Assembly: GCA_020619395.1 (NCBI GenBank)
Contig: GCA_020619395.1_4860.1
Length of the DNA: 64,000 bases
DNA from: a phage
Strand: one strand, 5' to 3'
Shown: positions 1 to 64,000 of the stretch, one piece after another
How positions within the stretch are numbered: position 1 is the first letter of the stretch
Layout: the number at the start of each line of letters is the position of its first letter
Translations under genes and position numbers: made by a program
Notes under the pieces: model-generated
Database searches by the model: none
What the model was told of the DNA's origin: nothing
What the model saw: only the letters and a program-made list of their open reading frames with translations

Positions 1-392
1 CTACCCAGGCTGGTTTCTGCCTGACTGGTATAACCGGATACGATGTATTGCGTTTCCTGAGTGCGTGTTGCATTCAGAGGTTTAGCAATAAACACCGCCA
101 CGAAGTTAAAGATACCGGTATCACGTGATTCCCATTGGAACTGTACAGGACGATTGTCATCATCGGACACGTTGATGAATGGACGCTCAAAACCATTCTG
201 GGTGCCATCGAAGCCCACGATGGCAGATAATGCTTCTTGATACTGCTGTGTTCCCACAGCTTTTTCCCCGCCCAGTTCAACCGCTGCTGCTAAGTCATCC
301 AGTGCACCCGTCGATGCGTTAAAGCCGATGCGGCGACGAACTTGCTCTGGAACATCGTAGACCGGATACATCAGTAGATTTACAAGCTGCAT
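1..392 (-). CDS. hypothetical protein, N-terminal 130 codons; gene continues beyond the window start
   Basis: ATG at 392-390 preceded by AAGGAG in the conserved leader TTAAGGAGTATTTAAA; hand translation (MQLVNLLMYPVYDVPEQVRRRIGFNASTGALDDLAAAVELGGEK...) runs to position 1 without a stop. Confidence 0.5.
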   Translation of the reverse strand, partial: MQLVNLLMYPVYDVPEQVRRRIGFNASTGALDDLAAAVELGGEKAVGTQQYQEALSAIVGFDGTQNGFERPFINVSDDDNRPVQFQWESRDTGIFNFVAVFIAKPLNATRTQETQYIVSGYTSQAETSLG

Positions 393-404
393 TTTAAATA
401 CTCC

Positions 405-2039
405 TTAAGAATTAAACCATTCAACTTCTTCTAACTTGCGACGTGCATTCAACACCATAAACTCCGCCAGGCTATTGTGCAGTGACAAGTGAGGTATATA
501 GTTTGGCTGATCCGTCTCACACTTCAGCAGCGCAGCTGCTTCTGGTGTAGCCCTGAGATGGAACAGATACGGGTTGATGTGATCCTTGTGTAACAAGGTC
601 AATGATTCCCGTGGTGTAGATTGCGGTTCGAGATTACGCGGGTTGCGATACTCCTGAAGATAATATCTATCTAAATCTGCTTTGAGTTCAGATCGAATTG
701 GGTCGGCTGCATAACCGGCAGACATCTCAGAACGCACCATATTGCAACTTAACAGTTGCGCAACGTCATACATTCCATAATTGAGATAAGTTGCCTGTGC
801 CAACGCCATACCGTAGCGAAACGCTTCTGGTCCACATTCAGTATACGTCTTATAATGCGCGCTACGATGGAGTGCTAATGCGACTAACCATTCGTGCAAC
901 GTATAGACAGGACCGTCATGTGTTGCCAGTTGCGAATCAATCAATAACTTAACATCTGCTGGAGCGGCATTATCCAGACGCATTGTTTTCAAGAAAGAGC
1001 GGTATTCTTTAAATACGTACTCGGTACGGACGTATTCTTTCATCTGTGCAGGAGAACGTGCCTGCACCAAATCCATGGCGTTTATCTTACCCTTTTCGCC
1101 ATTGAATACCACACTTTCCGGATGCGCTTTTAACAGCACCGGCTGGTTAGAGATTTTGTTTGCAAAACCTGTTTCAATCTCTTGTTTAACCAGAAAATAC
1201 ATGCCGGTGACGATATTGTTGTTAACCATGATTTCAACCGGTAATTCACCACCGACTTCACGGACAGCCAACAATTTAATAATAGCATACGCCAGGATAT
1301 AATCTTCCATCATATCCGTGCCATAGCCCCGCACCGTAGCCAGTACCGACAAACTGGTGCTGTTCGTACCTTTGTTTGCCAGTTCTTTTTCTACCTTTTC
1401 CATCACTGTCTGTAGGAACCCACGCAGTTTCGGAATAGCAGGTAAAGACATGACTTCCGTGTCTTGAAGCATCTCCAGACAGTATGTCAGATTGTACACC
1501 ATTTTCCGGTGTGTTTCGATTGGCAAGTTCTTACCTATCGGGAACGTCCCCATGGTGAGGAACACCGGAATATACGGTTTAATCATCAGGACCAGTATCA
1601 ACAACTCGTAATAGTCCGGACGAATGTACGTCATCGCTTCCGGATAATTACTGTTCATTTCATCGTGCGTATCTTCCATGTTCTGCGGAATCCACAGCTT
1701 ATCGATGGGATACAGCTTACGATACACTTCGGCCTTGTGGAACTTCGCAATCGTCTGCACAATCTTCGGCATGTGCTTACGCTGCGTTTCCGTCGATTCG
1801 TTTGCCAGCTCGTCCAGCATCAGATACGCCATGAACAGTTCATCTTGTTCGTCTGGCGTTAAATAATCCCACACGCGTTGTAATTCCATGAAGAGAATGT
1901 TGTCGCGTGCAATCTGTTTACCTTTAACAGTGATGTAGTCGGGTGCGTTGTTATCCTTCCGATAACGTAAGCCAATAAATGTGACCTCTTGACCATGATG
2001 CTCGATTGTCATCCGGTCTTTAATCTTCATAATTTTCAT
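405..2039 (-). CDS. hypothetical protein (544 aa)
   Basis: long ORF; GGAG about 8 nt upstream of ATG; promoter-like motif at 2075-2089. Confidence 0.7.
   Translation of the reverse strand: MKIMKIKDRMTIEHHGQEVTFIGLRYRKDNNAPDYITVKGKQIARDNILFMELQRVWDYLTPDEQDELFMAYLMLDELANESTETQRKHMPKIVQTIAKFHKAEVYRKLYPIDKLWIPQNMEDTHDEMNSNYPEAMTYIRPDYYELLILVLMIKPYIPVFLTMGTFPIGKNLPIETHRKMVYNLTYCLEMLQDTEVMSLPAIPKLRGFLQTVMEKVEKELANKGTNSTSLSVLATVRGYGTDMMEDYILAYAIIKLLAVREVGGELPVEIMVNNNIVTGMYFLVKQEIETGFANKISNQPVLLKAHPESVVFNGEKGKINAMDLVQARSPAQMKEYVRTEYVFKEYRSFLKTMRLDNAAPADVKLLIDSQLATHDGPVYTLHEWLVALALHRSAHYKTYTECGPEAFRYGMALAQATYLNYGMYDVAQLLSCNMVRSEMSAGYAADPIRSELKADLDRYYLQEYRNPRNLEPQSTPRESLTLLHKDHINPYLFHLRATPEAAALLKCETDQPNYIPHLSLHNSLAEFMVLNARRKLEEVEWFNS
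657..671. promoter_or_regulatory. copy of recurrent promoter-like motif AGATAATATCTATCT, inside the 3' end of the 405-2039 ORF
   Basis: exact match to the motif found in five intergenic sites; lies 265 bp upstream of the gene starting at 392. Confidence 0.3.
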
Positions 2040-2074
2040 TATAGTTGAACTCCGCGAATAGTCGATTGCACTGA

Positions 2075-2089
2075 GATAATATCTATCTC
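2075..2089. promoter_or_regulatory. promoter-like motif AGATAATATCTATCT
   Basis: intergenic, 36 bp from the start codon at 2039; same 15-mer as at 657. Confidence 0.4.
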
Positions 2090-2174
2090 AATCTTCTTAC
2101 AGTGTGTGTTGCAGGACCACGCATAAGCGTTAATAGCCCAAGGTTTCCCTTGGGCGTATTTTTTATTTTGTTTC

Positions 2175-2834
2175 TTAGAGGAATTCGTCGTAAGAATCAG
2201 TGGTTGCTGGAGGTGCAGATTGTTGCTGCTGTTGATAACCGCCGCCGCTACGCTGACCACCACCCTGGCCACCACCGTATCCACCACGACCGAAGCTACC
2301 ACCACCTTGCTGGAATTCACGCGGCTTATATTTCTCTTCCAGGTTCTGTAAGAACTTCTCGAAGTTAGTGATAAACGCACGTGCGCAGCGCTCGGCAAGT
2401 TCTAAATCAGAAACCTGCTGGCCGTCGCGGAAAATACGGAAACCTTTCGGGTAGGAGAAGTAGAACTTCTTCTGGCGGGCACCAACGCCCTGGATTTCAC
2501 CGGCAATAGCGATGAACGGTAACAGGTTGTCTTCACGGCCAACAATCAGACTAACGGGCGGTTTGTTGCCGTTTTCGTTAGTAAACTTCAGCATACTCTT
2601 TTCGCTCTTACGCAGACAATCCTGCAGAGCTTCGATAATGGTACGGCAAACCGTAATCGGCGCAGAGAAATAGAGACCTTCGCCCTTACCAAAGGAGTAG
2701 CTAAACTTCATAGTTTCAACATCACCGTTGAAATCATTCGGTTCGATGTTGAGTTTACGCGTACGGTTTTGCTGATCCGGTTCGGTCTGCGGGTAAAGCC
2801 ATTTGTCTTTGAAAATTTCTTGGTTAATCATCAT
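2175..2834 (-). CDS. putative single-stranded DNA-binding protein-like (Gly/Gln-rich linker and acidic C-terminal tip)
   Basis: C-terminus GGGSFGRGGYGGGQGGGQRSGGGYQQQQQSAPPATTDSYDEFL resembles the SSB flexible linker plus acidic tail; start moved to the ATGATG at 2834 preceded by AAGGA. Confidence 0.4.
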   Translation of the reverse strand: MMINQEIFKDKWLYPQTEPDQQNRTRKLNIEPNDFNGDVETMKFSYSFGKGEGLYFSAPITVCRTIIEALQDCLRKSEKSMLKFTNENGNKPPVSLIVGREDNLLPFIAIAGEIQGVGARQKKFYFSYPKGFRIFRDGQQVSDLELAERCARAFITNFEKFLQNLEEKYKPREFQQGGGSFGRGGYGGGQGGGQRSGGGYQQQQQSAPPATTDSYDEFL

Positions 2835-2899
2835 TTCATCCTTTTCGGAAAAGCAGTCTAGTGGTTCACACATGATGTCCCACTAACGTAAATTTTAAC

Positions 2900-3736
2900 T
2901 TACTTCATAAGCCTGCGGAGCAGTTCAATTACAAATGGCTCATTCACCAGTTTTAGACAGTTATAAATACGGTCCATTGTGGTATCCTGTTTCCAGCTGT
3001 ACTTCTCTGCGGTTTTTAACACCACCCCACGCGTTTTGCGATCGAGGGGTGAAAACATTATCCCGTCGCCAAACAACGTCAGGAACGCTTTGTTAAACGG
3101 AATATGTTGGGGTTTCCCGTTAAGTTTGGTGTACCACTCCAGTTGTGTTTTCACTTTACCGGTGTGCGATTCCAACAAACCCAGTTTAGGGAAATCTTTA
3201 CGTGCCAGGAGATCAGCTGGCATGTGGGTCAGTAACAGTGTGTCGCGGCTACCCTCTGGGAAAACATCGAATTGACGGAAGTCATTTTCGTGTTTCTCAC
3301 CGTACATTTTTAAGGTGTCGTGTTCCAGTGCATTATAGTGCAGCTGGTTTGGCGTCATCTTATCCTGACCGCCTGCAATGTTTTTGAACGAGGCTTCGGG
3401 AAACACTTTGTTAGCGCTACGATAGCTACAAAGGTACGGAACGCATAACACCGAAGGGGCTACCGCTCTCGCGGTAGCCGTAAGATTATTAATATCTTCT
3501 TCAATCGATGTTAGCATCACGTCGGGTGTTAACCGTTCTCTATTCTCTTCAAACGCATAGAAGGCGTTACGGAACAATGTCCGGAGATTCAGGTATATTT
3601 CCTGATAGGAATGGATAGGCAATTCGCCTTTCCAGTCGGCGTATTCGCCGGTATGCAGCAGACCTTCAAACGCCAGCGAACTGGCGATTGACACTGAATA
3701 GAACCCGAAAGTGCGATCAACACTGATTGGATTCAT
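2900..3736 (-). CDS. hypothetical protein (278 aa)
   Basis: long ORF with AGGAAA upstream; start overlaps the stop of the upstream gene by 4 nt. Confidence 0.65.
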   Translation of the reverse strand: MNPISVDRTFGFYSVSIASSLAFEGLLHTGEYADWKGELPIHSYQEIYLNLRTLFRNAFYAFEENRERLTPDVMLTSIEEDINNLTATARAVAPSVLCVPYLCSYRSANKVFPEASFKNIAGGQDKMTPNQLHYNALEHDTLKMYGEKHENDFRQFDVFPEGSRDTLLLTHMPADLLARKDFPKLGLLESHTGKVKTQLEWYTKLNGKPQHIPFNKAFLTLFGDGIMFSPLDRKTRGVVLKTAEKYSWKQDTTMDRIYNCLKLVNEPFVIELLRRLMK

Positions 3737-4884
3737 TCTATTTTCCTAATGATTGCAGTAACAACATCAGGGTCGTACTTCACTGATGTTAGCTCTTCGA
3801 GAACCAACCGTTCGAAGTTCTCAGGAGTAGGTTTTTCGTACACTGGGGCTTCGTTCGAAAAACTCTTTACTAACAACTCCTCTTCTTCAGAGGAGCGCAC
3901 ACGTTCTCCAGATATGTGGAACGTGTATTCTTTTTTCCACCGACTGACGTATTCGGCCATCGGTGAACCTGCGTAATACTCGACTTCAAATCGTCCAATA
4001 GCGGACGAAGGATGATTGTCGATGTATTCTAATGCAGAAAGACAAGCTGCTAACTGCGCATCAAAGTCTTCCTGTGCCCGAATCTTTTTCTGCGGGCACG
4101 CGCGTGGGTTAACCAGGAAATAATCCCTGGCAACCGTATCGGTGAAATCGACAAGAGCTACGCCTTTGTCCTCCTCTTCACCTTGAGATAGCCGCTCAGG
4201 ACTACCTACAACTCTTATCTTGTCTAATTCTTTAGGTCGATGGTCGTGCCCGATAAATATCAGGTGCTTGACTCTCGGCAACCAGAACTCCTCGTGGAAA
4301 GAACGAGGGGACTCGACAGGGAGTTGAAACTGGAAGCAGCCGTGCATGAAGATAAAGTCTAACTTCTCCAAGCCTCGTGTCGCCATCAGTTCTGCCATTT
4401 CTGCCTCAGTGGCAGCAGCATTAATTTCATCGACGCCAGCAGCTTTATATTCGTCCTGCACCCAACCTACCATCGCATCGAGAGCCGGATCGTAAAATAT
4501 CCCGATCCCTGCCAAATACAAACAGTCTGCGCCTATACTGATGTTCAGCGACTCAACTATTTTGGACTGGCCATGGTCATGGGACGGTGTTCCCTCAACG
4601 ATGCGAACTGCGGTATTAGTGGCCTTAGACCACTGGAGCAACCACGTCAAGAAGCCCACAGCTTCTTGAGAATCTTCCTGGCGAAGATGTCGGGAATCAT
4701 CAAATAAATCCCCTGCTATATAAAAGGCATCAAGCGTATTTTCGCAGCTAATGAGTACCTCACGTATCACATCCACGATGTGCCAAGTAGGCACACGTTT
4801 ATGCAACAAATGGATATCGTTAGTGTTCAAAAGGCGCTTAACGCCTTCTGGTTTCTTAGGAGGTTTAGTAATCTTCTCCATCAC
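3733..4884 (-). CDS. SbcD/Mre11-like metallophosphoesterase nuclease
   Basis: calcineurin-like phosphoesterase motifs in order: NDIHL, IAGDLFDD, GTPSHDHG, FIFMHG, IGHDHRP. Confidence 0.65.
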   Translation of the reverse strand: MMEKITKPPKKPEGVKRLLNTNDIHLLHKRVPTWHIVDVIREVLISCENTLDAFYIAGDLFDDSRHLRQEDSQEAVGFLTWLLQWSKATNTAVRIVEGTPSHDHGQSKIVESLNISIGADCLYLAGIGIFYDPALDAMVGWVQDEYKAAGVDEINAAATEAEMAELMATRGLEKLDFIFMHGCFQFQLPVESPRSFHEEFWLPRVKHLIFIGHDHRPKELDKIRVVGSPERLSQGEEEDKGVALVDFTDTVARDYFLVNPRACPQKKIRAQEDFDAQLAACLSALEYIDNHPSSAIGRFEVEYYAGSPMAEYVSRWKKEYTFHISGERVRSSEEEELLVKSFSNEAPVYEKPTPENFERLVLEELTSVKYDPDVVTAIIRKIE

Positions 4885-5539
4885 CGATCCCTACGATTGG
4901 CTGCGTTTGAGCTGGGGCTTGCACCGAGGTCTCTGCAGCTGTCGCCGTGTTTTTACCGCCGGTAATTTTATCGACGTATTCAACCAACCCTTCCGGATAT
5001 GGCAATTGACCACCCACACCGTAGCGTCGGAAAATCCAGTTCAGCAAGTCAATAATGTACTTCGCACGAACTGAATTTTCAGCCAGTGACATATTTTCGA
5101 TCCCGGTTAGGGTGTAATCGATCATCTTGTACATCTGGGTTTCACCGACGGTTGCAATCACATCAACCTGACGACGGATGTACTCAGTCTCATCGGAGAG
5201 TGAAGGTTCGCCGTCAACGGTGATTAATGAGCGGCCGGTGTTCAACAGAGCAGGGATGGTAAATAGCAGTTTGCTGTTATCAGCATCGTCCACAATCTGC
5301 AGGGGTACAAATGGACTTCCTACGTAAGCCGTCCAGGTCTCTTCGTTAAAAGTACCATCAAGCATACCGGACAACAGTGGTAAGCCCTGGCGACGGAACT
5401 GTGCTTCGGTGAACACACTGCAAACGTTCTGGCTTTCCGCCAAATCGTTTTCAATCTCTTTGAGTTTGTTATACTCAAAGCGCATCTGCTCATTCATCTG
5501 ACTTAACGGTACACCGTTAAATGTAGGTTCCTGGCTCAT
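4865..5539 (-). CDS. hypothetical protein (224 aa)
   Basis: ORF in the minus-strand gene series. Confidence 0.6.
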   Translation of the reverse strand: MSQEPTFNGVPLSQMNEQMRFEYNKLKEIENDLAESQNVCSVFTEAQFRRQGLPLLSGMLDGTFNEETWTAYVGSPFVPLQIVDDADNSKLLFTIPALLNTGRSLITVDGEPSLSDETEYIRRQVDVIATVGETQMYKMIDYTLTGIENMSLAENSVRAKYIIDLLNWIFRRYGVGGQLPYPEGLVEYVDKITGGKNTATAAETSVQAPAQTQPIVGIGDGEDY

Positions 5540-5925
5540 TACATATCCTCAATCGCACTCGACTCGGTATCCACGTACCGCTCAACATCGTACCATTCAC
5601 CGTCTACAACTTCTTGCACACGGACACTAATGAAGATGCGGTAGCGCACATCTGAATCTTTTAAAAACTCCCAGCTGGTTTCAACTTCAACGCCAGCAGG
5701 AAATACGTTCCCGTAGAGGTTCTCCAAATCCATTTTAATCTGGGCAACCATCCCGTCGGGATCTTGTGCAAACACAGCTTGCGTATACGCAAGTGATTTA
5801 ATGTTCCCACGATAAACCACCGATTGGCTATAGCCAGACTCGGTGTAATGGTTCATCAGCTCACGCGCCTTTTCCTGGGGTGTACGTGCCCAGCCACGTG
5901 TGGATAAGGTTCCTACCGCAATCAT
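5539..5925 (-). CDS. hypothetical protein (about 128 aa; start moved to internal ATG)
   Basis: internal ATG at 5925 has AGGAG 5 nt upstream; the listed longer ORF would read through a terminator hairpin. Confidence 0.5.
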   Translation of the reverse strand: MIAVGTLSTRGWARTPQEKARELMNHYTESGYSQSVVYRGNIKSLAYTQAVFAQDPDGMVAQIKMDLENLYGNVFPAGVEVETSWEFLKDSDVRYRIFISVRVQEVVDGEWYDVERYVDTESSAIEDM

Positions 5926-5970
5926 GTTAGCTCCTGTCAAATTCAAGGTAGGATGCTGCATACAGCCCCC

Positions 5971-6010
5971 AGTGAAGAAAAAAAGAGGGGCCGAAGCCCC
6001 ATCTTTTTTA
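5971..6010 (-). terminator. intrinsic terminator (A-run, GGGGC-CGAA-GCCCC hairpin, T-run; could act in both directions)
   Basis: hairpin 5987-6000 flanked by A-tract and T-tract, just downstream of the gene ending at 6008. Confidence 0.55.
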
Positions 6011-6589
6011 ACACGTCGCGCCAAGTTCCGAACAGGGATCACCATCTTCCCAGTCGAAAGCTGACATGCGTGCCCAGTTAAGTTGAATATCCACTTTATC
6101 GATTCGACTCAGTCGTACTGCACGATCTTCATTGGTAGCCCATTGCCAAATCTTATCTTCGTCGTACTTCGTCGAAATGCCCGATGTTGCTTCGCGGAAG
6201 TGGTCATCGGTACGCATATACGCATTGCCTTTGAACACATCCAACCGCGAAAAGCCGTTCTCATAACCAGTCGCCATACCGTCATTATACAACTTACGAT
6301 ATTCCGGCATGGCAACGAGGAATGGCTGTAAAGCAGCATTGGCGAACTGGAATTCACCCAACTCTTCGATCTGTCTTACCATCTCTACCGCATCGCTATA
6401 ACGTAATTTACGTGCGGTACTGAATGTTTCACGGAAACGCTCCAGTGAGATTAAGTCCTGACAATGTTCTTTTACACGGTCAACGAGATCGGGTGCCAGG
6501 CTAGACAGCGAAAACGATTCTTTGAATACGCTGAGTGCCCCGCTACCTTCGGTCTGTTTCGTCCACACCGTGCTACCTTGTAGCCACAT
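6008..6589 (-). CDS. hypothetical protein (193 aa)
   Basis: ORF followed by a terminator hairpin. Confidence 0.6.
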   Translation of the reverse strand: MWLQGSTVWTKQTEGSGALSVFKESFSLSSLAPDLVDRVKEHCQDLISLERFRETFSTARKLRYSDAVEMVRQIEELGEFQFANAALQPFLVAMPEYRKLYNDGMATGYENGFSRLDVFKGNAYMRTDDHFREATSGISTKYDEDKIWQWATNEDRAVRLSRIDKVDIQLNWARMSAFDWEDGDPCSELGATC

Positions 6590-6602
6590 TACAATACTCC
6601 TA

Positions 6603-8198
6603 TTAGCCCATCACCGCTTCCAACGGAATGCCTTCTTCATCATCCTCATCTGCTTCAATAAGGAACTGGTTCTGCATACTGATTAGCTCGTTATGTAAAA
6701 CCATGCCGTGTTCTACGCGGTCCACATCAGTAGAAGACATAAAGCCGTTATCTGGACGGAATTGGAGTGCCAACTTCATCTCAGTTTCATCGACTGGCAA
6801 ACGTACCTGGAACTGGTCGCCATCGAAATCTCCATTTGCCATCTTGATCACACGGTCAGAGATACGCAGCGAACACTGGTTAACATCGGTAACAACTTCA
6901 TCGATGTACAGCGTTTGAATAGACAACTGTACCAGCGTTGGGTTACGTAACGGTATGACCATGATCCCAAGACCGCCTGGGGATTCACGAATCAGTTCTT
7001 TAAAGATTTCATCTACAAGCGGGTCATACTGCATTGCCGCTTTCGCAACGATACGTTCACACTGCCGTGACGAATAACCGCGTCGTAGCAGTTTGTTCTC
7101 GATGTGGGTCGACATCAACCCAACCATCCAACGCCATGGTGCTTTTAACTTCCAGGCATCATGTGGTTCTGAGATAGGTGAGATGGTTGCACGACCACCG
7201 AACGGGATATGGGTAGAACCCAATTTCGCACGATAGTCACCCGGTTTACCTTCCATAGACTCACGACGGAAGTCCATGTGGAAGTACGTTAACTGACGGT
7301 TCGCCTTCAAAGCGCGACTAATCAGAAAACGTGGTTCGATCGCTTTACGCCGCGTATAGAGCAACGCGATATTTTTCACCGCATCAATAGCACCCGTGAA
7401 CACTGGGTCTACCATGACACCACGACGACCTTCCTCAGTAACGATAAGTTTAGAGGAGATTAGCGGTAAGTGTCTTGGGAAGAATGCGTGACGTTGCGTT
7501 TCGAATAGCTCCTTCCATTGTAAACGTAAGCGTTCACCTTCAGCGGCGTTATGCCGATTAGGTGCGAAGATTTCCTTCCAGGCTTCTGGCGTGGTAAGGA
7601 TGTTAAAGATACTAACGTGGTTATCAACCAGATTGCGCAAGCCACGAACGAAACCGTGTTCTTCCAATACACGTTTCACAGCATGTGCGCGTTTACCGTC
7701 TGGTTCTTCTATACGGTAATACGGGTCAATCATCCACATCATCAAGTCATTACCGCGTTCGATAGTGACCTTGTTACGTTCAAACTTCTTCAACTTGCTA
7801 TTAAAGAAAGCATTGAACATTGCCCAGAATCGTGGGTTGACGAAGTTACCCATTTCATCAGGTGCACGTAACCAGACATCGGATTCAATTCGATGTTCAG
7901 TTACAACATAGCCACACGTCGGACACTTACAACCGAGATTGTAACGATGCGCGATCGGTGCCGGACAATCCAAACTACAAATCGGTGCAGAGTTCAGTTC
8001 TTCGTCAACGATTCTGTTCTGTACCATGCGATCGATAAGTTCAGCAACTTCGATCGCATCCCCGTTAACGGCGACATCGTTAATAATAGTGGGTGGTTTA
8101 ATACCTTTGGCTGCAGCTTCTATTTGCAAATCGGACAAATAGTTATCCTGACTAACCAACCGGCCGGATATTCCGTAGAATTTTGGTACCTTTCTCAC
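6603..8198 (-). CDS. multisubunit RNA polymerase beta-prime N-terminal-like subunit (probable non-virion RNAP)
   Basis: Cys4 cluster CSLDCPAPIAHRYNLGCKCPTCG near the N-terminus; RNPTLVQLSIQ...MANGDFDGDQFQVRLP matches the bacterial beta-prime RQPTLHRLGIQ...NADFDGDQMAVHVP catalytic segment; GTG start with GAGG upstream. Confidence 0.7.
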   Translation of the reverse strand: MRKVPKFYGISGRLVSQDNYLSDLQIEAAAKGIKPPTIINDVAVNGDAIEVAELIDRMVQNRIVDEELNSAPICSLDCPAPIAHRYNLGCKCPTCGYVVTEHRIESDVWLRAPDEMGNFVNPRFWAMFNAFFNSKLKKFERNKVTIERGNDLMMWMIDPYYRIEEPDGKRAHAVKRVLEEHGFVRGLRNLVDNHVSIFNILTTPEAWKEIFAPNRHNAAEGERLRLQWKELFETQRHAFFPRHLPLISSKLIVTEEGRRGVMVDPVFTGAIDAVKNIALLYTRRKAIEPRFLISRALKANRQLTYFHMDFRRESMEGKPGDYRAKLGSTHIPFGGRATISPISEPHDAWKLKAPWRWMVGLMSTHIENKLLRRGYSSRQCERIVAKAAMQYDPLVDEIFKELIRESPGGLGIMVIPLRNPTLVQLSIQTLYIDEVVTDVNQCSLRISDRVIKMANGDFDGDQFQVRLPVDETEMKLALQFRPDNGFMSSTDVDRVEHGMVLHNELISMQNQFLIEADEDDEEGIPLEAVMG

Positions 8199-8212
8199 TC
8201 TGTCAACCTCAA

Positions 8213-8252
8213 CAAAAAAAGAGGGAAGGACGGAGGCGTTAGCCCCCGTCCG
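8213..8252 (-). terminator. intrinsic terminator
   Basis: GGACGG...CCGTCC hairpin followed on the minus strand by a 7-nt T-run, downstream of the gene ending at 8281. Confidence 0.55.
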
Positions 8253-8280
8253 TTTCCTAACTACTCAGTAACCGATTCGA

Positions 8281-10134
8281 TTACAGTTTGAAGTTGCTCA
8301 GAGACACGCCCAGACCGAAATCGGAACCGCTTGCAGACAGGCCGTTGCCAGACAGCGTGAAGTCTTCCCCACCGTTGTTGAAGAACAGAGAGGTCGCCAT
8401 CGTGTTGTAGGCATTTACACCAGTCATAGACCAGGTGCAGTTGTTACGGACGAAGTCCAGCAGGCATTTACCGAAGATCGGGTTGATAGCCATATCCAGA
8501 GATTCACCGGTAGCTTGCGGTGCTTTGGATGCGAACAGAGAAGCGGCCAGTTTCAGCATGTAGATACGCTGTTGACGCTCGTTCAGTTCACGGTGGCTGT
8601 AGGACTGTGCGTTCAGGTAGCTATAGACGTCGTTCGCGTTATCACCCAGTTTGGTAACAACGGAAATCAGGTCCATATCCTGGAAGCTACGTTTCTGTGC
8701 AGTACCGGTGTAAACACCGGAAACAGTCGGTACGGCTGCTTTCACGATGTGGCTGCAATGGATGGTACCATTGAAGGCATCGCCCAGCTGTGCTTTCAGT
8801 GCAGAAGCAAATACTGCAGTGAAGCTGGTCGCTGCAACAACTTCGCCGTTCTGATCACGCGGGGACATGGAATTCAGAATAGCGAGCAGCTGTTTCAGAG
8901 AGTTGTCGTAACCGACCGCAATTTCAGACAGCATAGTAGACAGACCACCCAGACCGTTACCGGCACGATGGCTAACTACCAGTGCTGCTTCACGCGGTGC
9001 GAACATATCCAGGCAACCTTCGATAGCTTCACGGCTACCGTCGATTTTGGATACATCAGGACGAGCGTCAGCACCCCAGGACAGGTATTCTGCCACACGG
9101 GAGAACTTGCGATCTTGTTTGTTCAGACGTTTCACAAACAGGTCACGCCAGCCACCGATTGCCGCGATTTCTGCAAATGCAGCCAGCAGCAGCAGTTGAC
9201 GTTCATACGGTGCCATTGCACCTTCAGTTTGAGAATCGACCAGACTTACTACGATTTCAGCCTGCAGCTGTTTCAGGTCGTAGACGCCGTTAACGACAGG
9301 CTTCTGACCGGTGAAACGCATGTTGACGAAACCAGTACCGGATACACGCGGATACACCTGTACCTGATTGGTGTCCAGCAGAGTCGGAGTGGCGTCGGAT
9401 ACGTTGCTTGGGCTGTGCTCAACGGTGATTGCGAAATCAGCACGTTGTGCGTGGCCGTTAGCATCCACAACCGCACCATCTTCCAGCGGCATTACTGCAG
9501 CCTGATAACGGTCATGCTTACGCAGGTTCAGCGTACCCAGGTAGCCTGCGATACGACCGAAGATGCCCATCATCATCTGACCCATCAGAGTACGTGCCCA
9601 CTCAGCATCCAGAACTTTACCCAGGTCTGGTACGGAGTTGATGATCATGAAGTTCGCATTGGTCAGACCATGCGCTTCCATGATGTTTTTCTGTACTACT
9701 GCCAGCACGTCTTTGTTGAACAGTTCAGTGATGGTGTAGTAGTCTTCCTGGCCGTTGTTGGTAGTTTCTTTCAGACGCAGAGACTGACCGCGTTCAAAGA
9801 AGATAATACCGTACAGCCAGTGGCCCTGCCATTGGCCTGCGACATACGCCGCGGAACCCATTTCGTTACCCACGCCGGCGATGGTGCCCCAGCGGAACGC
9901 GTTGAGGTATTCGTTGCTTTTCTTCAGCTCGTCCAGGAGGTTGACGAAGTGCATTGCATAGGTGCTGATGTTGCGGATGCCAAATGCGTTATCGAATTGG
10001 CTGACAGTAGAAGTACCCGGCACAGCAGTTTGCACTTTTACAGTCTCGTTGCCCAGACCGCCCAGTGGTGCGGTGTCTTGAGTCTGAGTGTTGTTCTGCT
10101 GAGCGTTGTTGTTAGAGTCAACGATTTTTACCAT
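8281..10134 (-). CDS. abundant early or structural protein (617 aa); candidate phage-nucleus shell protein (chimallin), alternatively a capsid protein
   Basis: stand-alone unit with its own promoter-like motif, conserved leader TTAAGGAATATTTAAA-ATG and terminator; adjacent to the beta-prime-like gene as in the phiKZ gp54/gp55 arrangement recalled from memory; no sequence motif confirmed. Confidence 0.35.
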   Translation of the reverse strand: MVKIVDSNNNAQQNNTQTQDTAPLGGLGNETVKVQTAVPGTSTVSQFDNAFGIRNISTYAMHFVNLLDELKKSNEYLNAFRWGTIAGVGNEMGSAAYVAGQWQGHWLYGIIFFERGQSLRLKETTNNGQEDYYTITELFNKDVLAVVQKNIMEAHGLTNANFMIINSVPDLGKVLDAEWARTLMGQMMMGIFGRIAGYLGTLNLRKHDRYQAAVMPLEDGAVVDANGHAQRADFAITVEHSPSNVSDATPTLLDTNQVQVYPRVSGTGFVNMRFTGQKPVVNGVYDLKQLQAEIVVSLVDSQTEGAMAPYERQLLLLAAFAEIAAIGGWRDLFVKRLNKQDRKFSRVAEYLSWGADARPDVSKIDGSREAIEGCLDMFAPREAALVVSHRAGNGLGGLSTMLSEIAVGYDNSLKQLLAILNSMSPRDQNGEVVAATSFTAVFASALKAQLGDAFNGTIHCSHIVKAAVPTVSGVYTGTAQKRSFQDMDLISVVTKLGDNANDVYSYLNAQSYSHRELNERQQRIYMLKLAASLFASKAPQATGESLDMAINPIFGKCLLDFVRNNCTWSMTGVNAYNTMATSLFFNNGGEDFTLSGNGLSASGSDFGLGVSLSNFKL

Positions 10135-10180
10135 TTTAAATATTCCTTAATAGTGATTGCAATCATAGTTCGGTTCGCAG

Positions 10181-10195
10181 AGATAATATCTGCCT
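10181..10195. promoter_or_regulatory. promoter-like motif AGATAATATCTGCCT, 47 bp upstream of the minus-strand start at 10134
   Basis: member of the recurrent AGATAATATC family in a divergent intergenic region. Confidence 0.4.
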
Positions 10196-10273
10196 GTAAT
10201 TTCATGGAATGCAAGTACGCCGTCGCTTACTTACAAGGCACATAGTCCAGACATTTCTCAGGAACTGTCACAT

Positions 10274-10288
10274 AGATAATATCAATCT
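10274..10288. promoter_or_regulatory. promoter-like motif AGATAATATCAATCT, upstream of the plus-strand gene at 10341
   Basis: second copy in the same divergent intergenic region. Confidence 0.4.
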
Positions 10289-10340
10289 GAGATATTTTTG
10301 ACTGTGACTGACTTCCTATGTGGAATCTAAGGAGTCTGCC

Positions 10341-11408
10341 ATGTTCAGCCAAGCCGAGTTAAACCAAGTGGCCATAAAGGGTCACAGCACGGACCCCTCC
10401 GCTATAACATTAGCGGCTCACGTAAAAAACAACAGCCAGCGTATACGCAACTACTACGAACAGCTTAATCGCAGTGCTGGTAATGGCCATTTGTTGCAAC
10501 AGGTGTTGTCTGCCATCGGCTATGCCGGTGAACCAGAGTACGAAGACATCGAATGGGCTTGCCGTCGCAAGCTTGTTCAGATTGGTAACGCCTTACGCTT
10601 GACGTCTGTTGGTGAGTACGGTCAAATCTTTAATAGCAAGTTTATCCAGGGCCAAGATGAGGTAATCTCTCTCGTAGCCCGCCCAGTAAATCCAGACCTT
10701 TCGTTCCGCGACTACACCCCCGCCCGTTACCTCTACCATGAGTATACCAACCTCAATTGGAAGTTCGGTGACGGACGGCCCCGAGGTGTTACGGTGATCG
10801 AAATCAACCTGGTTGCTTTGCTTTGGCAATATGTCAAAGGTCAGCAACACTACAGTCGCGGTACCGAACCTATTGCCACACCTGTGTATCTCCAACGACA
10901 TGTGATCTCTCGCATGTTGCCGAGCTACATGGATATCGCCTTTGTAAATATACATCGTGCGATAGCCTTCGGGAAAGAGATTGAACCGGATGAAACATTA
11001 CGTGTCATTCCTGTTCCACCGCTTCAAGCTTTAGCTGTGAAGCACGCAAAAGGCATCCGTAGTAAACTACTGGCTGCCAACCCGTTACCGGGACAAGTCT
11101 TAAACAACATCCCATTGTTCTTCCAACACCCTGATGAAGAAGGCCACACAGCACTGGAACTGATTGTCTTTCGAGAACCAGGTCAAACACTGCAGAACAC
11201 CTGGCACCAGAACATGGTGAACTGGTACTGGGCACTGTTTTGTCTTCAATACAACCAGGGGAATATGGAAAAGCATAAACGTACGATGTTGGTTGATTTG
11301 GCGCGTTATGTGGACTCTAAAGTCCTCACACGTCTGACCAAATCCTTCTATAACTTTATCCAACGGGATTTGATTATCCCGTTGACGACAGAGCTAGAAG
11401 AAAAATAA
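10341..11408 (+). CDS. hypothetical protein (about 355 aa)
   Basis: ATG at 10341 preceded by AAGGAG; the listed ORF begins at an upstream GTG; followed by a UUCG-loop terminator. Confidence 0.6.
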   Translation: MFSQAELNQVAIKGHSTDPSAITLAAHVKNNSQRIRNYYEQLNRSAGNGHLLQQVLSAIGYAGEPEYEDIEWACRRKLVQIGNALRLTSVGEYGQIFNSKFIQGQDEVISLVARPVNPDLSFRDYTPARYLYHEYTNLNWKFGDGRPRGVTVIEINLVALLWQYVKGQQHYSRGTEPIATPVYLQRHVISRMLPSYMDIAFVNIHRAIAFGKEIEPDETLRVIPVPPLQALAVKHAKGIRSKLLAANPLPGQVLNNIPLFFQHPDEEGHTALELIVFREPGQTLQNTWHQNMVNWYWALFCLQYNQGNMEKHKRTMLVDLARYVDSKVLTRLTKSFYNFIQRDLIIPLTTELEEK

Positions 11409-11458
11409 GACTTACTCTCTCCTCGCGAACACTCTTTCGAGTATTCATACTATATACA

Positions 11459-11500
11459 AAAACTACACACTTCGGTGTGTAGTTCTTTTTTTTATTTTTT
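11459..11500 (+). terminator. intrinsic terminator (ACTACACAC-TTCG-GTGTGTAGT hairpin plus T-run)
   Basis: perfect 9-bp stem with UUCG loop followed by a long T-tract. Confidence 0.65.
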
Positions 11501-11506
11501 GTCTGT

Positions 11507-11707
11507 CTAGTATTTTATCGTCTCCGTGAAGTCACTTGCGTATGGTTTACCCCACACAGTGATACTACGTTTCCGTTTGGCATCCAATGCCGTGATATGC
11601 ACCGTTTCGCCTGCCTGATGTAACTCAATATCCACGCAACCCCGTTCTTCGAGGTCGCGACGGATTGCGGTTATCATCTCTGTGGACTTCCCACTATTTC
11701 GATACAT
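11507..11707 (-). CDS. small hypothetical protein (66 aa)
   Basis: short ORF only. Confidence 0.3.
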   Translation of the reverse strand: MYRNSGKSTEMITAIRRDLEERGCVDIELHQAGETVHITALDAKRKRSITVWGKPYASDFTETIKY

Positions 11708-11763
11708 ACCCTTCCACCCCCGTAACGGTTATTGTTTGTGGTACACACGATCGTGACTTATTC

Positions 11764-14043
11764 TTACTCCTCCGCTTCTTCCCCATCCTCTTCCTCTCCA
11801 TCACGTTCAGATTTCTTAACGTACTCGCCGCTACCTAATTCTTCCTTGACCGAGTCTACGGACTCGCCGTAGTAATCCGAAAGCAGACGAGTTCTGTTCT
11901 TGTCCATCATGAAGACACCCAGACATTCCAGGATGTGATAGTAAGGTTCTACTGTGGAGAATGCGCTTCGACGTGTGTCTGCAGCATCAATCAGCTCCGG
12001 AGGAATACCGAAGTTTTCCACCAAGAACTCTGGCAGTATCAGAGTACGATAGGTGCGATAGTTGTTCTCTTCGAACCACCGTGTTGCAGTGGTCTTAATC
12101 ATCGGGTCTTTAATGTTTTCCAGCCACTCTTTAACGGCTGTTTTGTTCTCCAGGTTTACCGGAAGTTTCACGGCGTCATAAGGCGGTTCGTCCAGGTAGC
12201 CGTACTTCGGTCCAAAGATGGCGTTGTACATGCGGTGATAGTGGTAGCTCTTTTCATCATCTTCAGAGTACGCACTACGGTCTTTGACGTTGGTTGTTTT
12301 CAGGTAGCCTGCTTTACCAGCGCGAATAGAATCCACCACAACGTGCTCAATTGCAGCAACCTTTTCCAGCAGAGGCAGAATCTTAATCTTGTCACCACGT
12401 GCCACGATCTCACAGAGTTCTTTAATCGTGCGTTTGAACTCTTTCATGACCACCGGAGGAATGTTCGACGTACGTAAAGACACGCCCTTAACTTCTAACT
12501 CAGGGTCAGACTTCAACTGCCCTTCCTGGCCAGTGATGATGGAGAAATAGTGTTTTGCTTTCGTGGTTAACGCAAAGGAGTCGAACTTAAATTCGTTCTT
12601 CATTGCGTACAAAAACAGACGCTCTTTCGCCACACCGATATTCGCCGACATACTCGCCATCAGATGACGTAAGTGCTGGGTTGCGATATAAATCATCGCA
12701 TCCGATACGCGCGTAGCTTCACGACCGTAATGTTGGCCGGTATACCACTGCGCCCACCACTGTGCAGTCATCATCGTGGAGTCGGTATCAGACACCACGC
12801 CGACACGACGAACCACGTCGGGCATCCTGGCAATGTTGATTGGCAGGTTTTTGGTGGTCAGGATATTACGAATCAAGCACGCGTACTTACCGATGGTTTT
12901 CTGCAGATACACAGCTGAGCGAATCAGCTCTTTGTATTTTTCCTGCTTATCCCACGGTTCCGCTTTGTTCGTGTTTTCGTCTTTGAGTTTAACGTCAGAG
13001 AACGACTTACCTAACGGCACGATATCAGTACGGAACTGCGAGATAATGATCTGCATGTCACCGTCGATAGAGCGCTCAGCGGCATCCCAATCAGTGATCT
13101 CGTCTTCCATCTCCTCGGCAATCAGCGCGCCGATAAATCCGCGCATGAATTCATCGTTGTATTTCGCCAGGTGGTAGAAGTCACCCATGTAGACAAACGC
13201 TGCACGTACCAGCGGGCTACAATTACCGACGTAGTGACGAATGAACTCCAGCCCTTCGTCGTTACGGAAGTAAAACTCTGCAGAGTACATAACCACTTCC
13301 ATAACCTCGTCCACTGTTGGGTAGTGGAGGTTATAGAGTTCCATACACTTCTTGAACTCCGCAAAGTTAGTCAGTGTACCGATAGAAAGTAGGTGGTCGA
13401 TAACACGGGACGGCGTGTCGTAGTGACGATTACCGCCCAGTAGACGTTCGTTGCCCGCGTTACCGAACGATGTAGCCGTACGGCAGGTTGACGTCAATAC
13501 AGAGTGCGAGGACTGGTTAAAGATTACCGTGTACGGTGATGAGAATGCACCCGACATTCCGTTGTTCAACGTCTTAACAGCGTTCTGTTCGTTCTTTTTG
13601 TTAATACGCAGAACTTCATTACCCGCAGCACCTGCTGCGTACATCTCTTTCTTAACGACCGCACGCTTACGCACGTTCTCTGCGGTAAATTCAGCAAGCT
13701 TAGAGCGCTTGACGTGCTCAGGCAGATAAAAGGTCAGCGACGGTGCAGAAATAATCTGCTTATCAATCACTGTACGGAACAGTTTATCTACCGTGGTGTA
13801 TTTTTCTTCGCGATCGCCGGTCTTTTGATTGCGCACCCACATCTTACACACGGGGAATTCGTGTACTAACTCACCACCAGGTTGGAACATTTCTTCGACC
13901 TGCTGTCGACAGAACTCCAAAGAATATTTCCCGTTGGTGACGGTATGAATGTAGAGCGCCAGTTGTTCGTAGTACGCATCGATAACGTCAATGTCGCGAT
14001 GATACTCGTCTTGACTAAGACGAAATGGTGAATTGTAGTCCAC
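11764..14043 (-). CDS. large hypothetical protein (759 aa), acidic C-terminus; function unassigned
   Basis: long ORF; has VVSDTDS and KTLNNGMSG segments but no coherent polymerase motif set. Confidence 0.6.
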   Translation of the reverse strand: MDYNSPFRLSQDEYHRDIDVIDAYYEQLALYIHTVTNGKYSLEFCRQQVEEMFQPGGELVHEFPVCKMWVRNQKTGDREEKYTTVDKLFRTVIDKQIISAPSLTFYLPEHVKRSKLAEFTAENVRKRAVVKKEMYAAGAAGNEVLRINKKNEQNAVKTLNNGMSGAFSSPYTVIFNQSSHSVLTSTCRTATSFGNAGNERLLGGNRHYDTPSRVIDHLLSIGTLTNFAEFKKCMELYNLHYPTVDEVMEVVMYSAEFYFRNDEGLEFIRHYVGNCSPLVRAAFVYMGDFYHLAKYNDEFMRGFIGALIAEEMEDEITDWDAAERSIDGDMQIIISQFRTDIVPLGKSFSDVKLKDENTNKAEPWDKQEKYKELIRSAVYLQKTIGKYACLIRNILTTKNLPINIARMPDVVRRVGVVSDTDSTMMTAQWWAQWYTGQHYGREATRVSDAMIYIATQHLRHLMASMSANIGVAKERLFLYAMKNEFKFDSFALTTKAKHYFSIITGQEGQLKSDPELEVKGVSLRTSNIPPVVMKEFKRTIKELCEIVARGDKIKILPLLEKVAAIEHVVVDSIRAGKAGYLKTTNVKDRSAYSEDDEKSYHYHRMYNAIFGPKYGYLDEPPYDAVKLPVNLENKTAVKEWLENIKDPMIKTTATRWFEENNYRTYRTLILPEFLVENFGIPPELIDAADTRRSAFSTVEPYYHILECLGVFMMDKNRTRLLSDYYGESVDSVKEELGSGEYVKKSERDGEEEDGEEAEE

Positions 14044-14092
14044 GTCTGGCCCCTTGGTTTTTTACTCAGCTATAAGACTTGCGGGATACGTG

Positions 14093-14128
14093 AAAAAAGA
14101 AAAAAAATAACCCACTCCGAAGAGTGGG
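14093..14128 (-). terminator. intrinsic terminator (CCCACTC-CGAA-GAGTGGG on plus, UUCG loop on minus, then T-run)
   Basis: hairpin 14111-14128 with adjacent A-tract, downstream of the gene ending at 14135. Confidence 0.55.
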
Positions 14129-14134
14129 CTTACT

Positions 14135-14545
14135 TTAACCGGCAATACTCTCAACGATTTCAAAATCGACGTCATTGAAACCATTGGCAGCCAGGGCACG
14201 TTTAAGGTCGTCAATCTCCTGTTTGTTATCCAGGGTGACGGTGAAGCGCACCTTCGTGTTTTCGATAATCTGAACATCACGAATCCAGGCATCGGCAGCG
14301 ACTTTTGGTTTGCCGTCAACACCTTTGAAAATCAGATACGTGTATTTGTTCACATTATCTTCTGGCTGGGAAACAATGGAAGAGTAGATATTCTTCTGCT
14401 CCGCCATCACATCCATATAACTTTTGGCCATCTCGTAGCCAACGCCGGTTGCCAGAATAATTACACGCGTCTCTTGCCCTTTCAAAGGGGTGTCGTAAAC
14501 AATGTTAACTTTTTGCCCAGCGACCAGTGTGCGTAAATCGAACAT
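14135..14545 (-). CDS. hypothetical protein (136 aa)
   Basis: ORF in a tightly packed minus-strand block. Confidence 0.55.
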   Translation of the reverse strand: MFDLRTLVAGQKVNIVYDTPLKGQETRVIILATGVGYEMAKSYMDVMAEQKNIYSSIVSQPEDNVNKYTYLIFKGVDGKPKVAADAWIRDVQIIENTKVRFTVTLDNKQEIDDLKRALAANGFNDVDFEIVESIAG

Positions 14546-15144
14546 TATTCCTCCTCAGGAACATCAATAAGCAGCCTCATATCCAAAGCATTGGTCACTG
14601 GTGTTTTCGGGAAGTCCACCTTGAGAACCAACGTACGGATAGCGCCATTATGCGCCTCTAAGAACATCTTCACCGGCTCAACATAATGCGCCATAACTGC
14701 CTCCGTTACGGCGGTCGCCATTAGATCCAACGTGTAGTGCTTGAGCGTGGCCCAGTGTGAGCTGTCTTGCTCTTTGTACATCAACGCTAAATCTAACAAT
14801 GGTGTCAGCCCGTTAAAATGTGACTCGGTGCTGGCTTCCATTGCAACATTAAACTTCCACCGACGGTACTCGTCAGTCAGTAACGTAAAGAAGTCGTGCA
14901 AGAACGTAAGGTCGGTGCGAGGCAACATGCAACGAAACTCGTACGTATAGCTAGTCAGTGTTTCACGTATAAGTTCGTGTATCTCGTCCTGGTCCAATTC
15001 TTTTACGGGTATCTCCACGGTGATACGCGGCAGGCGGACTACGGTGTCAACCACCAAATCCAAAAACCGCATACCGTCCGGAAGATACCCCACGACCCCC
15101 AAGTCCACATTAATCAAGTGGTTGGCGATCACCTTGTAGATCAT
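14545..15144 (-). CDS. hypothetical protein (199 aa)
   Basis: ORF; stop/start overlap with neighbour. Confidence 0.55.
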   Translation of the reverse strand: MIYKVIANHLINVDLGVVGYLPDGMRFLDLVVDTVVRLPRITVEIPVKELDQDEIHELIRETLTSYTYEFRCMLPRTDLTFLHDFFTLLTDEYRRWKFNVAMEASTESHFNGLTPLLDLALMYKEQDSSHWATLKHYTLDLMATAVTEAVMAHYVEPVKMFLEAHNGAIRTLVLKVDFPKTPVTNALDMRLLIDVPEEE

Positions 15145-15153
15145 TCGTACTCC

Positions 15154-15585
15154 TTAACATTCAACACAGATGAGTGCGTTGCCAATTTCATTCATAAGGA
15201 GTGAAACCTTTGTCTTTTTTGCTCCGTCTTCTGGAGTCAAGCCAGCCATGCCCCACACACGTTCTATCACGGAAAGGATTTCATAGAACCGAACATCATC
15301 CTTAATCCCACTGCTCATGCTGTAGCAGTTTAGAGGCAGCACCTTTTCAGTACCCCACATCCCGCGCAACTGTTCCAGTATCAACGCAGGGTCTGGGGGA
15401 ATAAAAGTAAGAAAGTTCTTACCCTTACCTAGCCCATTAACAATAGAACGAACCGTTAATTCGGCGTAACTGGCCAGAAACAAATAAGCGACAGCGGGCT
15501 CGATCTCGCTAGTATCAGCAATCTCGGCCCGTGCCAACAACGACTCATATTTGAAGACTTCGCCTATGGTCATGTACAGTTTCAT
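15154..15585 (-). CDS. hypothetical protein (143 aa)
   Basis: ORF in series. Confidence 0.55.
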   Translation of the reverse strand: MKLYMTIGEVFKYESLLARAEIADTSEIEPAVAYLFLASYAELTVRSIVNGLGKGKNFLTFIPPDPALILEQLRGMWGTEKVLPLNCYSMSSGIKDDVRFYEILSVIERVWGMAGLTPEDGAKKTKVSLLMNEIGNALICVEC

Positions 15586-16070
15586 TCGCAGATTAACACC
15601 ACATCGTTAAAACTATCACCTACATACGTTTGATATCGACCCGGATACAGCGACTCTATCAATCCAGCGAAACCAGTTAAGTTTGTTAACTCTTCGACCA
15701 ACAAACTTACCGCAGCGCCGAAGGCAGCTTGATGTTGTTCGGGCGAACCTTGTGCTGCCAGAAACGTCGTATCGACAGACATTTCTTTAGCGAACTGGTC
15801 AACGGACAGACCATCGGTCACCAACTCCCAATTGCCCAGAGGTTCAAGCGTGTCTTCCTGTAACAAATCAACCATTGTCGATGGGTCACGAGTTTTCACA
15901 CCGATGATATACGCAAACGCAAAACGTTGATAAAAATCACGTATCTGCGTTTCATCAATCTCCAGGTTACTGGCTTCCAATACACGCAATGCTGCTTCGC
16001 GAACGTGCTCGTAAAACCGAGTCGCGCTATATTGGTTCGCAATATCCGCCACATCAAACAGAACGCTCAT
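15582..16070 (-). CDS. hypothetical protein (162 aa)
   Basis: ORF; 4-nt overlap with neighbours. Confidence 0.55.
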   Translation of the reverse strand: MSVLFDVADIANQYSATRFYEHVREAALRVLEASNLEIDETQIRDFYQRFAFAYIIGVKTRDPSTMVDLLQEDTLEPLGNWELVTDGLSVDQFAKEMSVDTTFLAAQGSPEQHQAAFGAAVSLLVEELTNLTGFAGLIESLYPGRYQTYVGDSFNDVVLICE

Positions 16071-16576
16071 ACACGACCTCCGAGATTACCGATAAGCAAA
16101 TCGATAACAGGCAGAAGTTGTGGGGTGATTCGCTCGTACGCTTCCTGGCTGGCAAACTGTGGGAATTTATCACCACCGTTATAGTCTAATAAGAATTCGA
16201 CATCCGCCGGATTGCGCGTTGTGTATTGTGCACCGACCCAACGACCGTAGTGAGTAAACCAATAAGGAGACTGCGATACGGCGGTCATATACGCACGACC
16301 GATGTTTTGAATTGCGGTGCCGTAAGTGATTACTTGCTCATTTTCCAACACAACGCCGTGCGCATTCAGTGTACGAGAAACAAACCCAAAGGTATTGTTC
16401 ATCATAAACTTTAACTCACTACCAATGGTTCCACGTTCCACGAAGCTCATGGCGGTATTGATTATCGAGTTCAAATCGTCATTCACTTCGCGGAGCACAT
16501 CGTTTGGCGAAAACTCCGTTAACGGCCCAGCCAATAACTGATAGCCGGGGATATAAAAATGAGATCGCTCAATCAT
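16067..16576 (-). CDS. hypothetical protein (169 aa)
   Basis: ORF in series. Confidence 0.55.
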   Translation of the reverse strand: MIERSHFYIPGYQLLAGPLTEFSPNDVLREVNDDLNSIINTAMSFVERGTIGSELKFMMNNTFGFVSRTLNAHGVVLENEQVITYGTAIQNIGRAYMTAVSQSPYWFTHYGRWVGAQYTTRNPADVEFLLDYNGGDKFPQFASQEAYERITPQLLPVIDLLIGNLGGRV

Positions 16577-16976
16577 TGTAAGTAACCCCTGTAGTTAACA
16601 TTTTCCAGACACCGTCTCCTACATGCCAGAGGAGAAAGTCGGATTGTGGTAAATAAGTCATGTCCTCGTCGATTGCTTGCCAGATGCAATCGGTGTCCCG
16701 TATCAACAACTCAAATCGACAAAGAGCCCAGTATTTTGCCGACGTGGTTGGAGTAATGATTGGGTTATCGTGAACATACTCCATAAAGAACTGGCGTATC
16801 ATGCTATCGATAACGCCATATTTTTTCCGCAGAACATGCAACCGAACAATTTGCTCGATATAGTCGTCAAGCTCTACCGCAGCATCCTGGTAATCGATGC
16901 CGAGATTCTCTTTGACGAGTGCGGTGAGTCGGCAAGTCAATCGCACGAACTCAGTATAAACCGTCATCATAGACAT
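16569..16976 (-). CDS. hypothetical protein (about 135 aa)
   Basis: ORF in series. Confidence 0.5.
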   Translation of the reverse strand: MSMMTVYTEFVRLTCRLTALVKENLGIDYQDAAVELDDYIEQIVRLHVLRKKYGVIDSMIRQFFMEYVHDNPIITPTTSAKYWALCRFELLIRDTDCIWQAIDEDMTYLPQSDFLLWHVGDGVWKMLTTGVTYND

Positions 16977-17262
16977 CTGTTACCTTACGTGGAATGAAAC
17001 GGAGAATTCTGTCTGCTTGATTATAATGATACCGATACCCTTTCGGAGGAATGCCCATTTCCTCACAGATAGCACGATGAACGTGTGACGCGATGGTGTG
17101 GATTTCCCGCGAATGACTTCTGGGACGATAACACCTAACAATCAGTGAGACTGTTTCTGTGTCCCACGCACCGTGTTCTGTAAATGTCGGAATCATGTAT
17201 TCGAGCATACAGAGAATGATATGCTTCAACCCCGTGTTAACATCATACATGCTGAACATGAT
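16951..17262 (-). CDS. hypothetical protein (start moved to internal ATG, about 104 aa)
   Basis: the listed ORF overlaps its upstream neighbour by 146 nt; internal Met removes the overlap. Confidence 0.4.
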   Translation of the reverse strand: MMFSMYDVNTGLKHIILCMLEYMIPTFTEHGAWDTETVSLIVRCYRPRSHSREIHTIASHVHRAICEEMGIPPKGYRYHYNQADRILRFIPRKVTDVYDDGLY

Positions 17263-17272
17263 GTCGCTGGGG

Positions 17273-17836
17273 TCATTCAATATCCTGACGTATGCCGTCG
17301 AGGCAATGTGATCGATCAGTACCAGACGGACGATATCGTTTGTTTGGGAAGCATTGGCGGTAGTGGATGAATCTGATGTCTTCTCCAATTTGTAACTCCA
17401 GAGATTGCACCTGCCCACGACGGGTTATGTGTGGTTCCAGTTTAATCGTCGCATAACGATTAAACGGGTGTTTGGCGGCTTTCACAGCATTCTCCACAAG
17501 CGCATGGATACTGTCCAGGAAACTGTTGTAACAGTCTTCGAATGCTAATCCGATAAGATATTCGGTAGAACGTAAAATCGCTACGGTCTCTTTCGTCTTA
17601 TTAACCGGAGTACCCAAACCGCCACTGGAAACGTGTGTACGTTCCACAGGAACTGTTTTCGGTGGAAGTATGATCTGGTCAGCCACCAACATCATCGTGA
17701 GATTAAAAGCGTCAGTATAAGGTTCCAGCAAAGGTTCCATACGTGCATTAGGCATTTCCGGAACGGAGTAAAAGATATCTTCGAGCGCAGTGTGTAACAG
17801 TTGTACAGTTAACATCTCGCGTTCTTTTTGGCTCAT
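17273..17836 (-). CDS. hypothetical protein (start moved to internal ATG, about 187 aa)
   Basis: internal Met abuts the stop of the upstream gene. Confidence 0.4.
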   Translation of the reverse strand: MSQKEREMLTVQLLHTALEDIFYSVPEMPNARMEPLLEPYTDAFNLTMMLVADQIILPPKTVPVERTHVSSGGLGTPVNKTKETVAILRSTEYLIGLAFEDCYNSFLDSIHALVENAVKAAKHPFNRYATIKLEPHITRRGQVQSLELQIGEDIRFIHYRQCFPNKRYRPSGTDRSHCLDGIRQDIE

Positions 17837-18153
17837 CCGCAGAGCGGTAGCGTACTGGGAAGCATCGACAGGCCCCCAGAAGCTAGAATGAACCGCAGCT
17901 GGTTCGAGGTATATTCTGACCACGTTTGCACAACTCCATTTTTGTAATGAAAGGGATAGCTATGGTTTCGGCCCAACGCCGAAATAACAAACCACGCTTC
18001 CGTGCCAAAATAACTTTCGGCAATGCGTGTCCACTCGCGTGGAAACTCATGCGTGCCGGGATAAATGACTTCTTGTATCGCGCACAGTAACATGTCCGCA
18101 GGCACAATCTGTTCATTTGTCCCTGGAGAGAAATTAAAGAACATGCGCGTCAT
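17833..18153 (-). CDS. hypothetical protein (106 aa)
   Basis: conserved leader CTTAAGGAGCATTTC before the ATG; promoter-like motif 30 bp upstream. Confidence 0.55.
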   Translation of the reverse strand: MTRMFFNFSPGTNEQIVPADMLLCAIQEVIYPGTHEFPREWTRIAESYFGTEAWFVISALGRNHSYPFHYKNGVVQTWSEYTSNQLRFILASGGLSMLPSTLPLCG

Positions 18154-18183
18154 CGAGAAATGCTCCTTAAGGATAATTCACGA

Positions 18184-18198
18184 AGATAATATCTATGC
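18184..18198. promoter_or_regulatory. promoter-like motif AGATAATATCTATGC in a divergent intergenic region
   Basis: same motif family; sits between the minus start at 18153 and the plus start at 18317. Confidence 0.4.
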
Positions 18199-18316
18199 AA
18201 AATTTCTTCGAGTATGGTGCGCACATAAAGGTCGTAAAACGTATTTTAATGTCAGGCAATGGGATAGCATTACCCGATGGTATGAGTTGTCCTACGAGCT
18301 TCATAGGAGCCTTAGA

Positions 18317-19129
18317 ATGAATGTTATCGACTACTGTCTGCGTAAAATCAGACAGCATATTCCTGCCCCGATTCTACAGGCGGCTTTTGTTCCAGAAAAC
18401 CTCAAGTTACTGGGAATTGCAAGCTCTGTAGATAACGAAATCCAACAACGTGTTATTCGTGAGATTCTGGTCCCTGAAATCTCCAGAATGGGGCAGTATC
18501 AAGAAGTAGATTTGCAAGGTGTCCCTTGGGATAACGACACGCAAGATTATTTCAGTCGCGTGTATTATCTCGACGACATCAAAACAGGCGGTCGTCCTAT
18601 TCTGGATGCCCACATTTCTGTAACACCCGTTGCCGGACAGGCGTACACCATGCCTCCCGCAGGTTCATATCTGGACGGTGCCACCTCTGGCGTATTAGCA
18701 TCCACCCAGCAAGTGGTTGATAGTCAGTCGGCGATGCCACGTATCGCCTCACCAGAGGTCGAGGTACTCGGCCCGAATACCATCCGTATCAAAGACCCAG
18801 GCATGTTCGTTTACTCTACCAAACTCGTGGTGAAGTACGAACTATCCCAGGAGATGAACGAAATCAAACCAGCATTCTATCCGGTTGTAGGTGAGCTGGC
18901 AGTCATGGCTGTTAAGCAATATATTTACAACACCATGATCTTCGACATGGATTCCGGTAAACTGGAAAATGGTATGGAGTTCGGTGCCTTCAGAAACGTT
19001 ATTGAAGGTTACTCGGACGCGGGTCAAATGTTCGAAGACACCTTACCGAAAATGCAACGTTGTCTGGTCCACAACGACAACATCGGAAACCGTTGGAACT
19101 ACATGAACGGTGGACGCTTCAAGTCGTAA
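18317..19129 (+). CDS. hypothetical protein (about 270 aa)
   Basis: ATG at 18317 preceded by AGGAG; the listed ORF extends upstream across the promoter region. Confidence 0.55.
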   Translation: MNVIDYCLRKIRQHIPAPILQAAFVPENLKLLGIASSVDNEIQQRVIREILVPEISRMGQYQEVDLQGVPWDNDTQDYFSRVYYLDDIKTGGRPILDAHISVTPVAGQAYTMPPAGSYLDGATSGVLASTQQVVDSQSAMPRIASPEVEVLGPNTIRIKDPGMFVYSTKLVVKYELSQEMNEIKPAFYPVVGELAVMAVKQYIYNTMIFDMDSGKLENGMEFGAFRNVIEGYSDAGQMFEDTLPKMQRCLVHNDNIGNRWNYMNGGRFKS

Positions 19130-19183
19130 CAAAAAAAGAAAGATTCCGTACCTCTACGCGAGTAGAGGTACTTCTTCTTTTTT
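19130..19183. terminator. bidirectional intrinsic terminator (A-run, GTACCTCTAC-GCGA-GTAGAGGTAC, T-run)
   Basis: perfect 10-bp stem with GNRA loop between convergent genes ending at 19129 (+) and 19182 (-). Confidence 0.7.
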
Positions 19184-19571
19184 AACCGGCAACACCCAAC
19201 ACATCCTTAAGATGGTGGGTAATGCCTGACGTCCACGCCTCACCTTCACGCACGATTTCTGGTTGAGCGTTAACCAGTCGGCGGAGAGAAATTGTGTGTT
19301 CCGCTAAACCCGCTACTGGGAACACAGGCGGAACGGTGGCTTGTTTAACATAATCGACGACATCATCAAAGCCTTCGTTAGAAGACCAATCGATTTCTAC
19401 GCCGTCGCAGACATCTAATTGACGCGTGTTGTTCTCTTCATCGGGGTGGAAAGTAAAACCCCATTGAATAGTATCCAGGAGACCACGGTCAAGTTCGTTG
19501 ACCACTTTAATTTTCTTGAGGGTATCCGGATGCGCCATAATCACGTCCAGCGGACGCAGTTTGTTTTTCAT
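19182..19571 (-). CDS. hypothetical protein (129 aa)
   Basis: ORF followed by the bidirectional terminator. Confidence 0.55.
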   Translation of the reverse strand: MKNKLRPLDVIMAHPDTLKKIKVVNELDRGLLDTIQWGFTFHPDEENNTRQLDVCDGVEIDWSSNEGFDDVVDYVKQATVPPVFPVAGLAEHTISLRRLVNAQPEIVREGEAWTSGITHHLKDVLGVAG

Positions 19572-19638
19572 CGAGCATCTCCTTTGGAATCTATTACAGC
19601 ACAGACTCCCTACAAGATAGGTGCCTGCCGTAAAAAAG

Positions 19639-20055
19639 TCAGTGTAAGGTTCCGAGGGTTTTATAGTGTTTATAATTCATTGCGTGGATGCTGTCTAACA
19701 CAATGGCGAATACTTCCTCATAAGGTAGTCGTTTCTGCATAACTGCAGCGCACATCGAATCGAATAAAGAAGGCATTAGCTGCGGCATTTCATTTATCGC
19801 CGACGATTCGCTACGGGATAAACACTCGCTTGTATTTATTGTTGGTGTGTCTGACCCAGTGTAGATAGCCACAACATCTACCACATCTAGCGAGTCGAGC
19901 CACGGTTGGAATTGAGGCAACTGCATTAGCACCGGAAAGACCTCACTTGCAAGCATTCTTGAATAACTGCACTGCGGTCTTAAAGTCGTGGGTAGCTTAT
20001 TTTCTTCCAATGCTTTAAATAAATCTTGCGTCTGGTAATAGCACTGCGTAATCAT
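19639..20055 (-). CDS. hypothetical protein (138 aa)
   Basis: ORF in series. Confidence 0.55.
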   Translation of the reverse strand: MITQCYYQTQDLFKALEENKLPTTLRPQCSYSRMLASEVFPVLMQLPQFQPWLDSLDVVDVVAIYTGSDTPTINTSECLSRSESSAINEMPQLMPSLFDSMCAAVMQKRLPYEEVFAIVLDSIHAMNYKHYKTLGTLH

Positions 20056-20090
20056 GGTAACTTCCTCCTATAAGATTCTGAGGCAGTCGT

Positions 20091-20128
20091 GAAAAAAGAA
20101 AAAAAAAAGAGGGAACCGAAGTTCCCTC
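20091..20128 (-). terminator. intrinsic terminator (GAGGGAAC-CGAA-GTTCCCTC on plus, UUCG loop on minus, then T-run)
   Basis: hairpin with an 18-nt A-tract on the plus strand, downstream of the gene ending at 20143. Confidence 0.6.
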
Positions 20129-20142
20129 AAAAGCATCGACTA

Positions 20143-21090
20143 CTAACCAAACTGATTTTCATACGCACGGAGCCATTGCTCATGCGGGAATAAATTATAG
20201 ACCTCTTCGGGAACGTGTAACATCAGCCACCTCACGCCAATACTGCTCGCGTACCACGAAGCGTATGGATAGATTGAATCCTTCGGTGGTGCTAACGGTG
20301 ATGGTAACTGTTGAACATCGGTGACAGGGTTACCGATAACTTCACCGCCGGGTAGTACAGCCGCTAGCATCCAGGTCGTTGGGTAGTAATTACCGCTATC
20401 TGTTTTAGCCAGATAACGTAAGTCTAAGTTTTCTGGCTCGAGCTGTTTGCGTAACGTTAAGAACAGGCACAACTCAAACGGTGCGATGTTCAATCTGGTG
20501 TTCGGGAGACTGTGTCCTTTATACCAGTTTGCATAGCCTGCCTGGAGAGCGTGGATTGCCAGAATCGGTCTATCCACATCCACAGGTAACTGGAGCGGTG
20601 TAATGTTCAAATCAGCTACAGTTGGAAACATTACCGGTTCAGGATTGATAAGCTGGTTATACGCTTCCCGTAAACGATTCATCTTGATGCGCAATGCACC
20701 GTTCGTTAACATCAGCCTACGTCCGTGGTTTTCATCTGTAGCCCGTTCCGTAAAGAGTGCATCGCCGAAATGGCGAACGAATTCGATACTTAAGAACCTG
20801 GTGTGGTACGTAGGTGAGGTATACTCAATAAACTCGTTCTGTTGGAATCCGAAGTAGTGGAGCAATTCGCCGTTACCCCATTTGAACACAAATCGGAATT
20901 CGAAGTTCTTGTACTGTAGTGCATCTTTTACAGCACGTATCGCTTCCCAAGCGTCGAAATTCGTTCTGTATAACGAACCGAAAGGGAAGAATCTGCGAGG
21001 TAAGAAAGGTCGAATGCGGGTTGCTTCTGCGAGGCTGAAGCCATCCTGGTTTAATCCTTCAATAGCACTAGGATTACTTGGTCTGTACAT
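20143..21090 (-). CDS. hypothetical protein (315 aa)
   Basis: ORF with promoter-like motif upstream. Confidence 0.6.
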   Translation of the reverse strand: MYRPSNPSAIEGLNQDGFSLAEATRIRPFLPRRFFPFGSLYRTNFDAWEAIRAVKDALQYKNFEFRFVFKWGNGELLHYFGFQQNEFIEYTSPTYHTRFLSIEFVRHFGDALFTERATDENHGRRLMLTNGALRIKMNRLREAYNQLINPEPVMFPTVADLNITPLQLPVDVDRPILAIHALQAGYANWYKGHSLPNTRLNIAPFELCLFLTLRKQLEPENLDLRYLAKTDSGNYYPTTWMLAAVLPGGEVIGNPVTDVQQLPSPLAPPKDSIYPYASWYASSIGVRWLMLHVPEEVYNLFPHEQWLRAYENQFG

Positions 21091-21150
21091 GATGCTTACC
21101 TTTTATAGTCGAGTTGGGGGAATTCAGATGAGGCTTTCTCATCTCACTTA

Positions 21151-21165
21151 GGTAATATCTATCTG
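21151..21165. promoter_or_regulatory. promoter-like motif GGTAATATCTATCTG (variant)
   Basis: shares the core TAATATCTATCT; about 60 bp upstream of the start at 21090. Confidence 0.35.
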
Positions 21166-21181
21166 TGAATATTTGGAATAC

Positions 21182-21225
21182 AAAAAAAAAATAAAAGAGT
21201 TGTCCTCACTCCGAAGAGTGAGGAC
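21182..21225 (-). terminator. intrinsic terminator (GTCCTCACTC-CGAA-GAGTGAGGAC on plus, UUCG loop on minus, then T-run)
   Basis: perfect 10-bp stem preceded on plus by a 14-nt A-tract, downstream of the gene ending at 21316. Confidence 0.65.
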
Positions 21226-21315
21226 TTCCCTGGTGTTGGCATGTAAATCTACAAGGTCTTACAAGGTCAGACGAGGGCTAATCGTCAGGAACATAGCTAC
21301 TGGGCGTTAGCTAAT

Positions 21316-22137
21316 TCAGCGAAGGACGTCGGTAGTCTTACCGTGAGAGTTAACCACGTAGACTTCGTCGCCTTTATAAAACAGTTCGTACAACGCACCG
21401 GTACTGATCTGGTTATCAGGATCGTATCCAGATTCTTCTTCGATGCACATTGCGCCAATCAGTTCATCGACTGACCGGTCGCCAGGGCGAGCGCCTTTTA
21501 AAACAGTAACAACAGACTCACCGTTAATCCACTGCGACTGCTCCTGGACACCAGTGAACTCGATAGATGGACCAGGCTCTAATTCGACTTGTTGCAGTTC
21601 TTCCTGAGTGTAGACAATGATCGCCATGTCGCTATCAGGAGATGGTTTGTACCAGCCTAATTTCTCTGGGGGAGTACCGAAACCAACGAGTTCGCCGCAG
21701 ATACTATCCATGGCTTCTGGTTCACATAAATTTGTCGCCAGTACCAAGATAGCATTGCCCTTATTATCTAGCACGTAGCTAATAAACTCGCGTGCGTTGC
21801 AGTTAAACACCTCGACCGTTTCCAAATCGGGGATAATAAGGTTGGGGAAAAGCTGCCGCAAATACGTGTGTGCATAAACCTGACTTTTATATAATCTGTG
21901 CGACCAGCTGCAGTAGTCAGACAAATGCATGGTGTTCGGATCAGGCACATCAGGGGCAACGCGTTTTAACCCCGGATTAAGGGCTAACTTTTCATCATCG
22001 ACAACAATGTCGAAGCGCTCGTTCTCGAGCATCTTTAACGCCTCGCGGAATACACGAGACTTACGGTCACCGATACGAACTTTTTCATGTTCGGTAATAA
22101 TGCGGTCACCATCAATTACACGTTTAACTGTAAACAT
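21316..22137 (-). CDS. hypothetical protein (273 aa)
   Basis: ORF with GGAAG upstream. Confidence 0.6.
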   Translation of the reverse strand: MFTVKRVIDGDRIITEHEKVRIGDRKSRVFREALKMLENERFDIVVDDEKLALNPGLKRVAPDVPDPNTMHLSDYCSWSHRLYKSQVYAHTYLRQLFPNLIIPDLETVEVFNCNAREFISYVLDNKGNAILVLATNLCEPEAMDSICGELVGFGTPPEKLGWYKPSPDSDMAIIVYTQEELQQVELEPGPSIEFTGVQEQSQWINGESVVTVLKGARPGDRSVDELIGAMCIEEESGYDPDNQISTGALYELFYKGDEVYVVNSHGKTTDVLR

Positions 22138-22511
22138 GTTGCTTCCTTCTTACTACTATTGCTGCTTCTATTGGTAGTCCACGACATATCCCTCGTGGGT
22201 GGGTTCGGTGTGTAACCGAATAAGTTTTTCTGTTCCCAGGGCAACGCACCAGGCTTAATTGATTTAGTTGGCAAACCAGGAACAGAAAAGGGGTATACAG
22301 ACTAGGGCGCGAGGTGGCTCTGGATGGATGCGTAAGAAAAACCCAAACGGCCCTGGCCTGTAAGTTGGCCCGAAGTCACCGTGTCGGAGGACAGCCCATG
22401 CAGGTAGGCGGCAATGGACACGGTGACCGCGGAAGTGGTTCGTGTTACCCTTGACCCGTGTGTGGATACGCGTCTTAATTCGAATGCCTTCGGGATAAGG
22501 GTAACACAAAT

Positions 22512-22592
22512 GGGGCGAGCAAACGGACGGATTCGAACCGTCGAAATATCCGATTATGAGTCGGGTGTTAATTCCTCTAACTTCGCTGCTCT
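22512..22592 (-). tRNA. tRNA-like sequence, anticodon CAU (Met or Ile2); non-canonical acceptor stem
   Basis: minus-strand T-arm GACGG-TTCGAAT-CCGTC, anticodon stem-loop CCGA-CTCATAA-TCGG and D-arm GTTA-GAGGAAT-TAAC found by hand; acceptor pairing imperfect. Confidence 0.35.
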
Positions 22593-22661
22593 TGCTTTGA
22601 CCGGACTCGAACCGGCGACCTTCCTCGAAGAGGTTGCTCTACCTACCTGAGCTACAAAGCC
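22592..22661 (-). tRNA. tRNA-like sequence; anticodon loop TTCGAGG (possible CGA) with a very short variable region
   Basis: minus-strand acceptor GGCTTTG/CAAAGC, D-arm GCTC...GAGC, T-arm GCCGG-TTCGAGT-CCGGT; isotype not resolved. Confidence 0.35.
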
Positions 22662-23706
22662 ATTGTTCATGGCATCATGATAGTTACACTCAACGTACCA
22701 CACCCCTACTGGTTTCCGTTTCGGGGGACTTAACCAGACACCATACGTCCAAGGTCGACGCTTAGGTGTGTTATCAGTTGCCTGACTGGAAATCTCTTAC
22801 GAGACGTCTACGTTGAACCGGCAAGCCGGCCATGATGTGAAGATGGGGGAACGCCCAGGCTTCCGCCCAGTCGAGTGAGGTACGAATCCTTCACTCCTGT
22901 CATCACTGATGGTGACAGCGCTCCCATTGTAAGGTGCCGGTGCATCCCGGCGTGTGTTAGTGCACTCAGCTCCCTCGGGCTTATCTGCGGCAACACGTTG
23001 CCCGGAGCACCGACATATACCACAGTAACCTCGTAAAGTCACTCTGGTATTGTTCGTTGCATACTACTAAGTTATCACGTAAACGATTTCATCACTTCCA
23101 TAAATAATAATTAACCTAAATTCATTTCTGAATGCGGGTGATGGACTTCTTCTTCTGAGCCTGGCCGCAAGGTCAGGTCTTAGCGCCTCCAAGCACCACC
23201 CGCTATCACGTACATTCGTGGCGTACCGGCCGTATGAGGTACCGCGCCTACGGTGACACACAGTCACCCTAACACTGGGAACTCAATCCCATTCGGTTAT
23301 CAGATTGTGGATTTACAGGCGTAGCGTAGCGGCTTAATGGGCCGGTGCTTGCCTGTCCCCTAGGGACGGTTGTCGTGGAGACGCCAGTCTGTAAGTGGGG
23401 CCCTTGCGGGAAAACCCATCGCCTGTAAACCAAACATGATTGAATACCCAGAACCGGACGTTGGAAATCAACATCCTGATGTACTGGAGTATTTCATGCA
23501 TAAACGTGTCTCGTATCGAATGAGGTTATGACCGGTCAGATACCCAGCATCCTGTACAAGCGACCTGGTGCTTTGTGTACCTGGCTGCTACGGATTTATT
23601 GGTCTACCGTAGGTCTGAGCTGCTACCGGCTCATGCGGGACATCAACCCGCACAATCTGAGTAAGTATCATGGCTCGAATAGGGTTAGTGGGCCGAAGCC
23701 CACTGT

Positions 23707-23961
23707 TTAGCCAGCATTGAACGATTCATGAACGACGGTCCCAGCAGGATAGTGCGTAGTGCCGATAAGAGTAACGGTCAGGGTAAGCCCTTCATCCCAG
23801 CGCTCTTTCGGTAACCAGCGGCAGTCCATCCAATGACCACAGTCGGGAGGAATTGCACACGCAGCTTGCTCCGTAGGAGCCGCCACGATTATGGAATCAA
23901 ATTCATCATACCCGATATCGTCAGTTCGTTCTAGCAAGTACAAATTCATGTTGTTCTCCAA
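23707..23961 (-). CDS. small hypothetical protein (84 aa), shares an N-terminal motif with the 191 aa protein at 24671-25246
   Basis: GGAGA 5 nt upstream of ATG; MNLYLL...IIVAAPTEQAACA...W resembles MNLYRV...VLVVLAENEEQAKSFW. Confidence 0.5.
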   Translation of the reverse strand: MENNMNLYLLERTDDIGYDEFDSIIVAAPTEQAACAIPPDCGHWMDCRWLPKERWDEGLTLTVTLIGTTHYPAGTVVHESFNAG

Positions 23962-24013
23962 CAGTTGACAAATCTGTGTCTTCTGTGTTGAACCTGAATT
24001 CGTTGGCTAAATG

Positions 24014-24089
24014 TGGCGGGGGCACGAGGTTTCGAACCTCGAACCTTCGGTTTTGGAGACCGGTGCGCTACCAATTGCGCCATACCCCC
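24014..24089 (-). tRNA. tRNA-Trp (anticodon CCA), 76 nt with encoded CCA end
   Basis: hand fold: acceptor GGGGGTA/TGCCCCC, D-arm GCGC-AATTGGTA-GCGC, anticodon loop CTCCAAA, T-arm CGAGG-TTCGAAA-CCTCG; anticodon arm identical to E. coli tRNA-Trp except one base. Confidence 0.8.
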
Positions 24090-24182
24090 AGAATTCTTTA
24101 AACGTGTTTATACGGATGCGCTACCCCGTTATCGCAGGCGATTGATGGGGTCAAGCTTGCGTGCTTCTGACTCCCGCATGAT

Positions 24183-24674
24183 TCACCTCCGTAATTCGTA
24201 AGTGCTAATCTCACCACCGGTGTAGATATCGCATTCAGACGCAATCTCAATAGCACGAACCGCACTCGCGCCCATCTTCATCGCACCCAACGCATACTCG
24301 TAACCGCTTCCGGTTGCCAGAGGTGGTGTGGCTTCACTCCACCACAACGTCACGTCGTCTTCACGTTTTCCGCCGACTATCGCTTTTCCTGAGGCCAAAA
24401 GCATCAGGAAAGTAAAATCCATCTTCGCAGGTAACTGCGAGCTTTGTGTTAACCCCTTGTAGCCGGGTCTCAAGCGGACCGTTTCCAGCAGGGCCAACTG
24501 TCCTGTGATGTCACCGCTTACTCCGAACGCCACAATCCGTTCACCAGTAATCCACCACTCCTCGTCAGGAGGACAGACGAATAACTTCTGGGTATTCAGG
24601 TTGCAGATATTCGACCCACGGGTTAACTGGCCGTCAGCAGCTAAGACTTTTCCATCGAACGCTATCGTCGTCAT
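24183..24674 (-). CDS. HslV/proteasome beta-subunit-like N-terminal nucleophile peptidase
   Basis: start at internal Met gives MTTIAFDGKVLAADGQLTRG, matching the HslV N-terminus [24 protein letters not shown]; also GSGYEYALGA and CDIYTGGE segments. Confidence 0.65.
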   Translation of the reverse strand: MTTIAFDGKVLAADGQLTRGSNICNLNTQKLFVCPPDEEWWITGERIVAFGVSGDITGQLALLETVRLRPGYKGLTQSSQLPAKMDFTFLMLLASGKAIVGGKREDDVTLWWSEATPPLATGSGYEYALGAMKMGASAVRAIEIASECDIYTGGEISTYELRR

Positions 24675-25246
24675 TGGGCCACCTTCCTCGGTGTGTACTC
24701 GAATGTCGTTTCCGTCAGGTAATCCTGGCGCATCCAAGTCAGCTCCTGGCCTTGCTCACACTTGATGTTCGTAACCAAACCGGCTTCAAGTGGTAGCTCA
24801 CAGACCGAAACGATTCCGGGTTTATCACCGTCCCAATGTGCGAATGCCGCCTCGGGGGTTGTTGCCCCGACGATGATTCCGGCGTCGACATAGTCTTCGG
24901 TAGCGACGTCGCTGTAAACCAGGTACAGCTTGATGATCGACGGTTGCTTGGCTTGGTAGCCGAAGTACACTCTGGTTTTACCCGTGGTAAGATTCCAGGT
25001 GTGTCTGGCGGATTCGGAAACAAATTCCAAACCGGGATGGGAATAATCATCCCAACGGCCTTGCTTCAGAACCACCCCAGGCGTAACCATCGGGGTAGAC
25101 ACAGCGCCGTCGTAGCAGCACGCAACCGCTGGACGCTCTGCGCTAACCGGCCAGAAGGATTTGGCCTGCTCCTCGTTTTCGGCTAAGACAACCAAAACCG
25201 ATTCAGGCATCTCGTTTCGGTAAAACCCGACGCGATACAAGTTCAT
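24671..25246 (-). CDS. hypothetical protein (191 aa) with an internal two-fold repeat; translationally coupled to the HslV-like gene
   Basis: GGAGA upstream; ATGA overlap with the downstream gene; repeat VLVVLAENEEQAKSFW / AGIIVGATTPEAAFAHW. Confidence 0.55.
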   Translation of the reverse strand: MNLYRVGFYRNEMPESVLVVLAENEEQAKSFWPVSAERPAVACCYDGAVSTPMVTPGVVLKQGRWDDYSHPGLEFVSESARHTWNLTTGKTRVYFGYQAKQPSIIKLYLVYSDVATEDYVDAGIIVGATTPEAAFAHWDGDKPGIVSVCELPLEAGLVTNIKCEQGQELTWMRQDYLTETTFEYTPRKVAQ

Positions 25247-26189
25247 GGTTTAATTCTCCGTTTGGTTTATCATACCTCACGCAGAATCTGTAAATTTTAA
25301 TCAGCCAGGTACCGTCGTTTCTCAACGGGAGTACCCACCCCTCTCGTCTATTCCGAGCCGTCAAGATCCGATCACCCCACTTTGGAGTTATCCCCCAAGT
25401 CTGCGGTTCTACACGCAGACCCCTTTTCGACGCAACGCCGAATTCGAATCAGTTTTGGCCCGACGCCAGAGCGGAATCAGCGATAACTATCGGAGGTAAG
25501 TTCAACGACGTCTCTCCGCTGCCCAGTCCTCTGGCGCTGCCACGGTCAACTCGGATTTTGTCATGGGTGCGCAGTCGACTTTCTCGACACTCTCGCAAAC
25601 CGAACTACGCCCGACGTAGCACCGTCGGCAGGTCGGTTATTTACCGAGTACCTGAATGGGTGGTGATTGTCGGAATCCCCGCCGACGCTCACCGGTTCTG
25701 TTCCACGGCGAAAGTTTTCCAGAACATAATAAATCACGCAGTGTTAGATTGCGCTTTGTCGAAGACACCACGGTAGGTATTTTCGAAAAAGCGTCCTGGG
25801 TATCAGTCCCAGGACTTGGAGCCCTAGCGTGCAGGGTTTAAAAGTGATTGGACCATTGGCGCGGTCAATCGCTATTCGCATATAACAACAAACTCACGTA
25901 ATCAAAAAATTACCGGCTCGAGGCGTAGGCGTCCAGGAGCCGGTGAGTCACACAGCAGTGAGTCCCTCTGCGGGGATTTTCGTGGAGCTTGTCGTTGGAA
26001 TAAAAATCCGTCCCCGGACGGGTTGGTGTTGTGGGTCGACTTGTCAGAGTCTACCGACCAGGGAGGCGACCACCGAAGCTATGGGTTTTGGACATCGAGT
26101 GGTGGTCTGAACACACGATAGGGAAACCACGTAAAAAATACACAGGGTACCCAAACTAGGACTTCCGTCCGATCACGATCTCTTAATAA

Positions 26190-26400
26190 GGATCACGCGC
26201 GCGCCTGCACGCGTTTTAAGATCTTAATATATTAATATATTTATTTATATAAATAATTATAATAATTAAATATAATACCTAAAGGTATTATTATATTTAA
26301 TATTATTATATATCTTTTAAAAGATCCTGGAGGATACGGGTGTGCGCACGCGCACGCGTATAAGGAAAGGGTCTTCGACCCGATCCACAGGATCAATCTA
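26190..26400. other. candidate replication origin / DNA-unwinding element: about 115 bp of nearly pure AT with palindromes, flanked by alternating CG tracts, GATC sites and a DnaA-box-like ATCCACA
   Basis: CACGCGCGCGCCTGCACGCG at the left; perfect 12-bp palindromes TTAAGATCTTAA and TCTTTTAAAAGA; central AATACCTAAAGGTATT; GTGCGCACGCGCACGCG at the right; GATCCACAGGATC at 26380. Confidence 0.4.
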
Positions 26401-26959
26401 AAAAACAATCTAAGTGATTGTTTTAAAAAGAAATTTTGAGAATTAGATTAAATTATCCCCTAAGGGGGATTTTAGAGCGAGTTAAACAACCCAAAGAACT
26501 CGTAAGTAACCGACAGTGTGTGTCGGTTACAGAACGATCCAGTTTTCACCCAGACATGGCACGAAGTGCTACCCAACGTGTGATCGTCGTCGCCGGCCGC
26601 GACCGTCGTCCCGGAACCGAAACGGGAATGGCACTCTCGCGCTCTCAGCGGCCCGCTGGCGCGATTTTCCGGTATGGGGAACCCAAGTGTACTGGGTCTG
26701 AGTTAAATCTCGTTCTAGCGCTTTCTAGAGCGTTTTTAATAACTGGTTAAAAAACATACAATCCTGAATCCCCATTCCCTGAATTTCCTCGCCCCGACAA
26801 AAATAAATTCTCTGTCTCGATACATAACCCCCTCTAAAACGCACGTAACCGACCCTAGAAAACGATAAACTGCCAAAAACGAGCTACCCTACGTCGATAC
26901 CACCTAATCGTTTTCTGATGCTTCCCAGACCCCTTTAACCGGTTGGTTAAAAAGTAACC

Positions 26960-27009
26960 AAAAAAATAAAAAAAAATAAGATTGGCGTACTCCCCGAAGA
27001 GAGTACGCC
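26960..27009 (-). terminator. intrinsic terminator (GGCGTACTC...GAGTACGCC hairpin with long A-run on plus)
   Basis: hairpin immediately downstream of the gene ending at 27017. Confidence 0.55.
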
Positions 27010-27016
27010 TAGTGAC

Positions 27017-27526
27017 TTAACACTTGATGGTGTAGCCATCAAGGCCAAGGTGTACTGGTTTTATCCATAACCCTGGCTCCCCGAAAATATTCAGGTCGTA
27101 AGTTTGGTAATGCATGATCTTTGCAGGAACATGCACACCCATGCGTTGCAGAAATTCCCAGACGGCGACGTAGCGTTCACGAGTGATGAACATTAGCCCG
27201 GAGTCGAACCCGGAACCGATGTCTAGGAAATTACCAAGAGAACTGTCAAAACTTGACACCCCATCTTGAGTAAGTGCGACCAACCCTTTAGTTAAATCTC
27301 TGTGGTTGTCAATGAAGTTACAGAGATCTACGATGGTTATTTGACCGTAAATACGACGGAGGACGGCAGCAACAGCCAAAATCTCGCTGGTATTTCCGTA
27401 GTCACCTAAAGGGTTATGGTCCATCATCGCAGTAATTATGCTTGTGTCGCAGAGGTCGATTAACCGCTGGTCATGTACCACCAGGTTAAGACCTTGCCCC
27501 ACCTGCACGGTTGGCGCAGTAAACAT
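27017..27526 (-). CDS. hypothetical protein (about 169 aa; start at internal ATG)
   Basis: AAGGAG 7 nt upstream of the ATG at 27526. Confidence 0.55.
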   Translation of the reverse strand: MFTAPTVQVGQGLNLVVHDQRLIDLCDTSIITAMMDHNPLGDYGNTSEILAVAAVLRRIYGQITIVDLCNFIDNHRDLTKGLVALTQDGVSSFDSSLGNFLDIGSGFDSGLMFITRERYVAVWEFLQRMGVHVPAKIMHYQTYDLNIFGEPGLWIKPVHLGLDGYTIKC

Positions 27527-27536
27527 AGGAGGCTCC

Positions 27537-28670
27537 TTACGTTTTGACTGACTGTGAAGGTACTCTGGCATCGTACATTAAAAAGATTTCCAGCAGGCTC
27601 ATACCCGTCGCGTAAAAGATTTGGTCTGTGATGACACTCACTAACGCATCTGGGTCAATCGCATCTACTGCAAAATCGCTGTCGAACTGCCAGAACTCGA
27701 CATCATCCCCCTTTTCAAACGTCGCGGCATACAATCCAGGTTTCACACCACGCCGGAACGAAAAGAGTTTTGCGTCAGACTCAGTGTCCTTACCATAAAT
27801 TTCCCCGTCGGTCCGTGTGATCGCTGCGCGTTTACACCGAGTTACCGTAAGGAGCGCACGGTTTGCAGATGCTTGCGATTTAAACGGATAGGGGCCATCG
27901 TATGTCGGGACATTCTGGTCGCCTAAGGCATCAAGTGCCTTACTCCGATAGACTACCGGAGACTTAAAATTACACAGTCGATTCCCTTCGGTAAACATTG
28001 TGTATTCGACCTTAACGTCGGTACCGACGAGGTCAGCAGGGGACACTTTGTAGTGTGCTAACTGTCCCTGCACGCGGCGAGAGAGCATCGATGCCAGGAA
28101 GGTATGGTTGCCCTGTGTACGCAAGACATAACCGAACTCTGTGCAGTCGACGATACGAGCGTCCATACGTCGTACAGGCTCTAGCCGGTAAGTCACATCA
28201 TTCGCTTCGATAAGAAACTGACTGATGCTAACATCGCGAGATCGATGTTTGATTGCTTCAAACACTTCACCCGCTTCCAGAATAGCTGGTTCAATTACAT
28301 TGACCTGGAATGGGAGGGGTTTCGTCGGCCGTTGACCCATTGTTGTCACTGTCATCGAACGTAGCCACGGATCGTCCTCGCTAGGGTCATTGGAAAGCCA
28401 ATGTGTTAACCAGCGAGAAAGGTTCTGAGGAATCGTTGCGGTTGAATATAAAATCACGGTACCCATTATACCTGCATCAGCTAGCAAGCGCGCGAGTACC
28501 GTGTTCATCGAATCGTATTTGCCATTTCGAAGAATAGGTAATCCCCCGACCTGGACCATTTCGCAGATGACGCCGTGCGGCAGCACCCACATCTTCACTT
28601 GTTGAGCAGAATGTATCTGCCCAGTGCGCAGCTTTTCTTGCCACGCGTGCTTACGTTCATAGTTCATCAT
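27537..28670 (-). CDS. hypothetical protein (377 aa)
   Basis: long ORF. Confidence 0.6.
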   Translation of the reverse strand: MMNYERKHAWQEKLRTGQIHSAQQVKMWVLPHGVICEMVQVGGLPILRNGKYDSMNTVLARLLADAGIMGTVILYSTATIPQNLSRWLTHWLSNDPSEDDPWLRSMTVTTMGQRPTKPLPFQVNVIEPAILEAGEVFEAIKHRSRDVSISQFLIEANDVTYRLEPVRRMDARIVDCTEFGYVLRTQGNHTFLASMLSRRVQGQLAHYKVSPADLVGTDVKVEYTMFTEGNRLCNFKSPVVYRSKALDALGDQNVPTYDGPYPFKSQASANRALLTVTRCKRAAITRTDGEIYGKDTESDAKLFSFRRGVKPGLYAATFEKGDDVEFWQFDSDFAVDAIDPDALVSVITDQIFYATGMSLLEIFLMYDARVPSQSVKT

Positions 28671-28742
28671 TGGGTAAAATCTCCTTCAGGTATACTCTCA
28701 GTATGATAACATATATCCGTAAATTTTTAGAGGTTTAGTGCC

Positions 28743-30119
28743 ATGTCTGAACTGGTTTATGATTTCAGTACCGGTTGTTATCGCGATACCGGAGTGAAGG
28801 TTGCCGTCGAATCATTCGGACGTGACCCATTCTTCGACGATGACACGTATTCTACGGGCTTGTATTACGACTATGGTTTTGGCGGCTACGTCCCGATGGG
28901 TTTGGTGGTTGCTGCAGAAGCCATGAAGAATGACCGATTACGTAAAGTGTTTGACGAATGTTTTAAACATGTCGTCATCGATCGTCGTTTTGCAAAGCAA
29001 ATTCAGCTTCACGTGGATAACATTCTTAAACGTGAAGGCAATGTGGAGTGGTTAGGGTCTAATCTATTAGGCGTCCACACCATTCGTTTCTACGATTCTG
29101 ACCGTAACCGCTTTTTTGAAGATGTCTTGAAAGTCGACGAAGACTATCTGTTCGAGATGATTAAAGAATCGGGCACGATTAACACCGACTGGGCAGTGGC
29201 GGGCGATCCGTATAACCTTTCCACGGTCTATACGCTACATCGGATGATGTCGAAGTTCGCCGATCGTGAAATTCATGCCGCGGCAGTGTCGTTGGTAACG
29301 TTGCTGCAATTCAAATTCTACTCCAGTATATATTACCACTTCTTCCCCAAGCCGGTCGACATGGCCGCCGCCGACGCCGCATACTCGATGTTGTCGTTAA
29401 AGTTCGATATCCGTCGTTTAGGCAACTGGGGCCTGCACATGCAGGAGCGTTCAGAATACTTCTGTTCTCCGGAGTACCCAAACTACGACGCGGTTAAACG
29501 TTTTGATACGCCAGACCTGGTATTGCGTTTTATCACCGACCTGAACACCCGTACCAAACAAACTGTGAAGGACTATTACGCGGTATTGGACAAAGTGCGT
29601 CGTGATAACAGTCGTGTAATTACGCAGTCAACCCGAATTGAGTTAGACGGTGAATCGATTATCCGTGACAAAGTGGGTGCGCTGGATATCGCTAAGCAGA
29701 ATTTGTTCGATGCGTCTTACGACATCAACAATCTCTACAAAGAGCAATTGGCAAAAGTGGTATTGGAGCTAGTACCCAAAGCATCTCCCGCGGCACTGAA
29801 AACTTTGCTGGCGTATATTGCAAGTCTACCGCTTGGCAAAAAGCGTGATGAGATTAACGCTATCATGGAGGACACGCTATCGCACGCGTTCGATGAGATT
29901 GTTACCTCTCGTCTGAACTTTAACGATGCGAGTACGGTTCTACTGCGTATGCGTTCGTTGTACCAGGCTTCGAAGTCCCCTAACCCATACGTGTTATCGT
30001 TGCGTGAACGGATTGAGAAACTGGCCGCACGGGAAACACACATCCGTCATGAAGCCGCTCTGGCTGCCTTACGTAATGCGTTACTGTTGTACTTCTTGAT
30101 CCGCTCTTTGCAGAAATGA
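28743..30119 (+). CDS. hypothetical protein (458 aa)
   Basis: AGAGG upstream; followed by a terminator hairpin. Confidence 0.6.
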   Translation: MSELVYDFSTGCYRDTGVKVAVESFGRDPFFDDDTYSTGLYYDYGFGGYVPMGLVVAAEAMKNDRLRKVFDECFKHVVIDRRFAKQIQLHVDNILKREGNVEWLGSNLLGVHTIRFYDSDRNRFFEDVLKVDEDYLFEMIKESGTINTDWAVAGDPYNLSTVYTLHRMMSKFADREIHAAAVSLVTLLQFKFYSSIYYHFFPKPVDMAAADAAYSMLSLKFDIRRLGNWGLHMQERSEYFCSPEYPNYDAVKRFDTPDLVLRFITDLNTRTKQTVKDYYAVLDKVRRDNSRVITQSTRIELDGESIIRDKVGALDIAKQNLFDASYDINNLYKEQLAKVVLELVPKASPAALKTLLAYIASLPLGKKRDEINAIMEDTLSHAFDEIVTSRLNFNDASTVLLRMRSLYQASKSPNPYVLSLRERIEKLAARETHIRHEAALAALRNALLLYFLIRSLQK

Positions 30120-30128
30120 AATAAAATG

Positions 30129-30170
30129 CCACCTCTCCAGTTTCGGAGAGGTGGCTACGTCGTATTTTTT
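30129..30170 (+). terminator. intrinsic terminator (CCACCTCTCC...GGAGAGGTGG hairpin, T-run)
   Basis: 10-bp stem followed by TTTTTT. Confidence 0.6.
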
Positions 30171-30185
30171 CGAGTTAAAGTTGAT

Positions 30186-30428
30186 TCAGGCGAGTGCTCC
30201 CGATACGGCAACTTGATGTAGGGTATACACAACGTGTAGCCCCGCGGTCGATAGTCCACCGATAAGCAATACGCCAAAGCTACAGATAATCTGACCGAGC
30301 CGCATTGTGCGTGTGCAGACATCGTGGCTTTGTGCGTGTATGCGTATTACTTCGATGGTGTGGCGTAAGCCAAAGTATAGGCAAATCCACATTACCAGCA
30401 CGATTGCGTAGTAGAGTTGAGTCATCAC
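30186..30428 (-). CDS. small membrane protein (80 aa, two hydrophobic helices); holin-like candidate
   Basis: hydrophobic segments YYAIVLVMWICLYFGL and ICSFGVLLIGGLSTAGLHVVY; 4-nt overlap with the terminase gene. Confidence 0.45.
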   Translation of the reverse strand: MMTQLYYAIVLVMWICLYFGLRHTIEVIRIHAQSHDVCTRTMRLGQIICSFGVLLIGGLSTAGLHVVYTLHQVAVSGALA

Positions 30429-32536
30429 TTCATCCTCTGTCGTTGGATTAGCTCTTTCAAGCTTTCCATCGATGCGACGTTACGAACGTCAGTGTTGAGT
30501 TGAGAGACGAGCGCTTGAATACGATTCTTGTACATGAGCTGTTGTACCGGGTCGGCTACAACTTGACTCTGCCTAATCATCGTTTCAATTTGCCCCATCA
30601 GTTGTTGTTGCTTTTCTTCTTCCTCGACTGCAGCCTCTTCATCGAATTCACCTGCCATGCCCCCGAGCATATTGCGGTTGCGCATCATCAGTCGGCTGTT
30701 ACTTATACCGTAGTGGCCTAAGTTGTTGCCGAACAGAAGTAACCACATTGCCAGGAGCCAGGATATTACCAGGTCATCGTGACCGGATGCACGGTGGTCT
30801 ATGCGCCCGTTTCGTTCGACGAGACCGAGGATTTGGTCGATCAATTCGCCTGACCGCAGTAAGTCCGCAGAAAGACGCAACGCCGTGGTAAATACTTCAC
30901 CATACAACTTACGGCGTTTATCCTGGTCGGTTGAGAAACCGATGTATTTACGGAATTTGTCCCAGAAGCGCTCTGGACTGCCCACAGGGCCACGATGGAA
31001 CTCTTTGTAAAGTTCATCGTTCCTTGAGTAATCCTGGGTCACTTTCACGTACAAACGACGATGCAAATCGCGAACCTTAGATTGCAGCTGCAGTATGATG
31101 GCATCTGCTACCGAGGAGCCGGTAGACCGTCGTTCCAGAATGAGTACCGTGTTCGGATATTCGATCATGAAGTCTGCTAAGTGAATCGCAAACCCGATGA
31201 CGTTTGTTTCGTTCACGGTGAGCTTGCCGGCATATTCGGCAGTGACAGAGTTGACGATTGACATGGCAATGGCGTCCCGCCCCACGGCTTCGGAAGTATC
31301 CAAACCGATGATGTGGCGGTCTTGCATTTTAACCAGCATCTGTTCTTCGGTGTAATACCAATCCGTTACGTAGTTGGAAGCAGAGATAATTTTCTGTGCT
31401 GCCCGAATACGCGAGGCGTTCATACGTCTTGCATCATCGCCTGAGAACGGTTTGTTGTAACCACCGGTTGTCCATTCACCACCGAAGTCACGGCGGATTT
31501 GGTCTGGTGTACCTGGGGCGTTCGCAATCATATCTGCGAGTTCTTCGTCCGTGGTACCGAGTTGGCGGTGGTTGTATTTCACGTAGAACATGATACGTGG
31601 AATCTTCGCAGTAGAGCCTTTGCGAATCATGTCAATCAGTTGTGCACGAGTCGGAATGTCGATATACCGTTCATCCCACGAAATCCCCGACGTCATCAGG
31701 CTGTACATGTACTCGCCTTCTTCTGTCGCCAAATCCCCAGGCGTTGTTGCGAAGACGTTGCCGTATGGAACACCTTCGGCTTCGTTAATACGACGCGCCG
31801 CGGTACCCGATGCTAGTGCAGCAGGGAGGATATGGTGGATGTTGTTGGTAAACGGTCCTTCATCCGAGAACAGGCGTCCGGCTGTGAGTCCACGGCCTAC
31901 CCCGTTCGCAGCTTCCTTATCGTTTTGACCGATGCCGGTGATAAGTTTGTTACCCTGCGCTAGACATGCAAATGTCTCACGGTTATCAGGATCGTCCGGG
32001 TGATGTGGCCAGAGATAATCCGGTAACGCGTTACGCAGTTGTTTCATTTTGTTGATAGTTTCTTCACGCAGGGCAGGACCCTTCGTGATAAGAATCGTAC
32101 GTGAGTTCTCCAGGAAGCGCATCAGCCACAATAGCAATGCGGACATCCCGACAGTTTTACCATGCTGACGGAGAAACTCGATAGCGGCGTCGATGTTGTT
32201 GAAGAAAATCCAATACATCGAAAAGTTACCGCGGTCTAGACGAAACGGCATCCCGTTCTTTACACCATCCGCAGGGACCCGGACACACTCACGGAAGAAG
32301 TACCATGGGTTTTCCGCACACTCCGTAACAATCATCGCTTTTTGTTCGAGTGTTAAATCCGGGCTAAACGGATCAACACCACGGAGTTCGGGATTGTGTA
32401 ATGCCAGGTGGACGTACCAATGCTGGACACCTAATCCTTGTAGTGTTGTGGCGAATTGAAGGAAGTGCACGTTTGGTGTGACATCGTCAACAATCGCCCC
32501 CGGATAGTGTCGCCAATCGTTTTTTCGCAGTATCAT
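30425..32536 (-). CDS. terminase large subunit (T4 gp17-like)
   Basis: Walker A-like LRQHGKT near the N-terminus, resembling the T4 gp17 P-loop; size 703 aa. Confidence 0.6.
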   Translation of the reverse strand: MILRKNDWRHYPGAIVDDVTPNVHFLQFATTLQGLGVQHWYVHLALHNPELRGVDPFSPDLTLEQKAMIVTECAENPWYFFRECVRVPADGVKNGMPFRLDRGNFSMYWIFFNNIDAAIEFLRQHGKTVGMSALLLWLMRFLENSRTILITKGPALREETINKMKQLRNALPDYLWPHHPDDPDNRETFACLAQGNKLITGIGQNDKEAANGVGRGLTAGRLFSDEGPFTNNIHHILPAALASGTAARRINEAEGVPYGNVFATTPGDLATEEGEYMYSLMTSGISWDERYIDIPTRAQLIDMIRKGSTAKIPRIMFYVKYNHRQLGTTDEELADMIANAPGTPDQIRRDFGGEWTTGGYNKPFSGDDARRMNASRIRAAQKIISASNYVTDWYYTEEQMLVKMQDRHIIGLDTSEAVGRDAIAMSIVNSVTAEYAGKLTVNETNVIGFAIHLADFMIEYPNTVLILERRSTGSSVADAIILQLQSKVRDLHRRLYVKVTQDYSRNDELYKEFHRGPVGSPERFWDKFRKYIGFSTDQDKRRKLYGEVFTTALRLSADLLRSGELIDQILGLVERNGRIDHRASGHDDLVISWLLAMWLLLFGNNLGHYGISNSRLMMRNRNMLGGMAGEFDEEAAVEEEEKQQQLMGQIETMIRQSQVVADPVQQLMYKNRIQALVSQLNTDVRNVASMESLKELIQRQRMK

Positions 32537-32548
32537 ACAATCTCCATA

Positions 32549-32572
32549 CCTCCACCCCCGAAGGGGTGGAGG
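32549..32572 (-). promoter_or_regulatory. stable GC-rich hairpin (10-bp stem, UUCG loop on minus) in the 5' leader of the terminase gene
   Basis: CCTCCACCCC-CGAA-GGGGTGGAGG between the upstream stop at 32581 and the terminase ATG at 32536; no long T-run. Confidence 0.45.
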
Positions 32573-32580
32573 AAGGTTTG

Positions 32581-34224
32581 TTACTCGATGTGGTGCGCCA
32601 GCATTGGCGTAGCCGCGAGGTTAAGCGTATCCGTAGGAGTGCGACGAATCCAGCGAATAACTAACGAATCGTCCAGAGCGATACGATAATCTACCGTTTG
32701 CTCATTTAACCACTCATCGATGCTGTGGGTGTAAACCTTACCACCGACATGCACCTCAAAGTGTGTAGGCTCGGGAGCCTCAGATTCATTACGACGATCG
32801 TAGAGCGGATAAATCGGCTCGTACAACGCTTTAAGCCACTCGGCTTTAGAGGCACAACCACAACGAAGGTTCAGCGTGGAGTAGTTGACGTTAGAGTATT
32901 TGAACTCCGCCCAAATTTCATTACCGTAGACCAGCCCATCAGGCAGGTATTCGATAAGGAAGTTGGTATTCAACTCGTTACCTGGGTTCACTAACGTGAT
33001 GGCGAAAGACTGCGCCTGGATGAATGCGCGGAATTGTGGATTTACTTTGCTGATATCCACCTGCACATTCAGACGCTGTTTCACACCCATCAACAGTGGG
33101 TCGAATGTAGTCCCTGTGGTGTACTGGATGTTTGCGGTCGCGTCGTAGACTTGGCCGCGTGTCAGGTTGTACAGCAGGAACGACAGACGATAACCACGGT
33201 TCGCATCCAACCAACGCGGAACCACAAACAGCTTCATGGAATAAGCACCATCGACTGTTTCGGTTACAGCGGTGTAGTCTTTGACAATTGTATCTTTAAC
33301 AATGTCAGTACCACCGTAGGTTTCACCGCGAGCCAACTGATAGCTTAACTGGCAAGGTAACTCATTACCGGCGTTTGAAGCGATGTAAAACGTGTCATGT
33401 GCACCAGAGTTACGCAGACCGTTAAACTTCACACGCGAACCATCGATAGGTAGGCGTTTGGTTCCGTCGCTGTACTGGATGTCACACCACAGAGGAATAG
33501 ATTCCAGCGGGATGTTAATCGGCAGCGTCAGCGTAGTACCATTGTCGTCTACCAGGAACGGTGAAACCAGTTTAATACCTAGCACAGTGCGAGACGGAGT
33601 CTCTTGCGCCATCACCAGATTGGTCTTGATGATGTGACCGTGGGCGATCTGAACAACGTTACCGGTGTCGGAGTAAACCAGGAAAGTACACTCTTCACCG
33701 TTACTGACTTCAGCCAGACAGCTCCCAGGAATCGCTTGTTTCACCACAGTTTCTGCGTCAGCCGCACTGATAGTCTGCACCGGCAGATAGTTCTTTTTCA
33801 GAACCCCGTCTTTGTAATAACCAGACAGGATTTCCGCATCATCGTTTACAGATGACCCACGCAGGATACGCACACCGTCGATATCGGGACCGTTGAAAGT
33901 GACGGCATCATCGATAACCATCGTCGGTGGAAGTTTGGTGCTGTCCACGTAGACGCGATATCTGTCAGAGCGTAGTGGGTAGTGACCATTAAGACGCCCG
34001 TCTTGGTTTGCCACACCAACGCCACCGAACGGTTCTGTTTCCCACGACGGTACCGAATAGTTTACGCTAACCACGCGGTCAAAACCGGAGGTCATGTCGT
34101 TCACGATAAGGTCACGTGGGTTAGGTACGTAACCTGTTGGTTTGTTTGGTTCGTACAATTCACTCGGGTCCCAGACTTCGAACCCGCGATCCTTGTCGAT
34201 TAATTTGGACGCAATCTTCGCCAT
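32581..34224 (-). CDS. hypothetical virion-module protein (547 aa)
   Basis: long ORF between the terminase and the tail genes. Confidence 0.55.
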   Translation of the reverse strand: MAKIASKLIDKDRGFEVWDPSELYEPNKPTGYVPNPRDLIVNDMTSGFDRVVSVNYSVPSWETEPFGGVGVANQDGRLNGHYPLRSDRYRVYVDSTKLPPTMVIDDAVTFNGPDIDGVRILRGSSVNDDAEILSGYYKDGVLKKNYLPVQTISAADAETVVKQAIPGSCLAEVSNGEECTFLVYSDTGNVVQIAHGHIIKTNLVMAQETPSRTVLGIKLVSPFLVDDNGTTLTLPINIPLESIPLWCDIQYSDGTKRLPIDGSRVKFNGLRNSGAHDTFYIASNAGNELPCQLSYQLARGETYGGTDIVKDTIVKDYTAVTETVDGAYSMKLFVVPRWLDANRGYRLSFLLYNLTRGQVYDATANIQYTTGTTFDPLLMGVKQRLNVQVDISKVNPQFRAFIQAQSFAITLVNPGNELNTNFLIEYLPDGLVYGNEIWAEFKYSNVNYSTLNLRCGCASKAEWLKALYEPIYPLYDRRNESEAPEPTHFEVHVGGKVYTHSIDEWLNEQTVDYRIALDDSLVIRWIRRTPTDTLNLAATPMLAHHIE

Positions 34225-34226
34225 GA

Positions 34227-36740
34227 TTAACCCTTGATTATCAGATACTGATTAAGCTGCACTTCGCCATTCAGATAACGTTCATTGACGCGGTCTAAGA
34301 AGGCAAAGCCAAGTTCGTTGATTTCTACCGTTTCGTACTTCACATGCGGATGCAGTTTCACAAACGCTTTATCGTAACCGATATAGGCCGGGTCAAACGG
34401 CAGGAGGTCTTTATAACGCTCCATGATGTCATCCAGCTGTGACGTCGAGATACGATACTCCGGATCGTCTTCCCGCAGAATCAGAATACCTTGCAAGTAG
34501 TCCCACAAGATTTTGTTCAGGGTTGGCGAATAGAGGTGATACAGATACGGCAACGGTACCGGGTTAACCGGCGGAGGTGTCGGGAACCAGTTAGACAGGT
34601 AAGCCTCGACGCGTGTGTCCAAATCACGGGCAGTGTCGCGCAAGTCGTACGTATCGCCGCTTATCAGCGTCCGTAACGGAATAGTCGGATCGTCGACCGA
34701 GTATGGGAACCCGTCTTGCACGATGTCAACACCTACAGTGTTGTCTTCACGGAACACGACTTCGTCACGCAATAGCAGTGAACCGCCACCCACGACACGA
34801 ATCACTTTGTCGTCACGGCAATCAAACTGGCTGTTATTAGACAGCAGTCCGCTTGACACGAAACCGTGTTTAGGAATACGGAGTTCACCGGTCACGCCAC
34901 GACAACGCACTGAGACTTTATTTGTATCCCCGTCCGCCATCCACGCTTTACAAACCACCACAATTTCCGGCCAGCGGGTGTGGTAATCGATACCGTGCAC
35001 CAGTGGGTGGTTGTTCAACCACACTTCAACCGTTTCCATCGGTAGCCACAGCGTGCGCTGCTGCCCGTCTTGGTTGCGTGCTACAATCGGAATACGTATC
35101 TGACCTTCCGACACCTTAACATCCACTTCGAAGAACAGATGGAAGTCGTCGTAAATCACTGTCGGGTGACGTCGTGTCCGATCTACGGTCCAGGTGATTT
35201 TATTTCCGTCGCGAGTATAATCCGTTCCTTCCTCGGCTTTGTAGTAGTCGTTGGTTGGAACTTCCCCGATGACCATTCGAATCCACAGCCCAACGTTTGA
35301 ACCTGGCTCAATTTCAAAGTCTGGAGCGTTGTCAACAATCTTCACCGCATCCGAGACTTCACCCGCAATAGCCTCGATGATTCGTGCTTCTGGATTGCGA
35401 GGGATGTAAACATCGTAGCCTGCATTACGGTGATGTTCTAACAGCAACCCATCGGCATCGTACTCGTATACAGTTGACAGCGTTGCCAGTAAGTCGGGCA
35501 GAGTACCGCGATAGCCACCGGATGTAAGTTCCAGACGCTGTGGAGTGTCGGCACTGTAACGTGCGGCGGCATTGTAGCCGTACGCATCAGTGCAGAGATC
35601 GCGTGTGATGTTCCGGAGTTTGGCTGCCGCTAACCGATTCGCTGCCGATTCCTCGAGCGCTGCTGCGGTCCACTCTGGTACGTTGGAGTTTGCCCCCACC
35701 ATCGCACCGATGATCTGCTCGTCACTAAGACGATAGAGGTCATGTGTGTGGGTGGAGTTATACAGCGGCTTCAGGTCAAGGAAATCGTCACGTATCAATA
35801 AACGAATCGTTAGTTCGTCGATATCATTCATTGGGTTAGTGAAAGCGGTGCGGTATTTCGAAATCCGCATCGACGGAATCGATATATCGTTCCACGTCAA
35901 TTGACGCACGGCCTGATGACGGTGGCGGTGGTAGTAACGCCCTTCGCCTTTCCACAACAACTGAATTTCACAGTCGTTGTTGAAAATCCAAATGCCATCC
36001 CCTTTTGGAATGTGCAGCAGGTATTTTCGTGTTTGGTCAAGCGTTGAGTAGAACGTTTGCAAATCCCCACAACGGTATTCAATTACACGACGAATGCGGC
36101 CGTCGACACGAATTTCAACATCATCCCATGCTTTGATATCCGCGGGCTTAGGATCAGCAATCATCTTTCCGTTTACCCAGAAATCGACATAGCCGATTTT
36201 CTGGCCTTTCAACAGATTATAACGGTCTAAGACGATCTGGATCTGTTGTGGGTTCGGCGGATTATACGGTTCGATGAACGTCGGTTTAACAACAGGAGCG
36301 TTTTCGCCGCCATCATTACCAGCATAAATGCGTAGATAACACGGCGCGTCGTCTAACCACTTGTAGCGTTCCGTTTGCGGAATCGCCATGTAAATCTGAC
36401 CAGAGAGTGTCCGCCAGAAATACACAGAGTTCGACGGGATAATTGTCCCATCTTCGTTGTACACCTGCATCCACGCATGGAAGTTATTTACACACGTAGT
36501 AAGTTTCTTCCAGCGCTCAGGAGGGATACTCAAGTTGCCGTAGTTGAGGTGGAGCTTGTCAATTACAAACGCGTGCCACCACCCCTCGCCCGGTAAAGGA
36601 ATCGGATTACGCCCGTGCTTGAAAAACCCGATCGCTCCGGTCTTTTCAGTTAATCGAAAAGGCGCAATGTTCAACACCCCATCGAGGTACGGACGCTGCC
36701 ACGCATTTTTAACGGCGTGAGCGACCAGCCAGTTCTCCAT
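34227..36740 (-). CDS. hypothetical virion-module protein (837 aa)
   Basis: long ORF in the same block. Confidence 0.55.
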   Translation of the reverse strand: MENWLVAHAVKNAWQRPYLDGVLNIAPFRLTEKTGAIGFFKHGRNPIPLPGEGWWHAFVIDKLHLNYGNLSIPPERWKKLTTCVNNFHAWMQVYNEDGTIIPSNSVYFWRTLSGQIYMAIPQTERYKWLDDAPCYLRIYAGNDGGENAPVVKPTFIEPYNPPNPQQIQIVLDRYNLLKGQKIGYVDFWVNGKMIADPKPADIKAWDDVEIRVDGRIRRVIEYRCGDLQTFYSTLDQTRKYLLHIPKGDGIWIFNNDCEIQLLWKGEGRYYHRHRHQAVRQLTWNDISIPSMRISKYRTAFTNPMNDIDELTIRLLIRDDFLDLKPLYNSTHTHDLYRLSDEQIIGAMVGANSNVPEWTAAALEESAANRLAAAKLRNITRDLCTDAYGYNAAARYSADTPQRLELTSGGYRGTLPDLLATLSTVYEYDADGLLLEHHRNAGYDVYIPRNPEARIIEAIAGEVSDAVKIVDNAPDFEIEPGSNVGLWIRMVIGEVPTNDYYKAEEGTDYTRDGNKITWTVDRTRRHPTVIYDDFHLFFEVDVKVSEGQIRIPIVARNQDGQQRTLWLPMETVEVWLNNHPLVHGIDYHTRWPEIVVVCKAWMADGDTNKVSVRCRGVTGELRIPKHGFVSSGLLSNNSQFDCRDDKVIRVVGGGSLLLRDEVVFREDNTVGVDIVQDGFPYSVDDPTIPLRTLISGDTYDLRDTARDLDTRVEAYLSNWFPTPPPVNPVPLPYLYHLYSPTLNKILWDYLQGILILREDDPEYRISTSQLDDIMERYKDLLPFDPAYIGYDKAFVKLHPHVKYETVEINELGFAFLDRVNERYLNGEVQLNQYLIIKG

Positions 36741-36750
36741 AGTGGGCCTC

Positions 36751-37656
36751 TTACTTGATGTTCAGTGGTTTGGTGTTTTGATTCATCAGAAGGTTGTAGG
36801 TGAATTCAAACTTATCGCGTTTCTTAGCGGTGTCTGACTTCTTCACAATCCCACCTAACCGACTGCGGTTAAACATGTTATTATCCAGACAAGCCTTAAT
36901 CATAACGAAGAGACTAGGCGGATATTCGATGGCGCTAGTAGCGAGTTGTTTTTCATAACTCACCCCGAAGAAGCTGGTATTCAACATCTGCTGCAGAGAC
37001 AGAATGCTCAGGTCACGCACCCGCGGAGTGATATCTGCAGCCTGCACCATTTCGACGAATTCTGCGATATTACGCGGGAAAAGATATTCTGTGTGGCCTG
37101 TCACTGATTCAAACAGTTCCGCAGGTAAGCCTAATTGTTGCTCCAGCATCTGCTGCAAACGTAAAGCTTTCACATCATCTTCGACGTGATTATAGAACTG
37201 TCCCACAGAGAACAATGCAGCCAACGCTTTGATTTGCCCACTTTGATATGGAGCAAGTGCAAACGTGTGGGTAATCGCATCCGACACCCATTTGCTGAAA
37301 ATCTCATGGTGGTAGGGCATCTGTGCCATCAGTGCAGCAAGCTTACCATTACTCCGTTTCCACACCAATTCCCAGCGAGCCTGGTCGAGACGCAATGCGT
37401 GTTCGACTGGGTTTCGTATTTTTAGCTCGTTGGTCTTATCCAGCGTGGTAAACGTGGCTGCGTATACATAAACGTCGTCGCCGATAACAATCGGCAAAGG
37501 AAACGGTTTTACATCAGCGGTCTCAACAACGTAATGAACTTCATCGGACTGTGCGACAGTTTGGTTAAGTTTACGGGCTAATTCCAGGTCTGCCTTGGTG
37601 CGAGTAAGGTCAAGTGCATTAAAGGGATTACCGCTGTAAGCGTTTTCGAGTGCCAT
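36751..37656 (-). CDS. hypothetical protein (about 301 aa; start at internal ATG)
   Basis: AAGGAT upstream of the ATG at 37656; the listed longer ORF overlaps the divergent sheath gene. Confidence 0.5.
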   Translation of the reverse strand: MALENAYSGNPFNALDLTRTKADLELARKLNQTVAQSDEVHYVVETADVKPFPLPIVIGDDVYVYAATFTTLDKTNELKIRNPVEHALRLDQARWELVWKRSNGKLAALMAQMPYHHEIFSKWVSDAITHTFALAPYQSGQIKALAALFSVGQFYNHVEDDVKALRLQQMLEQQLGLPAELFESVTGHTEYLFPRNIAEFVEMVQAADITPRVRDLSILSLQQMLNTSFFGVSYEKQLATSAIEYPPSLFVMIKACLDNNMFNRSRLGGIVKKSDTAKKRDKFEFTYNLLMNQNTKPLNIK

Positions 37657-37713
37657 GAGTATGATCCTTAGTATGACCATCAGGTCTTTAAGACGAATAT
37701 ATGGAGACGTTCC

Positions 37714-39759
37714 ATGACTTTTATTCCACGAAACGGCGCGCCGTTGAATAACAAGCAAGGTTGGCAGGATAACTCTGTCCCCGAGCTTGTGCGTACCCCT
37801 ACGGGTGACGCAATTCATAAGCCGCTGATCTTCACCTTTGCCGCGCGCGGGGTAGACAACGAGGCGTTCCCGTTAACCGGGGATAATGCACTGTCTCTGC
37901 TTGGTCGCAATGTCTTTGACTTGCGAGGCCCCTACGCGACGTTCAACACGCCCTATCAGGCGATGTTCAACGCTAACGCAAACGAGTGTATGTATCAGCG
38001 CTTGATCCCTGAAGATGCGAAAACCGCAAGTGTTCGCGTATTCGCCGACGTACTCGAAACGAAAGTTCCGTCCTACGAACGCGACAGCAACGGGATCGTT
38101 CAGTACGACAACTCGGGCAAGCCCAAGATCGAAGAACAAGTTGACGGTTTGGTAATCGTCTTCCGTTCTGTCGTAATCGACGAAACTACCCCGGCCATCG
38201 GCGCAGGTGTGGTTATCGAGGGGACGATGACTGGCGAAGGCGGCACGAAATCGAAGCTGTATCCGTTGTTCGATATCGCAGGCCCGTATGCGGGTGCTGA
38301 CGTCAACGGTTTCGGTTTCAAACTGATCCCACTCAGCGAGAAATCCAGCCCGGCTCTGACCTCCTCCTATCAAAATGAAGTCGGTGGTCGTGTTTACACC
38401 CTGCAATGGTTCGAAACCCTGGCAGGCGTGACTTCTCCGGTAGTGTGGAAAACTCTTACTGGCATGAGTAGCATCAATTTTAGCTTTAAGCCCGATGCAT
38501 ACTATCAGCCGATGAGAACGCAACTCGACTTCGAAGTTGTTGTTGCGGATGCATATCGTCAGACGATGCCTGACATTGGCGAGCTGCCAGATTATGGTCC
38601 TTTCGAGCAGTTCTATCTGTATCGCGAGAACCTGGAAACTGTACTGGGCTTGGCTCAGGCCGCTATCACAACTGATGCGCCTGCTGACCCGTATATGGTT
38701 GACATCTTTGGCGGCTATGATTTACTGGGCCAGCCTTACGATGGTCTTCAGGTAAACCCGGCTACTGAAACCGGTAAAGTTGTGTTCTCCGCATCCAACA
38801 TCCACTACCTGCAAGGTGGTAGCGATGGTACCATGAACAACGACGTTTACGACGAACTCGTTCGCCGTGAAATGCTGCTGTTCCCGGATGGCGGTAAAGT
38901 CCGTTACGACAACGAGCTGAAATACTCGCTGGGTTGTTTCTGGGACTCTGGCTTTAGCTTCGATACTAAAGCTGCGCTCGTGAACTTCATCGGTCGTTCA
39001 CGTAACACCTTCTTGACGCTGGCGACTCACGTTCACAACCAAGGTCGTAACGATGAGCAGACAGAAGAAAGTGCAAAAATCGCCCTGATCGAATTGATCA
39101 CTGCGGTACCGGAATCTGCCTATTACGGTACTCCGGCTGCACGTGGTATGGTCACTGGCCAATCGGCGTTCATCAAGAACTCTTCCTACAAGAAGCCTGT
39201 TCCGATGAACTATTCCCTGGCGAACTTCTTCTCGAAGTACCTGGGTGCTGCTGAAGGTCGTGCAAAACCGGCTTATCGTTTCAGCCGTGGCGAACTGACG
39301 ATTATCGAAGATCTGACTGACCTGAGTATGCCGTGGAAAGGCAACGAAGTGTATGCATCTGACTGGGATGTGTCGCTGATCACTGCCCGTTCCTACGACT
39401 ACTATCGCTTGTTCATTCCGGCGATTCAGTCAATCTACAGCGAAGATCGTTCTGTACTGAACAACGCCCTGTTCAACTTCATGATGACCTACGTCTATCG
39501 TGTTTCCGACCGTGTATGGGCGGACATGTCTGGCGAAGCGGCCATGACGGATGATGAACGTGCGAAGATGATTGAGAACAAAATTATCGAACGTCTGGAA
39601 GGCCGTCTCGATAACGTTGCTGTCGTCACTCCGAAGGCGTACTTCACTGCAGACGATAAATCCAATGGTTACTCTGTGACGCTGGACCTGATCGCTGAAG
39701 GCGGTGTGCTGCTCACCCAGTTCAACACCACTATCAAAGTTTACCGTCGGGAGAGCTAA
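37714..39759 (+). CDS. tail sheath protein candidate (681 aa)
   Basis: size and position directly upstream of a 291 aa gene, like a myovirus sheath-tube pair; GGAG RBS; shared terminator after the pair. Confidence 0.45.
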   Translation: MTFIPRNGAPLNNKQGWQDNSVPELVRTPTGDAIHKPLIFTFAARGVDNEAFPLTGDNALSLLGRNVFDLRGPYATFNTPYQAMFNANANECMYQRLIPEDAKTASVRVFADVLETKVPSYERDSNGIVQYDNSGKPKIEEQVDGLVIVFRSVVIDETTPAIGAGVVIEGTMTGEGGTKSKLYPLFDIAGPYAGADVNGFGFKLIPLSEKSSPALTSSYQNEVGGRVYTLQWFETLAGVTSPVVWKTLTGMSSINFSFKPDAYYQPMRTQLDFEVVVADAYRQTMPDIGELPDYGPFEQFYLYRENLETVLGLAQAAITTDAPADPYMVDIFGGYDLLGQPYDGLQVNPATETGKVVFSASNIHYLQGGSDGTMNNDVYDELVRREMLLFPDGGKVRYDNELKYSLGCFWDSGFSFDTKAALVNFIGRSRNTFLTLATHVHNQGRNDEQTEESAKIALIELITAVPESAYYGTPAARGMVTGQSAFIKNSSYKKPVPMNYSLANFFSKYLGAAEGRAKPAYRFSRGELTIIEDLTDLSMPWKGNEVYASDWDVSLITARSYDYYRLFIPAIQSIYSEDRSVLNNALFNFMMTYVYRVSDRVWADMSGEAAMTDDERAKMIENKIIERLEGRLDNVAVVTPKAYFTADDKSNGYSVTLDLIAEGGVLLTQFNTTIKVYRRES

Positions 39760-39762
39760 TAG

Positions 39763-40638
39763 ATGGCAATCAAAGATCGTCTCATTTTGCCTGATCAGGG
39801 TCTGCACGTCGACGGCGGCCAGTACGATATGGTCAACGCGTTCTCCTCGGGCCAAAACGGCCCGGTTGGACAGGTTGGCAAGTTCGTTACTAACGCCTCT
39901 CGTCTGCGTCGTAACGTCATTGCGCGTGTCATGGAATTCCCTCGTTGGGTGGATTACATGCCGAACCCGCAAATGTGGCGTCAGGCTATCAAGTCCTTTA
40001 TCGAGGTTCACTCCGAGATTACTGGTCTGGATAAAACCCTGAGCCATGCGGCAGTTGAAACTCAACAGGGCCGTAACAACCGCACCCAGTATGAAGCTGG
40101 TCTGGTAACGGAAGCACTGTCCTCTGTTACCTTCACCACCCCGGATAAACTCGGGAAGGTGTACCAGAACATGCTGTGGGCGTGGCTGGTTTACGGTGTT
40201 TGCGATCCCCAGACTGGTCACCCAGGCCTGGCCGCAATCAACCCGAACGTTCCTGACCACCTGCCGGATATGTACAGCATGACCGTGCTGTTCATCGAAC
40301 CGGATGCATATCAGCGTAAACCGCAGAATGCGTGGTGGTTAACGAACATGATTCCGGAAACCGCCGGCCAGGATATCGGTGAGCGTGAAACCAACACCGG
40401 TCCGCAGATTAACGAACTGTCAATCGCCTTTACCTCCCAGCAATGGACAGGTTGGGGTCCGATGCAGGCTGCTGCGAAAGAGCTGGAGCGTATGAAGCTG
40501 TACGGTCTGCGTCCTTACGAGCGCAAACTGTGGCTTACTCCGTCTCAGCAGACCGATGGTATCAACCCGGACGTCAACGCAACCCCAGGTGGCTACAACT
40601 CTGTCTCCGACGAGCAGATGGCCAACCAGATGCGCTAA
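39763..40638 (+). CDS. tail tube protein candidate (291 aa)
   Basis: follows the 681 aa gene after a 3-nt gap; bidirectional terminator directly downstream. Confidence 0.4.
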   Translation: MAIKDRLILPDQGLHVDGGQYDMVNAFSSGQNGPVGQVGKFVTNASRLRRNVIARVMEFPRWVDYMPNPQMWRQAIKSFIEVHSEITGLDKTLSHAAVETQQGRNNRTQYEAGLVTEALSSVTFTTPDKLGKVYQNMLWAWLVYGVCDPQTGHPGLAAINPNVPDHLPDMYSMTVLFIEPDAYQRKPQNAWWLTNMIPETAGQDIGERETNTGPQINELSIAFTSQQWTGWGPMQAAAKELERMKLYGLRPYERKLWLTPSQQTDGINPDVNATPGGYNSVSDEQMANQMR

Positions 40639-40640
40639 GA

Positions 40641-40696
40641 CAAAAAAAAACAAGCGTTACCTCTCTCCATTTGGAGAGAGGTACGTTTTATTTTTT
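40641..40696. terminator. bidirectional intrinsic terminator (A-run, TACCTCTCTCC...GGAGAGAGGTA, T-run)
   Basis: 11-bp stem between convergent genes. Confidence 0.7.
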
Positions 40697-41230
40697 CGGT
40701 TGGCCAGCATCAATTTCACGCTGCGCATTGGCACGAATCAGCAAGTTCTTGATTTGCAGCAATAACAGATAGGTTACGAGCACATCGAATTCAGACGGTG
40801 GTTGAACATCACCCAAGTCAGGGTGGGCAATCTTCCAGAGAGACATCCCGTCTTTATAACCTTGCCCTGATTCTGCCGCGAGAATGTCGTTGGCGGACAT
40901 GCTAATGAGTTCGTGTTCCAGCCGACGGAGTACATCGTCACCCAATTCTACCTGCAACAGACATTTAAAGCGAATGATAAAACCCGCGATAATACGACCG
41001 CTACTACCTTTGGTGATCGTGTCGAGAAAACGTTGGTAGCCGTTGATGGTGTGCGGGATGATTTCAACCGGATATTCGGCAATGGTTTCGAAAGCATCTT
41101 CCAGTATAGCTTTCATGGACAACGTAAACACGTCACCGATCTGATTGATGTGGCGAATAATGTCTTCACGTTTCATATCAGATGGAATCGGTTTGATATC
41201 ATCCTGACCGAGAGTATTAAGTTGCTTCAT
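40688..41230 (-). CDS. hypothetical protein (about 180 aa; start at internal ATG)
   Basis: GGAG 5 nt upstream of the ATG at 41230. Confidence 0.5.
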   Translation of the reverse strand: MKQLNTLGQDDIKPIPSDMKREDIIRHINQIGDVFTLSMKAILEDAFETIAEYPVEIIPHTINGYQRFLDTITKGSSGRIIAGFIIRFKCLLQVELGDDVLRRLEHELISMSANDILAAESGQGYKDGMSLWKIAHPDLGDVQPPSEFDVLVTYLLLLQIKNLLIRANAQREIDAGQPKK

Positions 41231-41285
41231 TGTAGCTCCAAAATCAAAAAAAAATAGGGCAGTCATAAGACCACCCCATTGTTTA

Positions 41286-41489
41286 CTACTTCCGACCGTA
41301 TAGCGAAGCAAGCCCTTCTAACTGCAGCGGCTTCGGCATAGGTTTAGGGAAGGTGACGGTGAGACCGATTTCCTCGTGTGACGCAATGGTGCCATCCCAA
41401 CGTAACCCAGTAGCAGGATTCACATTAGGATGACATTCCACTTTAGCCCCGAGTAGCTCAGCGAGTTCCTTTGGGCTGGACGGAATCAT
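41286..41489 (-). CDS. small hypothetical protein (67 aa)
   Basis: short ORF abutting the upstream gene. Confidence 0.4.
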   Translation of the reverse strand: MIPSSPKELAELLGAKVECHPNVNPATGLRWDGTIASHEEIGLTVTFPKPMPKPLQLEGLASLYGRK

Positions 41490-41977
41490 TATTCGTCGTC
41501 TTCGTCTTCTTCATCGGTTGCCATCATGGACTTGGCAAACTCTTTACGCAGCTTGCCTTCCAACGCTTTAGACTTTGGAGAACCGAAACCGTAAGAGATG
41601 GACGCTGCCCATTCTTTCTGAGTTGGGTTTTCAGTAACCGGGCGAGAGAACACGGTAGAGAATGCTGCGTTACCGATATCCAGCGTTAAGTCCAGTGCAC
41701 CGATATCGCTATCCGCTTTCGCACGGTCAGCAATCAGACCACCGGCAACGCCACCGAACAGTTCAGTGAAGTTTGCGTCGTGCTGTCGCAGAGCGTCCGC
41801 GTCTTCCAGTGTGAAGCGATAGTCCACATCCCCAACTTTCGTTACGGGGAGTGTTTCTTCGTAAATCTTAACCAGCGGGTCGGCGTTCAGCGCCAGGTCT
41901 TCGGACAGGGTTGCTGCCGGCGTGTCCAGTTCAGCGATCAGTTTGTGCAGTGCTTTCATTGAAGTTACTTCAGCCAT
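41489..41977 (-). CDS. hypothetical acidic protein (162 aa)
   Basis: conserved leader CTTAAGGAATATTAAG-ATG; poly-acidic C-terminus. Confidence 0.6.
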   Translation of the reverse strand: MAEVTSMKALHKLIAELDTPAATLSEDLALNADPLVKIYEETLPVTKVGDVDYRFTLEDADALRQHDANFTELFGGVAGGLIADRAKADSDIGALDLTLDIGNAAFSTVFSRPVTENPTQKEWAASISYGFGSPKSKALEGKLRKEFAKSMMATDEEDEDDE

Positions 41978-42003
41978 CTTAATATTCCTTAAGGTCAGTG
42001 TGA

Positions 42004-42675
42004 TTAATCGTGTGAAAGACGAGCTTCGAGGTCGTCGATAATGGTATCTGTGAAATAGCTAATATCTAGCTGCTCCACGAAATCCCTGCGTTCCAGAATG
42101 CGCTCTGCGAAGAGCGTACCGTACCAACTAGGGACATTACTAACACCGTTGCGTCCGAACTTCTGTTGGACGTGACCAACGGCATGGAATTTTGCATCGC
42201 CTTTACTTTTACCCTGTTCACGGGCAAACAGATAAGAACGGTGCATGTAATTGCTCACGTCATCTACAGACGGTATACCACGGTCAGCTGCGGCAACTAT
42301 CTCAGAGACAATCCCGTTGTAGTTCCCTTTGTGAGAACTGCGGTGTTCTAAGACTGCATGGGCAATCGTCAAACATTCATCATCGGTAAGTTTATACTTA
42401 CGTTTGAGCACTGGCTTGTTATCCAGTATCCAGCTATACCCTTTGATGTGGTGCGACGCACGGTCTTCTTTGGTAGAGAAGATATCGTGAGCTGCCACCG
42501 CAATCAGTATCAGCTTCAGGTGTTCGGTTTGCCCAAGCATATACGCGATACGAATCGCATTTGATTTAACTGAGTTGATGTGATCCATGCGATGCGCACT
42601 ATCGGTATAACGATAGAAGTCGCGGAATTGACGAACCAGTTTTTCCCAAAGTTTGTTGAGTTCAGTGCCCTGCAT
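42004..42675 (-). CDS. HD-domain metal-dependent phosphohydrolase
   Basis: H...HD...H...H pattern: AHRMDH, AAHDIF, HAVLEHRSSH; conserved leader GTAAGGAATATTTAC-ATG. Confidence 0.5.
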   Translation of the reverse strand: MQGTELNKLWEKLVRQFRDFYRYTDSAHRMDHINSVKSNAIRIAYMLGQTEHLKLILIAVAAHDIFSTKEDRASHHIKGYSWILDNKPVLKRKYKLTDDECLTIAHAVLEHRSSHKGNYNGIVSEIVAAADRGIPSVDDVSNYMHRSYLFAREQGKSKGDAKFHAVGHVQQKFGRNGVSNVPSWYGTLFAERILERRDFVEQLDISYFTDTIIDDLEARLSHD

Positions 42676-42709
42676 GTAAATATTCCTTACGATAATGGTC
42701 GATTAACTA

Positions 42710-43099
42710 CTACGAGAATGTGTGATAGCAACGTGTCAGTGTAACCTTCACGTTATCAGAATGGTCTTCGTTGGTATACACCACCGGCCAGATAATGTTA
42801 TCAGACGAAAGCGCCTTTGATAACCCTTCAATCAATTCCTTCATTGAGGTTCCCTTCAGCCGATGGGTCGTACGCCACCTGTGTGACGTCATACGGCTAT
42901 AAACCACCATATCTGGTGTAAGGGTACTACTTTCCTCTTTAATCTCCTCTAAACGCTTCTCCTCGCTTTCTACGAAGCTTAGTAAAGCATCCGGATTTCG
43001 AACAAACTCACCGAAACGATCGTCTCGGCGCAAGCCACAAAGAACCCATAGCGTGAATGGGTCTCTGCACGCATCTACTAACCCCTCTGCGATTTTCAT
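42710..43099 (-). CDS. hypothetical protein (129 aa), possible paralog of the next gene
   Basis: N-terminal RDPFTLWVLCG resembles QDPFVAMMLCA of the gene at 43154-43552. Confidence 0.5.
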   Translation of the reverse strand: MKIAEGLVDACRDPFTLWVLCGLRRDDRFGEFVRNPDALLSFVESEEKRLEEIKEESSTLTPDMVVYSRMTSHRWRTTHRLKGTSMKELIEGLSKALSSDNIIWPVVYTNEDHSDNVKVTLTRCYHTFS

Positions 43100-43153
43100 T
43101 TTATTCCTTCCTACACAGTCAAAGGATTTGTACGATTCGTGATTTTTGAGAGA

Positions 43154-43552
43154 TCAGATTAGCTGCTCAGCGCGCAAACGTCTCAAAGTGTTCGTTGCTG
43201 TAACAAGAACATCTTGCAATTCTTGCATTGCTTTACCATCAAAGAACGGTTTAAGATGCAGGTCGCTAGTGATGAGTCCGCCGTATTTGTACGGTAGGTC
43301 TGTAATATCACAGACGATGGGATTTTTTGCTCGCCACTCTTCATCAGCAACGAGAATAAGAAACTTCCAGGCGTCTTGATTGCCGAGCGATTCACCGGTT
43401 TCTGGCTTGTAGAGTTCTTTTAAACGTTTATCGCGCTCGGAGATAAGGTATTCGTCATCAGTCAACAGACGAATTAAATCGGCTTCGTTGCTCTCGGCTT
43501 TAGCACAAAGCATCATGGCAACAAACGGGTCTTGGCGTAGTTGGTTAGTCAT
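43154..43552 (-). CDS. hypothetical protein (132 aa)
   Basis: conserved leader AGAAGGAGTATTTACA-ATG. Confidence 0.55.
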   Translation of the reverse strand: MTNQLRQDPFVAMMLCAKAESNEADLIRLLTDDEYLISERDKRLKELYKPETGESLGNQDAWKFLILVADEEWRAKNPIVCDITDLPYKYGGLITSDLHLKPFFDGKAMQELQDVLVTATNTLRRLRAEQLI

Positions 43553-43698
43553 TGTAAATACTCCTTCTGGGTAATAGTCGATTAAAGCGTTAACGTGTAA
43601 CGCTCACCTAAGTAATATATATCTCAGTTCTTTTTGAATGCAATTAATAAAATAAAAAGACTCACCCGTATCCGAAGATAGGATGAGCCTAGTGGAGC

Positions 43699-44247
43699 TT
43701 AGACTTGCAGTAGTGTCCCCGAGTGACTAATCGGGTCATTGTAGAACGCTTCACACTGGAGGCAAATGCCATCAATGTTCGGTTCTTCAGTTCGCGACCA
43801 TATTGCCGCGCCACCTTGCAAAATCCATTCTCGACAGTTACGACCATAATCGTCGACAAGCAAATTACCTCGCGAGGCGTAAGCTTTCTTCTGCCCTGAA
43901 CTTTCGGTGACGATGACTTTGTCAGCTGGTACCCCAAAGTGCTTCATGAACCACCGTTGTTTTGAATCCACAACCAATTGGTGGTCGTAGTGATCTTCTG
44001 ACCCAGAGGTGAGTATTGCCCAACTGTCGCAAAGTCTATCTACCGTTTCCAGGATTCGCTCTACACCCTCAATTGGTTCGAGTTTGTAAAACAAGTCAGG
44101 ATCGTTCTGATACATCGAACGAACCAAACTACGACGACGGAGTTCAGGTAATGCGTTAAACTCTTTAATCGTCATTCCGGGAAAATGTGTGGATAAAACG
44201 TATTTACGCCAGCGTGCAAAAACGCCATCGCTATCCAGATAAAACAT
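43699..44247 (-). CDS. HAD-superfamily 5'(3')-deoxyribonucleotidase-like phosphatase
   Basis: start at internal ATG with TAAGGA upstream gives MFYLDSDGVFA, the DxDGV nucleophile motif; later LLVDDYGRN. Confidence 0.5.
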   Translation of the reverse strand: MFYLDSDGVFARWRKYVLSTHFPGMTIKEFNALPELRRRSLVRSMYQNDPDLFYKLEPIEGVERILETVDRLCDSWAILTSGSEDHYDHQLVVDSKQRWFMKHFGVPADKVIVTESSGQKKAYASRGNLLVDDYGRNCREWILQGGAAIWSRTEEPNIDGICLQCEAFYNDPISHSGTLLQV

Positions 44248-44300
44248 TTTCTTGTCCTTATTTTGTTCCCCAACACATGAAACCAACGTCATGTAAAAAA

Positions 44301-44600
44301 TTACATCTGCTTTATTGCCATATTCGAACGATACGGCTCAGTGAGTAGAAAGTAAGTACGGCGATAGTCGATTGTCACTCCGGCCTCTTTAATGTCGCAA
44401 TAGAGCGCCATGATATCTAGCGACGCGATTCCGGAGATAATGTTATTAACCTTGCGTTTTGTATCAAAACGTTCCGATAAGATTTCGGCAAGCACTTCCT
44501 TACCAGCCTTTCCTTGGATGGCGTAGATCGCTAACGCTTTCAGTTCTTCCGGCGTCAAACAACGAAGGGTCGGAGGTATTGCGATGTTAACGACCTTCAT
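44301..44600 (-). CDS. hypothetical protein (about 99 aa)
   Basis: the listed ORF begins at GTG; the internal ATG at 44600 is the more likely start. Confidence 0.4.
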   Translation of the reverse strand: MKVVNIAIPPTLRCLTPEELKALAIYAIQGKAGKEVLAEILSERFDTKRKVNNIISGIASLDIMALYCDIKEAGVTIDYRRTYFLLTEPYRSNMAIKQM

Positions 44601-44655
44601 GCGTCCCCCTACTGTAGTGGTTTTTAGTTGTGATTTGCAGACCACGAACTAGGCA

Positions 44656-45285
44656 CTACGGTGAAACGACGTATTCGTTCAGTGCGTTATCAAAAGCAGT
44701 ACGCGTAGTGGCGACCGCCTCCGAGACCTTAACTTCACTGCGCTCCCAGTTGACGCTGATAACCAGTCGATAAAATTCGCCGGCTTTCAACAGTTGACTG
44801 GTAGACAGGCGCACGTCTTGTCCGAAACTTAAGTGATAGACAAAAACATGGCCACCGTTGCGAAGTTCTGACAACCGCATCTCGCCCAGGTAAATCGGTT
44901 TGATATCCCAGTTCGACATGCGGTGCGGTACAATCCATACTTCACCCGCCCGATTCGGTTCCTGCGTCAGGTTGACCGAAGGCTGCGCTACATCACGTTC
45001 ATCAAAACCGTAAAGATACAATCGTGTGGGTATTTCGATTGCAGAGAAGTTGTGACGTGCACCCTTAATCGCTCGCTCTAAATCGACCGAGCAGCAAATC
45101 CGGGGTACGGTCTTGTCTTCATCTGGCGCGCACGAAAGTGGGATACGCGGCGAAAACGTCGGTATCTTACACTTGCTTAAATGCAGCGGCTGTTCAGTCA
45201 GTTTACGCAACGTCAACTTTTTGGCGACGTGCGGCATCTGGCGTTCACACCACCGCTCTAATGACGGGTCGATATGTTCTGCCAT
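44656..45285 (-). CDS. hypothetical protein (209 aa)
   Basis: AGGAG upstream of ATG. Confidence 0.6.
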   Translation of the reverse strand: MAEHIDPSLERWCERQMPHVAKKLTLRKLTEQPLHLSKCKIPTFSPRIPLSCAPDEDKTVPRICCSVDLERAIKGARHNFSAIEIPTRLYLYGFDERDVAQPSVNLTQEPNRAGEVWIVPHRMSNWDIKPIYLGEMRLSELRNGGHVFVYHLSFGQDVRLSTSQLLKAGEFYRLVISVNWERSEVKVSEAVATTRTAFDNALNEYVVSP

Positions 45286-45288
45286 TTT

Positions 45289-46092
45289 TTACCAGCTCCT
45301 TACACCCATGCCCATTACCCGCAGATTGGACACTTTCGGAGCCAGCTGCAGGTATTCCTGCGCGAGTTGCTGGAGAGCACCACGACGGGACTCAGTGGCA
45401 ACAGCGCTGGTCGTTGTCGGATTGTACAGAATGTCTTCCAACACTTGACGACTGATAGGGCGGTCGACGTAAGTGCGAGTAGATTCCTGTGCCACTTTAC
45501 TACCGCGTTGAATCGCAGAGTATTTGTTACAGATTTGCAGGCCATCTTCAATAACCCAGTCAAAGGTGACCAGTTTATCGATGCGGCGTACGATTGTCGT
45601 ACCCAGACGACCTTCACGAACGATAGCACGCAGTGAGAAACACACGTTCTGATGTGGGTTCTCTAGTGCTTCCGCCAGAAGCGGACCACGTTCACGGTTA
45701 GGTTTAATCCAACCCCAGATTTCCATCACCGGCAGACCGTTACACATCTGGTCGGTCGGCTTCACTTCTACTTCGCGAATGTGCATACACACGTTACGCG
45801 TTTCGATCCATTCGTTACGTTCGATCCACTGGGCTTCGCTCATGCCTTGTTCGTATTGCGGATGGTCTTCTTCACCGAAGAGATTCCCCGCTAAAACTTT
45901 ACGCATGAAAACGTTAGAGCGCTCGAAGACATGTTTTGACTCGTTATAGGCGTAGTAAATATTCTCAGAGTTGAAAATATTCAGTGCACCTAACAGGACG
46001 TAGTAATATCCGTCCGCATCTTTCTTTAGCGTTGCCCCTTTATTGACCCCAGCGAGTGCCACGCAGTTATAACGTAGTGACAAGTTTTCCAT
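45289..46092 (-). CDS. hypothetical protein (267 aa)
   Basis: ORF in the virion-gene block. Confidence 0.55.
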   Translation of the reverse strand: MENLSLRYNCVALAGVNKGATLKKDADGYYYVLLGALNIFNSENIYYAYNESKHVFERSNVFMRKVLAGNLFGEEDHPQYEQGMSEAQWIERNEWIETRNVCMHIREVEVKPTDQMCNGLPVMEIWGWIKPNRERGPLLAEALENPHQNVCFSLRAIVREGRLGTTIVRRIDKLVTFDWVIEDGLQICNKYSAIQRGSKVAQESTRTYVDRPISRQVLEDILYNPTTTSAVATESRRGALQQLAQEYLQLAPKVSNLRVMGMGVRSW

Positions 46093-46154
46093 TGGTTTCC
46101 CCAGTTGTTATTACCGAAGCGGGTTATTGGGGACGTACAATAACCCTACCTCAG

Positions 46155-46883
46155 TTACCTCATATACAAATCCTCGAGTGGCTCTGCACGTACCGGATCG
46201 ACCTGGAGTGCAGAACGGATACCCTGTTTCAGTTCCACATCTGCAATCTTGGCCAACCGGGAAGTTTTGTTCAATGAACCTGAACGCAGCGGAATAAACT
46301 GCACCCGATTCATCAAATCGCTGTCTTTTTTCAGGGTGTAGCGGAAATACGTCCGCGGGTCGCCAACCTTACGCTGTGTGTGGGCAGCATAACAGTCAGC
46401 GGTGATCTGGTCGTTAAAGACCGTAAAGCCGTTCCACGTCTTAGTGTCAGACAATAGCTCAGCGTCATCTACTGCGGTGTACCAGAAAGGCCGGTTTCCG
46501 AAGTCGTAGATGTACGAAGCGATGTTGTAGACTGGCGAGGAGAGCACTTGCAGCATTCGGTTGGGGAACACCACCGTGCCGGGGTCAAAACGGAACTCGT
46601 AATACGGCACACCCTGAACATCAATTTCCTCAAACGCCGACGGGGTAATTTCAATGAACGTCGTGACGTTCGATACCCCGTAGGTTTTGCGGTCAGTGGA
46701 GATAGCGAAAATGCCGACGATTTCGACTTGCGAAGAAATTACCGCCAGCTCTTTAGCCACGAAGCCAACAGGGATGTAAATGTAACATCCCCCTTTGGTG
46801 ATGGTGGCCGTGCCTTGGTCCACTAAATCTGCATGAATTTTCGTCGCGTCACGACGTGCTGTTTCAATGGCGCTCACGACCAC
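46155..46883 (-). CDS. hypothetical protein (242 aa)
   Basis: ORF in series. Confidence 0.55.
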   Translation of the reverse strand: MVVSAIETARRDATKIHADLVDQGTATITKGGCYIYIPVGFVAKELAVISSQVEIVGIFAISTDRKTYGVSNVTTFIEITPSAFEEIDVQGVPYYEFRFDPGTVVFPNRMLQVLSSPVYNIASYIYDFGNRPFWYTAVDDAELLSDTKTWNGFTVFNDQITADCYAAHTQRKVGDPRTYFRYTLKKDSDLMNRVQFIPLRSGSLNKTSRLAKIADVELKQGIRSALQVDPVRAEPLEDLYMR

Positions 46884-46892
46884 CTCTCTTTA

Positions 46893-48368
46893 TTAAACTT
46901 TGCTCGGTACAGAAATAACCACACCGCCACAAATCCAATCCAGGACGTAGTTAATCATCCAGTCGGTTGCCACCTCGTCAGGTTGACGGTTAGCAATCAT
47001 ACCACGATGAATATCCAGCATCAGCTTGGACAGTTCGTATTCACCGAAGACCTCAGTCGCGGAGACCTTGATAACGAACTCAGTGATGTCTGTGGTGTCG
47101 GTTGTGAAGAACGAATCGATGAAGCTTGCCGTTGATTTCTTAACGAACTCCGGCGTTGCTACCTGACCGTCCTGTCCACGCCAGAACAGTTCAGGATCGG
47201 TCGCATCGATAGCCACGTTAAACGCTTGTTTCAGTGACTGGCGATTGCGTGTTACCCAACTGCTGTCGAGCTTAGCACGCTGAATCGCAGAACGGTGGCC
47301 CCAGGCAGCGATGTAGTCTTTCTGTTTTTCCAACAGTGAAGCTACACGCGTGGAGACATTGGTGTCACCTTCGTCCAGCTGGTAAATAGCACCCAGTAAC
47401 GCTTCAACGCTACCGCCTTTTTCCAGATAGTCGTCCATCACTTCCTGACAGATATACACTTTCTTCTCAACGTTGTCGTATCCGAAGACAATGTTACCGG
47501 TCTTGATGCGGGTAACGATGTTCTGGGTGTAGGCGTAAACCCAACCGATATAGCTGTAATGCAATGGCAGCATCTGTGCTTTCCACTGCCCGCTATTCAG
47601 ACCAGAGTCTTTCCACGGCATTTCCAGGTAGTAGCCAGAAAGCAGCATAAACAGAATGTTGCGTTTCAGGTTGTGTGGTGCCTGGTCGCTTACCGGAGAG
47701 AGCATGTTCCCTTCGAGCATGTTGCGAACGGCTTCGTTGATATTCCAACCCAGCGCATTCAACAGTTCTTTAACCAGATCGTCGTATGCTTTGCTGCCGG
47801 TTTCTGGCAGTTCGATATCGGCAGGGACGTTGGCTTTAACTGCAGGGTGCGTAGTACCATTGCCCAGCGGGTTTTCTACCGAATCAATTAATGCCTGTAC
47901 CACCGGGGAGTTCAACGCCGGGTCCATACCTGCAGGCACAAGTGCCCATTCTTCGCTAACTGCCTGGTTTTCAATACCCTGGTTGTTTTGGATAACCAGT
48001 TGAACAAACGGCTGAATAACGTTACGGGCAAAGTCAAGCATACCCTGACAACGCTGGATAGCCATACGCTTCAGTTCAAACAGCGTTGGTTCGTGGTCTT
48101 CGACGTTCAGCGTTTCTGGACCCGCTGCCGTGTCCGCGATTACGGACGCTTCGCCTGTACCGGCCTGCGGCGTTTTCAGTGCAGTGATATCCGGCAGAGA
48201 CTGGAAGAACTCTTCGTCGGTTATCTGCGTATCGAAAACGCTCTGCTGCGTAGTCGCTTTTGTCAGTAGACCAACAGGACTGTCAACGTCAGCTTCCAAA
48301 CGAACCTGGTGTTGTTTCGCCAGTTTCATTGCGTTGGTGACAGCATTAAGTGAATATAAGTTGATCAT
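46893..48368 (-). CDS. hypothetical protein (491 aa)
   Basis: long ORF. Confidence 0.55.
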   Translation of the reverse strand: MINLYSLNAVTNAMKLAKQHQVRLEADVDSPVGLLTKATTQQSVFDTQITDEEFFQSLPDITALKTPQAGTGEASVIADTAAGPETLNVEDHEPTLFELKRMAIQRCQGMLDFARNVIQPFVQLVIQNNQGIENQAVSEEWALVPAGMDPALNSPVVQALIDSVENPLGNGTTHPAVKANVPADIELPETGSKAYDDLVKELLNALGWNINEAVRNMLEGNMLSPVSDQAPHNLKRNILFMLLSGYYLEMPWKDSGLNSGQWKAQMLPLHYSYIGWVYAYTQNIVTRIKTGNIVFGYDNVEKKVYICQEVMDDYLEKGGSVEALLGAIYQLDEGDTNVSTRVASLLEKQKDYIAAWGHRSAIQRAKLDSSWVTRNRQSLKQAFNVAIDATDPELFWRGQDGQVATPEFVKKSTASFIDSFFTTDTTDITEFVIKVSATEVFGEYELSKLMLDIHRGMIANRQPDEVATDWMINYVLDWICGGVVISVPSKV

Positions 48369-48658
48369 GCCTGACCCCCGTTTTTGGTGCTGATGGAATC
48401 CTGGATGCGACCAGTAATACGCGCACCCACCATATCAGCGATGTCTCGTTTCAGCAAACGCTGATCGCCCATGCGGTCAGACAGGCCATTGCTGCCCTTC
48501 AGCAGTCCGTGAATAATTTCGGTGGCCAATTCAACCGCATTGCCCAGAACAACAAAGTTCATGCGTTGCTGTGGGGAATAACCTTCCGTTTCCGGATTCG
48601 TGCTATTACGGCCCACCGGAATCCCATGCTGCTGCTTGAGCGTATCTAAAATTCCCAT
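48365..48658 (-). CDS. hypothetical protein (97 aa)
   Basis: 4-nt overlap with the downstream gene. Confidence 0.45.
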   Translation of the reverse strand: MGILDTLKQQHGIPVGRNSTNPETEGYSPQQRMNFVVLGNAVELATEIIHGLLKGSNGLSDRMGDQRLLKRDIADMVGARITGRIQDSISTKNGGQA

Positions 48659-48705
48659 TATTAACTCCGGAGTTTATTTACCGGGCGGGAGCGACCCGCC
48701 CTACA

Positions 48706-51700
48706 TTAGTTGATTTTAGCCGGCAAGGCTGGGACGTCTTCACCATCTAAGATGCGTCCGATATTCTCCCCACCACGATACCCGACAGCGTTGGTGGTTC
48801 CGATGCGCATGATAGAACCTACGATACGTGCGTCGACGGAATCACGACCAAAGATAATGTCGAGTTCCTGCCCGTCTTCCGTTTTGTTGGTTCCATACAT
48901 CACTTCCTGAACCGTCGTTTTCAGCTGGTTAGCAATAACCATCTTATCCGCTGCTGCCATCTCTACCCGGTGTGTGATGTAGAATCGGACACACAGGCTA
49001 TTGTACGCTAACGGCACCCCCTCAACACGAAAATCACCGTTGACTCGACCGTCCTTCGGCTCGTCACGTTTGAGAGCCAGCGCAGTCTTCCGACGTATAC
49101 GGTCGTATTTACGAACCATCTCCGCCAAAGACGGGGTCATATCTTCCACCTCGCCGTGGTAAACCACTTCGATTTTGTCGATAAACCCACGAACACCAGA
49201 GCGTGGTGCAAAGGAGCTTAACTCACGCAGCGTTTCCGCTGCTTCTTTACTGAACCCGCTCATATCGCCGGTCAGGTTGTCGGTGAAGGTGCATAGAATT
49301 GAATCCACGTCTACGTGGTCCCCTTCTTTTACCATCTCCAACAGGTTCTGGGTAAACGTCATTGTGACTTCTTTGAGTTTGGTAACATCGGCTTCAGCCT
49401 TAGCAGCGAACCGCTCACTAATGGCGTTGGAGTCCTCAATTACTTCTTCCCCTTCAATCAAAGCGACAGTTGCCAGTATCCCGTTTTTAAAACTGACCTG
49501 CGTTGGATCGTAGATGTCTGGTTCAAAGTGTTGTTCGTTGTACGTGATAACGGCACCGGCAGGGAGTTTATCTCCGCGCTTCCATTTCGTTACCAGGGTG
49601 TGTGGGTAGTAAGTCCCTTCGTGCGGACCGAACCAACGGCCCAGTGGGAAAGCTTCTTCCTCTCCGTCGTCGTATTTGATTTTAACGTGGTCGTTAAGAA
49701 CCTCCACAATCTTGCCAGGTTTATCGATTACGCGTGCGTGCTTCACAGAAGTACGGTGTGCCACGAACTTTTCTTGCTCGGTACGATACGGTGTGGTGGT
49801 TGCGCCAACACAACTGGTCGCAGAACCGAATTGAATCCCAACGAAGTTCTGACGCTTAGCATCGTCCATCAGGGTATCCGGCACCAAGCCATCAATAAAT
49901 GACAGTGCCTCACCTGGCTTCAGTTTATCGAGGTCCTTTTTAAAGGTCGTGCCGTCCACGGTGTCGTAACGCGGATTGTTTGTTGCAAAGGCGGTGATAC
50001 CTACATCGCCGTTATCGACCGTGTTACCGGAGACAATCCCCAGGTCGCTCGGTTGGAATTCACGGGTACTGTAGACCATGGTCTTGCGGTTACGACCACC
50101 TGTACCGCCCATGGTAACAACATCTTTTTCTTTGATGTTCTGTACCGGGTTTGCGCCAGGTGCCAGCAGAACAGACGGGTCGGAGTTAATTGCACCCCAC
50201 ACCATGTCCTGCGTCAACTCAAACTTACGATTCGAGTTAGGCGCGTTGTTGTAGTTACGCATCGCCCGCACCATCGCGGTGTAGATGTGATACGAAATAC
50301 GTTGGTTCCCGATGAACATCATTTCGTCACCGTTAATTTCCGGTAACGTGTGGTCCGTCTGCAGCAGTTCGTTAGAACGCTCCAGTAAGCCGATAAAGGT
50401 TTCCGGCTCGCCCATTTTCCTGAGGATACGCGCGTGCATGTCATCAACAAATGCGGTCCGCATCAGTTTCAGCTCTTTGATGTAGCGTGGTGTTAGCCCA
50501 TCTGCATCGCGTAACAGGTTCAGGTAAATGTCTTCCCGGTCAACTTCCGACTCGGTATACGTGGTAAAGTGTTTGATGTAACGGTCTAAGCCGTTGACAA
50601 TCATCCTCTGTTGATCGTTCTCGCAGACAATTGCAATCTTCGCATCCTGGAGACGAATAATGGAGTCGAACTGACCTTTATCGATACGTTGTCCGACAGA
50701 GAGAACCTCGTAACTGATACCAAAGTGTTTCAACATCCCGGTTAACCCGAGATAGTACGAAAACACAAAGCCCAGCGAGATTGATTTGCCCATCAGTGAC
50801 AGTTCGGTCATTTCTCGTGGAGCCTTAGAGGTGTCCACGCCAAAGACCTCGGCGAGTGTACCCAGTGGTTCGGTCTTATCCTTATCCACTCGATAAAGCT
50901 GGGAGTTTTTATCCATACCGACGATGACATGACTCCGCGGTTTCTTCGCCACAGGTACCAGCTCGACACGGTCCGCGTCTGCCAGTTGCCCTTCGTTAAA
51001 GAATGCCGCTTTCTGTTTAATGTCAAAGTTCCATTGGTACCCAATTGCGTTGAACGCTGCTACACGACGTGCCACCTCGGTGTACTGACGCGGCAGTTTA
51101 GACAGCGGATCGAACACATTCGCCAGTTTTGCATCAGTGATTTCGGTGTTCTTTGGATCGACCGCGCGAGTAATAATCGCGTTAGTGAGCCAACGTCCGT
51201 AATCATTGACGACTTTATCACTGCGACGGACAAAGTTCTTCCCGTAGGCAGTGGTTAACGCTACAGTATCGTGGGACACTTTACGGATAGGAAGATCAAC
51301 GCGCTGACGACGCATTGTATATTCTACACCATTCGCAACCCAAGTACCGTCTTCGGTTAATGCAGGAATTGAGAAACGTACCGTGGTTGGTTCTCCGCCA
51401 ATCGGCTGAATACGCAACGTGTGGTGTTCGATATTCCCGGTAACGGAAATCTCTTTCTCGACAGTGTGATTGTGAATCGCCAAACCGAGACGCTGAGATG
51501 ACGCCACTGCGCCCAGAACATCTTTCGGGAAGATTTCCTGGTTGTACTGACGAATGATTTGGTCGGTGGTATTTTCCGCCCAGGCTTCATCCGTAACTAA
51601 GCGTTCAATCTTCTTAGGCTCGGCTTTAACTTCGAGTTTCTTCGGATCGATGGTCAGACCTTCGCCGTACGTCTCTTTAGGATTGTACGGGTTGGGTAAG

Positions 51701-52911
51701 TTTACGAAACGTTTAGAAGATTCGTTCAGGAACTGATACGCTTTGGCGGTGACGCGGCCCGCTTCTGCCAGGCGCTCAACTTCCTGTTTAATCACAGCAT
51801 CGTGTGGGATGGTGCGTTCTACGACGATGGTGGTTGGTTTGACATCTTCTTTCGGCGCTTCGATGACCAGATCTTCTTTCTCATCGAACTCATGATCGTT
51901 CAATGTATCGTCAACGTTGTCGCTTTGTGTTGCTTCATCGTCGACGATATCGAGGCTTTCTTCCGGTTTACTGGCAACGGTTTCAACGGCATCGTCGTCC
52001 TCTCCCAGATGTACGCGTTCATCCCCTTCCGGTGTAACGAACTCGTCATCTTCGTAGTCGGTAGACGGCGGTGTGGTCATCACCGTAGTCAGTGTACGGT
52101 AGAACATTCTGCCCATCTGCACGTCAGTCAAACGACCACCGGCAGACTTACGCATTCTTTCAATTACACCCATGTTCATGGATGTAAAACCACCGTTGTG
52201 TGTGAAGATAAAGTTCACACGTGACAGCTGGTTCATGTCCATACCGTCAAACAGTGTTGCTTGCTGATCGCCGTACACCCAACCGAACAACTCCAGTAAC
52301 CACAGCAGGTTAAAGTCTTTAAAGCGCTCCAGTTTGGTTTTAACACGATCGTTATACGTCATTTTAAAACGATCGAAAGAAGGCAGTACGTTACCCAGTT
52401 CGATGATGTAGTAGTTCTGACGCATGTACTCACGTGAGTCAGTTTTCATCTGGTTAGTTATCAGCAGCTGAATGTTGTGCAGACGTTCGTACCAGGACAT
52501 CAGAGTATCAGGGTAAAAATAATGCGGCAGCATCGGGGTGTAGTTTTCGATGAGCAGCACTTTCGGATCGGAACGTACCACGCCGTCTTCAATCATGCGA
52601 CGAATACGACGATTGTTACGATGGTACTGGAAGATTTGACGTTCTTGGCCAACAACCGGTTTCTTACGCGGATGGCCAATAATGCCGTCTTCAGGCAGCT
52701 GGAAGTGGTGGCGAATCATCGCCGGTTTTTCCAGCTGGCCAAAACATGGTGTAGTTAACGGTGGCGCTAAAACCACCTGGTCTAAATCGATGGTGTGGTA
52801 GATAGAACCACGTGGGAGCTGGAGCTTCTCCAGCGGGATAATACGCGGACGACCGAACTCATCGGTCTTGCGCACGGTAAAGCGCTGGTTAAACTGTTTC
52901 AGAAAAATCAT
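48706..52911 (-). CDS. multisubunit RNA polymerase beta-like subunit (1401 aa), probable virion RNAP
   Basis: EDGTWVANGVEYTMRRQ resembles the conserved beta N-terminal DNGTFVINGTERVIVSQ; C-terminal EDGQELDIIFGRDSVDARIVGSIM resembles the beta [25 protein letters not shown] region; lies next to a beta-prime-like gene. Confidence 0.5.
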   Translation of the reverse strand: MIFLKQFNQRFTVRKTDEFGRPRIIPLEKLQLPRGSIYHTIDLDQVVLAPPLTTPCFGQLEKPAMIRHHFQLPEDGIIGHPRKKPVVGQERQIFQYHRNNRRIRRMIEDGVVRSDPKVLLIENYTPMLPHYFYPDTLMSWYERLHNIQLLITNQMKTDSREYMRQNYYIIELGNVLPSFDRFKMTYNDRVKTKLERFKDFNLLWLLELFGWVYGDQQATLFDGMDMNQLSRVNFIFTHNGGFTSMNMGVIERMRKSAGGRLTDVQMGRMFYRTLTTVMTTPPSTDYEDDEFVTPEGDERVHLGEDDDAVETVASKPEESLDIVDDEATQSDNVDDTLNDHEFDEKEDLVIEAPKEDVKPTTIVVERTIPHDAVIKQEVERLAEAGRVTAKAYQFLNESSKRFVNLPNPYNPKETYGEGLTIDPKKLEVKAEPKKIERLVTDEAWAENTTDQIIRQYNQEIFPKDVLGAVASSQRLGLAIHNHTVEKEISVTGNIEHHTLRIQPIGGEPTTVRFSIPALTEDGTWVANGVEYTMRRQRVDLPIRKVSHDTVALTTAYGKNFVRRSDKVVNDYGRWLTNAIITRAVDPKNTEITDAKLANVFDPLSKLPRQYTEVARRVAAFNAIGYQWNFDIKQKAAFFNEGQLADADRVELVPVAKKPRSHVIVGMDKNSQLYRVDKDKTEPLGTLAEVFGVDTSKAPREMTELSLMGKSISLGFVFSYYLGLTGMLKHFGISYEVLSVGQRIDKGQFDSIIRLQDAKIAIVCENDQQRMIVNGLDRYIKHFTTYTESEVDREDIYLNLLRDADGLTPRYIKELKLMRTAFVDDMHARILRKMGEPETFIGLLERSNELLQTDHTLPEINGDEMMFIGNQRISYHIYTAMVRAMRNYNNAPNSNRKFELTQDMVWGAINSDPSVLLAPGANPVQNIKEKDVVTMGGTGGRNRKTMVYSTREFQPSDLGIVSGNTVDNGDVGITAFATNNPRYDTVDGTTFKKDLDKLKPGEALSFIDGLVPDTLMDDAKRQNFVGIQFGSATSCVGATTTPYRTEQEKFVAHRTSVKHARVIDKPGKIVEVLNDHVKIKYDDGEEEAFPLGRWFGPHEGTYYPHTLVTKWKRGDKLPAGAVITYNEQHFEPDIYDPTQVSFKNGILATVALIEGEEVIEDSNAISERFAAKAEADVTKLKEVTMTFTQNLLEMVKEGDHVDVDSILCTFTDNLTGDMSGFSKEAAETLRELSSFAPRSGVRGFIDKIEVVYHGEVEDMTPSLAEMVRKYDRIRRKTALALKRDEPKDGRVNGDFRVEGVPLAYNSLCVRFYITHRVEMAAADKMVIANQLKTTVQEVMYGTNKTEDGQELDIIFGRDSVDARIVGSIMRIGTTNAVGYRGGENIGRILDGEDVPALPAKIN

Positions 52912-52929
52912 ACATGTGCCTTATGGGTA

Positions 52930-54543
52930 TCATTTCAACAGCGCAGCAGTCGTTCTTTTAATCACGTTGTTAACCGGATTGATTTTGAAACTGCCGTCTG
53001 TTGCAAACCAGTAGTTTTTCGAACTGACCCACTTCCGATTTTCCTCGAGCGCTTCGGTTGACATCGGGCTGTTTGCTGAGCCGGTGTCACCATCGTAGTC
53101 ACCACCCAAGCCCCCTAATCGGGATGGATGTGGTGCCATGGATTCCACAAAGGTTTTCACGGTACGGTCAGGGAAGCTAATTGCTCCCTTCTCTTTTAAC
53201 GTGACCCAATCGTCTTCCAGTTCATGCAAATAGAGGGAAGAGGTGGTGGTCTCCAATCTTATGGTCGAGGAGTAAGTCGAACCGCGTCCCGTAACCGGAT
53301 AACGCGTGATGAACGAGAAGTAGTCATTCCAAATATCGTAACCTGACAAATAGAGGAGTTCCGCTAAGCTCAGTCCGCGGACAAGCTTACGGTCACGCCC
53401 CTCCGGCAGGTCTTCAATATCGTAAAAGATTTTGAAGCTGCGTTTGTCCTGGTAGATTAATGCCACGTAATGGTCCGGATCAATCATCAGCGGTTTATGT
53501 CGAAGCTCGCGCGCTTCCATTCTGTTGATGAGTGTTTCGATGCCATCGTCGGTAGTGAAAAGGTCATACACCCGCCCGGAGACTTCCAGGAACTCACGCT
53601 TGAGTGTTTTGGTGTTAACGCCGTATAAGTTGCCGTCCCCTGCCCGGATGTTACTGAGGTAACGTTCACGGATGTGGTATTGAGCCACAGGCAGTAATGC
53701 CTTCAGGGTTTGGTACAAACCGATACGGGTATCCGTTGGACGAATCGCATCTTCGCGACCCATGACCTTGGAACCGGTTGAGAATGAAGACAGTACGTTA
53801 CGCGTACCGTTCATTAACTTACGTGACGTCACTTTACGACGTGCAAAACCACCTTTACCATCTTGGATGTTAAAGAAGTACATCCAGATGTCATTAAAGG
53901 TTTGTTGGAGCTTCCAGCGAACCGGGTCAGTCAGTTCCGTTCGCGTACTGCGGTCGGGGATTGCACGTGCCAGAGAAATCAGACGGCGGTAGAGTCCGCC
54001 AATCTCTTCTTCTTGGTCGCGGCCATCCTGACGAATGACCAAATCACGTAATCCCGCAGGCAGAACCAGCACATAGCGGCTGAGACTGACCGGACGGAAC
54101 TTATTGAAGAAATCGACTGTCTCGTCGCGACGCATCGATTCGTTGCGTCCCGGTGTCAGTTGTTCGTAGTAGCGTAGGAAGAAGTTGAAGCCGGTGTCTG
54201 CACCTTTATCACTGGGCAGAGCCGGCTCGAAATCTTTTTCTTTCTCATTCCAGATAGCGAATCGCTTCCCGGAACAGATTTCTTCGTACAGCTGTTTCAG
54301 CTGGAACAATGCCAAACAAACGGTCGGCGAAATGATATCCAGTTTGATATCAATGTACGAGAACGTTGAGTCTCGTGCTTCGCTCCCTGTGAGGCCAAAA
54401 ATTTCGGTTGAATACAGTCCTTCAGGGTGAAAGTTTTTCGTCAGTCCCTGAAAGGTGTCTGTTGTTGTAACTGGTTTTAAATGCGACACCAGGGACTTGT
54501 TGACGTTTAACAAGTAAAAGTCAACCCAGTTTAGCTTTCTCAC
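52930..54543 (-). CDS. multisubunit RNA polymerase beta-prime N-terminal-like subunit, second copy (probable virion RNAP)
   Basis: GGDYDGDTGSANSPMSTEALEENR aligns with the beta-prime [24 protein letters not shown] metal-binding segment; N-terminal FHPEGLYSTEIFG resembles beta-prime FKPERDGLFCARIFGP; GTG start with AGGAG upstream. Confidence 0.6.
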   Translation of the reverse strand: MRKLNWVDFYLLNVNKSLVSHLKPVTTTDTFQGLTKNFHPEGLYSTEIFGLTGSEARDSTFSYIDIKLDIISPTVCLALFQLKQLYEEICSGKRFAIWNEKEKDFEPALPSDKGADTGFNFFLRYYEQLTPGRNESMRRDETVDFFNKFRPVSLSRYVLVLPAGLRDLVIRQDGRDQEEEIGGLYRRLISLARAIPDRSTRTELTDPVRWKLQQTFNDIWMYFFNIQDGKGGFARRKVTSRKLMNGTRNVLSSFSTGSKVMGREDAIRPTDTRIGLYQTLKALLPVAQYHIRERYLSNIRAGDGNLYGVNTKTLKREFLEVSGRVYDLFTTDDGIETLINRMEARELRHKPLMIDPDHYVALIYQDKRSFKIFYDIEDLPEGRDRKLVRGLSLAELLYLSGYDIWNDYFSFITRYPVTGRGSTYSSTIRLETTTSSLYLHELEDDWVTLKEKGAISFPDRTVKTFVESMAPHPSRLGGLGGDYDGDTGSANSPMSTEALEENRKWVSSKNYWFATDGSFKINPVNNVIKRTTAALLK

Positions 54544-54572
54544 TTTTAAGCTCCTGAATTGGAAGAAACATT

Positions 54573-57500
54573 ATGGCAAAAAGAGGCAAAGACGGTTTCG
54601 ATGATATCGATTTAGATAGACTCGACGACTGGGATGATTTCGGTGAACCACCCCGTCCCAAAGACGAGAAAAAACGAAGCCCGATACTCAGTACCCTGAA
54701 TGTTGCCAGGAAGTCGGCGTTGTCAACTATCTGGCCAGAAGGGAAACGCGACCAAGTTATCCTCAAGGGGATGCCTAAGCCGGCAGCTGATACATACGAG
54801 GGCTATCAGTCAGCGGCAGCTGCAGCAAAGGACATTTACGCCCATACGAAAGGGGAGCTTGAGAAGACCGAGCGCACGCTGAAGATGCAAGCGCGTCAAC
54901 TCGGACCGACAATGAAGAAATACTTGCCGGATGCAGTTACTAAACGCTTCGACAAGTGGTCAAAATCTGACCAGTTAGATTACCAGAACTACGATCCGAA
55001 TCAGGCATTGATGGATCGTGAACTGGGCGACGTATTCTCAGGTGTGCCAAAGGACGCCGATGAGCAACGTCAGCTGCAGGATCGCATGGTAGAGGACAAG
55101 CTCCGTGACAGCATCAAAGAGATGCGCGCGGATGCAATGCACCAAACCATGATTGGGATGGCGAAAGATATTAACCTGTTAACCGGGTTAAGCCGTGGGG
55201 TATTCTTAAACATCGAGCGTAAGAAGCTCGAATTGCAATACCGCACCCTGTTCGCCATTCAAGACATCGTGAAGATGAAGCAGTCGGAGTTCGATCGTAA
55301 CACGCCTGCTTTAGAAGCCATCGTGAAGAACACGGCACTGCCGGATTACGCGAAGGAAGATTTCTCAGAAGTCCGTTGGGCGAACGTTAAACGCCAGGCT
55401 GCGGAATGGATGAACCCGTTGCGTTATGCTGACGGGTTTATGGACATGATTCGCGAAAATACCAAGAAGAAAATTTCTGGTATATTTGGCGAAGGTCGTG
55501 GTTTGTTAGAGTCCGTTCTCGGCATGGGTGTTGAAGACGATTTCGGCATGAGCGATAGCTCTTCGTTGACTGCCGAACGTCGCAAAACAAATGCTCGCGA
55601 TAAAGCAACTGCATGGGGTAGCGGATTCCTTGCGAAGAAACTACTCGGCCCACAAATCGAGAAACTCCAGAAATGGACTCGTGAGGAGATGGAGAAAAAT
55701 CCAGAGGTCATGAAACGCCTGCAGAAGGGCGCGTTCACCTTTGGTAATCTTTCCTCTATCTCGAACTCAGCTATCGCAGGCGAAACGCAAGGACCGTTGG
55801 CGGATTTGTTCCGGGTATTGAATGAACTCGGTATTGTCCAACCGTTAAACCGCGAGAAAGCTTTTCTTGATGAGCGTAATGGCGAAACGTTAAGCCGTTC
55901 GGCGAAGTTTGACCGCAAAGCGTATCTTAGCATAGTTGAAGTTATTCCTGCCTGGCTGGCAGAGATTAACAAATCTGTTCGTCGTGGCTATGGCGAACAT
56001 GCCGACCTGGAATATGACATCACCAGCCGTGGTTTCGTAGACCGCAAAGTGGTCGGTAATCGTGTACGAAAAGCGGTTGCAAATGATGAGCAGCGTCTGC
56101 GTCTTCAGAATTCCATTAATAGCACTGTGGATTTTGTTGACCGCGGCAAAACACTCTCGCAGAAGGATCGTCAGCATCTTGCCGACTATATTGAGTCGCG
56201 TGCCTCGCAGGGCCGTGCATTCGACGTAGAAGCAATTTTGAAAGACCCGATGCATCTTCATCGGTATATGCCAGGAAACTCTGCAGAACGCATTAAGGAA
56301 GCGTTACAGGGGCATTCTGATAGCCTGGTCGGTGGTAGCAACGAATTAAGTAACGAACTGGCTCGCAAAATCTCCACAGTGCAGTCATCTATCACCCAAC
56401 GTCAGGCAATTATCGACGAGGCGGTGAATATTTACGGCGAGCGAGCGTTGCGTGATGCGGGTATCTTTAACTACGACGCGAAGAGTGACACCTTCGGCGT
56501 GGATAAAGACCTGTCCGATCCCTATACCTTGTTTAATGACTTGGCGATGGGTAAGACACGCAGCGGGCGTGCATTGACTCGTGACCAGGAGATTCAACGT
56601 AAGCTGCAAAATGGTTCGGCGTTAGGCGACTATCTGCGCCGAATGAACCAAGGGGCAAGTGGTGGTGCCGATGACACGTCGTTACCGCCGGCTTTACGTG
56701 GCGGTGGTAAAGGCCGCGGAATGTCGCCTCGGCAGCTAGCCGCGGTTCTCTACGGTGAAACCTCGACTAACTTTGTTGAATTGTTGAGTCAACGTAACCG
56801 TGGCGAAGAAGCGCCACGGAATAACTTTGACGGTATCATCGAAGCGATTCGGGGTAACAACAACAGTGACACCCTCCAGAAAATTCTGGAACACGTCAGA
56901 AGCATGGACGAAGAAGGGGTTCTCCTGGCTTCGTTAGCAGGGGGTGCTGGTTCTGGCGATGAAGAAATGGGCCCGCCTCGCCCTGGCGGTGGTAGCGGTG
57001 GCGGTAAACGCCGTCGTATTATCATCGGTGAGGATGGGCTTATTCGTCGTTGGGGTGGTGTGTTGTTCGACACCGCAACAGGAATCGGCGGCTTTGCAAA
57101 ACGTGGTGTTAAGGGTGCCTGGAATAAACTGAACCAGTTCGGTGGCTGGGCACGCGGTAAAGTCGCAGGAATGGGTGGCGGAGAAGGTCCTGGTTTCTTA
57201 ACCCGGATGCGTGGCCTTATTAGTGGTAGTGTCCGTGGGGGCTTTGAAGCAGTAAGCTCTTTCGGTAAAGGACTACTGGGTATCCGCGACATTTACGATG
57301 ACCACGGTAATGTTGTTCTGCAGGGCGCACGCCTGGAAGCTGGGGAATACTACCAGGTTATTGATGGTAAGATGGTTCAGTTGAAAACACTGGACGACAT
57401 CAAGCTGGGGAGCGACATTGTTGACTCCGCAGGTAATCTGGTATTAGCGGCCGCTGACTTAGCCGCTGCGGGTAAACTCCGCTACTATAAAGGCGGGAAA

Positions 57501-60500
57501 ATCCAAGCACTGACCCAAGGTCTGGCCAGTAAGATTGGTTTAGGCTTTAATAAGGTGGCTAAGCTACCGAAAAGGTTCCTGGATTTCCTGTCACCAAAAG
57601 CGGGCAGCATCGTTGGTAAGATTAAGGACTGGCTGAACGAGATTCCGGAAGGCGAAGAAAAGACACGTCTCCAGAAAGCGTTCAACCGTGTAACGAGCTT
57701 ACCGGGTAAAGTGCTCGGTTTTGCGAAACGTGGTGTCGATCGTCTGAAAGACATGATTACCGACAACCCACTGACGCGTTGGTGGAAAGGCCGTAAAGAT
57801 GGTGGGGGTGGTGGTTTCAGTCTCTTCTCATCAACCGGCAAGAAAACCAACCACATCCTTATCCGTATCTATAAACTGTTGAACCAACGTTTACCGGGAG
57901 ATCCGGAAGACGAAAGTTGGACAGAGGAAATGGAGAAGGGCGTCGGGGGTGGCGGTAGTACGATCGGTCGTGCAGTACGCGGGGCGTATGATCGTGCGAA
58001 AGCGTCATTGTCTGAACGTTTTGGTGGACGTTGGTCAAGAACAAAAGCGTTCTTTGGTCGTGGACGTGACCGCCTGCGTGGTTGGTTCAGTGGTTTCCGA
58101 GGCCGGGCTGGGGATATGCTCGATGGATATCGTGGAGCACGACACGACATTGCTACACGTTACGAAGTTGAACGTCGGTTGGCTGGACGCGATGATGATG
58201 TTGCTGAGTTTTATCGCAGCCATTTGAACGCGAAAGGTGGCCTTTCTGGCCGTAAAGTCTACGGCGATGCGAAGGAAGACCTTGAGACCGCCCGCGATGC
58301 AGCAGGGAGGGTTATCAACAAAGGGAAGAATGCCGCCAAGTCAGCAGGTGCAAGGTTATTCGAACGCTTGGACCGAATGATTGGCTTGCAAGAGATGTCG
58401 TGGTTTAACACCATGCGCGAATCAGTATCCCGTGCAGGTGGCGACGATGGCATTATTCGTACCATGTTTGCGAAGTTCGGTAAACGTAACAAGCCGCCTG
58501 AAGGTGATGAAAAACGCGACTACTTTAACTTCTTCAAACGTTGGCGTGAGAAACGTAAGGAGAAGAAAGAGAAAGCGCAGGGCTCCAAAGGGAAATCTGG
58601 CGGTCTGTGGGATATGGTGAAAGGCTTACCTATCATCGGTCCCATCGTCAGTATCTTGGGAACTGTGGGTAATATACTCGGTTCTATCACGAAATGGGGT
58701 GTGTTAAAACCCGTAGGTCTTTTAGGTAAGGCTGCGTGGAATGTTGGTAAGTTCGCAGTAACCCGTTTGGCGGCACCCGCGGTGTCCGCTGTGGCAACTG
58801 CGGCATCTGCCGTCGTGACAGCAGTGGGCTGGCCGGCAATTCTTATCGGTGGTGCGATCGCTGCGGCAGGTTACGCCGCGTACAAGATCGCAACGACTAC
58901 CTATACCCAGTACCTGGATAAGATGCGTTTAGCTCAGTACGGTTTCCGTGATTACGATAAGTGGTCGTCGGACGACGGGGCGAAGGCGCGTTACTTAGAA
59001 GACGCATTGCGTGAGTATGTGTCTTACGCGGAAGATGGCCAAGCCAGTCTCCGCGGACTAAGTGGAAAAGACGTTCAGAAGTTAGCTGAAGGGTTCGGTA
59101 TCAACGTTGAGGAAAAAGGCGAGATGTTGGCCTTCCAAGCGTTTATGCTTCAGCGCTTCATTCCGATTTATCTCCGCTGGATTACGGCACTGAAATCGAT
59201 GCCGAACAGTATCCAGTTGGCTGACGTCGGCGATGCGAAGAAAGTATCGAAAGAGGACATGCAGACACTCTTCAACAAAATGAAGATGACTAAGGATGCA
59301 AAAGCGTTCTCTTCGTTAACTGACCCACGCAAAGTCAACCAAGGTTTCTTCTCGAAAGCTTGGGACGTTGTAACCTTTACACCGAAGGAGTTTTTGAGCG
59401 GTGAAGAGGTTATGGAAGTGCAGAATGAAGTTGAGCGTGCAATCAAGTTCAGAATGGACGATAAGAAAGCACGTAAGTACGGAATGGCACCGGCTGTAGA
59501 GGGGATTAAGTCCGCGGGCGTTGATGAAGCTATCAACAAACTTGGACAGTTGGATAACGAACGTAATAAAAATCTGGCGAAGGTAGAGGGTTGGGAAGAC
59601 GGAACAGAGCAGGTTCAGATTCAGGTAGACTGGAATGCGGTGCTCGACCAGAAAGACATGAATGCGATGGAGTCGGTACGTTGGAAGACTTATGGTTTTA
59701 CCACCATCGACAACGCCACACGCACGTTGATTACGGTATTCGAGAAAAACGTCATCAAAGACATTGACGTGAAAACCGCAAGCTACAAAGGTGATTGGAA
59801 GAAAGCAATCGCCTCAATGGTTCCAGACGCTATCGGCACACCGAAAGAAGATCGTTTGAAGCGGTGGTTCTTTGACCGTTTCTTACCGGTATTCATGACG
59901 TACTTGGTTGGGGTGAAACGCTACCTGCCAACAGCTGATCCGCTGAACTTGAAACTGACCGGCGGTTACCTGTACGAAATCAGTTTGATGATGTCAACTG
60001 CCTACAGCTTGAAAGGCGGTATAAGACAGTCGGTGTGGGAAGTGAATATCAACCCATTAGGGGGCGATGCTAACACGAACCCATCGTCTATCAAAGCCGA
60101 GCTGGAAACGCTGAAGCTGTTGTCAAAAGAAGCTGACCTTGCCGTGCGTAACATGATTAAAGCCATTAAAAATAATGGCAAGCGTGCACGCTGGAAGGAT
60201 CGTAACAAGAACCGCAGTTCTCTGGAAGTCACCGGTGAAGATGAAGAAGACTCGAACATCAGTTCGGGAGATTCTTTGTCATCTGACGGTGCTCGCGCCT
60301 CAGGCTACATGCCATCGGGTACGAGTGGTGGTGTGCCGGGTAACTTGGGTCAAGTCGTCGATGCGGTTGGTGGTGTGCGGAACTACGCTGCAATGACCAC
60401 TGGTTCGTCTTCGATTAACCTGAGTGATGTGAAAGACGGTGATTATAAGTCACTGGCTGAAAAATACCCGATAGAAATGTTGGGTAGAAAGGGTGCGTTG

Positions 60501-61694
60501 AACGTTCCGAATATCAAAGCATTGATTACCGATGCAGCGAACATGATGGGCGTGCCACCTGCAGTGGCGTTAGCAATGGCTAAGGCGGAGTCCGGATTTA
60601 ACTACACCGCTAAAAACCCGTATGCTTCGGCGTCTGGGTTGTTCCAGTTTGTTAACGGCACGTGGGACGGGATGATGAAGGGGTATTCGCGGAAGTTTGG
60701 TATTCCGCGTGTTAACCAAATGGACCCGTGGGCGAATGCTATACTGGGTGTACAGTTCATTCGTGACAACATCCAACAAGCACAACGTGACCTGGGTGGT
60801 AAAGCACCACCTCCAGCCGTGGCTTATCTGTACCACTTCCTAGGTGCAGGCGGCGGTAAGAAATTCCTGGAAGCGTGGAAGCGTAATCCGAATATGGCGG
60901 CATCGAGTGCTCCTGGGATTACATCCGCAATATTGAGAGGGAATGCCAACGTCTTCTACAGCAACGGTCGTATACGTAGCGTAGACGGGGTTATTCAGGA
61001 ACTGAACCGCCGCATGGGCGCAATTTCCGCCAACGAAGTCGCTGCCGATCCGAGCAAGACGAAGGATATGGTTGCAGGCTTGTCGCCTAATTCACCAACC
61101 AACCCGGCAGCAGCAATGGGTGCACCGGCCGCTAATGACCCGAGTCTGTCACCGGCAGATAACCTGCCAGCAGATAATGCTAATCGTCGTGATGACGCAT
61201 TGACGCAGAAAGGGGCCATGGCGGCACAAGATGCAATGGCTACCGCCGCAGGTAATGTAGGACCAGCAGCACCTACACCAACCACAGGCGGTACCGGAAC
61301 ATCCGATGCCTCAACAACGGCCGAAACCGTAGCGTCGCAAGCTGCAGCAGAAGGATTGTCTGCGACGGATGTTGCTAAAGTGAAAGCAGGCGCGGAAGCG
61401 CAGGTTAACGCAGCAGCTCGTCCAGTTGCCGCTCCAACTTCTGATGCTACAGCATCGACGCCAACGCTGAATGGTGACCCGATAGATGTTCAGCAGCTCA
61501 AGGTACTGATTCAGTCTCGCGATTACTTGAAAGAGATTCGTGATATTTTGAAATCAAATCCGAGAGCAGCAAACGACACGCGTGGTGGTAGTATCCAGCA
61601 AGCGGCAAATGTTCCTCCTCCGGGCTCAGCTGCACGCAGGCAGGAAATAACCCAACCGACACCGTCGTTAAACGTAAGTCGGAAAGCAAGCTAA
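54573..61694 (+). CDS. giant virion-associated protein (2373 aa) with C-terminal lytic transglycosylase (SLT) domain, central hydrophobic segments and Gly-rich repeats
   Basis: SLT signature ALAMAKAESGFNYTAKNPYASASGLFQFVNGTWDG around 60560-60660; hydrophobic stretch GLPIIGPIVSILG...AILIGGAIAAAGYAAY; repeated FAKRGV and GGGG/GGSGGG segments. Confidence 0.65.
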   Translation: MAKRGKDGFDDIDLDRLDDWDDFGEPPRPKDEKKRSPILSTLNVARKSALSTIWPEGKRDQVILKGMPKPAADTYEGYQSAAAAAKDIYAHTKGELEKTERTLKMQARQLGPTMKKYLPDAVTKRFDKWSKSDQLDYQNYDPNQALMDRELGDVFSGVPKDADEQRQLQDRMVEDKLRDSIKEMRADAMHQTMIGMAKDINLLTGLSRGVFLNIERKKLELQYRTLFAIQDIVKMKQSEFDRNTPALEAIVKNTALPDYAKEDFSEVRWANVKRQAAEWMNPLRYADGFMDMIRENTKKKISGIFGEGRGLLESVLGMGVEDDFGMSDSSSLTAERRKTNARDKATAWGSGFLAKKLLGPQIEKLQKWTREEMEKNPEVMKRLQKGAFTFGNLSSISNSAIAGETQGPLADLFRVLNELGIVQPLNREKAFLDERNGETLSRSAKFDRKAYLSIVEVIPAWLAEINKSVRRGYGEHADLEYDITSRGFVDRKVVGNRVRKAVANDEQRLRLQNSINSTVDFVDRGKTLSQKDRQHLADYIESRASQGRAFDVEAILKDPMHLHRYMPGNSAERIKEALQGHSDSLVGGSNELSNELARKISTVQSSITQRQAIIDEAVNIYGERALRDAGIFNYDAKSDTFGVDKDLSDPYTLFNDLAMGKTRSGRALTRDQEIQRKLQNGSALGDYLRRMNQGASGGADDTSLPPALRGGGKGRGMSPRQLAAVLYGETSTNFVELLSQRNRGEEAPRNNFDGIIEAIRGNNNSDTLQKILEHVRSMDEEGVLLASLAGGAGSGDEEMGPPRPGGGSGGGKRRRIIIGEDGLIRRWGGVLFDTATGIGGFAKRGVKGAWNKLNQFGGWARGKVAGMGGGEGPGFLTRMRGLISGSVRGGFEAVSSFGKGLLGIRDIYDDHGNVVLQGARLEAGEYYQVIDGKMVQLKTLDDIKLGSDIVDSAGNLVLAAADLAAAGKLRYYKGGKIQALTQGLASKIGLGFNKVAKLPKRFLDFLSPKAGSIVGKIKDWLNEIPEGEEKTRLQKAFNRVTSLPGKVLGFAKRGVDRLKDMITDNPLTRWWKGRKDGGGGGFSLFSSTGKKTNHILIRIYKLLNQRLPGDPEDESWTEEMEKGVGGGGSTIGRAVRGAYDRAKASLSERFGGRWSRTKAFFGRGRDRLRGWFSGFRGRAGDMLDGYRGARHDIATRYEVERRLAGRDDDVAEFYRSHLNAKGGLSGRKVYGDAKEDLETARDAAGRVINKGKNAAKSAGARLFERLDRMIGLQEMSWFNTMRESVSRAGGDDGIIRTMFAKFGKRNKPPEGDEKRDYFNFFKRWREKRKEKKEKAQGSKGKSGGLWDMVKGLPIIGPIVSILGTVGNILGSITKWGVLKPVGLLGKAAWNVGKFAVTRLAAPAVSAVATAASAVVTAVGWPAILIGGAIAAAGYAAYKIATTTYTQYLDKMRLAQYGFRDYDKWSSDDGAKARYLEDALREYVSYAEDGQASLRGLSGKDVQKLAEGFGINVEEKGEMLAFQAFMLQRFIPIYLRWITALKSMPNSIQLADVGDAKKVSKEDMQTLFNKMKMTKDAKAFSSLTDPRKVNQGFFSKAWDVVTFTPKEFLSGEEVMEVQNEVERAIKFRMDDKKARKYGMAPAVEGIKSAGVDEAINKLGQLDNERNKNLAKVEGWEDGTEQVQIQVDWNAVLDQKDMNAMESVRWKTYGFTTIDNATRTLITVFEKNVIKDIDVKTASYKGDWKKAIASMVPDAIGTPKEDRLKRWFFDRFLPVFMTYLVGVKRYLPTADPLNLKLTGGYLYEISLMMSTAYSLKGGIRQSVWEVNINPLGGDANTNPSSIKAELETLKLLSKEADLAVRNMIKAIKNNGKRARWKDRNKNRSSLEVTGEDEEDSNISSGDSLSSDGARASGYMPSGTSGGVPGNLGQVVDAVGGVRNYAAMTTGSSSINLSDVKDGDYKSLAEKYPIEMLGRKGALNVPNIKALITDAANMMGVPPAVALAMAKAESGFNYTAKNPYASASGLFQFVNGTWDGMMKGYSRKFGIPRVNQMDPWANAILGVQFIRDNIQQAQRDLGGKAPPPAVAYLYHFLGAGGGKKFLEAWKRNPNMAASSAPGITSAILRGNANVFYSNGRIRSVDGVIQELNRRMGAISANEVAADPSKTKDMVAGLSPNSPTNPAAAMGAPAANDPSLSPADNLPADNANRRDDALTQKGAMAAQDAMATAAGNVGPAAPTPTTGGTGTSDASTTAETVASQAAAEGLSATDVAKVKAGAEAQVNAAARPVAAPTSDATASTPTLNGDPIDVQQLKVLIQSRDYLKEIRDILKSNPRAANDTRGGSIQQAANVPPPGSAARRQEITQPTPSLNVSRKAS

Positions 61695-61703
61695 TCGTAG
61701 GGG

Positions 61704-63965
61704 GTGGCAACACCCCCTAATCATCTTACAGAGAGGTTTTACGTGGAAGCAAGACAACTAAAAGATTCAGGATGGGTAACCGGCCTGTTTGGCGGTACAA
61801 CCGCACAACGCGATGAGCGTTTCCTGGGTTTGCGTCGTTACTCTAACGCGATGCTCTCGTTTGAAGATACCACGATGGGTGGTTCGCAAGCGTTAAATGC
61901 GCCGCCGCAGTTTACGATGTTTGCTGATCCGAGTTCAACAGGTGCCTTTGCACAACCTGATGCGGGTCGTGGCTCGTACTCAAAGTACGTTAAAGGTCAA
62001 GACCAACGTGGTTCCTATCGTCTAGGGACTTTCTATTACGAAGCTATTAACCAAAACAGTTTTTATCTTCATTGTCGTTTCGGTAAACCTCGATATATCG
62101 GGGTCGCTGCATTCTTCGCGAATATGTACGATTCCAACCTAGCGTATCTGGCGCGCACAGGTGACTACCCAGGTATGTTACGTGCGATGGGGACGTATGT
62201 TGCCGCCGCAGCAATATGGGCCGCAGTAGGTACGGTTGCCTTTGCGGTTATTCTGATTACGCCACGTATGTTGAAGATGGTGCTGAACAAGCAGACTTCT
62301 CGCTACTACTACGTGAAACCGACAATGCACTTGTATCTGCGCGCGGTGCAGAATATGGTCAACACCCAGTTAGTTTATCGCCGATTGGTACCAACGGGTG
62401 TGTTAGGGACTTTCCAGCTTGCTAATGCTGTAGATGGGTCTGAGAAAGGCGGTACTGCTAATAAGTACAACGGCGACCGCAAAGAGTGGTACTCCATGCT
62501 GCCAGAAATCTGGACAGCTGATGGTGAGTTCGATATCTATCGAATGATTAACCGCTACCAAACATTAGCCAACTACCAGGCGAAAACCATCGATAAAATT
62601 CGTAAAGAGTCGAGTAACGAAGAGGACATGGCTCGACGTTTGCGAAACTTCTATCTGGAAGCGACGTACTCAACAACCCATTTGGAGAAAGCTGCGCAGT
62701 ACGAGGTTTCTTTACGTAACCTTGAATACGTAGCCAAAGCCGGTAAAGGGTACGATGCCGGTTTTGAAAACGTCGATAACAAAGAAGACGAACTGGTAGC
62801 AGGGATGAACGGAAGCATTCAGGATGCTCAGTCACAAGGAGGTAAAGCTGAAAACTTCGAAAACGAAGGTGATGCGCAACGTAAAGAGCTTGCCGAGCGT
62901 ATGGCACAGGTTGAAAAGAACCAGGCTCAGGTTGCTAAAAGTCAGACCGAAGCAAACTCAATGGATGAGAATAATCTCGACATTGGGAAGATTGAAAACT
63001 GGATGGACCAAGGCCAGAAAGAATCTGTCGGTAGCGTCTTCAAAGACTATATCGATATTTTAGAAGGCGCTATGGATGGGTTAACTTCGAACATCGCTTC
63101 GGAGATACGCAATGGTTCGCAGTGGATTACTTGGCGTGTTGATGGACGTGATACCGTAGGGCGTTCGTTCTCCAACACCACCAAAGAACCTGAAATCTCT
63201 GGCACGGTTAACTCCGCCACACAGAAAGCACGTTCTTTGGAAGTAAACCTCTCTGGTGGTAAGACTGGTTTCGACGCAGTCGATGGTCTCATTACTGGGT
63301 TGAAGTCCGCCTTTACAGGCGCACTCGATTTCTTGCATTTATCAGGGATTATGTCGCTGTACAACTCGTCAGTGATTGACTTCCCGGAAGTGTGGGACTC
63401 CTCAGACACCTCAGGTGACGATATCTCGCTAAGTATTCCCCTTCGCTGTTGGTCGGGTAACGACTTAGATGTGTTTCAGGATCTGATTGTCCCGTTGTCG
63501 TTCTGGTTAGCGGCAGTTTGTCCGTTAGCAACCGGTAAACAATCGTTTACACACCCGTTCTATCTGGAGTGCTATTCTCGCGGTCGTTATTCCATGCGTA
63601 ATGCCATGGTAACTAACCTGAGTCTCCAGTTCGGTACAGGTGGTTTAGGTTGGCGTGCTGACGGTCTGCCGTTGTCGTGTGATATACAGGTAACTATTCG
63701 TGACCTGTCGCGCGTTATGTACATGCCGATTGTAACTGATATTGGTGTGTTTGATGATGATAACAAGTTCAGTGAATTTATGTCTGTGTTGGGCGCTGCC
63801 ACGCTTTACGAGCGTACCAACGGCATCGCGCAGGCTAAAATCAATGCGTCTATCTGGGCGCAGAACTGGGCAAGTGCCTGGTCGCAGGGCAGCATCGTCA
63901 ACGCCGCCTTAGATATCATACCAGCCCGACAAATCGCGAACATTTTCCTACCACAAGCGCGTTAA
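61704..63965 (+). CDS. hypothetical virion-module protein (753 aa) with one hydrophobic segment
   Basis: follows the giant SLT protein after a 9-nt gap; hydrophobic stretch GTYVAAAAIWAAVGTVAFAVILI. Confidence 0.55.
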   Translation: MATPPNHLTERFYVEARQLKDSGWVTGLFGGTTAQRDERFLGLRRYSNAMLSFEDTTMGGSQALNAPPQFTMFADPSSTGAFAQPDAGRGSYSKYVKGQDQRGSYRLGTFYYEAINQNSFYLHCRFGKPRYIGVAAFFANMYDSNLAYLARTGDYPGMLRAMGTYVAAAAIWAAVGTVAFAVILITPRMLKMVLNKQTSRYYYVKPTMHLYLRAVQNMVNTQLVYRRLVPTGVLGTFQLANAVDGSEKGGTANKYNGDRKEWYSMLPEIWTADGEFDIYRMINRYQTLANYQAKTIDKIRKESSNEEDMARRLRNFYLEATYSTTHLEKAAQYEVSLRNLEYVAKAGKGYDAGFENVDNKEDELVAGMNGSIQDAQSQGGKAENFENEGDAQRKELAERMAQVEKNQAQVAKSQTEANSMDENNLDIGKIENWMDQGQKESVGSVFKDYIDILEGAMDGLTSNIASEIRNGSQWITWRVDGRDTVGRSFSNTTKEPEISGTVNSATQKARSLEVNLSGGKTGFDAVDGLITGLKSAFTGALDFLHLSGIMSLYNSSVIDFPEVWDSSDTSGDDISLSIPLRCWSGNDLDVFQDLIVPLSFWLAAVCPLATGKQSFTHPFYLECYSRGRYSMRNAMVTNLSLQFGTGGLGWRADGLPLSCDIQVTIRDLSRVMYMPIVTDIGVFDDDNKFSEFMSVLGAATLYERTNGIAQAKINASIWAQNWASAWSQGSIVNAALDIIPARQIANIFLPQAR

Positions 63966-63987
63966 TATACCATAGAGGTAGTGCGTT

Positions 63988-64000
63988 ATGAGTTTATTTG
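63988..64000 (+). CDS. start of a gene that continues beyond the window end
   Basis: ATG at 63988 preceded by AGAGGTAG; only 4 codons visible. Confidence 0.3.

Follow-up and report, generated by a model that had tools for sequence, protein, structure and literature searches.

Very probable beta-N and beta'-N subunit genes of a packaged RNA polymerase in an SPN3US-like jumbo phage

Packaged multisubunit RNA polymerases (RNAPs) allow phiKZ-like jumbo phages to begin transcription without the host RNAP, inside a protective vesicle. To our knowledge, no other known relatives of cellular RNA polymerase have diverged as far as these virion-packaged enzymes. Two adjacent genes in a 64-kb stretch of phage DNA (the whole stretch analysed, here called the window), encoding proteins of 537 and 1401 aa, are read here as two of the five polypeptides of the split virion RNAP (vRNAP) packaged by an SPN3US-like phage, a reading to which we assign a probability of about 95%. 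Its computed basis consists of orthology, synteny, conserved active-site motifs and beta/beta' homology at the level of profile and fold. The literature on SPN3US supplies the packaging, the essentiality and the co-dependent incorporation, and that on phiKZ the early transcription and injection; from the 98–99% identity we infer that the phage of the window would behave in the same way. The feature itself is already known, the vRNAP subunits gp240 and gp241 having been published for SPN3US in 2016–2017, and the value of the locus lies in its correct annotation as that of a Seoulvirus-type jumbo phage with three vRNAP genes and one gene of the non-virion RNAP (nvRNAP) assigned.

Source phage and gene layout

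Nucleotide comparison places the window at 98.0% identity to SPN3US and 99.3% to the SPFM phages, and on this measure it is DNA of an SPN3US-like Salmonella jumbo phage of the Seoulvirus type, related to phiKZ. The two genes follow each other on the minus strand with a gap of 18 nt, and the divergent gene for a giant transglycosylase begins 29 nt from the GTG of the 537-aa gene (Table 1), in agreement with the sizes, positions and adjacency given in a preliminary description made from the sequence. The transglycosylase matches phrog_3201 (E=0) and phrog_4067 (transglycosylase, E=5e-30). Further downstream of the pair, the homologue of gp244 matches phrog_2926, 'virion structural protein' (E=1.3e-94); its ORF comprises 242 aa from a GTG, whereas the GenBank annotation begins 6 nt downstream and yields 240 aa. 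The prohead protease matches phrog_3014, 'head maturation protease' (E=6e-109), and belongs to the conserved block of head genes that houses the vRNAP genes.

Table 1. Features of the window and their probable identities
Probable identity	Coordinates	Strand	Basis or orthologues
vRNAP beta'-N subunit, 537 aa, GTG start	52930..54543	-	orthologue of SPN3US gp240 / phiKZ gp180
vRNAP beta-N subunit, 1401 aa, ATG start	48706..52911	-	orthologue of SPN3US gp241 / phiKZ gp178
gp244 / phiKZ gp176 homologue, proposed beta'-C (fifth) vRNAP subunit	46155..46883	-	synteny and nucleotide identity with SPN3US_0244
nvRNAP beta'-N subunit, 531 aa	6603..8198	-	orthologue of SPN3US gp23 / phiKZ gp55
tail-associated transglycosylase, 2373 aa (context)	54573..61694	+	orthologue of SPN3US gp239 / phiKZ gp181
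prohead protease (context)	45289..46092	-	orthologue of SPN3US gp245 / phiKZ gp175

The pair is essentially identical to SPN3US genes 240 and 241 (Thomas et al. 2016, J Virol, PMC5105663; 2017, Front Microbiol, PMC5694885), with the same lengths (1401 aa, and 537 aa in GenBank), the same neighbours (gp239 and gp242–gp245) and few substitutions. The gene order also matches that of phiKZ gp181/gp180/gp178/gp176/gp175, in which full-length orthologues of both proteins share the divergent layout with the giant transglycosylase gp181 and are followed downstream by a matching block of head genes, gp177–gp175. In phiKZ, a group I intron (Rfam RF00028, 92 bits) with the ORF for gp179 interrupts gene 180 exactly within the ADFDGD codons; the 537-aa gene of the window, by contrast, is uninterrupted and lies directly beside the beta gene, and a search for group I introns in the window genes found none. 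Since both proteins have full-length matches to PHROG families of RNAP and homologue searches returned hundreds of relatives, the ORFs cannot be due to chance.

A common strand and so small a gap might also be expected if a sequencing error had split a single gene, either into the neighbouring ORFs or into the two beta'-like ORFs of the window described below. This is extremely unlikely, as the cellular homologue of the 537-aa protein is beta' and that of the 1401-aa protein is beta, the 1401-aa ORF begins with an ATG of its own, and dozens of independent genomes at 98–99% identity, as well as distant relatives, have the genes with these same boundaries. The two beta'-like genes, for their part, lie 45 kb apart with a complete triad in each; they are separate paralogues and not the frameshift fragments that the preliminary description had considered. 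Scans of the region from 45 to 56 kb for sigma-70 promoters (6 sites against 10.1 expected from shuffled sequence) did not rise above the shuffled background and were uninformative, as were those for terminators (14 against 12.6).

The beta'-like and beta-like proteins

The 537-aa protein matches phrog_2986 over its full length (E=3.4e-238), is 99.6% identical in amino acids to SPN3US gp240 and aligns over residues 11–517 with the conceptually spliced gp180 of phiKZ at 33% identity (E=3e-84). Single-sequence searches of Pfam and the PDB gave nothing significant for it, only a marginal match to plastid beta' and none to gp55, and nothing significant for the 1401-aa protein either; for both, therefore, the homology to cellular RNAP rests on profiles and fold. 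The profile of the 537-aa family finds as its best solved-structure match the beta' chain of the AR9 enzyme (7s01_d, E=1.4e-12), followed by plastid and bacterial beta' chains at E=1e-9 to 1e-6. Residues 480–489 read GGDYDGDTGS and contain the aspartates D482, D484 and D486, of which D482 is invariant in the family, while D484, G485 and D486 are each kept in at least 90% of homologues. Judged by its profile matches and this motif, the protein is a beta'-N homologue with the catalytic DxDGD triad, as had been proposed.

The tyrosine of the motif and the GTG start were both singled out in the preliminary description; both are real, and both are normal for the clade. Among 107 homologues the middle position is occupied by F in 61, Y in 36 and H in 9, and the profile alignment places DYDGD also in the beta' chain of the AR9 nvRNAP, whose structure is solved, whereas gp180 of phiKZ has DFDGD. 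As the three residues alternate naturally and the AR9 chain carries the same tyrosine, a reading of DYDGD as a sign of inactivation is rejected, and by this comparison the tyrosine is ordinary for the clade. The start codon is likewise supported as real by an AGGAG located 7 nt upstream of the GTG and by residues 1–18, whose protein sequence is retained even in homologues of only 38% identity. A start at Val19, which corresponds to the 519 aa and 59.6 kDa tabulated for SPN3US gp240 by Thomas et al. (PMC5105663, PMC5694885), is rejected on the same two observations.

The 1401-aa protein matches phrog_3148 (E=0) over residues 1–1391, and its residues 4–1390 align with residues 5–1444 of phiKZ gp178 at 29% identity. 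A search with the family profile (hmmsearch) retrieves the beta chain of Thermus (1iw7_C) with E=3.9e-11 in four collinear segments that span beta residues 117–880, within which the hallmark motifs of the family pair with those of Thermus: GTGGR with GPGGL, DDAKR with DDANR and ADK..QLK with GDK..GNK. With an AlphaFold2 (AF2) model of residues 441–1401 as query, the top 50 Foldseek matches are all bacterial RNAP beta chains (E about 1e-14), although the model itself is moderate (mean pLDDT 67, pTM 0.47) and poor in the active-site region (model residues 479–614). The check for a beta fold was thus positive in both profile and structure.

The beta-like part extends from about residue 440 onward through the ADK...QLK motif and is preceded by a phage-specific alpha/beta domain from residue 1 to about 285, modelled with pLDDT >90 for residues 1–285, and by an acidic disordered linker at about 289–340. 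An N-terminal extension followed by an acidic linker is found in phiKZ gp178 as well, and the only BFVD matches of the N-terminal module are vRNAP beta homologues of jumbo phages. Marginal matches to Sgs1, KCMF1 and ribosomal protein L7a were dismissed as they are located in the acidic low-complexity linker. The protein is therefore not a whole beta but a phage-specific N-terminal module of about 400 aa joined to the N-terminal part of beta, about 80% of that subunit. The resemblance to beta noted earlier stands from the N-terminal through the central regions as far as the GDK...K motif, whereas the resemblance to the C-terminal regions does not hold for the extreme C-terminus, which is absent according to the profile match to Thermus beta.

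A second polymerase in the window

The window encodes a further beta'-like protein of 531 aa that contains NGDFDGD. It matches phrog_2987 (E=9.8e-180) and, in contrast to the 537-aa protein, is recognised by Pfam from a single sequence (PF00623, E=4e-4); phmmer aligns it with the solved phiKZ nvRNAP subunit gp55 (7ogp_A) at E=1.4e-38 and with bacterial beta' chains at about 1e-4. The SPN3US annotation supports it as the counterpart of gp23. Direct comparison with the 537-aa protein is marginal (BLASTP E=0.23; hhalign E=0.015), so that their paralogy is argued through the beta' match of each. On these matches, the two proteins are separate and highly diverged beta'-N paralogues, whose genes lie about 45 kb apart and each have their own complete triad, which agrees with the two distinct homologues described at the outset. 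Since the 531-aa protein matches phiKZ gp55, and the phiKZ orthologue of the 537-aa protein is gp180, the window by orthology holds subunits of two multisubunit polymerases, vRNAP and nvRNAP, as had been surmised.

Which of the two is packaged was first suggested by location, and adjacency to virion genes is circumstantial; by sequence both proteins are beta'-N-like with an intact DxDGD triad, and the roles might in principle be swapped, the 537-aa/1401-aa pair belonging to a non-virion enzyme for middle or late transcription and the 531-aa protein to the packaged one. We give this next to no credence in view of the match of the 531-aa protein to the solved nvRNAP subunit of phiKZ, the orthology and synteny of the pair with phiKZ gp180 and gp178, both structural head proteins by annotation, and the detection of gp240 and gp241 in purified SPN3US heads (PMC5105663, PMC5694885).

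The packaged enzyme and its relatives

The vRNAP consists of five polypeptides, beta-N, beta-C, beta'-N, beta'-M and beta'-C, three of which, with the gp244 homologue as candidate beta'-C, are encoded in the window. The 'RNAP set' of the preliminary description is hence right as to the presence of beta-N and beta'-N but is not a complete set. Synteny places the homologues of beta-C (gp218) and beta'-M (gp42) outside the window. The role of gp244 as beta'-C is a proposal from the literature (PMC5105663, PMC5694885) and would apply to the homologue found here.

Mass spectrometry detected gp240, gp241, gp218, gp42 and gp244 in SPN3US heads, and heads of the 241(am), 218(am) and 244(am) mutants lack all five vRNAP proteins (PMC5105663, PMC5694885). 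These data, from a phage 98% identical to that of the window, agree with the suggestion that the 537-aa/1401-aa pair belongs to the packaged enzyme. Each phiKZ virion carries about 10 copies of gp180, which is injected (PMC10612078), and phiKZ infection, including transcription from early promoters, is independent of the host RNAP (2026 review, PMC13282480).

It could be supposed that the two proteins are pseudoenzymes, that is inactive, polymerase-derived head or ejection proteins in which the change from Phe to Tyr marks decay, given their extreme divergence from cellular RNAP, the lack of a Pfam match, the non-canonical DYDGD and the absence from the published literature of in vitro activity for a vRNAP of the SPN3US clade. 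This seems highly improbable, if slightly less so than a swap of roles or a broken gene. Against it stand the family-wide conservation of the three aspartates, the natural variation of the middle position and the same motif in AR9, as well as the hallmark beta motifs kept in the 1401-aa protein. Furthermore, gp241, gp218 and gp244 are essential in SPN3US (PMC5105663, PMC5694885), and phiKZ does not depend on the host enzyme.

As a packaged and active vRNAP, the enzyme would draw on the 537-aa protein as the N-terminal part of beta', supplying the Mg2+-binding aspartate triad D482/D484/D486, and on the 1401-aa protein for the N-terminal portion of beta behind its phage-specific module, while gp218, gp42 and the gp244 homologue would complete the complex. 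In the next infection it would be ejected together with the DNA and would transcribe the early genes of the phage independently of the host enzyme, and the nvRNAP, with the 531-aa protein as its beta'-N, would then take over. Neither sequence nor fold searches of solved-structure libraries returned a vRNAP chain, and on the way in which the vRNAP enters the capsid and leaves through the tail the locus adds nothing beyond the SPN3US publications.

The solved nvRNAPs of AR9 (PDB 7S00/7S01) and phiKZ (PDB 7OGP) also have split beta and beta' subunits and are without homologues of alpha, omega and sigma, but they are non-packaged enzymes, and it is the 531-aa rather than the 537-aa protein that is the orthologue of phiKZ gp55. 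With the bacterial RNAP of Thermus thermophilus (1IW7, chains C and D) the phage proteins have a common fold, the DxDGD triad and the GK.G..R motif of beta', and the GPGG-like, DDA.R and GDK...K motifs of beta. They differ from it in that two or three genes encode each phage subunit, identity is 11–14%, beta carries the additional N-terminal module, and the enzyme would travel in the capsid and leave it by way of the tail.

The virion RNA polymerase locus and its relatives

The 1401-aa and 537-aa ORFs were correctly placed, on the minus strand, in the preliminary description, which took them for part of a second, packaged RNA polymerase (RNAP). They are separated by 18 nt, and a divergent 2373-aa gene starts 29 nt from the GTG of the 537-aa ORF. 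In a megablast search of the phage collection 42 records cover at least 80% of the locus. Among Salmonella phages the identity is 99.3% for SPFM and SPLA and 98.0% for SPN3US, a member of the genus Seoulvirus; for Erwinia phages it is approximately 80%. The SPN3US record has the 537-aa ORF as SPN3US_0240 ('putative DNA-directed RNA polymerase beta subunit 4') and the 1401-aa ORF as SPN3US_0241 (the same description, ending in '5'). The giant tail-associated transglycosylase gp239 borders the pair on one side; gp242, gp243, gp244 and gp245 lie on the other. phiKZ shares this arrangement, with gp181 (transglycosylase), gp180, gp178, gp177, gp176 and gp175 (protease). The locus is an already known feature and the earlier interpretation is supported with two corrections: the polypeptides of the enzyme number five, and the beta-like one is not a whole beta.

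Features discussed in the text and their positions in the window
Feature	Coordinates	Strand	Remarks
RNAP locus (megablast query)	48706-54543		
1401-aa protein gene	48706-52911	minus	ATG start
537-aa protein gene	52930-54543	minus	GTG start
Start-codon discrepancy, 537-aa gene	54490-54543		
2373-aa gene	54573 (start)		
gp244 homologue	46155-46883		phrog_2926, E=1.3e-94
531-aa ORF	6603-8198	minus	SPN3US gp23
617-aa gene	8281-10134	minus	phrog_8316, SPN3US gp22 homologue
576-aa ORF	8515-10245	plus	TTG start
759-aa protein gene	11764-14043	minus	
tRNA and tRNA-like matches	22518-22589, 22592-22661, 24014-24089	minus	ARAGORN, Rfam

Purified virions and tailless heads of SPN3US both yielded gp240, gp241, gp218, gp42 and gp244; an amber knockout of gp241, gp218 or gp244 removes all five, and these three are essential (PMC5105663, PMC5694885). 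The phiKZ gp180 protein is present in about 10 copies per virion, is injected and co-purifies with gp178, gp80 and gp149 (PMC10612078). Packaging is established for the near-identical SPN3US and, on the 98-99% identity, would extend to the phage of the window. A 2026 review assigns early transcription in the early-infection vesicle to the virion enzyme (vRNAP) and later transcription in the phage nucleus to the non-virion enzyme (nvRNAP) (PMC13282480).

The 537-aa protein is also 100% identical to a 'hypothetical protein' (homologue P0001) on a 241,679-bp contig filed under Salmonella enterica serovar Enteritidis, and Salmonella serovars are likewise given as the source of several more homologues. 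Such records look like the genomes of jumbo phages that ended up in bacterial assemblies, whether by contamination or by a carrier state. Six RNAP-subunit proteins of SPFM1, 6, 8, 9 and 12 (P0101, P0102, P0104, P0155, P0156 and P0158) have odd lengths, and their high HMMER scores contrast with BLASTP query coverages of 3-12%, which suggests frameshifted or mis-called genes in some SPFM assemblies.

Two beta'-N subunits and the DYDGD motif

The 537-aa protein matches phrog_2986 over its full length (E=3.4e-238), and its homologues, which number in the hundreds, come from jumbo phages of Pseudomonas, Erwinia, Vibrio, Serratia, Aeromonas, Klebsiella, Ralstonia, Staphylococcus and Bacillus. Single-sequence Pfam and PDB searches gave nothing significant. 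A family profile built from 30 homologues matches the N-terminal beta' chain of the solved AR9 nvRNAP (7s01_d, E=1.4e-12), plastid beta' (8qma_T, E=2.7e-9) and bacterial beta' (E of about 4e-6). The matched part is the conserved beta' segment up to the GK.G..R...R motif, and the DxDGD stretch was aligned separately.

This stretch, RLGGLGGDYDGDTGS, contains aspartates D482, D484 and D486. D482 is invariant in the 30-homologue alignment and D484, G485 and D486 are kept in at least 90% of sequences. The tyrosine, earlier singled out as worth noting, is indeed present, but DYDGD is an ordinary variant: it occurs in 36 of the 107 homologues with a recognisable motif (DFDGD in 61, DHDGD in 9), is the typical form in the SPN3US, Erwinia and Cronobacter clade and is shared by the AR9 nvRNAP beta' chain.

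The 531-aa ORF, which carries NGDFDGD, matches the solved phiKZ nvRNAP subunit gp55 (7ogp_A, E=1.4e-38) and bacterial beta' (E of about 1e-4). It belongs to phrog_2987, a PHROG family different from that of the 537-aa protein, and the two can hardly be aligned (BLASTP E=0.23; profile against sequence E=0.015). The claim of two distinct beta'-N homologues in the window stands, and with it that of two polymerases; the homologues are ancient paralogues. That they are fragments of one gene separated by a frameshift is ruled out by the 45 kb between them and the full triad in each.

Unlike its intron-free orthologue in the window, phiKZ gene 180 (locus L002, NC_004629, 10441-11845) is split exactly within the catalytic ADFDGD codons. 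The annotated gp180 ends in APLGAD and a downstream frame resumes with FDGDTVSFNAV, the start of exon 2; between the two lies a group I intron (Rfam RF00028, 92 bits, L002 11509-11830) that carries the gp179 ORF. Conceptual splicing restores ADFDGD, and the alignment with the 537-aa protein then runs through the motif. The motif is also missing from about 10 metagenomic homologues of 478-497 aa (P0071-P0089), which end ahead of it, probably through an interruption of this kind.

The start of SPN3US gp240 differs between sources, with 537 aa from the GTG in GenBank and 519 aa (59.6 kDa) in the tables of Thomas 2016 and 2017 (PMC5105663, PMC5694885). The published values equal a start at Val19, for which the calculated mass is 59.59 kDa, as against 61.79 kDa for 537 aa. 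The sequence favours the GTG over Val19, since AGGAG lies 7 nt upstream as a Shine-Dalgarno element and conservation of residues 1-18 (..WVDFYLLNVNKSLV..) extends to homologues with as little as 38% identity, whose starts coincide with the GTG.

An incomplete beta subunit

The 1401-aa protein matches phrog_3148 over residues 1-1391 (E=0) and can be aligned with phiKZ gp178 almost from end to end (29% identity). Its family profile, built from 27 homologues, matches Thermus thermophilus beta (1iw7_C, E=3.9e-11) in four collinear segments: profile 507-529 with Thermus 117-139; 908-975 with 396-464 (GTGGR and GPGGL); 985-1112 with 532-655 (DDAKR and DDANR); and 1297-1353 with 822-880 (ADK..QLK and GDK..GNK, both lysines aligned). 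A structure prediction of residues 441-1401 from an 11-sequence alignment had a mean pLDDT of 66.9 and a pTM of 0.47, with model residues 479-614 poorly modelled; all 50 of its top 50 Foldseek matches in the PDB are bacterial RNAP beta chains (E=4e-14 to 6e-12, probability 1.00). By these profile and structural matches the protein does have beta-fold homology, as had been proposed.

The pairing of beta-like and beta'-N-like proteins thus holds, but as a 'set' it is only part of an enzyme split five ways. The 1401-aa protein is an incomplete beta, the Thermus match stopping near residue 880 of 1119. Thomas et al. place the rest of the beta C-terminus in a separate 222-aa protein, gp218, and assign gp42 as beta'-M and gp244 as beta'-C (PMC5105663). 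By synteny gp218 and gp42 lie outside the window, and the gp244 homologue lies inside it.

The first ~400 residues of the 1401-aa protein have no beta counterpart. An AF2 model of residues 1-440 contains a confident alpha/beta domain (1-285, block pLDDT mostly >90), an acidic disordered linker (289-340) and two helices. A PDB profile search with this extension gave no match, and the only matches of this phage-specific module in a viral structure library are vRNAP beta homologues of jumbo phages, two of them stand-alone proteins of about 461 aa. In the proposal of Thomas et al., the extension directs the enzyme, once assembled, into the prohead; 201phi2-1 loses its first 275 residues as a propeptide, but SPN3US gp241 undergoes no such processing (PMC5694885).

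Other features of the window

ARAGORN called one tRNA-Trp(CCA), and two adjacent weak tRNA-like Rfam matches (30.6 and 40.9 bits) are without an ARAGORN call; SPN3US annotates 'tRNA-OTHER' in the corresponding region. The 576-aa ORF is fully antisense to the 617-aa gene and almost certainly spurious. The 759-aa protein is a divergent DNA polymerase of family B (Pfam PF20286, E=4e-284); in SPN3US its counterpart, gp18, has no annotation beyond hypothetical protein.

Follow-up and report, generated by a model that had tools for sequence, protein, structure and literature searches.

The longest open reading frame (ORF) in the window, the whole 64,000-nucleotide stretch of phage DNA that we analyzed, codes for a protein whose identity is already known: it is the tail tape measure of a Salmonella jumbo phage similar to SPN3US (Seoulvirus). 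The ORF starts with ATG and, as the original prediction had it, runs over 2373 codons with no internal stop (Table 1). Its product is 99.0% identical over the full length to SPN3US gp239 (SPN3US_0239, AEP84072.1; 2372 versus 2373 residues, 96.4% nucleotide identity) and has the same neighbors. The two are effectively the same protein, differing by around 1% amino-acid substitutions. The nearest nucleotide record is that of Salmonella phage 1252 (98.8%). The phrog_3201 profile matches the protein from end to end (E 0, 2452 bits), and each sub-fragment of the protein finds its own part of that profile. The protein is the orthologue of both SPN3US gp239 and phiKZ gp181, and very probably the best explanation as a whole is a tape measure of the tail lumen that carries a lysin payload. 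Since it shares 99% identity with a published and proteomically mapped tape measure, the finding is real but ordinary and matters little. Its practical value is that the Gly-rich region is now recognized as compositional bias rather than repeats. In addition, the C-terminal ~1000 residues stand out as a constant payload, in which the lysin is interchangeable and a helical module occurs as a duplication that had gone unremarked.

The location of the protein is known from its near-identical counterpart. SPN3US gp239 was named tail tape measure protein (259 kDa) and detected in virions by published proteomics; it is missing from the tailless 64(am27) particles and more than 10-fold depleted in 255(am107). 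Absence from DNA-filled tailless particles and depletion in tail-defective mutants indicate that gp239 resides in the tail and not in the head. The published proteomics of the 99%-identical gp239 therefore establishes the 2373-aa protein as a tail-located virion protein, in agreement with the virion role originally proposed. These same observations weigh against an internal head protein similar to T7 gp16, which would be stored in the capsid and ejected via the tail, its SLT domain and membrane segments building a trans-envelope channel. Similarity to gp16 is limited to the lysozyme-like fold: gp16 is stored in the head and has its SLT domain at the N-terminus, while its domain order and remaining sequence are unrelated to gp239. 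We consider a gp16-like protein very unlikely.

To place the tail protein in its family, we relied on 84 homologues of 2094-2862 aa, aligned with MAFFT FFT-NS-2. The resemblance to phiKZ gp181 that had been suggested is well founded. BLASTP against the gp181 orthologue of the phiKZ-like phage SL2 aligned aa 12-603 (E 5e-15), which correspond to aa 26-631 of the phiKZ-type gp181, and aa 1383-2148 (E 1e-29), which span both copies of the duplicated module and the catalytic Glu of the SLT domain. Synteny with phiKZ gp181 is identical, with divergent virion RNA polymerase (vRNAP) beta genes upstream and the gp182/gp238 homologue downstream, an order that is kept in SPN3US and SL2. The neighbors in the window match phrog_2986 and phrog_3148 (RNAP beta), and phrog_3181. 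The phiKZ orthologue, which is essential and was compared here by way of that of SL2, differs in that it shares just 20-24% identity, cannot be aligned by BLASTP over the central ~780 aa, is 136 aa shorter and has a weaker equivalent of the hydrophobic segments (below 1.5 on the Kyte-Doolittle scale). Overall, the original prediction recognized the family, missed the established tape-measure identity and leaned in part on a repeat organization that does not exist at the level of sequence. A 2364-aa entry of SPFM20, seemingly a very divergent homologue, is a scrambled database record and not biology.

Table 1. Features of the tape measure gene and its downstream flank, in coordinates of the window
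Feature	Residues	Position (strand)	Basis and details
Complete tail tape measure gene	2373 aa	54573..61694 (+), stop included	ORF list, translation
Acidic N-terminal tail, predicted disordered	1-36	54573..54680 (+)	DDIDLDRLDDWDDFGEPP; AF2 pLDDT 30-45, no secondary structure
Conserved helical N-terminal region	37-700	54681..56672 (+)	Family conservation, AF2
Central Gly-rich basic region, amphipathic helices	701-1347	56673..58613 (+)	Composition, AF2
Two Gly/Ala/Val-rich hydrophobic segments, putative membrane-active	1348-1373 and 1399-1440	58614..58892 (+)	Kyte-Doolittle, alignment
Helical module, copy A	1439-1587	58887..59333 (+)	R1452, Y1456, G1457, E1476, R1528, F1529, P1531
Helical module, copy B	1690-1830	59640..60062 (+)	R1703, Y1707, G1708, E1724, W1765, R1769, F1770, P1772
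Acidic Ser-rich flexible linker	1854-1942	60132..60398 (+)	AF2 pLDDT 28-48; low occupancy, low conservation
Lytic transglycosylase (SLT, lysozyme-like) domain	1945-2155	60405..61037 (+)	E2006 codon 60588-60590
Ala/Pro/Thr-rich low-complexity spacer	2156-2310	61038..61502 (+)	Poorly conserved
Conserved C-terminal tail	2311-2373	61503..61691 (+)	Family conservation; L2319 and R2370 conserved
Hairpin GGGGGTG-GCAA-CACCCCC		61699..61716 (+)	5 nt past the stop, between the tape measure gene and the next; sequence reading
Downstream gene, gp238/gp182 homologue (central baseplate 'spacer' ring)		61743..63965 (+)	Likely GTG start at 61743, preceded by AGAGAGG

The helical N-terminal region is the most widely conserved part of the protein in tblastn searches, with matches in Goslar, RSL2, a Halocynthia phage and a Bacillus phage. 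In the family alignment, the motif I250-KNTALPDYAK-261, P459 and D482 are near-invariant within this region. AF2 predicts 65-73% helix there, with a better predicted helical domain at aa 340-670 (pLDDT 75-88). Over aa 1-1200, DSSP assigns 64.5% helix and 3.7% strand to the AF2 model, with helices of up to 92 residues, at a mean pLDDT of just 55. A Foldseek comparison of this low-confidence N-terminal model with the PDB returned a best match with E 1.2, which is meaningless. The helical make-up bears on the labels found in GenBank and PHROG 3201, where the protein appears as 'putative tail fibre protein' or 'tail fiber protein' and would thus be a tail fiber. The label comes without evidence and seems to have been propagated. 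The protein is mainly helical, with very little strand in aa 1-1200, has an enzymatic lysin and hydrophobic segments, and shows no fiber-type beta-rich or receptor-binding domains and no Pfam fiber domains; the fibers of phiKZ are built from gp131-family paralogues. A tail fiber is therefore extremely unlikely, and the widespread database label is wrong and should be replaced by one that names a tape measure protein and its lytic transglycosylase domain.

In the central region of the tape measure, the Gly enrichment that had been noted is evident, as aa 801-900 contain 30% Gly with a net charge of +12, compared to 10.4% Gly in the whole protein, and aa 1001-1400 are basic in composition. AF2 models long helices with low confidence and a small beta domain at aa 905-970, and the hydrophobic autocorrelation of the region is detectable at lags 4, 7, 11 and 15 (z 3.4-4.1). 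The 'many Gly-rich and basic repeat units' of the original prediction, however, were not recovered by any of four approaches. Self-BLASTP of the whole protein, run at permissive settings and with 20 shuffles, gave no off-diagonal HSP at E<10, and Tandem Repeats Finder found nothing meaningful in the DNA. A profile-profile self-scan, in which 200-aa windows of the family alignment were compared all against all by hhalign, detected no repeat in the Gly-rich region, and the autocorrelation of Gly and of Lys/Arg had no clear period. The only exact repeat of at least six residues is GFAKRGV, at aa 840 and 1049. The Gly-rich basic region is compositional bias and not a set of repeats.

The single true internal repeat is a helical module of ~140 aa, not Gly-rich, which is present in two copies between the hydrophobic segments and the SLT domain (copies A and B in Table 1). 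The two copies match each other by hhalign with a probability of 98.6% (E 5.4e-16), and the self-scan agrees. Their joint alignment retains invariant R, Y, G, E, R, F and P residues, and both copies are predicted by AF2 with pLDDT of 80-90 (copy A) and ~80 (copy B). We see the module solely in these giant proteins: among the 1339 cluster representatives matched by its profile, the 150 best are nearly all proteins of 2000-3260 aa, with two or three copies each. A Pfam search with 18 module sequences at E up to 1 gave scattered sub-threshold matches, none of them consistent, and thus identified no known family. In BFVD, the second halves of giant proteins from jumbo phages align along the whole 725-aa model, and the C-terminal order, from hydrophobic segment to two module copies to lysozyme-like domain, is that of the family.

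Only two stretches of the whole protein, aa 1351-1372 and 1399-1433, exceed 1.6 in 19-residue Kyte-Doolittle windows, with peaks of 1.79 and 1.91. They are also the sole columns of the family alignment with positive hydropathy, and their position is kept in around 81 of the 84 homologues. The long hydrophobic Ala/Gly/Val stretch described earlier thus corresponds to two moderate segments at a conserved position, which do not adjoin the SLT motif but precede the catalytic Glu by ~570-650 residues. Their membrane-like character holds in part: the Kyte-Doolittle scale supports both segments, but crude Hessa-scale sums are marginal (+2.65 and +4.1 kcal/mol) and no better than those of shuffled sequence. 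Since the sums do not rise above the shuffles, 'transmembrane' could only be inferred, and we do not call these segments transmembrane helices. When the family profile was compared with PDB sequences, it returned lysin matches only, apart from two in the hydrophobic and amphipathic regions, to ExbB (E 0.05) and to apolipoprotein A-I (E 0.07-0.1), which were treated as compositional and not as homology.

The lytic transglycosylase signature is confirmed. Pfam PF01464 matches aa 1984-2072 with 37.4 bits, compared to a cut-off of 21.3 (E 2.1e-9), and phmmer aligns aa 1987-2139 with phiKZ gp144 (3bkh and chain S of 9xps, E ~2e-15). In the AESGFN motif, E2006-S2007 are aligned with E115-S116 of gp144, where Glu115 is catalytic, and the motif G2022-L-F-Q2025 is also present. 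The catalytic Glu is kept in 93% of the 84 family members, and G2022, Q2025 and F2026 in 93-98%, so that the proposed catalytic context withstands a proper alignment. The domain has a lysozyme-like fold. These alignments identify it as a gp144-like lytic transglycosylase with an intact catalytic Glu and putative muralytic activity; the lysin domain of phiKZ gp181 is active, at 60,000 U/mg according to a review. gp144 itself, at 260 aa, is both endolysin and neck wedge; it carries a peptidoglycan-binding domain at its N-terminus and lacks counterparts of the ruler, the hydrophobic segments and the duplicated module. Within the family, the lysin module is swapped for GH19, SLT+M23 or VanY+SLT. 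Because interchangeable modules are typical of virion-associated lysins, we counted this swapping in favor of a tape-measure payload. Structures cover only the lysin fold of the protein, and the 2026 atlas of the phiKZ virion adds no other part. The low-complexity spacer that follows is rich in Ala (29%) and Ser+Thr (21%) at aa 2201-2300, and we infer, by analogy with other tape measures, that the conserved tail after it may anchor the protein in the baseplate hub.

A genuine lysin domain, with catalytic residues that appear intact by sequence, would also suit the 2008 reading of gp181 as a structural lysin of the baseplate or cell-puncturing needle, which would not run through the tube and would have no role in tail length. 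In a review that cites Briers 2008 and Fokine 2008, gp181 is given as a 'needle-like cell-puncturing device' and putative baseplate trimer. According to the cryo-EM atlas of phiKZ, however, the puncturing device is composed of the spike proteins gp164 and gp163.1 on the hub gp101, with gp182 as the spacer, and gp181 is absent from the modelled baseplate. Indeed, gp181 is not among the 40 proteins modelled in this atlas (tube lumen of 68 A, tail of 2000 A), which is expected of a lumen protein without 6-fold order. Helix makes up ~65% of the protein, which lacks the beta-helix and OB-fold features of a spike as well as Pfam spike domains, and later literature treats gp181/gp239 as the tape measure. 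A needle is therefore improbable, and we favor a tape measure in the tail lumen.

The great length, the extended and amphipathic helices, the conserved hydrophobic segments and the SLT domain all agree with the anatomy of a tape measure. Profile searches associated the protein with four tape-measure PHROGs and with no other function, although all matches are weak (phrog_1533, E 7e-4; phrog_3981, 0.003; phrog_1535, 0.003; phrog_167, 0.009). Three of them (E 0.003-0.009) fall on the central aa 701-1347, and these weak matches may be compositional. No Pfam tape-measure family matched above threshold when we searched the whole protein, or seven fragments of it at E up to 1. Sub-threshold matches to Pre_tape_measure PF23789 (E 0.03, 27 residues), Gp-FAR-1, Focal_AT and others were inconsistent across members and were discarded as noise. 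Family members differ in length in the N-terminal part (sd 117 aa; correlation with total length, r = 0.86), and the spacing between the Y1456 anchor and the catalytic Glu stays constant across them (542 +/- 22 aa). Confinement of the variation to the N-terminal part fits a ruler located there. At 1.5 A per residue, 2373 aa correspond to 356 nm, compared to a tail of ~200 nm, and aa 1-1347 alone correspond to 202 nm. The classical length rule thus holds only if the ruler is the N-terminal ~1350 aa. As a counterpoint to an extended ruler, AF2 suggests a folded domain at aa 340-670. The gene adjoins that of the central baseplate spacer on its downstream side. We found in the literature no experiment that altered the length of gp239 or gp181 and read the length of the tail, and the ruler function in this family is an assignment rather than a demonstration.

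Taken as a tape measure, the protein would consist of an N-terminal ruler, largely helix and varying in length, and a constant C-terminal payload, the latter comprising a membrane-active segment, the double module, the lysin and the hub anchor. During assembly, a few copies would lie within the 68-A tube lumen, with the conserved C-terminal end anchored in the baseplate hub and in the spacer encoded by the next gene. The N-terminal ~1350 residues would run up the tube and set the tail length. At infection, contraction of the sheath would force the tube with its spike across the outer membrane and, upon departure of the spike, the tape measure would be expelled from the tube with its C-terminal end first. 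The SLT domain would then cut peptidoglycan locally, and the hydrophobic segments, perhaps together with the duplicated module, would engage the inner membrane and prepare the passage of DNA and of the ejected proteins.

For tape measures that combine hydrophobic segments with lysin domains, T5 Pb2 among them, the standard model is one of ejection and channel formation. Tape measures of this type are long helical proteins of the tail lumen with a muralytic activity and membrane-active hydrophobic segments, and are expelled at infection following the same logic. The ejection or channel-forming role proposed originally fits this textbook model and gives no indication of a novel type of protein, and the repeats that formed half of its stated basis are absent. 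Beyond the weak PHROG matches, the protein has no detectable homology to T5 Pb2 and similar tape measures. It differs from the T5 Pb2 type also in being around twice as long, in belonging to a contractile tail and in having ~1000 C-terminal residues of payload. To our knowledge, the duplicated module is not known from T5 Pb2-type tape measures.

In nucleus-forming jumbo phages, the genome first enters an early-infection vesicle derived from the inner membrane, and cryo-ET detected the tail tube attached to this vesicle, as summarized in a review. One might speculate that the payload, with its hydrophobic segments and its R-x3-Y-G...E...R-F-x-P module, forms no simple channel through the inner membrane and rather seals the tip of the tube to the membrane and drives or templates the invagination of the latter into the vesicle; we give this idea a low probability. 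Our search of the literature found no role in vesicle formation for the duplicated module, gp181 or gp239. The C-terminal payload represents a defined target to understand how the tails of jumbo phages penetrate the inner membrane or initiate the early-infection vesicle.

As a point against the tape-measure assignment, no chaperone gene pair with a programmed frameshift lies upstream of the gene, where the neighbor is the divergent RNAP subunit gene. Not all myophages have such a pair. On the other side, the product of the downstream gene matches the SL2 orthologue of gp182 (BLASTP E 8e-41), as well as phrog_3181. In the phiKZ cryo-EM atlas gp182 forms a hexameric spacer ring, and SPN3US gp238 is an essential tail protein. 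The likely GTG start of this gene is based on the offset of the SPN3US annotation and on the sequence.

The longest ORF in the window (54573..61694, plus strand) starts with ATG and encodes 2,373 residues without an internal stop. Over these 7,122 nt, nucleotide identity is 98.8% with Salmonella phage 1252 and 96.4% with SPN3US, and the source of the window is an SPN3US-like Salmonella jumbo phage of the genus Seoulvirus. The encoded protein shares 99.0% identity with SPN3US_0239 (gp239), the tape measure protein already described for phages of this type. The original prediction is thus partly confirmed: it assigned the right family, but its claim of novelty does not hold. Its description of the protein as gp181-type, after the phiKZ counterpart, is right and can be made more precise, as the two are orthologues. 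The gp181 orthologue of the phiKZ-like phage SL2 (2,237 aa) aligns by BLASTP with residues 12-603 (SL2 residues 26-631, E = 5e-15) and 1383-2148 (SL2 residues 1297-2047, E = 1e-29), the central approximately 780 residues giving no BLASTP alignment to it. Both genes have a homologue of gp182 on one side and divergently oriented RNA polymerase beta genes on the other, and the downstream ORF of the window matches SL2 gp182 with an E-value of 8e-41.

Published data on the SPN3US counterpart locate the protein in the tail. Virion proteomics of SPN3US detected gp239 in purified virions. Particles of a gene 64 amber mutant, which are filled with DNA but have no tail, lack it, and in a mutant of a tube gene its level is more than 10-fold lower. 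Its absence from tailless particles contradicts the alternative of an ejection protein stored in the head, as is gp16 of T7. In phiKZ, the gp181 gene received zero insertions across 6,714 bp and was scored essential. According to a review of the 2008 work, gp181 was at that time taken for a puncturing device in the form of a needle. This view is superseded by the 2026 phiKZ cryo-EM atlas, which contradicts it by assigning the spike to gp164 and the tip to gp163.1, with gp101 as hub and gp182 as the ring between tube initiator and hub. The atlas describes a 2000 A tail with 43 tube rings and a 68 A lumen, and SPN3US tails are reported to be of similar length. The absence of gp181 from the 40 modelled proteins is as expected for a protein of the lumen that departs from the six-fold symmetry.

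We divided the protein into an N-terminal part and a C-terminal payload, composed of hydrophobic segments, a double helical module, the lysin and the C-terminal tail.

Features of the giant protein (aa) and of its genomic neighbourhood (nt)
Feature	Position	Strand	Remark
Acidic disordered tail	aa 1-36		
Conserved helical region	aa 37-700		Near-invariant KNTALPDYAK motif
Gly-rich, basic amphipathic helices and small beta domain	aa 701-1347		
Hydrophobic segments	aa 1348-1440		
Module copy A	aa 1439-1587		
Module copy B	aa 1690-1830		
Flexible linker	aa 1854-1942		
SLT domain	aa 1945-2155		
Ala/Pro/Thr spacer	aa 2156-2310		
Conserved C-terminal tail	aa 2311-2373		
DNA polymerase gene	11764-14043	-	phrog_2927
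Large terminase gene	30425-32536	-	phrog_2
Tail sheath gene	37714-39759	+	phrog_3242
Two virion RNA polymerase beta-type genes	Begin 29 nt upstream of giant gene	-	gp240 and gp241 homologues; phrog_2986, phrog_3148
Hairpin GGGGGTG-GCAA-CACCCCC	61699-61716		5 nt past giant-gene stop; perfect 7-bp GC-rich stem, GNRA-type loop
gp238 homologue	Directly downstream of giant gene		phrog_3181

Among 83 homologues, the N-terminal part varies between 1,275 and 2,003 residues (sd 117) and explains why total length varies (r = 0.86), while the spacing between module A and the catalytic Glu is fixed (542 +/- 22 aa). The N-terminal ~1,350 residues are a putative ruler. At 1.5 A per residue, 1,347 residues span 202 nm and the 1,296 of phiKZ span 194 nm, as compared to a tail of 200 nm; the whole protein would reach 356 nm. 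Some of the N-terminal region appears folded rather than extended. Pfam tape-measure families returned zero matches to the protein, and PHROG tape-measure matches are weak.

Other tape measure proteins occupy the tube lumen with the C-terminal end toward the hub. The giant protein would lie in the lumen with its C-terminal end in hub and spacer, and be expelled after contraction with the C-terminus leading. The lysin would then open the peptidoglycan and the hydrophobic region would engage the inner membrane. Nucleus-forming jumbo phages first pass their genome into an early-infection vesicle (as reviewed). The part that the conserved payload plays at the inner membrane during such infections is an interesting question, which our finding does not advance.

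A hallmark of the family is a helical module present in two copies (hhalign probability 98.6%, E = 5.4e-16), both modelled by AF2 with pLDDT of ~80-90. R, Y-G, E and R-F-x-P are invariant in both copies across diverse homologues. When 1.84 billion proteins were searched, the module profile matched 1,339 cluster representatives; nearly all of the best 150 are proteins of 2,000-3,260 aa in which the module occurs two or three times, always in the same relative place. Neither a Pfam family match nor a fold assignment from structure comparison was obtained for the module. This genuine repeat had been missed by the original prediction.

The SLT domain that had been proposed is confirmed by an above-threshold Pfam match at residues 1984-2072. 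The endolysin gp144 of phiKZ is the sole phmmer match among PDB sequences (E ~2e-15), and the family profile strengthens it to 1.6e-57. In the phmmer alignment, E2006-S2007 of the AESGFN motif falls on the catalytic E115-S116 of gp144, and the catalytic Glu is kept in 93% of the 84 family members. The loss of catalytic Glu context that would have refuted the original prediction is thus not seen. The lysin fold is intact in its catalytic residues, and the C-terminal domain of gp181 is an active peptidoglycan hydrolase, according to the review of the 2008 work. The lysin is interchangeable on the same scaffold: GH19 replaces SLT in four homologues (P0041, P0043, P0045 and P0084), an M23 peptidase is added to SLT in P0076, and P0078 combines SLT with a VanY peptidase and a weak above-threshold Peptidase_S74 match (24.6 bits, cut-off 22, E = 3.2e-05).

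Kyte-Doolittle windows exceed 1.6 only at residues 1351-1372 and 1399-1433, and only columns 1351-1450 of the family alignment have positive mean hydropathy. Approximately 81 of the 84 homologues carry a hydrophobic segment at the equivalent position, ~570-650 residues ahead of the catalytic Glu. The hydrophobic stretch is therefore real and conserved. Its segments contain much Gly, Ala, Ser and Thr, and crude Hessa-scale sums (+2.65 and +4.1 kcal/mol) do no better than those of shuffled sequence. Judged from sequence, this is a conserved, moderately hydrophobic and probably membrane-active region rather than a set of proven transmembrane helices.

The predicted Gly-rich, basic repeat units are supported in composition (residues 801-900 contain 30% Gly and carry a net charge of +12, and residues 1001-1400 are basic) but not as repeats. 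Self-BLASTP gave zero off-diagonal matches at E < 10, Tandem Repeats Finder reported nothing for the gene, comparison of every non-overlapping pair of 200-aa windows, profile against profile, found no repeat within the region, and the autocorrelation of Gly and of Lys/Arg lacks a clear period. The sole repeated string of at least six residues is GFAKRGV (positions 840 and 1049). In residues 800-1350, where AF2 places long helices with low confidence, hydrophobic residues show autocorrelation peaks at lags 4, 7, 11 and 15 (z 3.4-4.1), the signature of amphipathic helices. The alleged repeat organisation is compositional bias over a helical scaffold.

Just 29 nt (54544-54572) separate the divergent starts of the RNA polymerase subunit and tape measure genes, so that their promoters would need to overlap or sit within coding sequence. 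The hairpin after the tape measure gene is not followed by a T-run and could stabilise the transcript or act as a terminator for a phage polymerase. In a mechanical ORF list, the downstream gene (61704-63965) begins at GTG 61704, within the hairpin; GTG 61743 is favoured by the annotation of SPN3US and by a good ribosome-binding site at 61730-61736 (AGAGAGG). Its product is homologous to the central baseplate spacer ring gp182 of phiKZ and to the essential gp238 of SPN3US, for which the SPN3US paper predicted a transmembrane segment at residues 152-174. Some 15 kb, which include head and RNA polymerase genes, separate the sheath gene from the tape measure gene, indicating that the tail genes are dispersed.

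Databases label the giant protein as a tail fibre, a reading that neither its sequence nor its models support. Protein P0052 (LR535917.1, Salmonella phage SPFM20; 2,364 aa), also labelled as tail fiber protein, contains the giant protein in ~20-aa blocks of reversed order: residues 52-72 correspond to 2302-2322 of P0052, and 1691-1712 to 661-682. It looks like a database artefact, with 60-nt sequence lines deposited in reverse order, rather than a divergent allele. Comparable fragmentary tblastn matches occur in SPFM8 (LR535906.1). Elsewhere in the window, a TTG-initiated ORF of 576 aa (8515-10245, plus strand) is antisense to a 617-aa gene (8281-10134, minus strand) that matches phrog_8316 (E = 1e-302), and is most likely a shadow ORF.
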